Counted from the stretch's first letter, positions 1 through 41,767 are shown. The stretch is 41,767 bases of DNA from Myxococcota bacterium (GCA_023150835.1 JAKLKB010000053.1:1-41767), one strand, 5' to 3'. A program made the numbers and translations. The notes: generated by a model from the letters alone, not told the origin.

Positions 1-150
1 GCGCTTCGCCATCCTTCCCTCCCTCCCAACACACGGGCACTTCACCCGCCTACACTTCGGCCCAACCTACGGGCGCTTCGCCATCCTTCCCTCCCTCCCA
101 ACACACGGGCGCTTCGCCATCCTTCCCTCCCTCCCAACACACGGGCGCTT
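1..150 (+). repeat. 36-bp in-frame tandem repeat (GASPSFPPSQHT), about 4 copies, one diverged
   Basis: Unit GGGCGCTTCGCCATCCTTCCCTCCCTCCCAACACAC is read directly; it lies in frame with the STAND CDS. Confidence 0.9.
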
Positions 151-3100
151 CCCCCACGTATTCTCCGTCACGAAGCGTCTCTCCTGTCCATCAGCCCGAT
201 CCCACCACGGTGGCCCCGCTGGATCGGGACGCTTGGAAAAAAGCTGTTGAACAAGCACTCGCACAGCGCATCGAACAACGCACCCGCGAACAAGGCCCAC
301 CGCCTCCTGCCCCTCCCCCCACCGCAGCCAACACACAATCCACCACGCCCGAAAACCGGACGGCTGGACACTTGCGACTTCCCACTCCCGCCAATCCCAA
401 CCGTTCGGGCGAAACAGACGAATTCAGCCCCAAAAGCACTTCTTCACGAACATCTCCGCCCCCCTCCACCCAACAAACCCAACAAACTCTTCCTCCCCCC
501 CCCACTTCGCGGCCCACACGCACCCCTTCTGCTGCACAGCCACAAACGCGATCAGCCTTGCATCCCCCCACGTCCCCCCCATCAACAAAAGTCCATCGCC
601 CCGAAGCCACCGAGCAGATCCACATCACAAAACTCCGCCAAGAACTGCGCGATGGCCTTCTTTCCCCCCAAGAAACTGGCGTTCTCGAAGAAGTCCTCGA
701 TGAAGACGACGGCGCTCTCTCTTCCCCACCCACCGAAAACAGCCTCCCGCTGCTTTTCTCCACTTCGCCACGCCCTTCACCACTCCACCAACCCGCTCAA
801 ACCACCGAAACCACACGCCCTTCACCACTCCACCAACCCGCTCAAACCACCGAAACCACACGCCCCTCACCACTCCACCAACCCGCCCAAACCACCGAAA
901 CCACACGCCCTTCACCACTCCACCAACCCGCCCAAACCACCGAAACCACACGCCCTTCACCACTCCACCAACCCGCCCAAACCACCGAAACCACACGCCC
1001 TTCACAGGCTCCCCCAAAACCTTCCCCATCGCAGACGTCTCACTCCACCCAACAAAAAGCCCATCAACCCGAAGAATCCACCGATCCAAGCATCCAGATC
1101 CAACTCCCGTGGGAACAGATCGAAGCGGATGCCCTCGACGCCTCCCTGCCCCCACCCACCCTCCAGCCCCAAACGCCTCTCTCCGAGCGCTCGGGACTCC
1201 ACGAACCGAGCGACGCCTACGAAAAACTGCTCGAAGAAGCCCAATTCATCGACGAATACGAACAGCCCACACAACTCAATCGCGTCTCTCCATCTCACAC
1301 CACAACGCCCCTTCCCTTCGCCCCCATCGATCCATCCAAACCTCATCCCTTCGCCCCTTCCGAACGCGGCCAGTCGCACCCTCACCCGCACACTTTTGAA
1401 GAAGAAGACCTCGACAGCCCCACCCACCACCACGAAGACGCACTCGATCTCTCCGAAGACAACGGCTCCAAACCCATCGCAGTTCCCGACGAATTCGATC
1501 TCTCCGCAGTTCCCGACGAATTCGATCTCTCCGCAGTTCCCGACGAATTCGATCTCTCCGCAGTTCCCGACGAATTCGATCTCTCCGCAGAAAACACAAA
1601 CACCGCAGATCACCAAGAAGAACAAGAAAAACACGCAGATCTCGACTCTGTCGGCACGTATAGCGACGATCTCGCCGAAGATCTCGCCACCCGCGAGATC
1701 CGCCGCCCACTTCTGCCCTCCACTTCCCCGATGCACCGCTCGGCCTCCTCTGACCCCGCTCACCAAGACGCACAACACGCCGCCGATCTCGATCTCCCCA
1801 CCCACCCCCACGATCCAGACGATCCAGACGATCCCGCCTCCTACCTTGATCCCGAAGATCAATACATGGACCCCGATGATGGGGACGATCTGCTTTCTCT
1901 CCACCGCCTCGAAGACGATCCCGCACTCCCCGAAGAAAACACCAGCGGCCTCGATCTCCATACCCTCCACTCCCTCATGCTCGACCCCCACCGTGACCCC
2001 AGCCAAGCCCTCTGGGCCTTCTTTGATGGCACCCACGAACTCGAAGAACTCGGCGCTCCCCCCGAAGAATCCTCCGCTCCCAAACGAAAAAAACACGCCA
2101 ACACTTACACCCCCACCGCTTCCTCCTACACGACGGCTCCCCTCTCTTCCGCAACAACCACCCCCCCCACCGACCCCGAAGACGCCATCCTCCAAGAGAT
2201 CCACCCACACGATATCCCTCTCGTTCCTTCTTCGGGCCGCGACACCACAGGCCCCATCACCCACAATAGCCTCGAAGACGTCGCCAACTACAGCGCCCTC
2301 CAACTCTGGGTCCAACTGGATGTCGAGATCCCACGACGCGGACTCTCCCTCCCCCTCAGCCAACAATGGATGCTCCTCAGCGACCTCAGCGAACAACTCG
2401 CCGATCGCATCCGCGAACACGGACTCTCCCTCGACGAACAACGCCCCGATCGCCTACACGCCCACTCCCGTCAAGGTCTCCCATGCCTCCTTCGCACCCT
2501 CCAAGCCGCTCGTACCATCCAAGATGTCGTGTACGCTCACCCTCCCCTCGCCCAAGATGCCCGCGCTCGCGCTCGTTGTGTCCTCACCCTGCTCACCGAT
2601 GACACCTCCGAAAACGAGTCCCGCGACACCGCACAACGCCTCTTCCAACACGCACCCGTCGGCCAGATCTGGCTCGATTGGTCCGCACAACTCCTGCTCA
2701 AAGAACACGAATCCCTCCACGAGATCGCCCTCCCTGACCTCGAAGAACCTGCCTACCAACTCGCATGGGAACCCCAAACCACCGCCCAAACCACCGACGA
2801 AAAAGGCGACGCCAAACTCCCCTTCCTCGGACGCCTCGACATCCTCCGCTCTCTCGAACAGGCATGGGTCCACACCCAACACGGCAATGTCCAGATCGTC
2901 TCTCTCGTCGGACAATCCGGCAGTGGACGCAGCCGCATCCTCCAGCAATGGCGTAACCTCCAACAACCCACCCTCCTCTTTTGGGGACGCGCCGAAGATT
3001 GCCCCCAAGAACGCAGCCCCTCCCCCTACCTCCAAAGCCTCCTCCAAAGCCACCTCCACCACCTCCACCTCGATGGCCCCCAAGCCCTCTACCAATCCAT

Positions 3101-5462
3101 CGCCACTCACGCACAAGGCGACCCCCACTGGCAAGCGTGGACCTCTCTTCTCTTTGAACTCTGGAACCCCGAAGCCTCCCGCGATCGACAAATCGAAGAC
3201 GCCATGCGCTGGTACATCCACCTCTGCGCACAACGCGCTCCCGTCGCCCTCCTCCTTGATGACCTCTTCCTCCTTGACCTGCGCAGCCAACGCTTTCTCG
3301 ATGCACTCCTACGCGACCCCCCCCCCCGACTCTTTGTCCTGATCGCCGCTGCACCCGGCGAATTTGACAGCCTTTCCCTCTCTCTTCGACACTCCCCCAC
3401 CACGCTCGAAGTCCCTCCCTTCACCCCCGAAGAAAGCCGCGCACTCCTGCGCAACGCCTCCCTCGACTCCCCCCTCTCCCCTCGCCAACAAGAACAACTC
3501 CTCCTCGAAAGCGAAGGAAACCCCCGCATCCTCCTCTCCCTCCTCCAAAGCGTTCAGCGCCAATTCGACCAACGCGAAACCCTCTCCGATAACCTCCGCA
3601 TCCCCCAAACCGTCGAAGGCATCCTACTCAAACATCTCCAAGGACTCAGCAGCATCGCCCAAGATACCCTCCGAAAAGCCGCCATGATCGGCGATATCTT
3701 TTGGCAAGGAGCCATCGAAAGCCTCGAACGCATGAACCTCGCCGAAGGCTCTTGGGGACTCCAAGAAGGCATCGCCATCGCCCAACTCGACGACCGCTCT
3801 CACGTTCTCCTCGAACTCGTCGACAAAAAACTCATCCAAAAACAACTCCAGTCCTCCCTCCCCGGCGAAACCGAATTCCGCTTCCACCAAAAACTCCTCC
3901 GCCAAATGATGCTCCAACAAATCCCCCTCTCCATCCGACAACAAATGCACCGCCGCGTCGCCGAGTGGATGCAGCTCCAAGACCAAGATGGCCTCCTGAT
4001 CGAACCCATCGTCGCTCACCTCAAACAAGCCGACGCCCGCAACGAAGCCGCTCGCACTCTCTTTGAAGCCGCCAAAAAACAACGCAGCCTCGGCAAAAAA
4101 CAAGAAGCCCTCCGCCTCATGGGCGAAGCTCTCGAAGAACTCAGCACCCCCCAACGCGCCACCCGACTCCTCTGGCTCGATACCATGCTCCGCACCGCCC
4201 TTCAACTCGGCGATATCCACGCCACCGCACATCTCTCCCAGCTCGCCCTCCAACTCTCTTGGCGCTTCAACAACATCCGCTGGGCCGCACAAGCCTACCT
4301 CCACCTCGGCATCTGCGCTCGGATGCTCTACCAAACCAACCCCGCACGCGATCACCTCCTCAACGCACAAGCCCTCGCCGAACGACAACACGACGATGTC
4401 CTACGCATCGAATCTTGGCTCCAACTCGCCCTGCTCGCTCTCGACGATGGACAGCGCGATGAAGCCCATCGCTGTATGCAAGCCGTCGACGTCATCCTCG
4501 AATCCCCTCCACCTTTCCCTCCCCCCACTTCACCCCACTTCGTCCGCTCTCATCTCGCTCGCATCGATGGCCGATGGGCCGACGCCGATCGACACCTCCA
4601 ATCCGCTCGCTCCGACGCCAGACGCGAATCCTCCGGCTATCTCTACGCCCGCAACCTCCTCAAAGAAGCCGAACTCTACCTCCTCGCCGCCGACGACGAA
4701 GCCGCCCTCCGCCTCCTCGGCGAACCCACCGAAACCTTCCGACGACAAGAGTGTCTCCTCGATCTCACCCAAGCCCTCCTCCTCGCCTCCCAAGCCCTCC
4801 TCCAACAACGCAAAACCCAACAAGCCCACGAACGCCTCCTCGAAGCTTGGCAGGCCACCCAGATCACCGCCTTCGACGTCCACATCGGACAAGTCGCCGC
4901 CGCTCTCGCTGCCTCCCACACCCTCCAAAACCAAGCCGACGCTTCCATCCACTTTGCCCACATCACCGAACAAAAACTCCGCACAGGCTCCCCCGCCGAA
5001 CGCGCCCTCATGTACTTCTTTCTCGGCGAAGCCTGCGCCGGACTCCCCAAAAACCGACGCAATGAACTCCTCTCCCGCCTACCCCAACGACTCCCCGAAG
5101 GCGGTCTCAGCACCTTCCTCTTCCTCAAATCCGTCGAACTCTTCCAAAAAGCCAAAGACACTCCCCGCCACTGCAACGCTCTGCTTTCCCTCGGACGCGC
5201 TCTCCTCAACGACGGACACCTCGATATCGCCTACAACGTCCTCGAACGCGGCTCCCGCGAAGCCCATGACGCCGGACTCTCCCTCCTCTCCAAACGCTTT
5301 GAAAACCAAAAACGCCTCCTCTCCGATGACGTCCCCCCTCCTCCCGATCTCCATCGACCTTCCTCCGCAACCCTTGTCGTCCGTGTCGACCGACTCAAAC
5401 CCACCTCTGTCCCCCCTATCCCCGAACTCCCTCAACATCTTCAGAAAAAGAAACCTTCTTGA
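3..5462 (+). CDS. Large STAND/AAA_16-type NTPase with TPR-like C-terminus and long low-complexity N-terminus; 5'-partial (frame is open to the window edge)
   Basis: The ORF-track frame 210..5462 has no stop back to position 3 (ASPSFPPSQHTG...). Motifs: LPFLGR, Walker A-like GQSGSGRS (2910-2933), Walker B-like LLLDDLFLLD, SEGNP, FRFHQKLLR, then Ala/Leu-rich helical repeats. This matches the myxobacterial (kinase/cyclase)-AAA_16-TPR architecture. Confidence 0.8.
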   Translation, partial: ASPSFPPSQHTGTSPAYTSAQPTGASPSFPPSQHTGASPSFPPSQHTGASPTYSPSRSVSPVHQPDPTTVAPLDRDAWKKAVEQALAQRIEQRTREQGPPPPAPPPTAANTQSTTPENRTAGHLRLPTPANPNRSGETDEFSPKSTSSRTSPPPSTQQTQQTLPPPPTSRPTRTPSAAQPQTRSALHPPTSPPSTKVHRPEATEQIHITKLRQELRDGLLSPQETGVLEEVLDEDDGALSSPPTENSLPLLFSTSPRPSPLHQPAQTTETTRPSPLHQPAQTTETTRPSPLHQPAQTTETTRPSPLHQPAQTTETTRPSPLHQPAQTTETTRPSQAPPKPSPSQTSHSTQQKAHQPEESTDPSIQIQLPWEQIEADALDASLPPPTLQPQTPLSERSGLHEPSDAYEKLLEEAQFIDEYEQPTQLNRVSPSHTTTPLPFAPIDPSKPHPFAPSERGQSHPHPHTFEEEDLDSPTHHHEDALDLSEDNGSKPIAVPDEFDLSAVPDEFDLSAVPDEFDLSAVPDEFDLSAENTNTADHQEEQEKHADLDSVGTYSDDLAEDLATREIRRPLLPSTSPMHRSASSDPAHQDAQHAADLDLPTHPHDPDDPDDPASYLDPEDQYMDPDDGDDLLSLHRLEDDPALPEENTSGLDLHTLHSLMLDPHRDPSQALWAFFDGTHELEELGAPPEESSAPKRKKHANTYTPTASSYTTAPLSSATTTPPTDPEDAILQEIHPHDIPLVPSSGRDTTGPITHNSLEDVANYSALQLWVQLDVEIPRRGLSLPLSQQWMLLSDLSEQLADRIREHGLSLDEQRPDRLHAHSRQGLPCLLRTLQAARTIQDVVYAHPPLAQDARARARCVLTLLTDDTSENESRDTAQRLFQHAPVGQIWLDWSAQLLLKEHESLHEIALPDLEEPAYQLAWEPQTTAQTTDEKGDAKLPFLGRLDILRSLEQAWVHTQHGNVQIVSLVGQSGSGRSRILQQWRNLQQPTLLFWGRAEDCPQERSPSPYLQSLLQSHLHHLHLDGPQALYQSIATHAQGDPHWQAWTSLLFELWNPEASRDRQIEDAMRWYIHLCAQRAPVALLLDDLFLLDLRSQRFLDALLRDPPPRLFVLIAAAPGEFDSLSLSLRHSPTTLEVPPFTPEESRALLRNASLDSPLSPRQQEQLLLESEGNPRILLSLLQSVQRQFDQRETLSDNLRIPQTVEGILLKHLQGLSSIAQDTLRKAAMIGDIFWQGAIESLERMNLAEGSWGLQEGIAIAQLDDRSHVLLELVDKKLIQKQLQSSLPGETEFRFHQKLLRQMMLQQIPLSIRQQMHRRVAEWMQLQDQDGLLIEPIVAHLKQADARNEAARTLFEAAKKQRSLGKKQEALRLMGEALEELSTPQRATRLLWLDTMLRTALQLGDIHATAHLSQLALQLSWRFNNIRWAAQAYLHLGICARMLYQTNPARDHLLNAQALAERQHDDVLRIESWLQLALLALDDGQRDEAHRCMQAVDVILESPPPFPPPTSPHFVRSHLARIDGRWADADRHLQSARSDARRESSGYLYARNLLKEAELYLLAADDEAALRLLGEPTETFRRQECLLDLTQALLLASQALLQQRKTQQAHERLLEAWQATQITAFDVHIGQVAAALAASHTLQNQADASIHFAHITEQKLRTGSPAERALMYFFLGEACAGLPKNRRNELLSRLPQRLPEGGLSTFLFLKSVELFQKAKDTPRHCNALLSLGRALLNDGHLDIAYNVLERGSREAHDAGLSLLSKRFENQKRLLSDDVPPPPDLHRPSSATLVVRVDRLKPTSVPPIPELPQHLQKKKPS
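771..1004 (+). repeat. 45-bp in-frame tandem repeat x5 (RPSPLHQPAQTTETT)
   Basis: Near-perfect copies seen directly in DNA and protein. Confidence 0.95.
1479..1589 (+). repeat. 27-bp in-frame tandem repeat x4 (AVPDEFDLS)
   Basis: Perfect copies of GCAGTTCCCGACGAATTCGATCTCTCC. Confidence 0.95.
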
Positions 5463-5646
5463 GCTCTCTCAAATAGAAACTGCGTCACCCCTCTCTCTTT
5501 TCTTCTTGTGCCTCCCCCTCTTTCCGCGCTAAAACCATGCCTCAACTCTTCTCCGCCCACCACCGCACGTCATTCATCCCCAGCGGGCGTAACCCAATGG
5601 CCCACCCCACCGCTCTTTTCGGGCCTTGCCGCAGAAAGGAACCCCC

Positions 5647-7515
5647 ATGCACATGGCTTGCCCAAACCAACGAACGTCCCCGATCCAACACGCCGATCGA
5701 ATCCCACGCCCCTTCGCCTCCTCCCTCTCCCCAAGTTCTCGCCCCTTCACACCCTCTGTTCGCCCAAGTTCCCGCCCCTTCACACCCTCTGTTCGCCCAA
5801 GTTTGATCGCCCTCTTCCTGCTGCTGATCGCCTCCGCACTCTTTGTTCTCGCTTGCGATCCCACCCCACCCACCGAAACCACCACCGAAACCACCACCGA
5901 AACCACCACCGAGATCTCCGCTGAATCCACCCCTGACGCACAACCCGACAACACCACAGGCCCCGACAACACCACAGGCCCCGACAACACCACAGGCCCC
6001 GACAGCACAACCGAATCCACTCTCCCCGAGACCACTCCATCCGAAGCGCTGCCCGAAGAATCCGGCCCCATCGATGTTTCCGAGATCACTCCCGAAACCA
6101 CTCTCCCCGAAACCACTCTCCCCGAAACCACCCTCCCCGAAACCACGCCCGAAACCACTCCGCTCCAACAGATCGCCTTGCAAGCACGCGCTCTCGCCCA
6201 ACAGACGGGCAACTTGCTGGTCTCCAACGGCATCCCATTTGCTTCGGGGCAACTCACCTCGATCTCAGGACTCACCCTCAAAAGCGGCAACCAAGAGATC
6301 GCTCTCTTCGCCAAGATCCTCGCCCGCTGGCAAGACCAATCCATCCGTGCGATCCTGCTTCAATTCCAACGGCCTTCCACCCAATTCCCCGCCACACTCA
6401 CGCTCGAACTCAATGGCTCCCCCCAAATCGCCCGACGCGCAGAAACACCCATCACATGGACGCTTCCACAAGCCATCGCATTTCCCGATAAGACCGCTCT
6501 TTGTGACTCCATGATCGGCGGCCCTTTGATCCCGCACAACACCAACCCCACCTTCCAAGCCTACGACACCAACCAGACGACCTATTACAACCAACTCAAA
6601 GGCAACACCGAATGGGGCAATGATGCTCGCCTTGATGGCTATTACTCGACCGCGCTCACATGGTACTTGCTGTTTTTGCGCACAGGAGACTCCGAGATCT
6701 TTTCGTGGGCGCGCCGCGAAGCCGTCCACTACCGCGACGATCAGATCATCCAAAGCGGCCCCAACATCGGTCGGATGAACGGACGCACCGAGCCTCGCTA
6801 TCTTTATCTGCGTGCAATGGAACTGGACTACCTGCTCACAGGCGATCCCAAAACCCTCCAAGTCTCCGAGATGATGGCCGAATATCTTTACTCGCTCCAC
6901 CCAACCGACTGGTATCACTACAAAAAAACCGACCGACGCTTTTGGACCGAACGCCGCGCTGGATTCGCTCTTCTCGGCCTCTTGGTCTATGGCCGATTCA
7001 GCGGCAAAACCAAATACACCGACCGCGCCAAAGAAATCCTCACCAAGATCCTCGCCACCCAAGCCGAATGGCCAAACGGTGGCTGGATTCATGGGTTGTA
7101 TTATCACGACTCTGCCGAATGTGCCGACCAAAACGCCTTCGGCGGCTCGCCCTTTATGACGGGACTTCTCTACGAAGGCTTGCTCGCTGCCCATCACTGG
7201 CTCCAAGATCCCCGCATCCTCCCCGCCATCCGCCAATCCACCGAGTGGCTCTGGACCCAAGGCTGGCGACAAACCGGCTTCCTTTATCTGATCGGTTGCG
7301 GAAATAGCTATACCGACGCCTCCCCCGACCTCAACCTCTTGCTCTCTCACGGCTTCGCTTTCCTCTATTGGGCCGACGGCAAAAAACCCACCGACCTCCA
7401 ACGCGCACAAAGCGTCTTCCAAGAAGGCGTTAAAAACGCCTACCTCAAAGCCCGAAAACAATACAACCAAAACTACCGCTCCAGCGGCGCAACCCTGTAT
7501 TACCTCACCAAGTGA
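5647..7515 (+). CDS. Lipoprotein with Thr/Pro/Glu-rich linker, PcRGLX/YetA-like N-terminal barrel and alpha/alpha-toroid (putative polysaccharide lyase or glycosidase)
   Basis: RBS GAAAGGAA before ATG 5647 (ORF track starts at 5626). Hydrophobic stretch plus lipobox FVLA-C (Cys at 5854). TTTE, PDNTTG and PETTL repeats. SNGIPFASGQL...LARWQDQSIRAILLQF resembles the YetA/PcRGLX N-domain. Helical repeats YLRTGD and YLLTGD. Confidence 0.6.
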   Translation: MHMACPNQRTSPIQHADRIPRPFASSLSPSSRPFTPSVRPSSRPFTPSVRPSLIALFLLLIASALFVLACDPTPPTETTTETTTETTTEISAESTPDAQPDNTTGPDNTTGPDNTTGPDSTTESTLPETTPSEALPEESGPIDVSEITPETTLPETTLPETTLPETTPETTPLQQIALQARALAQQTGNLLVSNGIPFASGQLTSISGLTLKSGNQEIALFAKILARWQDQSIRAILLQFQRPSTQFPATLTLELNGSPQIARRAETPITWTLPQAIAFPDKTALCDSMIGGPLIPHNTNPTFQAYDTNQTTYYNQLKGNTEWGNDARLDGYYSTALTWYLLFLRTGDSEIFSWARREAVHYRDDQIIQSGPNIGRMNGRTEPRYLYLRAMELDYLLTGDPKTLQVSEMMAEYLYSLHPTDWYHYKKTDRRFWTERRAGFALLGLLVYGRFSGKTKYTDRAKEILTKILATQAEWPNGGWIHGLYYHDSAECADQNAFGGSPFMTGLLYEGLLAAHHWLQDPRILPAIRQSTEWLWTQGWRQTGFLYLIGCGNSYTDASPDLNLLLSHGFAFLYWADGKKPTDLQRAQSVFQEGVKNAYLKARKQYNQNYRSSGATLYYLTK

Positions 7516-7618
7516 GCGCAAGCGTGGAGAGGGGAAAAGGCAAAACCCGATGGTTCTAGGGGGGTCGCTTTTTTACATGGGACTTAAGAATTTCGATAGC
7601 TTTTGTGGGGTTTCACCC

Positions 7619-7858
7619 CATACGCGCCTTGTTAAGGTGGAAACCTCGTAGAGTCGGTCTTGATCGCCTTTTTTTTCTCTCCCCCCCTCAATCCCCCCGT
7701 GAACGGGGGGAAGTTGGAACGGGCAGCGTCTGCGTCTCGTGCAAACAGCGTGCGTCATGAAAAAACAAAATCCCCGAGGCTTCCGACTTTCGCTCCCTCC
7801 CCTGTTCACGGGGGAGGGCGGGGTGGGGGGCTTTCCTCCGCTTAACCTAACGCCTATG
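7619..7858. mobile_element. IS231-like (IS4 family) non-autonomous MITE, 240 bp, with 11-bp target duplication
   Basis: Imperfect 18-bp TIRs CATACGCGCCTTGTTAAG (7619-7636) and CTTAACCTAACGCCTATG (7841-7858). Flanked by the exact direct repeat GGGTTTCACCC (7608-7618 and 7859-7869), which matches the IS231 target consensus GGG-N5-CCC. Internal GC palindromes at about 7693-7710 and 7794-7818. Confidence 0.8.
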
Positions 7859-7985
7859 GGGTTTCACCCCACACCCCACAAGGGACCGATGGCCCCTTGA
7901 CCCCATGTTGGCGAAAAGATCAATGGTTTTCCAGACGGACGCCTCTGTCGCTTCAAGCAGTGCGAGCACGGGTTTTTTTCGCCAA
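7859..7985 (+). repeat. Dispersed double-hairpin repeat (GGG-N5-CCC, AAGGG...CCCTTGACCCC), copy 1
   Basis: Aligns by eye over about 125 bp with 30459-30580. Confidence 0.7.
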
Positions 7986-7993
7986 TCGCGTAA

Positions 7994-8169
7994 TACGAAA
8001 TCCGCCCATTGTGATCATAAAACGTAGGGGCAGCCCCCTGTGGCTGCCCAACAATAGGAGGGAAAAGATACAGAGGTGGACGACGATGACTTGCGGCAGC
8101 CCCCTGTGGCTGCCCAACAATAGGGCGTCTACGTACTGCCCTTTGTGTACACATCTTTCGGATATCGTA
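7994..8169 (+). mobile_element. TA-flanked MITE carrying GTAG-type REP hairpins
   Basis: Ends TACGAAATCCG (7994-8004) and CGGATATCGTA (8159-8169) are inverted repeats. REP GTAG-GGGCAGCC-CCCTGT-GGCTGCCC at 8024-8049, second hairpin at about 8095-8115. Confidence 0.7.
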
Positions 8170-8453
8170 CAACTCCTATTTACAGAGAGCTACGCTCTTG
8201 CAGAAAGCTTCGCTTTTCTCCCCCCTCTCCCCGCAGATGAGGGGGAGAAAAAACACCGCCATTCTTCGAGGTTTCCGCCTTGAGTTTGCGCCCCTAGTGC
8301 CCTCCGCTGTGCTGTGTCTTCTTTTTTCTGGAGAACTTGACAATCTCGCGGTCCTACGGTCATCTTGCGCGAGCGCCGTTTGAGCGTTTCCTGCCCACAG
8401 GCCGAAACACCACCGTTGATGCGCCCCGTCGCCCAAACACGGAAGACACCCGT

Positions 8454-10661
8454 ATGTTGTACTATTGCGATGACGAATCCCTCCTTTGGTCCGATGCTTT
8501 CGGCATCAGTCGCCTTGCCTCTTCGCGGATCAAAACCCTCCCCCAAGGCAGCGCTCACCCGATGTCCACCCTATCACTCGATCAGCGCGCAACCACCGCG
8601 ATGTTGTACGATGCCGCCCGCGAAGAAGCCTGCTTCTACAGCATCCCTGACCTCGAACGAACGAAACGCCTTACGAACCTCCGCCGATGCCTCGAACTTT
8701 CCTATCCCACCGAACGCACCGCGATCTTTCTTCATCCCCAAGGCAACGCCCTGATCGTCTGGCAAGATGCACCCTACAACGAAGACGGATTGATGGGCCT
8801 TTTGGCCTACAACGACGAAACCGATCAAGAAGCTTTCTATCCGCTCGATTTCTCCGCCATCCCCAGCGCGCCCGACACGACTGTCCCCTTGCACCTCGGC
8901 CCCACCGCCTCCCCGGACCTCTTGCAACAAGCTCCGCTTTGCCCGCCCTTTGCCATCGCCCAAGATGGTCGATTCATCGCCTATTCTCAGCGCGAACACC
9001 TCTTGTTTGGCGGTTTTTGGGCGACGGCTGGCGCTCCCCCCACCTTGCTTTGGAAACTCTCCTTGACCGTCCATCCACGCTCGCACGCACAGATCTTCAC
9101 AAACACCTCAGGAAACCTCTTCGCGCTCTATGACCAAAGCCGTTATCTGCTTCATCTTTTGCACGTCGATCACTACGGCACACACCGATCTCGCCAGCTT
9201 CCTGCACGCGGTCTTCCCGCCTTTTACGAACGCACCTTGGCCTACCAGCGCGATGTCGAAACCATCGTCCGCGTTGACCTCGACACCCAAGAGATCGAAG
9301 AATCCACCCTTCCTGCCGCCCTTGTCGGCGATGGACGTCTGTTTCTGGGCCCCGATCGCCTGTTCTTTTCTCCCCAACACGGCGAATCTCTCTACGAGAT
9401 CGGCCCCCAAAAACTGCGCATACGCCGCCTCCCCGAAACCGACAAACCTCTCCGCGATCTGTTTTTTTCCAAGATCCGCGAATACGAAACCATCGGACGC
9501 AGCGCTAGAATGGTCGTTTCTCTCGATCACTTCCAACGCAAAGAACGCAAAGACGGGCCTGCTGTCGTTTACAACCTCACCGCTTTTGGCGAAAGCGACC
9601 GACTCTTGAGCGCTTTTGCCTTCTATCACTTCCAACACAACGACCTCTCCGCCTTGGCCCAGACTCACGGCGTAATCGTCGAAGAAGGCAGCCAACAATG
9701 CTACGATAGCACCCCACATCCGCGCCTCGACACTCTCGAACAGACCTTCTCGCTCGAAGAACAGCACGAAGTTCTCCGCTTTGCCCAACGCCACGCCTTT
9801 GACCTGATCGCCTTCGCACCTTTTTTACGCGATCTCCATGATGCCCGACACGGCTACACTTCGATCGGCGCACATATCTCCTTACATCCATCGGGACTTC
9901 CGCTTTTCTCTCACCACGATCTTCTCACATGGTTCGATCTCTTTCACCAGATCGCTCTCTCCCAAACCGCCTCCCTATCGGCCTTTGAACGCTTTGCCAC
10001 CTCGCTTCTGCTCTCCTTTGAACAAGCCCTGCCCACCTTCCAAAAGGTCCTCGATCACGCCGAATCCTCCCGCATATCCGCAACCTTTGGACTGCTGCTT
10101 CGCCTCGCCTTCTCCGCATGGCAAGCCGATCTTTCCACGCTTCTGATCGCTCTCCTCCACTCCCGTCACTCCGCTCTTTGCGCCACTTGCTTGTTTGATA
10201 TCGCGGTCATGGCCTTGCGTTGCTCCCGCCTCTTCCCCGAAACCACCCAACCCCTCCACAAAGCTTTCCTCCAATGGCTCGAACACACCACCGATACCGA
10301 CGCCCGATGGAATGTCGAACAAGTCATCCAAGCCCCCGATATCCTCAAAAAACGACTCAAACTCCCCAAAGAACCCAAGCCCACCACAAAACCCCCATCA
10401 CCCAAACCCGCCACAAAAATCCCCTCTTCTAATCCCACCACAAAACCCCCATCGCCCAAACCCGCCACAAAAATCCCCTCTTCTAAGCCCGCCACAAAAA
10501 TCCCCTCTTCTAAGCCCACCACAAAAACCACCTCACCGAACCCCACGACAACAACACAAAAGCCCGCTCATTCGGAAAAAACCACACCCTCCAAACCCAC
10601 CGACAAACCCACCCCGCACAAACCCACCCCAAAGGCCCCTCCCCCTCAAGAAAAAGGTTGA
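8454..10661 (+). CDS. Hypothetical protein (beta-rich N-half, helical C-half, Lys/Pro/Thr-rich repeat tail)
   Basis: Long ORF with host-like codon bias. ATG 8454 is the likeliest start (ORF track starts at 8337). No family motif recognised. Confidence 0.7.
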   Translation: MLYYCDDESLLWSDAFGISRLASSRIKTLPQGSAHPMSTLSLDQRATTAMLYDAAREEACFYSIPDLERTKRLTNLRRCLELSYPTERTAIFLHPQGNALIVWQDAPYNEDGLMGLLAYNDETDQEAFYPLDFSAIPSAPDTTVPLHLGPTASPDLLQQAPLCPPFAIAQDGRFIAYSQREHLLFGGFWATAGAPPTLLWKLSLTVHPRSHAQIFTNTSGNLFALYDQSRYLLHLLHVDHYGTHRSRQLPARGLPAFYERTLAYQRDVETIVRVDLDTQEIEESTLPAALVGDGRLFLGPDRLFFSPQHGESLYEIGPQKLRIRRLPETDKPLRDLFFSKIREYETIGRSARMVVSLDHFQRKERKDGPAVVYNLTAFGESDRLLSAFAFYHFQHNDLSALAQTHGVIVEEGSQQCYDSTPHPRLDTLEQTFSLEEQHEVLRFAQRHAFDLIAFAPFLRDLHDARHGYTSIGAHISLHPSGLPLFSHHDLLTWFDLFHQIALSQTASLSAFERFATSLLLSFEQALPTFQKVLDHAESSRISATFGLLLRLAFSAWQADLSTLLIALLHSRHSALCATCLFDIAVMALRCSRLFPETTQPLHKAFLQWLEHTTDTDARWNVEQVIQAPDILKKRLKLPKEPKPTTKPPSPKPATKIPSSNPTTKPPSPKPATKIPSSKPATKIPSSKPTTKTTSPNPTTTTQKPAHSEKTTPSKPTDKPTPHKPTPKAPPPQEKG

Positions 10662-10734
10662 TCCACGCCCAACGCAGCGCTATCGTCCTTGCGGCGTTGC
10701 TTGTAGCACCTCAACACAAAGAAAGGGTACGCCG

Positions 10735-11316
10735 TTGCGCAAGTGGTTCGGCAAGATGTTACTCAAACTCGTGGGATGGAAGGCCGAAGGCACTCTCCCC
10801 GGTAAAAAGGTGATCCTGATCACCGCTCCTCATACAACCAACTGGGACTTTTTCTATATGATCCTGATGGCGATGTATTTTGATATCCAGATCTCTTGGA
10901 TGGGAAAACACACGCTGTTTCGCTTCCCTTACGGCTGGTTTATGCGCTGGATGGGGGGGATTCCCATCGACCGCCGCGCCAACCACAACATCGTCACCGC
11001 GACCGCCGAACAATTCAAAAAAACCGACGCTCTGATCCTCGGCATCCCCGCCGAAGGCACCCGAAAATATGTCGATTATTGGAAATCTGGCTTTTACTTC
11101 ATCGCCAAAGAAGCCCATGTCCCGATCGTCCTTGGATTCCTCGATTACGAAAAAAAGATCGGTGGCTTCGGCCCTTCTCTCATCCCCTCGGATGATCTTC
11201 GCGCTGACATGGACAAGATCCGCGCCTTTTACAAAGATATCAAAGGCAAATATCCCGAAAAGTTCGGACGCATCCGCCTCCGCGCCGAAGATGAAACCGA
11301 AACCAAATCTCAATAA
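10735..11316 (+). CDS. Lysophospholipid/1-acylglycerol-3-phosphate acyltransferase (PlsC family)
   Basis: HxxxxD motif (APHTTNWD), IPIDR, PAEGTRK and VPIV blocks. TTG start at 10735 after AAAGGG. The upstream part of ORF-track 10195 overlaps the previous gene and is spurious. Confidence 0.9.
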   Translation: MRKWFGKMLLKLVGWKAEGTLPGKKVILITAPHTTNWDFFYMILMAMYFDIQISWMGKHTLFRFPYGWFMRWMGGIPIDRRANHNIVTATAEQFKKTDALILGIPAEGTRKYVDYWKSGFYFIAKEAHVPIVLGFLDYEKKIGGFGPSLIPSDDLRADMDKIRAFYKDIKGKYPEKFGRIRLRAEDETETKSQ

Positions 11317-11325
11317 AATCCGATT

Positions 11326-12549
11326 CTAAGGAACGACAACATTATCTTGCGAAGCCTTGTTCCCGCTTCCCCCGCAAACATGCCCATAATCCGCCTCGGA
11401 CGAGCTATAACGCCCACCCCCGACCGTCGACCAACTCTTCATCGCTTTGTTGTCCCTGCCTCCTAAGATCACAGCAAAAGCGCCGTACGTCTGATTGGCT
11501 TCACCCCCGCAAACCGTCGAAAGAGCCGCGCTGGTCAGATTGTTTTCTCCGCCCAAGATGGTGGAGCGGTCCCCGACACTCTTGTTGCTTCGGCCTCCGC
11601 TCACATGGCTCATCGCCCCTCCGGCTTGATTTTGCCACCCGCCCCCGATATGGCTGCTCGGGCCTGACGCGATGTTCTCCGAACCACCCGAGACCGAAGC
11701 ATAATCCCCGTTGGCGATGTTGCTGCTGCCTCCGCTTACATGCCCGTAGTCTTTCGTCACTTTGTTTCGCTCCCCGCCGCTGATCTGCCCGTGCAGCCCG
11801 GGCGCCTCGATGGCATTTTTGAAACCACCGCTAATGTTTGCGTAATTTGCACGCGCTTCGTTGTACCTCCCTCCGCTTACACTCGAAGAACTACCGAGCG
11901 CCTTGTTCTCCGCTCCACCGCTCACATGCGCAACCGCCCCCTGTACAACGTTTTCTGTCCCGCCGCTCACACTTGCTGCCTCACCTTCGATCAGATGGAA
12001 GCTACCCCCTGACGCGCTCGCGTACGGCCCGACCAAACGACTGCCTTTTCCAGCCAACAAACCTCCATAACTCTCGTAACTCTGGCCGTCCCCAACCACC
12101 ACATTGTGCGATCCTTGCCCACCCACAGGCACAGGAACCCCATTTTTTTGAACGACTTCATTGTACCCAACAATCAGGTTTCCAAGACCATTTAATTCAG
12201 AAGATTTCCCTGTGCCGTTGACGATCTGTAGACTGGCTCCAGACAACGTCACCAGCTTCTTCTTTTCATCAACGCGCAAGTGTTGAAGAAAAGAGCGCAA
12301 CACCGCGATCTCTTGCTCTTTTAACCCATCCGATGGAGGTGTCGGACGATTGAACAAGCAGCGATACAACGCAGCATTTTCGCAATATCCCTTGCCTTCG
12401 GCATCTTTGACGCAAGCATGGCCGCGCACACAGTCCGAATCCGCAGCGCAGCGCGCACAAGGCGGCGGCTCCTCCACTCCACAGCCCCCCACGACACGAA
12501 TGAGGCCCAACACCAAAACCCACCACAGCACACCACGCTCCCACCGCAT
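11326..12549 (-). CDS. Lipoprotein with Cys-rich module and Gly-rich SGG beta-roll repeats (adhesin-head-like)
   Basis: AGGAG before ATG 12549. Hydrophobic stretch plus lipobox VVGG-C, a CxxCxxDxDCxxGxxC module, an NGLGNLIVGYNE block, then many ~14-aa xSVSGGxxNxAxG repeats. Confidence 0.75.
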   Translation of the reverse strand: MRWERGVLWWVLVLGLIRVVGGCGVEEPPPCARCAADSDCVRGHACVKDAEGKGYCENAALYRCLFNRPTPPSDGLKEQEIAVLRSFLQHLRVDEKKKLVTLSGASLQIVNGTGKSSELNGLGNLIVGYNEVVQKNGVPVPVGGQGSHNVVVGDGQSYESYGGLLAGKGSRLVGPYASASGGSFHLIEGEAASVSGGTENVVQGAVAHVSGGAENKALGSSSSVSGGRYNEARANYANISGGFKNAIEAPGLHGQISGGERNKVTKDYGHVSGGSSNIANGDYASVSGGSENIASGPSSHIGGGWQNQAGGAMSHVSGGRSNKSVGDRSTILGGENNLTSAALSTVCGGEANQTYGAFAVILGGRDNKAMKSWSTVGGGRYSSSEADYGHVCGGSGNKASQDNVVVP

Positions 12550-12738
12550 CCTTCCAAACTCCTTTGATGGCCTCGGCTCTCTCGCTTCGTTTGACCTCAC
12601 CAACCCGATCTCCGTATCCTCTGCGCCGCCCCTATCAGATGGGACTTACGCAGTTGCCAAAAAAAGCCGTGTTCGCGAACGCCCGAGCGACAGAGTCGTT
12701 GTTTTGAAAGACCTGTGATCTGTTCGCCAAATACGGGG

Positions 12739-14049
12739 TCAAGGGAGCCGCGCTCTATGGCGGGGCGTGGGGTGGAACCCCACTTGACTCGATATCGACG
12801 GAGTGTTCGCTTTCGTCAGGGAAACGGTGTCCTTTTGGGCGATAGCCGCGATCCCCAAACCAAGCGCAACCGCAGCGATCCCTCCCGAAACAACATACAG
12901 CGCACGACCGATATCTCTTGCCTGCAAGGCTTGTTCATAAGAGGCCCGCCATGTGGTCTCTTTGTAAGCGCTCTGCTTGGCGTCCTGCAACGTCGCCTGA
13001 CTCATCCCCCCCAGCAGGACTCCCCCCGCCAACGCCACAACAGCCACCCCCACCGTCACCCCCGAAGCCACCCACAGACCGCGTTTTAGACCACTCGCTT
13101 CTTGTGGAACCGTAGGCCGCTGTACCACCGAACGGATCGGCCTTTTGGCAGGAAGCCGCACAGCCACAGCACGCCGAAAAAGCTCTGACCAATCGCTCTG
13201 TCGGCGCTCTTGGCTTTCCGACAAAGACAGCCGTATCCATCTCTGCACCGCCGATCCGTCAGCAGCTTTCAGATGAACACGATAACATCCCGCAGGAAGC
13301 CACAATCGATCTTTCTTGACAAAAGACTCTTTTCGGACAAAAGCATAACCACAAGTCTGTAAATCGGCGAGCGGTGTTTTTTTGGATCGACACTGCCACA
13401 ACGCAGCGGGATAACGGGCCGCGCATCGAACTGTGGCTCCTTCGATCCGCACGTCCGCCCTTTCGATACGCACATCCGCCCTTTCGATACGCACATCCGC
13501 CCTTTCGATACGCACATCCGCCCTTTCGATACGCACATCCGCTCCCCTCGACGACGCCGCTTTTGTGGATCGCAACAACGGCCAAGGCAGATCACGGCTT
13601 GCATCCCGCAGCCGCTGGACTTCGGTGATGATCTGCTCTGATTCGAGGGCCGAACGGGCTTTGGGATCACGGCGGCGCAAAAAAGAGTCGTAAGCGAGAT
13701 AACTTGCGATCGCTTGTTGGCGCAACAGCAGCGCAGAAGAAGGGCATACCTTGCTCTGTGCTGCTTGGAAGGCCGCAAGCGCCTGAACTTTTGCAAGATT
13801 TTTGAGCTGATAGGGATCGTTGGTCGCCCGATACAACGCGCAAAAACAACGCTGCGCTCGCTGCCATCGCCCTTTTTGCTTGTGCTCCACACAAGCCGCA
13901 AAGCTGACAGCAGGCTGCGATGTCTGTGCCGAAGCAGCGCTCCAAACCCCGCTGCTTCGGCCTCCACAAAAAGCCACCAGCCCAAAAACGGCCCACCCCA
14001 CCCCACCCCGGCCCAACCTCCGAAAAAACCACAAAAACAGCGACCACAC
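12739..14049 (-). CDS. Exported TPR + PEGA-like protein with two C-terminal hydrophobic helices
   Basis: AAGGAG before GTG 14049 (ORF track starts at 14103). Signal peptide ending ASA-Q, TPR-like helices (GRWQRAQRCF...LKNLAKV...AIASYLAY), PEGA-like LWLPAGCYRVHL, and two Gly/Ala/Val-rich helices. This is the typical myxobacterial TPR-PEGA layout. Confidence 0.65.
   Translation of the reverse strand: MWSLFLWFFRRLGRGGVGWAVFGLVAFCGGRSSGVWSAASAQTSQPAVSFAACVEHKQKGRWQRAQRCFCALYRATNDPYQLKNLAKVQALAAFQAAQSKVCPSSALLLRQQAIASYLAYDSFLRRRDPKARSALESEQIITEVQRLRDASRDLPWPLLRSTKAASSRGADVRIERADVRIERADVRIERADVRIERADVRIEGATVRCAARYPAALWQCRSKKTPLADLQTCGYAFVRKESFVKKDRLWLPAGCYRVHLKAADGSAVQRWIRLSLSESQERRQSDWSELFRRAVAVRLPAKRPIRSVVQRPTVPQEASGLKRGLWVASGVTVGVAVVALAGGVLLGGMSQATLQDAKQSAYKETTWRASYEQALQARDIGRALYVVSGGIAAVALGLGIAAIAQKDTVSLTKANTPSISSQVGFHPTPRHRARLP
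13441..13541 (-). repeat. 21-bp in-frame tandem repeat, about 5 copies (ADVRIER)
   Basis: TTCGATACGCACATCCGCCCT repeats read directly. Confidence 0.9.
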
Positions 14050-14066
14050 GCACAGCTCCTTGGGTA

Positions 14067-15503
14067 TTACGGCCTTTTCTTTTGCAACGCCGACGCAAGA
14101 CAATAACTTGGGCCGCTCACCATCTCCTCATGCTTCTGCAAGGGACGCAGCCGCAACACGCTTGTACCAAGAGAAACACTCAAGGTACAGATCTCATAAG
14201 CCATCTTGGCTGTGCGATGAACCACCACCACTTCGATCAAGGGCCGATCATTGGGGATCTTGATCTGTGCGGAACCCACCGAAACTCCTGCGGGTACTCC
14301 GAGATCATGCGTACTCAGATAACCGACAGGCTGGATCTCTACCGTCCAAAAAGCCGCAGCATCGGCCTTTGCGTTAGGCGACGTGCGTTTCTTTCGTTTG
14401 TGTTTTTTCCAACGCGACCGATACTTCGGTGCTTTGAAAGAAACAGATCGAGGCGAGGACAAGTCTCGGACGAGACGAGGCTTGGAAGAAATATTGCGTG
14501 TAGAAGCAGGCTGCGGATCTGCCGAAGTGTTGCGTACAGAAGTAGGCTGCGGATCTGCCGAAGTGTTGCGGGCTGGGGCAGGTTGCGGATCTGCCGAAGT
14601 GTTGCGTGCAGGGGTGGGTTGCGGATGAGGAGAAGTGTTGCGTGCAGGGGTGGGTTGCGGATGAGGAGAAGTGCTGCGTGTGGAAGTAGGCGGTAGATCA
14701 GCGGAAGCTGAAATAGGGGAAGGAGACGAGCGGGAGTCGTGTGTGTGGAGAGAAGATGCCACCCGAGGAGGCGAGGAAGAGCGATACCACCCCACGCCCA
14801 CGGAAAGCAAAAGCAACGCGACGAAAGCAACGATCTGTAGGCGTGGTTTCGGCTCAAAGATGCGTTCGTTGCGCAAGGAAGAGACCAAAGCAGGCAGTTG
14901 GTTGATCTTCACAAACAAGATCAGCGGATGGTCGCCAACAGCGGGCGACTTGGAAGGTTCAAAGAATTCAACTTGTGCAACCGCCCCCAACGGACTTTCG
15001 AGGATCTTCTTGACCTTTTGCAACGAGACCGCAGGCAAGAGAAAAACTCCGGGTCTTCCGCTGCCTTGGTCGGTTTGGCAACGCTCCAAAAAAGCACGTA
15101 GTTTTTGGGGGAGAAAGTCAACCTCTTGGATGTGCGCGTGCTCTCCGTGCGGAGAGAGAGCCGCTGAAGCCCATAGCTGCTCGGTATTCAGCCAACGCGC
15201 ACGAAAGGGCTTTTTGGCGTGTGCCATCGCAAGGAAGGTCGCAAGATTGGCGGAAGCCCCGTTCCATCGGCGCGGATCGTCCACCCGTACAGATTGTGAA
15301 CTGCACGGATGCGCGATCCAACAAAGAGGCCCCGGCCAATGTTCGTGCGGAAACAACAACGCCCACGAATTGAGCGCATTGTCGACCGCAAAGCGATCGT
15401 GAGGAAGAGCTTCCGATACATCTTGTTCCCCGATGAAGACCTCGGCACATCCGAGGGATTCGCCGTCGCGTTGAGGTGAGACTACGGGGAAGAAGATCTG
15501 CAT
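14067..15503 (-). CDS. Membrane-anchored Lon-type (peptidase S16) protease-domain protein with Pro-rich linker and C-terminal beta domain
   Basis: NGASANLATFLA resembles Lon DGPSAG(I/L)A (Ser84). LWASAAL..G...IQEVDFLPQK resembles AMTGEI...G.V.PIGG..EK (Lys134). FLLP resembles Lon VIIP. One TM helix (IVAFVALLLLSVGVGWY), 39-bp repeats (PQPTPARNTS), basic tract and a beta-rich C-domain. No AAA+ module. Confidence 0.65.
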   Translation of the reverse strand: MQIFFPVVSPQRDGESLGCAEVFIGEQDVSEALPHDRFAVDNALNSWALLFPHEHWPGPLCWIAHPCSSQSVRVDDPRRWNGASANLATFLAMAHAKKPFRARWLNTEQLWASAALSPHGEHAHIQEVDFLPQKLRAFLERCQTDQGSGRPGVFLLPAVSLQKVKKILESPLGAVAQVEFFEPSKSPAVGDHPLILFVKINQLPALVSSLRNERIFEPKPRLQIVAFVALLLLSVGVGWYRSSSPPRVASSLHTHDSRSSPSPISASADLPPTSTRSTSPHPQPTPARNTSPHPQPTPARNTSADPQPAPARNTSADPQPTSVRNTSADPQPASTRNISSKPRLVRDLSSPRSVSFKAPKYRSRWKKHKRKKRTSPNAKADAAAFWTVEIQPVGYLSTHDLGVPAGVSVGSAQIKIPNDRPLIEVVVVHRTAKMAYEICTLSVSLGTSVLRLRPLQKHEEMVSGPSYCLASALQKKRP

Positions 15504-15508
15504 CCGCT

Positions 15509-16072
15509 TTAACCGGGGTAGACGACAAATTGAAAAGGCGAGGCAGCAGGATCAAAACCAAGTTCTTCTTGGGTCAAAAACAGATCGAACCCTTTTCGCT
15601 CGCCAGCAAGTTTGGTTAAGCAAGCGTATTCTTGGTTTTCATGAAGAAAAATAGCCAGCCACCAACCTTGTTCGTGGAAGGTGTCGGATTGCCACGAAAC
15701 CCGCAAAGATCCGATGGGATCGTCGTCTTCGCGGATCAGTCGCATCGAAAGTTGCACACAACCCAACCCACGCCGTCGAAAATCAAAGGTGTGCTGTGTT
15801 TCTTCAAACGCAGCATGGGCGAATTGAAGCTGCCACTGTTGAACCCAGTTCGGGAACACCGCAAACTCACGAAAAGCCTGTGCTTTGAGGCGAGCGATCT
15901 CTAGCGTAAACCGACGTTCCGCCTCAGGTCGCAACAAGCCCAGATTTCGGGCCTGTTCAAACACCGCGATGGCGGCTTCTTGGGCTTCTGCCGGAGATAT
16001 CTTCTCTTCCGAGTCCTTTTTGTCGCGCTCACGAAATCTCATCACCAGCGCGCTCCTCCTGTTCGTGTTCAT
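15509..16072 (-). CDS. Hypothetical two-domain protein (helical N-domain, AHAA linker, beta-sandwich C-domain); putative regulator partner
   Basis: Overlaps the upstream HTH gene and stops 5 nt before the protease gene. An alternative start is ATG 16042 with GAGGAG. Confidence 0.65.
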   Translation of the reverse strand: MNTNRRSALVMRFRERDKKDSEEKISPAEAQEAAIAVFEQARNLGLLRPEAERRFTLEIARLKAQAFREFAVFPNWVQQWQLQFAHAAFEETQHTFDFRRRGLGCVQLSMRLIREDDDPIGSLRVSWQSDTFHEQGWWLAIFLHENQEYACLTKLAGERKGFDLFLTQEELGFDPAASPFQFVVYPG

Positions 16073-16427
16073 CCACCGGCGTCAGTACAAAACGCATACG
16101 AAACCCCAAGATGTAGCAATAGGTCGCCATCAACTTGCGGTTGCAAGGGATCCCATTCTCCAAGCGCCAGAGAAAAGTTGTACTGAACGCCTCTTGGATC
16201 TCATGGGGCCGATCAGCCAATTCCATCAAAAAGTGGCTGAGTTCCGAAAGCTCACGGTGCGTCCAACCGACATCAGGGCGTTGGGACCAACAAACCATGC
16301 CTTCGCGTTCAACCAAAGAGCGGATCCGAGGATGTAGATCTCGCAGATTGTGACGGACCTCCGCCAACAACCGCCCAAGCAATACGTACGGGTCCACGCG
16401 CTTACCTCTCTCTATACCACGCGCCAT
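16029..16427 (-). CDS. XRE/Cro-C1 family helix-turn-helix protein with an insertion
   Basis: GWTHRELSELS...FSTTFLWRLENG..CNRKLMATYCYILG matches the XRE pattern GLTQ.ELA...S...ISRLENG..PS...L..IA.ALG. Likely start ATG 16427 (ORF track starts at 16547). Confidence 0.65.
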   Translation of the reverse strand: MARGIERGKRVDPYVLLGRLLAEVRHNLRDLHPRIRSLVEREGMVCWSQRPDVGWTHRELSELSHFLMELADRPHEIQEAFSTTFLWRLENGIPCNRKLMATYCYILGFRMRFVLTPVDEHEQEERAGDEIS

Positions 16428-16795
16428 CCTTGGCGCTGTTTCACTTTCTGAAAAACACCTCAGCCTATTTACCGCTGCGCTGCGATCGGTTCGTTGTTTC
16501 CGCGATATCGAAGATTCCTCTCGCGCCCCAAAAAAACCACCACACACAACAAAGGACGATCAACCCACAAACAACAACAAAGCAAACCATCTGCCCAACG
16601 CGCTGTCAAGGCGACCCCACGCCCCCCAGAACCTAACGAACGACCAGCGCTTCTCGCAAGTCGCTTGGTGAAACTCCCTTCGGTCGTTTTGCGCCGTTAT
16701 TTGCTTTTGTCAAGGCATCCCGCCCTGCCCAAACGCGACCTCTTCGGCCTACTCGACGGGCGCTCTCCATAAAATACATGGATTTGCAAACCGCA

Positions 16796-18160
16796 TTAGA
16801 TGGTCATGGAAAAGATCTGCGTCTCGGGTTGTTTGCGCCACAGACGCAGATCAAAGGCCATGCAGATATTGCGCACAAACGCCCGTCCTTCGGTCGTCAC
16901 ACGCAATCCATCGGGCAAGATCTCGACCAGTCCATCGGCGGCCAGTTCCTGCAAACGCTCCAGCACTTGTGGTAGATCGACAAAGCGCTGCGAAGCCTCC
17001 GACCAACGGGTCTCCCAGTGACACATCACATCCAAGATATGCTGACGGATCAGCAGATCTTCGTTGTCCAACAAATGCCCCCGAAACACGGGAAGTTCCC
17101 CAGCCTCTAGCCGCTCTCGATACGCTTCGAGCGTTTTCTCGTTTTGTGCAAAAGCCCCCCACGCATCGCCGATCGCGGACACCCCCAACCCCACAAGCAA
17201 CGTCGTTTTGGAAGATGTGTAGCCCATAAAGTTCCGATGCAGGCGACCTTCTCGCGCAGCCTTTGCCATATCGTCCGAAGGTAGGGCAAAGTGATCCATC
17301 CCGATCTCGTTGTAGCCCAAAGATTCCAACCTCTGCTTGCCATGCTCGTACAAAGCCCGCTTTTGCGCATCTTTGGGCAGATCTTCTTCCGAATATCCCC
17401 GCTGCCCAACGCCTTTTACCCAAGGCACGTGCGCATAACTGTAAAAGGCGATCCGATCAGGACGCAATCTCCCCGTCTGTTCGATGGTTGCCGTCATGCT
17501 CTCCAACGTCTGAAACGGCAAACCATACACCAAGTCGTGACTCACCGAAGTATACCCGATATCCCGCGCCCACAGCGTCACGCGCTCCACATGCTCACGC
17601 GGTTGGATACGGTTGATCGTCTTTTGCACCTTCTCATCGTAATCTTGCACACCAAAGCTCACACGCCGAAATCCCAGATCATACAGCGTTTGCAGATGCT
17701 CTCGCGTGGTGTTGTTTGGATGCCCTTCCACGCTAAAGTGAACTTCTTCGCAAAGCTCCGATCCTGCAAAGATCCCTTCAAGCATCCAACGCAGATGGGC
17801 AGGAGAAAAAAACGTCGGCGTCCCCCCGCCCAAGTGGATCTCTCGGATACGCGGCCTTCGTGGAAACAAAGACCGATACATCTCCCACTCCCGCAAGATC
17901 AATTGTAGATAAGGCTCTTCCACATCATGATTGCGGGTAATCCGACGATTGCAGCCGCAAAAAGTACACAAACTCTCGCAAAAAGGCAGATGGATATAAA
18001 GGCTGATCCCTTCGTTCTCGTTGCTCTGCTCAAACGCTTGCCACACCGCTGCTTTCCAGCGCGGTATTTGGAAGCTCTCCGTGTCCCAATACGGAACGGT
18101 CGGATAACTCGTATAACGCGGCCCTGCTACATTGTACTTCTGGATCAATTCGCTCTGCAT
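16796..18160 (-). CDS. hemN: Oxygen-independent coproporphyrinogen III oxidase (radical SAM)
   Basis: GPRYTSYPT, YIHLPFC, CxxxCxxC (CESLCTFC), GGGTPT, IGMDHFALP, LHRNFMGY, RNICMAFD; 454 aa. Confidence 0.97.
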   Translation of the reverse strand: MQSELIQKYNVAGPRYTSYPTVPYWDTESFQIPRWKAAVWQAFEQSNENEGISLYIHLPFCESLCTFCGCNRRITRNHDVEEPYLQLILREWEMYRSLFPRRPRIREIHLGGGTPTFFSPAHLRWMLEGIFAGSELCEEVHFSVEGHPNNTTREHLQTLYDLGFRRVSFGVQDYDEKVQKTINRIQPREHVERVTLWARDIGYTSVSHDLVYGLPFQTLESMTATIEQTGRLRPDRIAFYSYAHVPWVKGVGQRGYSEEDLPKDAQKRALYEHGKQRLESLGYNEIGMDHFALPSDDMAKAAREGRLHRNFMGYTSSKTTLLVGLGVSAIGDAWGAFAQNEKTLEAYRERLEAGELPVFRGHLLDNEDLLIRQHILDVMCHWETRWSEASQRFVDLPQVLERLQELAADGLVEILPDGLRVTTEGRAFVRNICMAFDLRLWRKQPETQIFSMTI

Positions 18161-18256
18161 TCGCCCTGTTCTCCGTCTTTGCGCGCTCTACCGATCATCT
18201 CGCGCTTTTTGCTCCTTCCCCATACCACACAACCTCCCCCCACAAAAGGACGGATT

Positions 18257-18871
18257 TCACTCGTAGATCTGTCCGCACATCAAAAAGTCTTCAAAGTCTT
18301 CCCAAGTAATCGAAGACAGCGCCACAATGGGTTGTTCGATATCTTGTGGATCGACCGTCGCGATCTCGCCCGACTCTTCCATGACAGACACAGGCCCGGG
18401 CACCAAGACGCGCCCTGTGCTGTCGCCTTGTTGCCAGCCACCAAACGACCCCGCCATCGCGCATTCAAGATAAGCAAAGATATCAAAGTTGTACCAATGC
18501 GCCCCTCGCGGCGCGCTCATCCCAAAGTACCGATCTTCCTTTGCCAACAAGCCCGCTTCTTCCATCTCGCGCAGATCCACAATCTGACGGATCAATGTCG
18601 CCCGCCAGCCGCGATAATCGTCGCCTTCTTCTGCGCGCTGATCGTATCGCTCACGCCACGCCTCTTCAAACGGGGCGGCCTCTCCACCAAGCGCCCCGCT
18701 TAGCATCGACCACAACGCCTCGACAGAAAGCCGCTCTTCCTGTGCATAGCCTTGGGAGATCCCCAACAATGCGCGAAGATACTCTTCTAAAGAACGTGTC
18801 AGGCCCTTGTATTCGGAACGCAACCGCCCGATCGCAAGATACAGATCGCGGTTGGTTTGCAACGTCACCAT
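18257..18871 (-). CDS. Hypothetical acidic protein, DUF7660-like (possible immunity protein)
   Basis: GGAG RBS. WYN.DIFAYLECA and C-terminal TWEDFEDFLMCGQIYE resemble the WEN...FLEA / SW..FA..L..A..YE family. Confidence 0.55.
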   Translation of the reverse strand: MVTLQTNRDLYLAIGRLRSEYKGLTRSLEEYLRALLGISQGYAQEERLSVEALWSMLSGALGGEAAPFEEAWRERYDQRAEEGDDYRGWRATLIRQIVDLREMEEAGLLAKEDRYFGMSAPRGAHWYNFDIFAYLECAMAGSFGGWQQGDSTGRVLVPGPVSVMEESGEIATVDPQDIEQPIVALSSITWEDFEDFLMCGQIYE

Positions 18872-19164
18872 CGGAGACTCCTTGTGCTACACCGTGTTTT
18901 GGGAAAATGAGCGCTCTAGCTCAAGATCCACTCACGCAGCATCTTGCCGATGCACGACAATCACACAACCCCCCCTCTCCTGCTTTGTTGCATTTGCTCG
19001 CTTTTGCTTGACATTTTGCGATACACGCCGCAAATGCGTCACCACAAGCATCGCAGAACGACAAACCAAGCACCGCAACCAAAGACAAAGCATCTCACCA
19101 CCAGCACCAACGCGCTGCCACACAATGAGCTTTCTTCACCCTTTCCACCGCAAAGGAATTTTGC

Positions 19165-20418
19165 ATGACCGCAGAACGCAAGTACGACGTGATCTTATGG
19201 GGAGCCACCGGTTTTACGGGGCAACTCGTGGCCTCTTATCTCGCTCGCCAGTACGGGACGGACGGCACCCGACTTCGTTGGGCGATGGCGGGACGAAACC
19301 AACAAAAACTCACGCAAGTCCGAGACAGCTTGTTGCCGACTCCCTCGGAAAGTGCGCAGATTCCTCTCTTACAAGGGGATAGCGACGATCTCGACAGCCT
19401 CAAAGCCCTCGCCAAACAAACGCGAGTGATCTGCACCACCGTCGGACCTTACGCAAAATACGGCGAAAAACTGGTTGCGGCTTGCGTTGAAGAAGGTACG
19501 CATTATTGCGATCTAACGGGCGAACCACAGTTTATTCGCCGCATGATCGACGCCCACCACGACCAAGCCCAAGCCAACAAAGTCCGCATCACGCATTGTT
19601 GCGGATTTGATTCGATCCCTTCGGATATCGGAACCCTGTTGGTACAAGAAGAGATGCACAAGCGCCACAACACTTACTGCGAAGAAGTCAAATACTACGC
19701 TGGCCCTTCTTCGGGAGGCTTTAGCGGCGGCACGATCGCAAGCATGATGGTGTTACTCGAAGAAGCCAAAGACAAAAAAGTGCGGCGCATCCTCGGTGAC
19801 CCCTACGGTCTTAACCCCAAAGATTCCCCACGTGGACCCGATGGTTCCGATCAAATGAACGTGCGGTGGGACGCTGATCTCCAGCGATGGACCGCTCCGT
19901 TTGTGATGGCCAGTATCAACACCCGCATCGTCCGACGAACCAACGCCTTGCTCGGTTTCAAATACGGCCAAGATTTCCGATACAGCGAGGTGATGAGTCT
20001 GCCCAAGGGATGGCGCGGCTGGTGGATGGGCCAAACCGTCTCCCTCGGAATGCTCGGATTTACCGCTGTCTCCTCGATCAAGCCCCTGCGAAAACTTCTC
20101 CAAGCCACGATCCTCCCCGCCCCGGGACAAGGCCCCTCCCCCGAAGCCCAAGAAAAAGGCTACTTCACCACCTATCTGCTCGGAAAAGCCAAAGAACACC
20201 GACTCTACGGATTTATTCGTGGAGAACGCGACCCCGGCTACGGAAGCACCGCCATCATGCTTGCAGAGTCCGCCATCTGCCTCGCCAAAGATCAAGCCAA
20301 ACTCCCCCAACAATACGGCATCCTCACCCCTGCCACCGCCATGGGACACCCGCTGATCGAACGCTTGCGCGCCGCTGGCTTCACCCTCGAAGTCAATGAA
20401 TCCTTCCGCGCACGTTAA
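19165..20418 (+). CDS. Saccharopine dehydrogenase-like NADP-binding oxidoreductase (trans-acting enoyl reductase family)
   Basis: GATGFTG, AGRN, TTVGPY, YCDLTGE, CGFDSIPSD, DPGYGST, GILTPATAMG. Confidence 0.92.
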   Translation: MTAERKYDVILWGATGFTGQLVASYLARQYGTDGTRLRWAMAGRNQQKLTQVRDSLLPTPSESAQIPLLQGDSDDLDSLKALAKQTRVICTTVGPYAKYGEKLVAACVEEGTHYCDLTGEPQFIRRMIDAHHDQAQANKVRITHCCGFDSIPSDIGTLLVQEEMHKRHNTYCEEVKYYAGPSSGGFSGGTIASMMVLLEEAKDKKVRRILGDPYGLNPKDSPRGPDGSDQMNVRWDADLQRWTAPFVMASINTRIVRRTNALLGFKYGQDFRYSEVMSLPKGWRGWWMGQTVSLGMLGFTAVSSIKPLRKLLQATILPAPGQGPSPEAQEKGYFTTYLLGKAKEHRLYGFIRGERDPGYGSTAIMLAESAICLAKDQAKLPQQYGILTPATAMGHPLIERLRAAGFTLEVNESFRAR

Positions 20419-20610
20419 GACGAAATCCGCCCGTTGTGTGATCGTAAGGCAGCCCCCTGTGGCTGCCCAAGAATCGGGCGTCTACGAATGATGCTTTGTG
20501 TACTCATACGAAATCTGCCCGTTGTGTGATCGTAAGGCAGCCCCCTGTGGCTGCCCAAGAATCGGGCGTCTACGTACTGTCCTTTGTGTACACACCACTC
20601 GGATATCGTA
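20419..20610 (+). mobile_element. REP-carrying MITE with an 88-bp tandem duplication
   Basis: Two units (starting 20419 and 20507) each read (G/T)ACGAAATC(C/T)GCCC...GGCAGCCCCCTGTGGCTGCCC...GGGCGTCTACG. The element ends CGGATATCGTA at 20600-20610. Confidence 0.7.
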
Positions 20611-20626
20611 TCACTCGGATATCTGT

Positions 20627-20672
20627 AAAAGCACAAAAGCCCCGATACATCAAGTGTACCGAGGCTTTTGTG
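20627..20672 (-). terminator. Intrinsic terminator of ssrA
   Basis: Minus-strand hairpin CACAAAAGCCTCGGTACA / TGTATCGGGGCTTTTGTG followed by CTTTT, directly after the tmRNA 3' end. Confidence 0.75.
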
Positions 20673-20677
20673 TACTG

Positions 20678-21030
20678 TGGAGGTGGCGGGAATCGAACCC
20701 GCGTCCGAAGACATTCCGCAGATGGGTCTACGTGTGTAGTCATGTCCTTTAATCCTCATCCTCGGGACGCCGACGTGACAGGCTGCCGTTGGACCAGCTT
20801 CGATTTTTCTCATGTCTGGGCCTCGGAGCCAAACCCAAACACCAGCCCGCTAATGTGACATCTCTCTTGGTTCGCAGACATCACCAAGAAAAACGCTAAC
20901 TGTTCTTAGGCAGCTAGAGCAAGTTCAACGTTGTCGTTGGCACTTGAAAGTTTTCGGGTTGTTACAGGGCCACCCGATCCCTGACACGCACCATGTGCCT
21001 CCTGATCCCCGTCGAAACCTGAACACCCCC
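20678..21030 (-). ncRNA. ssrA: tmRNA (transfer-messenger RNA); tag ANDNVELALAA at 20941-20906
   Basis: 5' GGGGGTGTTCAGGTTTCGAC; 3' T-arm GCGGGTTCGATTCCCGC and acceptor CACCTCC-A with the alanyl G3-U wobble. Internal tag ORF ends LAA-stop. CCA is not fully encoded. Confidence 0.97.
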
Positions 21031-21324
21031 ATACGAGGGCAGCTTCGAGGACGGCTGCATCATGTAAACGGCTTCGAGACGCGCTTTCTGACAAAAAAGT
21101 TCATCTCCCCACCGCCAAGACGCACAAAGCATAAAGCCTTTCTCAAAGAGCGCAAGTTTTTTCTTTCGACACACCGCGCCAAAAAGAACCCCTCGCAGCC
21201 GATCGCCCCCGTCATATCCGCACAAATCGTTCTAAAGCGTTCCAACTCCCCGTACCCTCGGCTCATATAGACTTCAAACGTTCCAATCCACCGCTCTCTC
21301 CGCACAGGCTGTTCTTCATCTTTC

Positions 21325-22182
21325 CTAAAGCCCTGTCATCTCCGCACTGATCGACCACAACCGCTCTTGTTGTGTTCGATCATAAGAGATCTTTGAGGTG
21401 CGGCGGGCTTTTTTGTCCATAAAGTATTGTCCTGTGACGCCTTTGACTTCGGGAGAGATCGCAAGATAGACCGAAGTGGCGGCTCCTTTGCTGTTGTTGC
21501 GAGCAAACAGTTTTTGGGCCAGTTTTAAGACAGGCACAAAAAAACTCCGCACGTTGTGGCCAAAGCCCGTATCCACAAAACCCGGGTGCAGGGCGTTCAC
21601 GCAGATCCCCGTCCCTTCGAGACGACGCGCCATCTCGTAAGTGAACAAGACATTCATCAGCTTGCTTTCGCCATAGCGTCCCATCGCAGAATACGCCTTT
21701 GTCGCGTGGATATCTTCAAACGCGATCCCCTTGCGCGCAACGGCGTGCGCCCCCGAAGACACGTTGATCACCCGCGCCTCACCGTAGGTCTGGGCTGTTT
21801 GTTTCAAGCGCTCCAACAGCAGATTTGTCAACAGAAAATAGCTCAAATGGTTGAGCGCCATCGTCATCTCGTAGCCATCTACGGTCAACTTGCGCTCTTC
21901 GTAGATCGCCCCTGCGTTGTTCAGCAGCACGTCCAGCCGATCATAGCGCGCTAAAAAGGTCTCTGCGAGTCGGCGAATCTCCGACATCACGGACAGATCG
22001 GCCAGAATCGAATCTACCCGCGAATGCCCACAAACCGCTTGAATCTCTTTGACCGTAGCCTCGGTCTTTTCCGCACTTCTCCCCACCAACACCACCGTTG
22101 CACCAGCTTTGGCGATCTCCGTCGCGGCTTGCTTTCCGATGCCGTTGGTGGCCCCTGTAACAAGGACAACTTTCCCTTCCAT
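21325..22182 (-). CDS. Short-chain dehydrogenase/reductase (retinol dehydrogenase-like)
   Basis: TGATNGIG, LLNNAG, NHLSYFLLT, NVSS, YxxxK (YGESK), LHPGFV. Confidence 0.93.
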   Translation of the reverse strand: MEGKVVLVTGATNGIGKQAATEIAKAGATVVLVGRSAEKTEATVKEIQAVCGHSRVDSILADLSVMSEIRRLAETFLARYDRLDVLLNNAGAIYEERKLTVDGYEMTMALNHLSYFLLTNLLLERLKQTAQTYGEARVINVSSGAHAVARKGIAFEDIHATKAYSAMGRYGESKLMNVLFTYEMARRLEGTGICVNALHPGFVDTGFGHNVRSFFVPVLKLAQKLFARNNSKGAATSVYLAISPEVKGVTGQYFMDKKARRTSKISYDRTQQERLWSISAEMTGL

Positions 22183-22224
22183 GCACGCTCCTGTTTGTTT
22201 TGTTCTCTCGGTGCTGCCTTCGAC

Positions 22225-23682
22225 TTACTTGGTGGGGACTTCGAGATACTGGCGATCTTCGAGCTTGACGCGGCGCTTGAATTCCTTGGGAGTCATCAAG
22301 CAGGTCTCCAAAGCCCGACGCAACGCAGCCTCATCCAGATTGATCCCGATCATCACGATCTCTTGGCGGCGATCTCCATAAGGGGCTTTCCAGATCTTCT
22401 TGACGCCATCGGGCATCTCGCTGAGTTTGACCTCGCCTTGATGCAAGCGTGTGGCCCACCAAGGCCCCACAAATGAACAAGACGACGCATCACCCGCCAC
22501 CGACACAAAGCCGACCATATCGCCATAATCCCAGATCCAAGCAAACCCCTTGGCACGCAAAAGCCCGGGAAATGGCTTCTCCCAAAATCGCCCAAATCGC
22601 GCCGTGTCAAAAGGCAACCGCGCCTCGTACACAAACGACCGTAGTCCGTACTTTTTCTGATACGAAGGGACGTGATCGTGGGTGGGATCGTCGCACGTTG
22701 GATCGCCGCAATGCTGATGTCCGTGTTCGTGCGAATGCCCGTGTTCATGGGTATGATCATGATCGTGTTCACAGGCATGATCATGATCGTGTTCACAGGC
22801 ATGATCATGATCGTGTTCACAGGCATGATCATGTTCATGCTCGTGCGAATGCTCGTGTTCATGGGCATGATCATGTTCGTGGTGAGCCTCGGCATGGGCG
22901 TGTTCGGTGGCGGGTTCTTCTTGATGTTCGGCGTGATCTTCGAGGATCTTGATCCAAGTCGCCCCATCCAAGGTCTTTTCAGGATGAAATCGGCGTGTCA
23001 ACAAGATCTTCTTGGGATCGACGATCGAATGATTCGTACGGATCATCTCGGCGTGTTGATTGAGCGTGCGGATCATCGCTTCGAGGCGACCGAGTTCTTC
23101 CACTGACAGCAGATCCGATTTGTTGAGCAAGATCACATCTGCGCACTCGACTTGTTCGACCAGTAACTCAAACAGCGGTCGTTGGTTGGTTTCGAGCGGG
23201 GGCTGTTGACCCGCTTGAATTCGATCCCAATGGCCCAAGAAAAACTTGGAATCCACCACCGTGACCAGCGTATCCACCCGTACGATCTCCGCCAGCCGCT
23301 TCCCTTGGGCGTTTGGCTTGTAAAAGCTTTGCACCACGGCCAACGGCTCTGCGACGCCTGTGCATTCCACCAACATCGCATCATACGCCCCTTCACTGGC
23401 GAGTTTTGAAACCGTCTCCGCAAGATCGTCTTGAATCGAACAACACACGCAACCGTCGCTTAACTCGACCACTTGACCGGGAGGAAGCTGCGTTTGTTGC
23501 GAGCCTTCGCGGATCAACGAGGCGTCGATATTGATCTCGCCCATATCGTTCACCACGATCGCCACCCGCGTCCCATCCAGATTCTTCAACAAGTGATTGA
23601 CCAGCGTCGTTTTTCCCGCCCCCAAAAATCCCGAAAAGATCGTGACCGCAGGGCGCTTGTCTAACAAAATCGAATCGTTCAT
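22225..23682 (-). CDS. COG0523/CobW-family G3E GTPase metallochaperone with long His-rich insert
   Basis: GFLGAGKT, VNDMG, GCVCC, ECTG, NKSD, LRAKG, GDRRQEIV.IG. Start ATG 23682 with GGAG (ORF track starts at 23793). (HACEHDHD)n repeats. Confidence 0.93.
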   Translation of the reverse strand: MNDSILLDKRPAVTIFSGFLGAGKTTLVNHLLKNLDGTRVAIVVNDMGEINIDASLIREGSQQTQLPPGQVVELSDGCVCCSIQDDLAETVSKLASEGAYDAMLVECTGVAEPLAVVQSFYKPNAQGKRLAEIVRVDTLVTVVDSKFFLGHWDRIQAGQQPPLETNQRPLFELLVEQVECADVILLNKSDLLSVEELGRLEAMIRTLNQHAEMIRTNHSIVDPKKILLTRRFHPEKTLDGATWIKILEDHAEHQEEPATEHAHAEAHHEHDHAHEHEHSHEHEHDHACEHDHDHACEHDHDHACEHDHDHTHEHGHSHEHGHQHCGDPTCDDPTHDHVPSYQKKYGLRSFVYEARLPFDTARFGRFWEKPFPGLLRAKGFAWIWDYGDMVGFVSVAGDASSCSFVGPWWATRLHQGEVKLSEMPDGVKKIWKAPYGDRRQEIVMIGINLDEAALRRALETCLMTPKEFKRRVKLEDRQYLEVPTK

Positions 23683-23847
23683 CGAAAAAGTCTCCCCAGA
23701 CAGAAAGCATGAGCCTCCCACAAGCCGCACCAATACGCCTCGTTTGCGCGAAAGCTCCCTCAAAAGAGGTGGCATCATAATGCCCGCCCCCACGTTCGTC
23801 TATGACCAGCTTTCGTTTTCTGTTCCTTCAACGCAGCAACGGAATGA

Positions 23848-24000
23848 TCCGAGATCCGCCGATCATCAAGACGTAGGGGCAGCTCCCTGTGCCCAACAAC
23901 AGGGCGTCTCCAGCGGATCGCACAGACTCGAAAAGATCAGCACGGACGGCGAAAGGCGGTAAAATCGCCCAACAACAGAGCGTCTCCAGCGGCTCGCACC
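23848..24000 (+). repeat. Degenerate REP/MITE copy with a 33-bp direct repeat
   Basis: CGAGATCCGCC...GTAGGGGCAGCTCCCTGTGCCCAACAACAGGGCGTCT; GCCCAACAACAG(G/A)GCGTCTCCAGCGG(A/C)TCGCAC occurs twice. Confidence 0.55.
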
Positions 24001-24057
24001 GACCCAACGTGTACGTTACTCTCGGAGATCATCTACGCTGTAGATGAAACGGAGCCG

Positions 24058-26121
24058 TCATGGATTCGATGGCTGCAATGGAATCGAGGATCGGTTCGAT
24101 GGCTGCGAGAAGAGAGAGGATGGATGCGAGAAGAGAGAGGATGGATGCGAGAAGAGAGAGGATGGACGCGATAACGCCGATGGCCGCGATAACGCCGATG
24201 GTGGGCGCGAGGTCGGCAACGTTTGAAGCGCAAAGAACAGACGCTGTGCAGGCGCATAATCGGGAGAAAGCGCCAGCGCCTCCGTCACTTCTTTGAGGGC
24301 TTCTGAGTGCTGCTGCGTAAAAAACAAAGCCAGTGCCAGATTGTAACGCATCCGCGCAACAGAAGGCGCACGCTTGACCGCTTGTCTCGCGGGTTCGAGC
24401 GCCTCTCGGTAGCGCTTGATCTCCAGCAAACAGCCCGCCGCATTTTGCCAGCTTCGCAGATAGGTCGGATCGAGATGAGCCGCCCGCAAAAACAGACCTG
24501 CGGCCTGCTGACAACCCCCACGCATCCGCACCGCGTGCGCAAAATGGTACATCGCCCGCCCGTTGCTCGGATCGCGCATCACATCCGCCCGATACAACGT
24601 CAGATTGTCTTTCCAATGCCCTGCTTCTTGCGCCGTCGCCACACCGCCCCAAATCACCACCATCACCACCATCCCCCCGACCACCCGCCGCATCGAAACA
24701 GAAACAACCTCACGCATCACAACCGCCGCACCCATCGCCACGATCACCAACAACACCCACGGAAAATAAGCATAACGATTCCCCCAAAGCCCGATCATCG
24801 GCATCGACAACAGATGCGGTCCCCAACACAAACCGTAAGCCACCAACCCCCACAAGATCAAACCCCATGCACGCGCATCCAAATCCGCCTCACCCAACAC
24901 ATCGCTTGCCTCGGAGCCTTCGCCCTTCTTGCACTCGCCCCCCTTTACAAGAACTTCATCCATCCCCTCGGATGCCTCGCCCTCTTTGCACACTTCCATC
25001 CCCTCGGATGCCTCGCCCTCTTTGCACACTTCCATCCCCTCGACCTCTGCGCCCTCTTTGCACACACCCATCCCCTCGACCTCTGCGCCCTCTTTGCACA
25101 CATCCATCCCGACAAACACTCTATCGATTCTCTCGGATGCCTCGCCCTCTTCGCACACTCCCCTCTCCGCAAGAAGCCTCTCGACATGACGGTGCGACCG
25201 CCGCCATCGCCACACCACCCACACCATCACACACCCCACCAACGCTGCGCCACTGCCCCACAACCACGCAGGCATCGGATTATACGGCGCGATCGTTGGT
25301 GCGCCTTGCCACGAAAGCAACTGCACAGCATAACGCAGCCCGATCGTAAAAAAATGTTGGAGATGCTCCATGATCGGCGCATCGAGCTGCGCACTGTCTG
25401 AGCTAATCCCCAAGCTCCGTCGCACGACCATTACCATAAACACCGAAAAAATCGGCAAGATCGACAACACGAGGCTCCAACGAACACGACGCATCGGAGA
25501 GGACAAACACCATGGCAACAACGCAAGCAACAGCGGAAGCACCAGATAAGGCTCTTTGCACAACAACGCCCCCGCACAACACAACGCAGCCAACACCGCC
25601 GAAAACAACGTCCTCCAACGAAATGCTCCCTCTATCGGCCAAAACCACAACGCCAGCATCGCCAAAAACACCGCCATACCATCGTGCCGCCCCGTCAACC
25701 ACATCACCGTCTCCGTCATCAACGGATGCAACCAAAACAAAAAAGCCCCCAACCACGCCAACAGACGCCCACCCAACCAACGCCGCAGCAGCCCCCACAG
25801 CAACACCCCCACCCCCACATGCAACAACCCATTGATCAAACGGGCCTTGTGGACTTCTAATCCCCACCACCGCGCTTCCAACCAAAAACTCCACATCGGC
25901 AGCGGATGATACAATTGTGAAGAACGACCCGTCGCACCGCCCCACAAATCCGTCATCCACAACACCCGCCATCCGTCCGCACTCCGCAACGCAGGGTGGT
26001 ATTGCACCAGATACACATCATCCCAAACATACGCTCCCATCAGGTGCGGGCCGTACACCAACAAAAAACACAACATCCCCGCCACTCCAACAAAATACAC
26101 CTCCATTTTTTTCCATAACAT
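24058..26121 (-). CDS. TMTC-like GT-C glycosyltransferase (putative protein O-mannosyltransferase) with C-terminal TPRs
   Basis: WDD loop motif, YHPL, HPLMTETVMWLTGRHD, KE, NRYAYFP, WKDNLTLY, multiple TM helices and TPRs (YNLALALF). Start about 26121 (ORF track starts at 26340). Confidence 0.8.
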   Translation of the reverse strand: MLWKKMEVYFVGVAGMLCFLLVYGPHLMGAYVWDDVYLVQYHPALRSADGWRVLWMTDLWGGATGRSSQLYHPLPMWSFWLEARWWGLEVHKARLINGLLHVGVGVLLWGLLRRWLGGRLLAWLGAFLFWLHPLMTETVMWLTGRHDGMAVFLAMLALWFWPIEGAFRWRTLFSAVLAALCCAGALLCKEPYLVLPLLLALLPWCLSSPMRRVRWSLVLSILPIFSVFMVMVVRRSLGISSDSAQLDAPIMEHLQHFFTIGLRYAVQLLSWQGAPTIAPYNPMPAWLWGSGAALVGCVMVWVVWRWRRSHRHVERLLAERGVCEEGEASERIDRVFVGMDVCKEGAEVEGMGVCKEGAEVEGMEVCKEGEASEGMEVCKEGEASEGMDEVLVKGGECKKGEGSEASDVLGEADLDARAWGLILWGLVAYGLCWGPHLLSMPMIGLWGNRYAYFPWVLLVIVAMGAAVVMREVVSVSMRRVVGGMVVMVVIWGGVATAQEAGHWKDNLTLYRADVMRDPSNGRAMYHFAHAVRMRGGCQQAAGLFLRAAHLDPTYLRSWQNAAGCLLEIKRYREALEPARQAVKRAPSVARMRYNLALALFFTQQHSEALKEVTEALALSPDYAPAQRLFFALQTLPTSRPPSALSRPSALSRPSSLFSHPSSLFSHPSSLFSQPSNRSSIPLQPSNP
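24960..25157 (-). repeat. 36-bp in-frame repeats (EGMEVCKEGEAS) inside the GT-C gene
   Basis: Repeated units seen directly in DNA and protein. Confidence 0.85.
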
Positions 26122-26305
26122 CGGTATGTCTGCTCTCTGTGTTTTTTGGGTATGCACCACGCTCGCTTTTCTCCTTCTTTTCTTTGCAACGTCTCGATAC
26201 TTCGCCTTTTCTCTGTTTTTGATTCTTTCCTTCAACACCGCGATAACGCTATATTCTCCGCTGGTTCGCCCAGATCTACTCTCTTCCTCTCGCAGGAACG
26301 CAAGC

Positions 26306-27748
26306 ATGCCCAAGATCGCCCTCCCCGAAAAGATACGCAACCTCCTCGAACACCCTTGGCTCCCTTGGCTCGGACTTTTGCTCTTGTGGTCGGGATGGCT
26401 GCTCCATCCTCGCCCCTCCCATGACGAAGGTCTCTATATTCGGGCTTTTCAAGCTGTCCAACAGGAGCGCTCTCCCTACTCTCTTTTCGGCTACCTCTAT
26501 CCACCCCCTCTGGCTTACCTCGGAAGTACCGCTCTGTCCCTCCTTGGATACCAAACAACACTCTCTCTCCTGCGCCTACTTAACCTGCTCGCGGGTTTCT
26601 GGATCATCCGACTGGCCCTTCAACCCTTCCAACTTCGCCCCATCCCCCTACTTTTTGTCTCTCTTTGCGCGATCGCCATCCTCCCGCCTGTCGCGCATGG
26701 TCTCGAAGTCAACAATCTCTCCATTTTGACGGCTGCGCTGGGCATCGCAGCGCTCCGACGTTGGCCCACTTCACCTTGGCGTGCCGCCTCGCTCCTTGCA
26801 GCGAGTCTTCTGATCAAACCGATCTTTGCGGTGGCATGGCTGCTTTTGCTGTTCTACCCCCACGCTCACGCCCGAAAAACGGCGTTGCTCTCTGGCGCGT
26901 TTTGCGCGACGTGCCTTGCCTCTGTTGGGTGGGAGATCCCGGCAATGCTGCATCAAATGGCCCACAACACCATGCAGCATACCCAATTGTTGCTTTCATG
27001 GCGCAATCTTTGTTCGCTTTTTGGCCTTTCTCTTCCCGGCTGGAGCATCGCTGTGTTTTGGTCTGGCGTCGGTATCCTTTGGCTTCGCCTCCAACGCCCC
27101 AGCCCTGCTCAACTCGAACCGATCGCGATCCTGCTCTCCCTCTACAGCCTGCCGCTCGTTTGGGACCATACACTCACCGCGATCTTGCCCATGATGATGG
27201 CCGTTTGCGCTCATTGGTTTCACCAATACCCCATCCATCCGACATCCCCGTCACTACCCACCCATCCGCTATCTCCGCTCCCGCCCACCCATCCGACATC
27301 TCCGCCCCTACCCACCCATCCGACATCTCCGCCCCTGCCCACCCATCCGACATCTCCGCCCCTACCCATCCATCCGACATCTCCGCCAATGCCCACCCAT
27401 CCGACATCTCCGTTCCCGCCTATCAATCCGACATCTCCGCCCCTGCCCACCCATCCGACATCTCCGCTCCCGCCCATCCATCCGACATCTCCGCCCCTGC
27501 CTTCGGCATCTCCCATCGCGACCGCTTCACCTTCTCTTTCTGCACCCCCTGACTCCGCGCTCACAAGCGACGCCACAAAGGCTTGGCTGCTTCGGGGTCT
27601 TGGACTTTTCGTGATCTGCCTTGCTCTTCTTTTTAGCGATCGGCTCGGAGATATGATCGATTTGCCTCACCTCATCCGCGCTATCGCTCTCACCGCGCTG
27701 ATCGCCGCTCTTGGCTTTCTGGCCTTTCTCCACCAACGCTGCGCATAA
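26306..27748 (+). CDS. GT87/DUF2029-like polytopic membrane glycosyltransferase
   Basis: DEGLY...YLYPPPLA, NNLS, LIKP, WDH motifs and many TM helices. ATG 26306 follows AGGA (ORF track starts at 26126). Confidence 0.7.
   Translation: MPKIALPEKIRNLLEHPWLPWLGLLLLWSGWLLHPRPSHDEGLYIRAFQAVQQERSPYSLFGYLYPPPLAYLGSTALSLLGYQTTLSLLRLLNLLAGFWIIRLALQPFQLRPIPLLFVSLCAIAILPPVAHGLEVNNLSILTAALGIAALRRWPTSPWRAASLLAASLLIKPIFAVAWLLLLFYPHAHARKTALLSGAFCATCLASVGWEIPAMLHQMAHNTMQHTQLLLSWRNLCSLFGLSLPGWSIAVFWSGVGILWLRLQRPSPAQLEPIAILLSLYSLPLVWDHTLTAILPMMMAVCAHWFHQYPIHPTSPSLPTHPLSPLPPTHPTSPPLPTHPTSPPLPTHPTSPPLPIHPTSPPMPTHPTSPFPPINPTSPPLPTHPTSPLPPIHPTSPPLPSASPIATASPSLSAPPDSALTSDATKAWLLRGLGLFVICLALLFSDRLGDMIDLPHLIRAIALTALIAALGFLAFLHQRCA
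27231..27500 (+). repeat. 27-bp in-frame tandem repeat, about 10 copies (HPTSPPLPT)
   Basis: CATCCGACATCTCCG core recurring every 27 bp. Confidence 0.9.
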
Positions 27749-27924
27749 CCCTCCTCCAACAGCATCGCTCTCCCTTACCACTCCAAGAAAACAATCCTCC
27801 ATCACGCCCAGAACATCCCCAAGCTATCCACTCTCCAGCCTCTTGCTTGTCGAAAAAGGCTTGTGTACACATCGCCTTGTTTCGGGAAGATCACACCAAC
27901 GGACAACGAAAGGAACAGAACAAA

Positions 27925-28917
27925 GTGAGCAAAGTGATGGTCACAGGCGGAGCGGGCTACATCGGCTCGCACACGATCCGACAACTTCAACGATCGGGGT
28001 ACAGCGTCGTCGTAGTGGACAACCTTTCACGGGGCTATCGTGCCGCATTACCCGAAGGAATCACGTTTTATCACACCGATATCGGCGACACACAACGCAT
28101 CCAAGAGATCTGCTCGCAAGAACAAGTGGACGCAGTCATCCACTTTGCCGCTCTGATCGAAGTCGGGATCTCACAAAAAGAACCCTTCTCGTTTTATGAA
28201 AACAACGTCAAACAAACTCTCGGCTTGTTGGCGGGGATGCGCCGATCTGGGGTCCGAAGGATGATCTTTTCTTCGACGGCTGCGGTCTACGGTGTGACGG
28301 AACCCAAAGCCTTGCGCGAAGAATCTCCCAAAGCCCCCGCAAGCGTCTATGGCCGCAGCAAATACATGATCGAACAGATCCTCTCGGATCTATCGATGGT
28401 GGGCGAGCTAGACGTGATCGCGCTGCGATACTTTAACGCCGCAGGTGCCGATGTCTCGGGTGATATCGGAGAAAGTCACCGCCCCGAAACCCACCTCGTC
28501 CCGCTGATCTTACAAGTCGCCCTCGGCCAACGCCCCTCGATCTCTGTTTTTGGCAACGATTATCCAACTCCCGATGGCACCTGCATTCGTGATTACATCC
28601 ATGTCACCGACCTTGCCGAAGCCCACGTCATGGCGCTGCGCTATCTCGAACAAGGCGGAGCCAGTGATGCTTTCAACGTCGGTTCGGGCTGTGGCTACTC
28701 CGTTCAGGAAGTGATCGCCTGTTGCCGCGAAGTAACGGGACACCCCATCCCCACCCACCATGCCCCCCGCCGTGATGGCGATGTCCCCGTCCTTCTCGCC
28801 GATACACAACGCATCCAACAAGCCCTCCGTTGGCTCCCCCAATACAACCTCCGTCAGATCGTCGAAACCGCTTGGCATTGGCACAGCCGCCATCCACACG
28901 GCTTTCCACTGCCTTAG
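27925..28917 (+). CDS. galE: UDP-glucose 4-epimerase
   Basis: TGGAGYIGSH, HFAA, FSSTAAVYG, YGRSK, LRYFNAAGA, DGTCIRDYIHV. GTG start at 27925 after AAGGA. Confidence 0.95.
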   Translation: MSKVMVTGGAGYIGSHTIRQLQRSGYSVVVVDNLSRGYRAALPEGITFYHTDIGDTQRIQEICSQEQVDAVIHFAALIEVGISQKEPFSFYENNVKQTLGLLAGMRRSGVRRMIFSSTAAVYGVTEPKALREESPKAPASVYGRSKYMIEQILSDLSMVGELDVIALRYFNAAGADVSGDIGESHRPETHLVPLILQVALGQRPSISVFGNDYPTPDGTCIRDYIHVTDLAEAHVMALRYLEQGGASDAFNVGSGCGYSVQEVIACCREVTGHPIPTHHAPRRDGDVPVLLADTQRIQQALRWLPQYNLRQIVETAWHWHSRHPHGFPLP

Positions 28918-29121
28918 AACGATTCTTCGCAAGAGCAAAGCACAAAAAGAAGCCGAGGTTTGACAAAAGCTCAGAAACTCTTCTTTTTTTCCTCCACACG
29001 CCATGCCGCATCATGGATAGACTTGGCCAGACGACGGTTTTTCACTGTAGCATCTGATGAAAATGTTTCAGACAACGGCTGCCTCATTTCGTATATTCGT
29101 CTTCTTTTTTGTACCCACAAG

Positions 29122-29841
29122 TCACTTCGCTGAACTCTCGCCGCTTTCTTCACCAAGGCGCTCCGACCAATCCTCCACGCTCCGCGTTTCTAAGCGCCGA
29201 TTCGCCAAACGCCGCCAACTTTCACTTAACCAAGGCATCGCACGCAAAGCCTCCAAAGCCTCGGTGTTTTGGGTATCCACATACAAGATCTGCTGCACTC
29301 GGGAGATCGGCCACTTGGGAGCAGGACGCTTTTCCAAGATCATCGGATCATCCGCACAAACAAAACCCGCCGTCAAGACACGATAATACCAACCCGTTCG
29401 CCCCGTCGCTTGGACTCTTCGCGCCATCTGCTTGTGCCCAAATTGGATATTCAGCTTAAAACAGGGCTGGCGCGCTTGGCAGACTTGCAAGAAAGCCTCG
29501 CCCCATCGCACGATATCTCCCAAACAGACCTCCTCTTCTGTCCAGCCAAGACTTGAGATATTTTCTCCAAATGCCCCTCCCTCCCCCAAAAGTTCCGCAG
29601 CATGGGGAAGTTCTTCGCGCCACACTGCATAGTGATCCAATGCGTACTGAAGCACAGCCTTCTCACGCCCCCCGTGATGCTCCGTGTCCGCTTGCGCATC
29701 CCCCTCCAAACCTTCCCATCCCAAGTAAATACGCCCTTCCACTGGCATCTTGCGCATCGCACTCAGGGTTTCGCTCTCCCTCAAACGCTCGATCTTTCCA
29801 CACCGCACCGATTGGACCTTTGCTTCTCTCATCAACGACAT
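29122..29841 (-). CDS. MOSC domain protein with 3-alpha domain (YiiM-like)
   Basis: GLEGD.QAD..HHGG.EKAV, GAFGEN, RQPCFKL, TGWYYRVL. ATG 29841 follows GGAG (ORF track starts at 30036). Confidence 0.92.
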   Translation of the reverse strand: MSLMREAKVQSVRCGKIERLRESETLSAMRKMPVEGRIYLGWEGLEGDAQADTEHHGGREKAVLQYALDHYAVWREELPHAAELLGEGGAFGENISSLGWTEEEVCLGDIVRWGEAFLQVCQARQPCFKLNIQFGHKQMARRVQATGRTGWYYRVLTAGFVCADDPMILEKRPAPKWPISRVQQILYVDTQNTEALEALRAMPWLSESWRRLANRRLETRSVEDWSERLGEESGESSAK

Positions 29842-30114
29842 CGTTCTCTCCATCCTACGCGGCTTCCCGCACCACACACCCAACAACCGCACCACACACC
29901 CAACAACCGCACCACACGCCGCCTCTCCAACACGCACAAGACAAAAGCGCAACTCGTTCTCTTCCAACATGACGGCCAAGCAAAAATTCTCCAACACGCA
30001 CAAGACGAAAGCGCAACTCTTTGGAGCGCGAAACACCTAAACCACAATCTTTTCCTTGATCGGGTGGTGGGGTGGTATATCCTAACGATCACCCCTTCCC
30101 AAAAAAAGGACGGA

Positions 30115-30191
30115 TACGATATCTGTGTGATGTGTGATCGAAGGGTCGTACGTAGACACCCGATTGTTGGGCAGCCACACCTGTCTGCCCC
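30115..30191 (-). mobile_element. Truncated REP-carrying MITE (reverse orientation)
   Basis: TACGATATCTG end at 30115. The minus strand reads GGGGCAGACAGGTGTGGCTGCCCAACAATCGGGTGTCTACG and is cut at 30192 by the next element. Confidence 0.65.
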
Positions 30192-30458
30192 CATACGCGC
30201 TAGGTTTACGAGCGCCTTTGCTCTTTACAGCCCCTGTTGCGGGAGCTTTTGCATACTCTGTCCGAGAACTCTCTCAAACTGGTCCAGAATTCGATCTTTT
30301 TGTTCGACGCTTATCGTCTCTGTCGATGGTTCAACCCGAGGATTTGCAGGACTTGCCTTCTTTTTCGGAGTCCTTTCATCTGGAACACCACGAACTGACA
30401 AACTGCGCGTAAGAGTGCATAGAAAACAAACCTTTATGCGCTTAACAAGGCGCGTATG
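30192..30458. mobile_element. Second IS231-like TIR-bounded element (267 bp) with different internal sequence
   Basis: CATACGCGCTAGGTTTAC (30192-30209) and CTTAACAAGGCGCGTATG (30441-30458); the latter is the exact reverse complement of 7619-7636. The right flank GGGCTTTGCCC fits GGG-N5-CCC, but the left flank is not duplicated. Confidence 0.65.
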
Positions 30459-30580
30459 GGGCTTTGCCCCACGCCCCACAAGGGAACTGCGTCCCCTTGA
30501 CCCCGTATCGGCGAAGAGATCTCTGTTTTTCAAACAGACGACTCTCTCGCTTGAAACGACGCGAACACGGGGGTTTTCAT
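30459..30580 (+). repeat. Dispersed double-hairpin repeat, copy 2
   Basis: Homologous to 7859-7985 (CCCCACAAGGG...CCCCTTGACCCC...GGCGAA.AGATC...TCGCTT.AA...GCGA.CACGGG). Confidence 0.7.
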
Positions 30581-30587
30581 CAAGTCC

Positions 30588-30701
30588 TACGAAATCTGCC
30601 CGTTGCGTTGTCGTAAAGAGGTAGGAGCAGCCCCTTTGGCTGACCAACGAACAGGGCATCCACGTACTCTCCTTTGCTGTGTACATCACTAAGATACCGT
30701 A
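30588..30701 (+). mobile_element. Diverged REP-carrying MITE
   Basis: TACGAAATCTGCCC...GTAGGAGCAGCCCCTTTGGCTGACC...AAGATACCGTA. Confidence 0.6.
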
Positions 30702-30907
30702 CTAGCCCTATCACATTCGAAATTTTGCAAGATCCCAAAATAGTTTTCGGAATGTTGTCAGCATCTCAAAACATTCGTCGTCTTGTTGTATGTGTTCGCG
30801 ATCAACGTCCGCGAGCAAGCGAGCAAAAGAGTAAAGAGTGCTTGGACGTTGGCGTATGTTAGGATCGAGAAACGACATGACCCTTCGACTCACAGAGCAC
30901 TTCTCCG

Positions 30908-30936
30908 TTGACAAAAGATCTATGACGCATTAGAAA
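30908..30936 (+). promoter_or_regulatory. Candidate sigma70-type promoter for the RNase H-GrpE-Hsp70 cluster
   Basis: TTGACA (30908-30913), a 17-nt spacer, then TAGAAA (4/6 match to the -10 consensus). Confidence 0.35.
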
Positions 30937-30980
30937 AAAAGATGCTCTGTTTTTCTTTACACAAGAAGAAGGAACAGCCC

Positions 30981-31754
30981 ATGCAACCCATCAAATCGGA
31001 TCTGCTTCAAGATGTACACCTTTGGTTGGGAAGTTCGAAGATCGACGTAGGCTGTTGCATTGCGTGGCTAGAAACGCAATCTCAAAGCCTCTTGCGCTCC
31101 GATATGCCGACGCTTCAAGCACTGGGGCGCGGCGTGGTCGCTTGGCTAAAACGCGATCTCGACGCTGCCCGAAAAGCATGGCGCGAAGCGTGGACACTTG
31201 GCCTCCAAAAACCGCAACTCGCTTGCTTGCTCGGGCTTGTTGAGCCAACTCCACCAAGCACAGCCCATACCTACCCCACCTCCAACAACAGACACCTCTC
31301 TGGAACGAATCCCGCACCCAGTCTTATACAAGAGCGCCTTTGTGTGTACGTCGACGGTTCGTTTTGTCCACGAACCTCCGCTGGTGGGGTTTCCTGTGTT
31401 TATTGGTTGGATGGGCGGATGGTTGTTTTGTCCGAATCTTTGCCTGCACCCGTGTCATGCAGTAACTACGCAGAAATAAAAGCGATTTATCTCGCCATCT
31501 CGACTCCTGTGCTTGAACCTTACCCGTTGGCCATCTTCACAGACAGCCAAACCGCCTATATGGCCGTGTCACCCGATCATCCCTCACCCAAATTGCTCCC
31601 CGTGATGCAGCGCCTCGCAGAAGAAGTCAAAAAACTTCTTTTGCAAAGGAACGCCAAGATCGCATGGATCAAATCGAGGATCGGAAACGTTCTGCATAAC
31701 CAAGCCGATCTTTTCGCTGGACAGATATCAAAGTTCGCACAAACAACCTTTTAG
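30981..31754 (+). CDS. RNase H1-fold protein with N-terminal TPR-like helical domain
   Basis: VYVDGS, SNYAEIKAI, IFTDSQ and WIKSRIGNVLHNQAD give the D-E-D-D RNase HI catalytic set. AAGGA precedes ATG 30981 (ORF track starts at 30942). Confidence 0.8.
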   Translation: MQPIKSDLLQDVHLWLGSSKIDVGCCIAWLETQSQSLLRSDMPTLQALGRGVVAWLKRDLDAARKAWREAWTLGLQKPQLACLLGLVEPTPPSTAHTYPTSNNRHLSGTNPAPSLIQERLCVYVDGSFCPRTSAGGVSCVYWLDGRMVVLSESLPAPVSCSNYAEIKAIYLAISTPVLEPYPLAIFTDSQTAYMAVSPDHPSPKLLPVMQRLAEEVKKLLLQRNAKIAWIKSRIGNVLHNQADLFAGQISKFAQTTF

Positions 31755-31888
31755 CTGACGAACCGCCTTCAGTCAAAATATACAGATTCTGCGGGCAAAA
31801 TCGAATATATTCGCGTCATCACTTCTCTGCTTTGACACGCACTTTCTATTCGGACGCTCGCTCTACCGCTCACATCAACAGGTGAATC

Positions 31889-33697
31889 ATGACTGACAGA
31901 AATCGAAACAACTTTCGCACAAACAACTCTTACGATGCTCCCACACGCCGAACGAACAACACCTCCCACCACACACGACACGAAGCTGAAGTGCGCAGGG
32001 GGTATCGGAGAGACAACGCCCCCTCCAACGCACCACACAACCCTCACAAGCTCTCGGACAATTATCATCGCCTGCTTGAGGAGGGAGGTTGGGACAAGTA
32101 CCACCGAATTCGATCCGATCTAAAGAACCACGGGGATAACCAACAACTGAGCAAATTAGATGAAGCTGCGACCGAAGAGTTAGTGAGAGCTTCGGATGCC
32201 GAGATATTGATCCTTGTGTACCAACTTCTTCATGGAGAAACATTTCACTCGGAAAACTTGAACTATCGCCCAGAGTGGTGGGAAGGGCCTTTGTTTGGCA
32301 TCATTTTTTCTTCTCAATTTTTTTCAAAACCGCCTTACTACGTCTTTATAAAAAAGATATGTTCTAAGGTAAAGTCTGATTTTGAATCAAACTTTGATAC
32401 TGTTCTTGGGTGCAAAAGACAAATCGTTACAGAACAACAAATTCCCCAAGAAATCACCGTTCAACAATGTAAGATTTTAAGCATTTGGATGTTTTTGAAA
32501 ATAAGGAAGAACTCGAATCAAGTTGATCAACGCTATGATTTGCGGCAGAAAACAGAAAACCTTTTCAACAAACTGTCAAGCTTGCCACCCCCTGATCTGC
32601 TTACCCGACATGAATCAGCCCAAAAAGATTGGGAAGATTTCTGCCACCAGTTTTTTGAATCGGAAAGACACCTCGCGACGAAACAAGAAGCATCCCGCAT
32701 CGCCCATCAAAAGGCTCTTGCAGAAAAGCAAGGCCAACAAATCCCAAAAATACACGCCGAGCTGCCTATTTCTTTGGATACGCAAAGCTCCGTTGATACG
32801 CAAAGCTCCGTTGATACGCAAAGCTCCGTTGATACGCGAAGCTCCTTGGATGCCGAAGAAAAACAATCGCCGCAAAACCATGCTCCAGCCACAAACCTCG
32901 GTGGTTTTGGACAAAAAGCAACGCACCAAGAAACAACAGAGCAAAAGCATCAAAAAATCTCAGATCATTCCTTAAACAAAGAGCACAAAAGCGAGCCCGC
33001 CCAAGACAGTGAATCCGCCCAAGACAGTGAATCCGCCCAAGACAGTGAATCCGCCCAAGACAGTGAATCTGCCCAAGGCAGCGAGTCCGCCCGAAAAGGC
33101 TTCAAAAACAAGCCATCAACCAAAAAACACAAGCAAATTGACCACCTTGCGTCGCTTTTAAGCCAAGCCATCGGTTCAAAACAAGACGTCTTGCAATTGC
33201 AAGCAAACGTCGAGCAGCTACAAGCAGAGATCCAAGAGTTGCGAGAGGAAAAGAAACAAATTCAAGGCGATTTACAGGAACTCGCAAGCCATGTAGATGG
33301 ACTCCGAGACTATTCGCAAACAAAAAAAAGCGATCATCAGATGCTTGAAAAACAATTCTCTGTAGCAAAGCAGGTCGCAAAGAACGAATTGTGCGAAGAT
33401 CTGCTCAAAAGCCTAAACGAAGTATTTGGACTGATCGAATCAGAAATTGGGCAAAAGAATTCGGATTGGCTGGATCTGTACGATGCTCTAAAAGATGCTC
33501 TACAAGAGGGCTTGCACATCGAGGCCACAGGTCGCGTGGGTGAAGAATTGATTGTGGGAGCAAAAGAAAATTTGCGTTCCAAAAATCAAAAGATCGCTGA
33601 AGGCCAAATTGTCGAAACCATCGGCTATGGTTGGAAAATGCGCAAAGAGGACGGAAACTACAAAATCCTCAGAGAAAAGCAAGTGAAAATACTGTAG
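31889..33697 (+). CDS. Large coiled-coil protein with C-terminal GrpE-like domain
   Basis: Long heptad coiled coil, then LYDALKDALQEGLHIEATGRVGEE...EGQIVETIGYGWKM...KILREKQVKI, which resembles the GrpE C-terminal beta domain (G.IV.V...GY...RVLRPA.V.V). DTQSSV and AQDSES repeats. Confidence 0.65.
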   Translation: MTDRNRNNFRTNNSYDAPTRRTNNTSHHTRHEAEVRRGYRRDNAPSNAPHNPHKLSDNYHRLLEEGGWDKYHRIRSDLKNHGDNQQLSKLDEAATEELVRASDAEILILVYQLLHGETFHSENLNYRPEWWEGPLFGIIFSSQFFSKPPYYVFIKKICSKVKSDFESNFDTVLGCKRQIVTEQQIPQEITVQQCKILSIWMFLKIRKNSNQVDQRYDLRQKTENLFNKLSSLPPPDLLTRHESAQKDWEDFCHQFFESERHLATKQEASRIAHQKALAEKQGQQIPKIHAELPISLDTQSSVDTQSSVDTQSSVDTRSSLDAEEKQSPQNHAPATNLGGFGQKATHQETTEQKHQKISDHSLNKEHKSEPAQDSESAQDSESAQDSESAQDSESAQGSESARKGFKNKPSTKKHKQIDHLASLLSQAIGSKQDVLQLQANVEQLQAEIQELREEKKQIQGDLQELASHVDGLRDYSQTKKSDHQMLEKQFSVAKQVAKNELCEDLLKSLNEVFGLIESEIGQKNSDWLDLYDALKDALQEGLHIEATGRVGEELIVGAKENLRSKNQKIAEGQIVETIGYGWKMRKEDGNYKILREKQVKIL

Positions 33698-33754
33698 TGT
33701 CTTTGATTGTAAGACTTGACAAATCCCATCACGAGAAAGAATGGCAACGGGCGA

Positions 33755-33875
33755 TACGAAATCCGCCAAGTGTGTACACGGAAGGTGGTGGGGCAGCAAG
33801 GTGTGGCTGCCCAAGAACACGACCGCCTCAGCAAATCGTGCCGATGTTTCGATCACGCGCCTCTCGGATTTCGCC
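33755..33875 (+). mobile_element. Degenerate REP-carrying MITE between the GrpE-like and Hsp70-like genes
   Basis: TACGAAATCCGCC...GGGGCAGCAAGGTGTGGCTGCCCAAGAA...CGGATTTCG. Confidence 0.55.
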
Positions 33876-33944
33876 TAAGCCTTCTCTTTTGATGAGATTC
33901 GGATCGATTTTCTGAAATTTTCCAAAGAAAAAGGAGAGGCATCC

Positions 33945-36710
33945 ATGCAATTCAAGCCGGGTATGTATGTGGGAATCGACTTGGGAACAACCAATACGGT
34001 GTTGAGCCGCTGCCTTGTGGATCCACACGGCGATCTGCTCGCTCCGAAAACCATCCCCATCGCACAACAAACCGATGAACTGGGCAATATCGAAGAGAGA
34101 GAAAAACTGTGTTCATCGATCTTTGTGGACGAAGAAGGCCAGATGTTTCCAGGCGAATATGCACAAAAGCGCTTGATGAGCCGTCAAGACGCCCACGACG
34201 TCATCGCTTGGTGGAAAAATGATATCGGGCTTCGGAACAAAGACGGGGAGCTTCGCACTTGGGAGATCCATCACCGACAGATCGACGCAAAACAAGCAGC
34301 ATCTTGCGTCTTAAAGCATATCCGCAAGCAATTCGAAGAAAAGTACCCCGGAGTGCGAGTCGCTCCTGTGATCACGGTTCCAGCGTCTTTTCCCGAGCAG
34401 ATGAAGCAAGCAACGCTCGAAGCCGCCTATGATGCGGGATGGTTCGAAGAGAAACAAAGTCCGATTCTTCTTTACGAACCCATCGCTGCTTTGATTGCGT
34501 ATCTTTCATGGTACGAATCAGAACAGATGCCATTGCCTCCTGAGAAGCGTTCACCTGATCTGCAACAAGGCGGTCGTTTGTTGGTGTTTGACATCGGCGG
34601 AGGAACGGTCGACGTTACCATCGCACGCATCGAGTCTTTTTTATTTCAAGGCCAAACCAAGATGCGGGCTTATGTCGAAGATTACGCGCCGCATACACTA
34701 CTCGGCGGATATCGCTTTGACACGTTGTTTGCGGATGGGGCGTTGTGCTTTTTTTGTAAGGAAAACGGTATATCACCCGAAAAATTACCTCAAGAAGATC
34801 GAGATTCGCTCTATGGAGAACTCATCGAGTGGAGCGAAAAAGCCAAGATCAGCCTATCTAGCGGGCAATCCAGCGTTTCAAGAAGGCTCAACATTCCGCC
34901 CTCACTGCGCGGACCCGACGGAAAGCGGATCGCCACGCTCACGGTAGAGGCAGAAGATTACAAGCAATACATCTCGCCGTTGTTGGGTGGGACGCTTTCG
35001 CTAAACAGCGTTTTGCCGAAGAGCGAAACAAGACACATCGGAGAGGCCGAAACCATTGTTGAGCCGATCATCCGACTCATGCAGCGCCATCAATTGCGCC
35101 CAACGGATCTTGCGGGCTGCCTTTTGGTGGGAGGGATGACCTACCTCCCAGCTTTGCGTGAAAGGCTCGAGCATTTGTTCGAGTACAAAACACCGCTGAT
35201 CTGGGGTCAAATCGATCCCCTCAATGCTGTCGCCTACGGAGCGGCGATCCACAACGCCCAAGTCTTAAACGGCGTTTCGCCTCACATGGCAGCCATCCGC
35301 CCCGTTGAATTGTTGGTTCACCAGCAAAAAACACGCAGTACGGAGTGGGTTGCGGTGATCGAAAAAAACCAATTTCTGACGTATGGCGAAAGCCTTCACA
35401 AACAAAGCCCTACGCTGTTGTTCCCACGAGGCCAGCGCGAGATCAGCCTGAGATTTCGCTACGGCGGGATTCAACGTCGAGGATTAAAATTTTCCTATCC
35501 CGAAGAACTTACAAGCGAGCAAGAGCGGGCTTTTGTTTGCAAGCTGTCGGTTGACAGCCGGACACACATTTTGCGTATTCATGCGTATTTGTTAGACTTT
35601 CCAGACGTCAAGCTCGAAGTCGATGTTGACGAAACACCCCAACAAGCCGAAGAAGTCGCCGAACCTCTTGCGACGTTTCCACCTTCTCTTGCGACAAAAG
35701 TGCTTCCTCCTCGCCACTTGCCACCCGCCCAAGATCCCGAATTGAATCGACAAAGCAAAGATCTCGGCAAGATGCTTCGGTGGTTAAAAAGTGCCAAAGA
35801 CAGCCATATCGCTTCCACAAACAGAAAAGAGATCGAGAAATCTTCTCACGCAGGCATGATCGTGCCGGATATCGTTGCAGAACTAAAAAATAACGAAGAG
35901 CTTTCAATTGATGGGAAAACGCACATGGTGTTGTTGGTCGGGCGTCTTTATGAGCGCTATACCTACGGCAACGCAATCAACCCTCAAACATCAAAAGAAG
36001 TCGCCGACAAGATGAAAGGTGCCTTGCCGCAAGTGCTTTCGTTTTTGCAGGGGCTGTTGCTTGATCCTTACGCGCACGCCACGATGCGCCAAAACGCAGC
36101 GGTTGCGCTCGGGTTTGCTGGGCTATGGAATACTTCTTTAATCAAAACACCGAAACTCCTGAACATGATCGAGGGAGATTCATCCAAGTATTTTCTGCGA
36201 GGTTCCGGTCCTTCGATCAAAACCGAGATACTCCGAGCCATCGGTAGAACGCTGCATACACAAGAAGATTGGTATACTTTTTTGCGGTCGTGGTGCAAAC
36301 AAGGACAAGAACACGTGGCGCTGATCGAGTCGGCGTGTTGGGCGATCGCTCGGATCTTGACTCGGGAGCCGCTTCTTTTGAAACAAACCGACCTGCAACT
36401 CGTGGAGAAAACGTTGTCCGAGATCAAAAACAAAGCGTTGACCCACGATAACCCAAGTGCTCGGATCATGGGTTGGAACGCAGTCGCTCTGTTCAGTATG
36501 ACCCACGACATCGGATTGGAACGCCCGATCTACGAACAAAGCGCACAAGCTTTGTTGGATTGGCTGTTTGAGCTCGCAAACAAGATCAAAAACTCCCCGA
36601 AAACTTCGTCGATTTGGCGCAACGTGGATTTCTTTTTGCGGGCAGCGGCGGGGCAAAAAATGGCGGAAGAGATGGCACACGAGCTAGAAAGCCTTCCTGT
36701 CTTGCGTTAG
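33945..36710 (+). CDS. Hsp70-family ATPase with divergent substrate domain and C-terminal HEAT/ARM-like repeats
   Basis: GIDLGTTN, VITVPASF, EPIAA, FDIGGGTVDV, LGGYRFD, EKAKISLS, LVGGMT, AVAYGAA. No canonical DnaK SBD or lid. About 300 aa of helical repeats at the C-terminus. RBS AAGGAG. Confidence 0.88.
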   Translation: MQFKPGMYVGIDLGTTNTVLSRCLVDPHGDLLAPKTIPIAQQTDELGNIEEREKLCSSIFVDEEGQMFPGEYAQKRLMSRQDAHDVIAWWKNDIGLRNKDGELRTWEIHHRQIDAKQAASCVLKHIRKQFEEKYPGVRVAPVITVPASFPEQMKQATLEAAYDAGWFEEKQSPILLYEPIAALIAYLSWYESEQMPLPPEKRSPDLQQGGRLLVFDIGGGTVDVTIARIESFLFQGQTKMRAYVEDYAPHTLLGGYRFDTLFADGALCFFCKENGISPEKLPQEDRDSLYGELIEWSEKAKISLSSGQSSVSRRLNIPPSLRGPDGKRIATLTVEAEDYKQYISPLLGGTLSLNSVLPKSETRHIGEAETIVEPIIRLMQRHQLRPTDLAGCLLVGGMTYLPALRERLEHLFEYKTPLIWGQIDPLNAVAYGAAIHNAQVLNGVSPHMAAIRPVELLVHQQKTRSTEWVAVIEKNQFLTYGESLHKQSPTLLFPRGQREISLRFRYGGIQRRGLKFSYPEELTSEQERAFVCKLSVDSRTHILRIHAYLLDFPDVKLEVDVDETPQQAEEVAEPLATFPPSLATKVLPPRHLPPAQDPELNRQSKDLGKMLRWLKSAKDSHIASTNRKEIEKSSHAGMIVPDIVAELKNNEELSIDGKTHMVLLVGRLYERYTYGNAINPQTSKEVADKMKGALPQVLSFLQGLLLDPYAHATMRQNAAVALGFAGLWNTSLIKTPKLLNMIEGDSSKYFLRGSGPSIKTEILRAIGRTLHTQEDWYTFLRSWCKQGQEHVALIESACWAIARILTREPLLLKQTDLQLVEKTLSEIKNKALTHDNPSARIMGWNAVALFSMTHDIGLERPIYEQSAQALLDWLFELANKIKNSPKTSSIWRNVDFFLRAAAGQKMAEEMAHELESLPVLR

Positions 36711-36725
36711 AGCAACACAAAAAGC

Positions 36726-39602
36726 CTATCGACGAGGGTTTCGCAGGAAGATCAGCAGCACGAACATCCAAAGCAGCATCAGCGAAGCATCCGAGGAGGC
36801 CCCTTCACAACCGCATCCGCCGCTGGTTGCGCCGTCGCCTGCTTTTTCAGGGTCATCCACCGCCGTGCCTTTTTCTACGGCCTGTTCGCCTGTTGTGCTG
36901 TCTGTTGTCTGTTCGGCTGCGGTTTCCCCCATCGTCTCGGAAGGTTCAACGCTGCTTTCGGTGCTTCCGTCCACAGCACCCTCGGCGCTGCCTTCGGATG
37001 GGGACTCGGTGACGCCTTCGGGTGTGGACTCGGTCGGAGGTTGGGGATCTTTGCACGATCTGCTGATCGAGTCGCAGGACTGACCAAGCGGACAAGCACA
37101 GTCGACGGGACAAGTCGCGCAGTTCTCGTCTTTTGCCGCATCACAGGCTCCATCCCCGCATGAATCGATCGCAACGCATTGTTTTTGTTTGCAAGACTGG
37201 CCCGCAGGACAGCCACAGTCCGCAACGCATGCCTCGCAATCTTCGCCCTGTGCCGCTTCGCACACCCCGTTGCCACAAGCTGTCGCCGCAACACAGGCGT
37301 TGTTTTGGCACTGTTTCCCCGCTGCACAGCTACAATCTGTTGCGCAAGATCCGCAGTTTTCGCCGCTTGCTGCATCACAAGTCCCATTTCCACAAGTGGT
37401 CAACGCAACACAAGCATTGTTTTGGCAAGCCTGACCCGTCGCACAGGCACAGTCGGCTGCGCAAGATCCGCAGTTTTCGTTGCGTGCAGCTTCACATACA
37501 CCGTTTCCACACGGGTCGACTGCGACACAGCGATCATTGGAACAAGCCTGACCCGCAGGGCAGCCACAATCCGCCGCGCAAGAATCGCAGTTTTCGCCTT
37601 GTGCGGCATTGCACACCCCATCCCCACAGGTGGTCAGAGCCACACAAGCGTTGTTGCGACAAGCCAGACCCGTTGCACAGGCACAGTCTGCGGCGCAAGT
37701 TCCGCAGTTTTCGCCAAGAGCCGCTTCGCACACACCGTTTCCACAAGGGTTGCTGACTTGACAACGATCTTGTTGACATTGTTGTCCAACAGGGCAAGTG
37801 CAATCTGCTGTGCAGGTTCCGCAGTTTTCACCTTGTGCAGGATTGCAGAGGCCGTCTCCACAGTTCGGCGTGGCGATCTGACAAGCGTTGTTCTGACAGC
37901 GTTGTCCCGTCGGACAAACACAATCCGCTGCGCAAGATCCGCAATCTTCACCACGAGCAGCCTCACACGTCCCGTTGCCGCAAGTCGAGATCACTGCGCA
38001 TGTTCCGTTGTTTTGGCATTGTTGGCCCGACGGGCAAGCACAGTCTGCTGGACAGCTTGCGCAGTTCTCTCCGCCCGCTGCATCGCACGTCCCGTTGCCA
38101 CATGTCGAAGGCGGCGCTGCACAAGCGTTGTTCACGCAATTTTGACCTGTCGGACAGCGGCAATCCGTCGGACAAGTCGCGCAATTTTCCCCCGCTCCAG
38201 CATCACAAGTCCCATTGCCACATGCGCTAAGTGCCGTACATACGTTGTTTTGGCATCGTTGACCGACCGCGCAGACGCAATCCGACGGACAGCTTGTGCA
38301 GTTTTCACCCAGCGAGCTTTCGCAAGTCCCGTTGCCGCAACGCTGAACGGCGACACAAGTGTTGTTTTGGCACGATTGCCCCGAAGGACACGCACAATCC
38401 GAAGCGCAGCTTGTGCAGTTCTCACCACTTGCGGCATCGCAAGTCCCGTTGCCACACGTCGAGATCGCCGTACACGCCCCTGCCGTCGAACAAGACTGCC
38501 CCGTTGGACAGATACAATCTGCCGGACACGTCGAACAATTTTCACTGCGCGCAGCCTCGCAAACACCGTTTCCGCAAGGATTCACGACGCGACAAGCGAG
38601 GCGATCACAGATCGCTCCGCTTGGGCAGCGACAATCTGACGGACAGGTCGAGCAGTTCTCAAGACTTGCAGCTTCGCACACACCGTTTCCGCAAGTCGAG
38701 ATCGCCTTACATTGGCCGTTTTCGCATTGCTGGCCGGGCGCACAAGCACAATCCAACGCACAGGAATTGCAGTTTTCACCGTTGGCCGCTTCACAAGTCC
38801 CGTTGCCGCAAGTGTTGTTGGCGCGGCAAAACCCGCTGCGGCAGATCTCACCGTTGGGGCATTTACAGTCTTTCGGACAGCTTTGGCAGTTTTCGTTGGC
38901 CGCCGGATCGCAAGTCCCATCCCCACAAGAAGCCAACGCAGTACACGTCCCATTCGCCCCACAGGTCCGTCCGGGTGGACAACGACAATCTCTTGCACAA
39001 GTGCTGCAATCTTCTCCGCGATTGTTTTCACAAACACCGTTTCCACAAGTCGCCATCATCCGACAAGCATTGTTTTGACATTGCTGGCCCGCAGGGCAAG
39101 GGCAATCCGCTGCGCACGTCCCGCAGTTTTCGCCGATATCGCAGATGTTGTTTCCGCATTGGCCGGGCGACACACAAGCATTGTTTTGACATTGCTGTCC
39201 CGCAGGGCAAGCACAATCCGCCGCGCATGTCCCGCAGTTTTCTCCTTGCGCAGCGTCGCAAGTGCCGTTGCCGCATTGCGTGAGAGCAACACAAGCATTG
39301 TTCTGACAGACTTGGCCGGCTACGCACTTACAATCTCGTCCACAAGTTCCGCAGTTTTCGCCTATCGCGGCATTGCACACACCATCACCGCAAGGATTGG
39401 CCCCACGACATTGATTGCCAACACACTGCTGACCTGCGGGGCAGCCACAATCTGCGGGGCAGTTGGCACAATGTTCTGTCGGTTCGCATGTCCCGTCTCC
39501 GCAAACCGCCCATGCTGCCGAAGGAAACCACACCATCGCCATCAAGATCCACCCGACGGCAAAAGAAAAAACTCGAAAAGAAAGGCGCACACAAGGCAAC
39601 AT
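36726..39602 (-). CDS. Cys-rich repeat surface protein with MYXO-CTERM-type sorting signal
   Basis: AGGAG before ATG 39602. Signal peptide ending AWA, 21 repeats of CG(D/N)GxC...ENCxxCxxDCxCxxGQxCxxxxC, an acidic S/T/E linker, and SGGCGC-TM-RR at the C-terminus. Confidence 0.88.
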   Translation of the reverse strand: MLPCVRLSFRVFSFAVGWILMAMVWFPSAAWAVCGDGTCEPTEHCANCPADCGCPAGQQCVGNQCRGANPCGDGVCNAAIGENCGTCGRDCKCVAGQVCQNNACVALTQCGNGTCDAAQGENCGTCAADCACPAGQQCQNNACVSPGQCGNNICDIGENCGTCAADCPCPAGQQCQNNACRMMATCGNGVCENNRGEDCSTCARDCRCPPGRTCGANGTCTALASCGDGTCDPAANENCQSCPKDCKCPNGEICRSGFCRANNTCGNGTCEAANGENCNSCALDCACAPGQQCENGQCKAISTCGNGVCEAASLENCSTCPSDCRCPSGAICDRLACRVVNPCGNGVCEAARSENCSTCPADCICPTGQSCSTAGACTAISTCGNGTCDAASGENCTSCASDCACPSGQSCQNNTCVAVQRCGNGTCESSLGENCTSCPSDCVCAVGQRCQNNVCTALSACGNGTCDAGAGENCATCPTDCRCPTGQNCVNNACAAPPSTCGNGTCDAAGGENCASCPADCACPSGQQCQNNGTCAVISTCGNGTCEAARGEDCGSCAADCVCPTGQRCQNNACQIATPNCGDGLCNPAQGENCGTCTADCTCPVGQQCQQDRCQVSNPCGNGVCEAALGENCGTCAADCACATGLACRNNACVALTTCGDGVCNAAQGENCDSCAADCGCPAGQACSNDRCVAVDPCGNGVCEAARNENCGSCAADCACATGQACQNNACVALTTCGNGTCDAASGENCGSCATDCSCAAGKQCQNNACVAATACGNGVCEAAQGEDCEACVADCGCPAGQSCKQKQCVAIDSCGDGACDAAKDENCATCPVDCACPLGQSCDSISRSCKDPQPPTESTPEGVTESPSEGSAEGAVDGSTESSVEPSETMGETAAEQTTDSTTGEQAVEKGTAVDDPEKAGDGATSGGCGCEGASSDASLMLLWMFVLLIFLRNPRR

Positions 39603-39831
39603 CTTGATCACTCCTTTTGTCCTAGCAAATCGATGTTTTGCAAGGTAGATATCCTCTGCGAAACAGTTGTCGTGCAGCCTTCGCAAAGGTCTCAAATTCA
39701 GACAAAAGGATCTCTGGCAAACCCGACTCCACGCCGATGTCCAGCTTTTTCCTTCCATTCGTCACTTTAACGACGAAGGATGCGTCGGTCCCGTCGAGCA
39801 TCTCTTGCAATGGATCGCCCGCAAAGCCTGA

Positions 39832-40569
39832 TTAGCGCTGTTTCGGAGGACGAGCCAGCAGCATCGTCACAAGCAACCCACCTAGCGCGCTCACGCCCAT
39901 GATGATCAAGAATGTTTCGAGCGAAACTTTCTTCTCTAAGACTTGGTTGTAGGCAACACCCGAAAGAGACACCAACAACGTAAAGGGGAAGAAAAAAGCC
40001 GCCATCAGATTGAGACGGTGGGCCGAAGCAGCCATCTGATAGCTGTTTCGGGCCTGTTCCTCGGCGCGCATCGCCACCCAAAATTCGAGCGCATGTTTGG
40101 CTTCATCGTAGAGCAAGCCTGCCGAACGCTCCAAGGCATACGCTCGATCCCGCAAATCGATCAGTTCTTTCACATCGGGCATGGCTTGACGGGCATTTTG
40201 GAGGACTTGGTGGAGATGCAAGATCGTGCGATGCAACGGCGTCAAAGACTCGATCACCACCGCATAATCTTCGACACCTTTGGCCTTTTCTTCGCGGTTA
40301 TCCAAAACGGCCAACTTTGCGGCGCAATCATCGAGATGTTCGCTGACGCTCTTGATCTTGGCGTCGTTGGACAACCACATCCCGTTCGGCTTTCGCCAAA
40401 ACAACCGACCTTCGCGCTTTTGCTCATCGGGTTCAGGGGGGCCATGCAAGACCAACAACAAGTGTCCCTCTGCGACCATCTCGCGTTGACGGCCCACTTC
40501 GCTTCCCAAACGGCTTCGAAACAATGCAGGGATCTCCGTCCATGCCATCGGTAACAACGATTTTTCCAT
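39832..40569 (-). CDS. CorA-like membrane protein (helical stalk plus 2 C-terminal TM), GMN motif degenerate
   Basis: HRLNLMAAFFFPFTLLVSLSGVAY resembles CorA ..LT....FLPLT.I.G.YGMN. Start ATG 40569 with GAGGGG (ORF track starts at 40692). Confidence 0.6.
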   Translation of the reverse strand: MEKSLLPMAWTEIPALFRSRLGSEVGRQREMVAEGHLLLVLHGPPEPDEQKREGRLFWRKPNGMWLSNDAKIKSVSEHLDDCAAKLAVLDNREEKAKGVEDYAVVIESLTPLHRTILHLHQVLQNARQAMPDVKELIDLRDRAYALERSAGLLYDEAKHALEFWVAMRAEEQARNSYQMAASAHRLNLMAAFFFPFTLLVSLSGVAYNQVLEKKVSLETFLIIMGVSALGGLLVTMLLARPPKQR

Positions 40570-40804
40570 CTTCCCCTCGCTTACCATTCCAGACGAAAAG
40601 AACTCACCCAAGCCAAACCATTTCGGCAAAAAGAACCATACCTGCAACAATGCTTGTGATGCAAGTTTTCTTTGCTCGGCCATCGGAAGCAACCGCCGTC
40701 AAAAAGCAATCGATTCGCCTACCATAAACGGCCCATCTTCCGCCCTCAAGATCAGGTGTGCAGAAACAGGCAATTCTGTAAGAAACGGTGGGTTGCCAGC
40801 ATTA

Positions 40805-41194
40805 TACGAGATCCGCCTATTGTATGATCGTAAAAATGTAGGGGCAGCCGTCCGTGAAGTACGTGAAAAAGTAGGGGCAGACAGGTGTGGCTGCCCAATC
40901 ACAGGGCGTTTACAACAAACCGCATCGACGCTTATGGGTACGCTTTTGACGGATATGGTAGGAATGATGATCGCAAACGAATGGCATGAGTTGGTCCAAG
41001 TGACAGGTGTGGCTGCCCAATCACAGGGCGTTTACAACAAACCGCATCGACGCTTATGGATACGCTTTTGACGGATATTGTAGGAAGGATGATCGCAAAC
41101 GAATGGCATGAGTGGGTCCAAGTGCCCCCTGTGGCCGCCCAAGAACAGGGCGTCTACGCACTATCCTACGGGAACACATCACACGGATATCGTA
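40805..41194 (+). mobile_element. Long REP-carrying MITE (390 bp) with 122-bp internal tandem duplication
   Basis: TACGAGATCCG (40805) to CGGATATCGTA (41184-41194). GTAG-REP motifs at 40838 and 40871. Unit 40880-41001 is repeated at 41002-41123. Confidence 0.75.
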
Positions 41195-41697
41195 TAAGTC
41201 CTATCGAAGAGCGGATAGGTTTGGGCTGTGGGTTCGTTTACTTTTGCTCCAGCGTCACTAAACCGTCCGCGCTTTTGCCTTCTGGAGATTTTTTCGATCT
41301 TTTCATCAGACCATGTGGAAGATATCTCACGCAGAATTTCTTCTAATCGAGGATTTATCGAGAGATTCCTTTCTTCTTTTCTGCGCAAGATGCCTTTGCA
41401 CCCTGTGGGTGTGATATAGAAGTTCTCTGTAGCGTTGACATCGATCACGTTGAAAAGATTACCGAAAACAGGATCCAAGGGTTGCTCTGAACCATTGATC
41501 GTCCGTCCGTTATCCACCAGTACGGGACTTTTTGAAAGATCAATTACAGTACATTCTGGAGAGACACGGATACAGGAAGAAAGCAACCCGGTGTCGGGAT
41601 CTGCCAAAACGATTGTTTTATCTCCTTGCCCACCTTCCGCACTGAACATTTGAAGTATGAGGAATAAGAGACCGGCGTTTGGGTTGGCAAAAAGCAA
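41179..41697 (-). CDS. Probable C-terminal module or subunit of a DNA (cytosine-5) methyltransferase locus continuing beyond the window
   Basis: LFNVIDVNATENFYITPTGCKGILRRKEERNLSINPRLEEIL resembles the LS.ILE....KYYLSP.AC.GILRRA..RG..LP..L..AL module of mobile-element Dcm-type methylases. AT-richer than the core genes. The stop lies inside the MITE. Confidence 0.4.
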   Translation of the reverse strand: MLFANPNAGLLFLILQMFSAEGGQGDKTIVLADPDTGLLSSCIRVSPECTVIDLSKSPVLVDNGRTINGSEQPLDPVFGNLFNVIDVNATENFYITPTGCKGILRRKEERNLSINPRLEEILREISSTWSDEKIEKISRRQKRGRFSDAGAKVNEPTAQTYPLFDRTYTISV

Positions 41698-41767
41698 GGA
41701 GCGAGATAGAGTTGCGCTTTGGTTTGTTTTGGCCGAAACAAAGGAGCGCTCTCATGAATATGCAAAC

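Follow-up and report, generated by a model that had tools for sequence, protein, structure and literature searches.

In ImmA-ImmR and IrrE-DdrO, a dedicated protease is encoded beside the XRE-type repressor that it inactivates, and both ImmA and IrrE are soluble COG2856 metalloproteases that have neither a third partner nor a membrane anchor. Sensing and proteolysis are brought together on one chain in BlaR1, which is described as joining a sensor to a protease domain that faces the cytoplasm and takes part in BlaI derepression (PMC9834060). In the CalpL-CalpT-CalpS system, CalpL is reported to be activated through oligomerisation and to cleave CalpT of the CalpT-CalpS pair, CalpT, an anti-sigma factor, itself having MazF-like and DUF2080 domains (10.1101/2024.05.08.593097).

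Here we describe a rare gene trio found in an uncultured sludge bacterium of the Myxococcota, within a window that comprises the whole analysed stretch of 41,767 nucleotides (GCA_023150835.1 JAKLKB010000053.1:1-41767), and propose that this trio probably turns a signal into altered gene expression through protein cleavage. Similarly to CalpL-CalpT-CalpS, the trio appears to place the genes of a small partner protein and of a transcription factor beside that of a sensor-fused Lon-type Ser-Lys protease of the ATP-independent kind. The parts nevertheless differ. CalpL carries a SAVED domain, which Pfam did not detect in the protease gene of our window (g3), whose input part would instead be a membrane helix followed by an outer domain; in a related protein from another phylum this part is a STAND NTPase. 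Differently from CalpS, an ECF-like sigma factor, the regulator of the window (g1) is XRE-like, although an ECF sigma factor is found at a paralogous locus. The Calp proteins belong to type III CRISPR; no cas family was detected among the 15 window ORFs scanned. As far as the cited account of BlaR1 goes, BlaR1/MecR1 with BlaI/MecI follow the same logic, with an outward sensor and a cytoplasmic-facing protease on one chain that controls a repressor. However, BlaR1 is a multi-pass zinc metalloprotease, while g3 encodes a single-pass protein with an N-terminal Ser-Lys Lon-type domain and is accompanied by an extra partner; the two show no sequence relationship, and Pfam found no M56 zinc metalloprotease domain in g3. 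A membrane-anchored Lon-type protease accompanied by a partner likewise sets this locus apart from ImmA-ImmR and IrrE-DdrO.

Layout and Conservation of the Locus

Five ORFs, all co-oriented on the minus strand (11326-16427/16547), make up the locus: g1 (16029-16427/16547), g2 (15509-16072), g3 (14067-15503), g4 (12739-14103) and g5 (11326-12603). The initial annotation of this DNA, made from the sequence alone, had described five such genes with the first four tightly packed, and this description holds: the overlap of g1 and g2 amounts to 14 nt with the conserved Met of g2 (16042) as its start and to 44 nt with a g2 start at 16072, 5 nt separate g2 from g3, and the gap between g3 and g4 measures 17 nt, given a g4 start at GTG 14049. 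In RNA libraries of two studies, contigs run across the g2/g3 junction (X15 record 6, X16 record 13, X19 record 23), which is weak support because DNA carry-over is possible. Comparison with the same-genus orthologue gave dN/dS values of 0.39 for g1, 0.16 for g2 and 0.21 for g3, indicating that these three genes are under purifying selection. None of the g1-g5 proteins had a meaningful family match in Pfam or NCBIfam, and the genes next to them in the window have housekeeping functions (an acyltransferase, a HemN-like radical SAM protein, an SDR and CobW).

Gene neighbourhoods indicate that the conserved unit is one of three genes, namely the regulator, a partner of 177/187 amino acids and the Lon-like protein, and not of five. 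In six genomes of the phylum, all five strong partner matches have a Lon-like gene immediately downstream, and the HTH matches of the g1 family, five in number, all fall within these loci. In addition, a 3.4-Mb genome from another phylum (G273) contains a single partner match (E 4.1e-6), which adjoins its one Lon-like gene. The regulator slot is occupied by an ECF sigma factor at the paralogous locus G004:C96 (TIGR02937, E 1.2e-10; 41.2 bits, cut-off 42.9), and in G273 by a sigma-like protein with weak sigma-70 matches (E 0.004). This replacement of the HTH protein by a sigma factor at one paralogous locus, and perhaps at a second, makes the analogy to CalpL-CalpT-CalpS, already drawn in the initial annotation, an apt one. 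Neither partner nor regulator stands beside the Lon-like paralogue G004:C13. Gene neighbourhoods were visible for 2 of the 17 representative matches outside the close orthologue group. Judged on these sequences, the genes for the HTH protein, the partner and the protease are found together much more often than expected by chance, so that the co-occurrence predicted earlier is borne out for the three genes within the phylum and, for the partner and the Lon-like gene, also in G273.

The Lon-Type Domain of g3

The 478-residue g3 protein runs from a Lon-type domain through a transmembrane helix and a Pro-rich linker to a small Cys-bearing domain. By profile comparison and predicted fold, residues 1-215 (14859..15503, minus strand) are a Lon-type (S16) domain, ATP-independent and with a putative Ser-Lys dyad (S84/K134), which is predicted to be located in the cytoplasm. 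Both dyad residues are unchanged in all 21 family members aligned. A search of the PDB with the family profile matched residues 579-656 of MtaLonC (E 4.5e-4 and 1.7e-3), aligning S84 with S582 and K134 with K625, with a Ser-Lys spacing of 50 residues in g3 versus 43 in MtaLonC. We take S582 and K625 to be the catalytic residues of MtaLonC, and S582A appears in the title of the PDB entry. The AlphaFold2 model of the N-domain reaches block pLDDT values of mostly 82-98, and all 33 Foldseek PDB matches listed for it are Lon-type domains (probability 0.60-1.00), with a TM to target of ~0.5 for isolated P-domains; the E-values are modest (0.013-0.16, none at or below 0.001 among the matches listed). 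CalpL is absent among the Foldseek matches listed. The curated Lon_C (Pfam) and NCBIfam Lon models gave no match to g3 at E up to 1, and no single measure gives more than a modest similarity to Lon. Together, the profile match, the predicted fold and the invariant residues bear out the S16-like N-domain with S84 and K134 that the initial annotation had proposed, including its expectation that this part would fold as S16.

MtaLonC and the Lon proteolytic domains (MEROPS S16) thus provide the best profile and fold match to g3, but g3 differs from them in having no AAA+ or AAA-like module such as LonA/LonB/LonC holoenzymes carry on their chain (Pfam finds no AAA+ or ATPase module on the chain), in the missing Lon_C match and in that its Lon-type domain precedes a membrane helix. 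As Lon-type domains are reported often to degrade with low sequence specificity (10.1101/2024.05.08.593097), g3 might be thought to serve local quality control or protein processing at the membrane, without a signalling role and with neighbours that are merely co-regulated. We consider this very improbable, given the missing AAA+ module, the strict linkage of the protease to partner and HTH families of its own, and the variable sensor-type C-terminal domains described in the next section; a role in signalling is the reading that we pursue here. The g3-family profile also finds LonC-type motifs in four unrelated genomes.

Membrane Helix, Linker and Outer Domain

A single transmembrane helix is predicted at residues 222-240 of g3 (14784..14840, minus strand; hydropathy peak 2.07), and one such helix directly follows the Lon-like domain in 19 of 21 family members. 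Counting Lys and Arg on either side of the helix in these 19 members, the N-side is the richer in 17, equal in one and poorer in one. The charge pattern gives no clear topology for the WD40 forms, in which P0012 has 0 basic residues on the N-side versus 5 on the C-side and L011 has 2 on each; in these forms a basic coiled coil comes after the helix. The g3 protein has no signal peptide, residues 2-9 forming the first strand of the fold modelled by AlphaFold2. Residues 241-478 (14067..14783, minus strand), predicted to lie outside the cytoplasm, comprise the Pro-rich repeat linker, in which a repeat search found 5.4 copies of a 36-nt tandem unit (14487-14680, minus strand), and a C-terminal domain of ~100 residues with two conserved Cys. 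The helix and Pro linker of the initial annotation are therefore both in place. Its beta C-domain was also modelled, but at low confidence only, as AlphaFold2 pLDDT is 50-73 for this domain and below 50 over residues 247-374. The motifs YEIC and YC are common to g3 and P0001-P0003, and their Cys also occur in P0004.

No known sensor was matched by the outer domain of g3 in the window. The C-terminal parts of its relatives correspond to SBP_bac_8, dCache_1 (below the Pfam cut-off), DUF5648 and WD40, and these sensor-type domains, placed beyond the membrane helix, fit the earlier idea of a receptor with a protease as its output. Two proteins depart from this scheme: in P0014 the Lon-like domain is followed by NB-ARC and TPR without a transmembrane helix, and in the Lon-like gene of G273 nSTAND1 and WD40 lie downstream of it. 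In both, the Lon-like domain holds the N-terminal effector position known from the STAND/NLR-like conflict systems that multicellular bacteria possess (nSTAND1 or NB-ARC with WD40 or TPR), whereas g3 itself has no NTPase. These architectures raise the possibility of a conflict or immunity system, in which a sensor would release a Lon-like death or alarm effector and the partner and regulator would serve as safeguard or alarm output. Partner and sigma-like genes do stand alongside the Lon-like gene in G273, and the closest worked-out analogue, CalpL-CalpT-CalpS, is reported to be antiviral (10.1101/2024.05.08.593097). However, PADLOC returned no meaningful match for any of the seven proteins tested, the window neighbours are housekeeping genes, the solute-binding and Cache-type domains of the membrane forms are of a kind usual in environmental sensing, and the main text of a 2020 survey of STAND/NLR-like systems mentions no Lon-type effector, the word 'Lon' being absent from it (PMC7159879). 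An immune function is rather unlikely in our estimation.

The Partner and the Regulator

The g2 partner (15509..16072, minus strand) has 187 residues when read from the first ATG and 177 from the conserved start M11 at 16042. It consists of a variable helical N-terminal part followed by a conserved beta-sandwich of ~105 residues: in alignment A6 of the family, 22 of 23 invariant columns sit at residue 74 or later, the N-half varying with the type of regulator and the C-half being conserved. The AlphaFold2 model (pLDDT 75.4) shows helices plus a beta-sandwich, which agrees with the two-domain partner initially annotated. The Foldseek matches of g2, to MATH/TRAF-like and generic sandwich folds, are all weak (E 0.0076 or worse), and the MATH-like ones (TM 0.25-0.37) are not significant in this model-based comparison. 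No recognisable anti-sigma or CalpT-like domain was found by Pfam or among the Foldseek matches listed. Neither its sequence, in which Pfam found no MazF-like or DUF2080 domain, nor its predicted fold, with no CalpT entry among the Foldseek matches listed, resembles CalpT.

The g1 product is a small regulator with a divergent XRE-like HTH (16029..16427, minus strand), in which an insertion of ~15 residues separates helices 2 and 3. Translation probably starts at GTG 16397 rather than at ATG 16427, since in the orthologue a stop codon lies between the two positions and the GTG has a Shine-Dalgarno-like GAGAGG in front of it. The XRE-HTH label given to g1 at the outset is not confirmed as it stands: hhalign against eight HTH_3 domains of its own genome gave a probability of 86% (E 4.7e-6, 56 columns), and the Atlas HTH clusters, a language-model lead only, point the same way (score 0.91, 137-145 shared features), but Pfam yields no match at E up to 1.

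Which protein is cut is the point on which two readings of the trio diverge. The protease could cleave the HTH regulator, or the sigma factor, directly, with the partner acting as an adaptor or as a brake on the protease and not as its substrate. This reading draws on the same trio of genes and the same protease fold, the best, if weak, Foldseek matches of the g2 beta-sandwich are MATH/TRAF peptide-binding adaptor domains, and BlaR1 is described as a sensor-protease that acts in BlaI derepression (PMC9834060). Against this, the MATH-like matches fall short of significance, and the regulator class varies between XRE-like proteins and ECF sigma factors while the C-domain of the partner stays constant, a pattern more readily understood if it is the partner that the protease recognises. 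We therefore regard direct cleavage of the regulator as improbable, although the least so of the alternatives considered, and prefer the partner as the substrate.

Proposed Mechanism

The reading of the trio to which we give an even chance is that of a regulated-proteolysis module, in which a sensor-fused membrane protease cleaves a partner that controls the regulator. Here g3 would be a single-pass membrane protein with its ATP-independent Lon-type protease N-terminal and cytoplasmic and its C-terminal input domain facing outwards. The beta-sandwich of g2 would dock on the protease, while the variable helical N-part of g2 would hold the transcription factor, XRE-like g1 in the window and the ECF sigma factor at the paralogous locus. 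Once a signal reaches the outer domain of g3, cleavage of g2 would be switched on, probably via clustering of the protease domains, and the cut would free or alter g1 and so change transcription.

On a broader reading, somewhat less assured than the module itself, the Lon-like domain would define an undescribed class of receptor-proteases and serve as a portable output, attached through one transmembrane helix to outward sensors of solute-binding, Cache-like or WD40 type, or else to cytoplasmic STAND NTPases, and always combined with one private beta-sandwich anti-regulator, whose cleavage would release the XRE-type repressor or ECF sigma factor bound to it. If this is true, CalpL-CalpT-CalpS would be one CRISPR-linked case of a broader and older signalling principle.

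The Envelope Neighbours g4 and g5

The g4 protein (12739..14049, minus strand, from GTG 14049) contains, in order, an N-terminal hydrophobic signal-like stretch, a helical part, a RADVRIE heptad repeat (13441-13542, minus strand; 4.9 copies of 21 nt by repeat search), a beta region and a C-terminal hydrophobic helix pair. The initial annotation had called it an exported TPR-PEGA protein, a label that found no confirmation: Pfam finds neither TPR nor PEGA (PF08308) at E up to 1, none of the 55 six-frame PEGA matches of the genome falls in g4, and hhalign against the genome's own PEGA domains gives a probability of 2%, leaving a likeness at the level of motifs only (GADVRIEG, LPAGCYRV). The sole full-length match to g4 is its same-genus orthologue, other matches covering just the C-terminal hydrophobic part.

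For g5 (11326..12549, minus strand), the likely start is ATG 12549, inside the ORF that begins at 12603. The g5 product is a putative lipoprotein, and its translation contains a lipoprotein-type Cys after a hydrophobic stretch (VVGGC), a Cys-rich stretch and UspA1-head-type repeats, the latter matching the UspA1 head 3pr7 in a phmmer search of the PDB (E 6.5e-19), in keeping with the repeat lipoprotein first proposed. We rejected g5 as a trimeric autotransporter adhesin: it has the head repeats, but Pfam found no C-terminal membrane anchor of the YadA type, and the N-terminus is of the lipoprotein type.

The initial annotation had also treated all five genes as one operon, in which the lipoprotein and the g4 protein would sense the cue outside and, across the envelope, bring the protease into clusters. 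In its favour, synteny of the whole five-gene set extends to G001, a genome of the same genus, where the g4-g5 gap is short, and the g4 and g5 products resemble envelope proteins. Yet g4 and g5 accompany the protease in G001 only and are missing from the four paralogous loci and from G273, so that just three of the five genes are conserved beyond the genus, and the TPR and PEGA domains assigned to the sensor pair were not detected. Moreover, in relatives the sensor domain is part of the protease chain itself, which makes a separate sensor unnecessary. We judge the five-gene arrangement to be a decidedly unlikely sensor; most likely, g4 and g5 are lineage-specific envelope neighbours outside the conserved core. 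The wide g4-g5 gap in the window consists of a ~145-nt dispersed repeat, and it is the absence of this repeat in the same-genus orthologue that makes the corresponding gap in G001 short.

Gene calls and representation in RNA libraries

The five genes at 11326-16427 lie on a contig of a 7.56-Mb draft genome (93% complete) from a phylum represented in the genome set used by six species genomes, which are large (5-10.8 Mb). The initial annotation of these genes as co-oriented was borne out by the ORFs and their coordinates, all being on the minus strand with the spacing claimed: g1 (16029-16427), a putative XRE-like regulator; g2 (15509-16072), its partner; g3 (14067-15503), a predicted Lon-like membrane protease of 478 residues; g4 (12739 to 14049 or 14103); and g5 (11326-12603), a putative repeat lipoprotein. 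Searches of Pfam and NCBIfam gave no meaningful match for any of the five, and every domain label thus needed testing by other means. With dN/dS values of 0.39 (g1), 0.16 (g2) and 0.21 (N-domain of g3) against the orthologues in G001, a genome of the same genus, g1, g2 and g3 are genuine genes under constraint. The conserved start of g2 is M11, preceded by AGGAGG. For g1, an in-frame stop is found in the G001 orthologue (locus L014, contig C174, about 5228-5249) seven codons after the earlier-assumed ATG, which makes GTG 16397 the likelier start and suggests that both genomes use the downstream GTG.

Rfam searches (E up to 0.1) returned no match in 11000-17200, and since promoter-like (2 versus 2.3 in shuffles) and terminator-like sites (7 versus 8.2) are not in excess, they are uninformative on operon limits. 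Contigs identical to the locus occur in RNA libraries of activated sludge: one, 1386 nt long, covers 14644-16029, from within g3 up to the end of g1, and the g2/g3 junction is spanned by contigs from two studies. They show the presence of the locus in RNA libraries, short of proof of a transcript, and the want of cover over parts of g4 and g5 carries, by the method's caveat, no evidential weight.

The Lon-type domain of g3

A HMMER search of 1.84 billion representative proteins with residues 1-235 of g3 found 17 relatives at E up to 0.001 (a word-index search found three). Six columns, P6, G18, F38, G82, S84 and K134, are invariant among 21 family members. The profile of all 21 sequences matches residues 579-656 of the Lon-like protease MtaLonC in the PDB (E 4.5e-4), aligning S84 on S582 and K134 on K625; with the 15 members that have no WD40 repeats, MtaLonC is again found (E 1.7e-3) and accounts for all top five matches. 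The AlphaFold2 model has block pLDDT values mostly of 82-98 across residues 1-210, and Foldseek against the PDB gave Lon-type proteolytic domains in 33 of the 33 rows listed (Lon, LonC, LONP1, PIM1, the ComM Lon domain and BrxL), with probabilities of 0.60-1.00 and E-values of 0.013-0.16, none of these rows reaching 0.001. A protein-language-model search added one weak lead, a cluster with Lon_C in 19% of its members; against the PDB, phmmer with g3, g1 and g4 gave nothing useful and the profile of alignment A7 gave nothing. Pfam detected no ATPase module in g3. Over 401 genomes, the family profile matched 5 of the 395 outside the host phylum, four matches being ORFs of 807-840 residues whose matched segments have a LonC-type motif and the fifth a STAND protein. 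Because these individually modest lines of evidence agree, the S16-type fold and Ser-Lys dyad (S84/K134), claimed from the start, can be regarded as established, and protease activity is predicted. The family has escaped annotation because it is absent from Pfam and NCBIfam and very rare.

The first strand of the protease fold begins at residue 2 of the model, so that g3 has no signal peptide. A single hydrophobic helix follows the protease domain in 19 of the 21 members (it is absent from the homologues P0014 and P0015), and Lys plus Arg are in excess on its N-side in 17 of these 19, equally frequent on both sides in L011 and fewer on the N-side in P0012; by the positive-inside rule, this distribution makes the protease domain cytoplasmic. 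Behind the helix, g3 has a Pro-rich linker with a 12-residue unit, encoded by a 36-nt tandem repeat of 5.4 copies (14487-14680); this linker is the least conserved part of g3 relative to G001. A domain of about 100 residues comes next, for which the model has low confidence. This C-domain has YEIC and YC motifs common to the homologues P0001-P0003, their Cys residues being found also in P0004. Elsewhere the helix is followed by SBP_bac_8 (P0005), by dCache_1 (P0019; E 1.9e-7, below Pfam's cut-off), by DUF5648 (P0007) or by WD40 propellers (P0012, P0016 and two paralogues in G004, another genome of the phylum), while P0014, which lacks the helix, carries NB-ARC and TPR after the Lon-like domain. 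In the genome G273, which belongs to another phylum, a 1126-aa nSTAND1-WD40 protein begins with this domain, its Ser and Lys retained. Given this variety of C-terminal domains, the Lon-like domain behaves as an output module, placed at the N-terminus of sensor proteins and portable between them. One 1242-aa protein of G004 (L071, C179, 3623-8154) combines a degenerate Lon-like domain, both dyad residues replaced, with a Ser/Thr kinase domain. It is possibly a pseudo-protease related to the module, and the start of its gene is overlapped by an HTH_26 (XRE-type) gene.

A partner and a regulator that travel with the protease

By tblastn and profile searches, partner and regulator accompany the protease. 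Six strong Lon-like loci are present in the six genomes of the phylum; the strong partner matches number five, each of them directly upstream of a different one of these loci. The g1-family matches, also five, are confined to four of those partner-bearing loci: one in the window, one on G001:C174, two on G000:C24 of the same genome as the window (one before the partner, one after the protease gene) and a fused double copy on G004:C10. At G004:C96 the gene upstream of the partner encodes a sigma factor of ECF type (TIGR02937, E 1.2e-10; 41.2 bits, the cut-off being 42.9). The Lon-like paralogue on G004:C13 stands without a partner or regulator gene next to it. In G273, the single partner match of the whole 3.4-Mb genome (E 4.1e-6) lies just upstream of its single Lon-like gene, in a row (L070, C3, 4044-8914) formed by a weak sigma-70-like gene (E 0.004), the partner homologue and the Lon-like-nSTAND1-WD40 gene; an OmpA/DUF4384 protein is encoded downstream. 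BLASTP detected no pairwise similarity between the two sigma-like proteins. Among database proteins, P0021 (a 58%-identical partner) and P0003 (a 59%-identical protease) have the same longest-contig value, 4908, as do the partner homologue P0023 and a member of the P0012 cluster (15587). A search for related loci with the closer alignment A5 found only 91%-identical loci, on one metagenome contig and the G001 contig, and the word-index search found only five partner relatives, which may reflect low sensitivity rather than true absence. The co-occurrence proposed for all five genes holds across the loci compared for g1, g2 and g3; g4 and g5 accompany the protease only in G001.

The initial reading of g1 as an XRE-HTH protein, for which Pfam and NCBIfam offer nothing, finds partial backing in its hhalign alignment with HTH_3 domains encoded in the same genome, which has a probability of 86% and shows an insertion of 15 residues separating helices 2 and 3; its nearest Atlas clusters are HTH regulators (0.91), a lead only. 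The g2 model (pLDDT 75.4) consists of two to three helices and an eight-strand sandwich. Of the 23 invariant columns in the g2 alignment, 22 fall at or after residue 74, and the N-half varies among loci, being longest in the sigma-linked paralogue. Since the only Foldseek matches were weak (SPOP/USP7 MATH domains and generic sandwiches, E 0.0076 or worse), g2 is not CalpT-like; neither Pfam nor Foldseek supported a CalpT-like or anti-sigma domain, and this candidate was rejected.

Putative mechanism and relation to known systems

The module is best read as one in which g3, a sensor-fused protease, would cleave g2 as a dedicated anti-regulator, g2 putatively connecting the protease to a transcription factor that can be exchanged. 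That g2 would be the substrate is proposed because its C-domain is constant across loci of differing regulator class; the main rival is that the protease cuts the regulator directly, g2 serving as an adaptor. A complex prediction for the g3 N-domain with g2, run without controls, scored 0.00 and gave no verdict either way. Our confidence in the anatomy of the module is high, and in its cleavage mechanism moderate. A role in a conflict system is also possible: the Lon-like domain occurs on STAND forms as well, but PADLOC gave no meaningful match for the seven proteins tested and the genes neighbouring the module in the window are housekeeping genes. The five-gene trans-envelope model first put forward is the least supported part.

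Bacterial trans-membrane signalling relies mostly on phosphorylation and on anti-sigma factors being cleaved in several steps. To date, sensor-protease logic is known from BlaR1, a metalloprotease, and from CRISPR-linked CalpL, which responds to a cytoplasmic nucleotide. By sequence and fold, the closest relative of the g3 N-domain is the Lon/LonC proteolytic domain; by logic, and as far as the portions of the literature consulted describe them, the closest systems are CalpL-CalpT-CalpS and BlaR1-BlaI. However, the module lacks both the features that define the former (SAVED and CalpT domains) and the metalloprotease that defines the latter, and so would work like both while being a member of neither. 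CalpT, in the part of the account consulted, consists of MazF-like and DUF2080 domains (10.1101/2024.05.08.593097). Literature searches found no Lon-type receptor or Lon/anti-sigma module outside CRISPR, and neither PMC7159879 nor PMC13581612 uses the word 'Lon' in its main text; in either case supplements might include such a domain. A single-chain sensor whose output is a Lon-type protease, combined with a dedicated anti-regulator, would add a further signalling route, and its interchangeable sensors, with XRE-like or sigma output, suggest uses as an orthogonal protease switch. It would also give a direct test of whether clustering alone is enough to activate stand-alone Lon domains.

The g4 and g5 genes and other features of the window

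The g5 product has an N-terminus of lipoprotein type and contains repeats with homology to the head of UspA1 (E 6.5e-19); Pfam detected no autotransporter anchor. For g4, which has a signal-like N-terminus and two C-terminal hydrophobic helices, the assignment as TPR-PEGA did not hold: neither domain could be shown by Pfam, six-frame PEGA matches or hhalign, and PEGA was rejected at the level of the tests run. Its C-terminal part resembles that of a 398-aa, PEGA-bearing protein on contig C152. Six-frame PEGA-domain matches number 55 in the whole genome. An in-frame 21-nt tandem repeat of 4.9 copies (13441-13542) encodes RADVRIE in g4; the G001 orthologue has fewer copies and the metatranscriptome contig X17 skips 63 nt, or three units, so that copy number varies between strains.

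The gap between g4 and g5 is widened by a dispersed element of about 145 nt (12640-12783), which is absent from the G001 orthologue and here encodes the last residues of g4. At least 40 copies (80-90% identity) were scored in the genome out of 763 first-look candidates, and Rfam gave no match. RNA-library contigs pile up on this element, with a depth of 63-79 versus under 20 elsewhere and many different flanks.

Elsewhere in the window, a 774-aa ORF at 8337-10661, without a Pfam family, ends in Pro/Thr/Lys-rich repeats (KPPSPKPATKIPSS-like) and overlaps, in another frame, the long upstream extension of an acyltransferase ORF, so that the start of one of the two is miscalled. In positions 1-6000, where a giant ORF of over 1750 residues lies on the plus strand, GC skew is very strong (-0.40 to -0.54); the ORF contains an AAA_16 (STAND-type) ATPase domain and extends beyond the start of the window.
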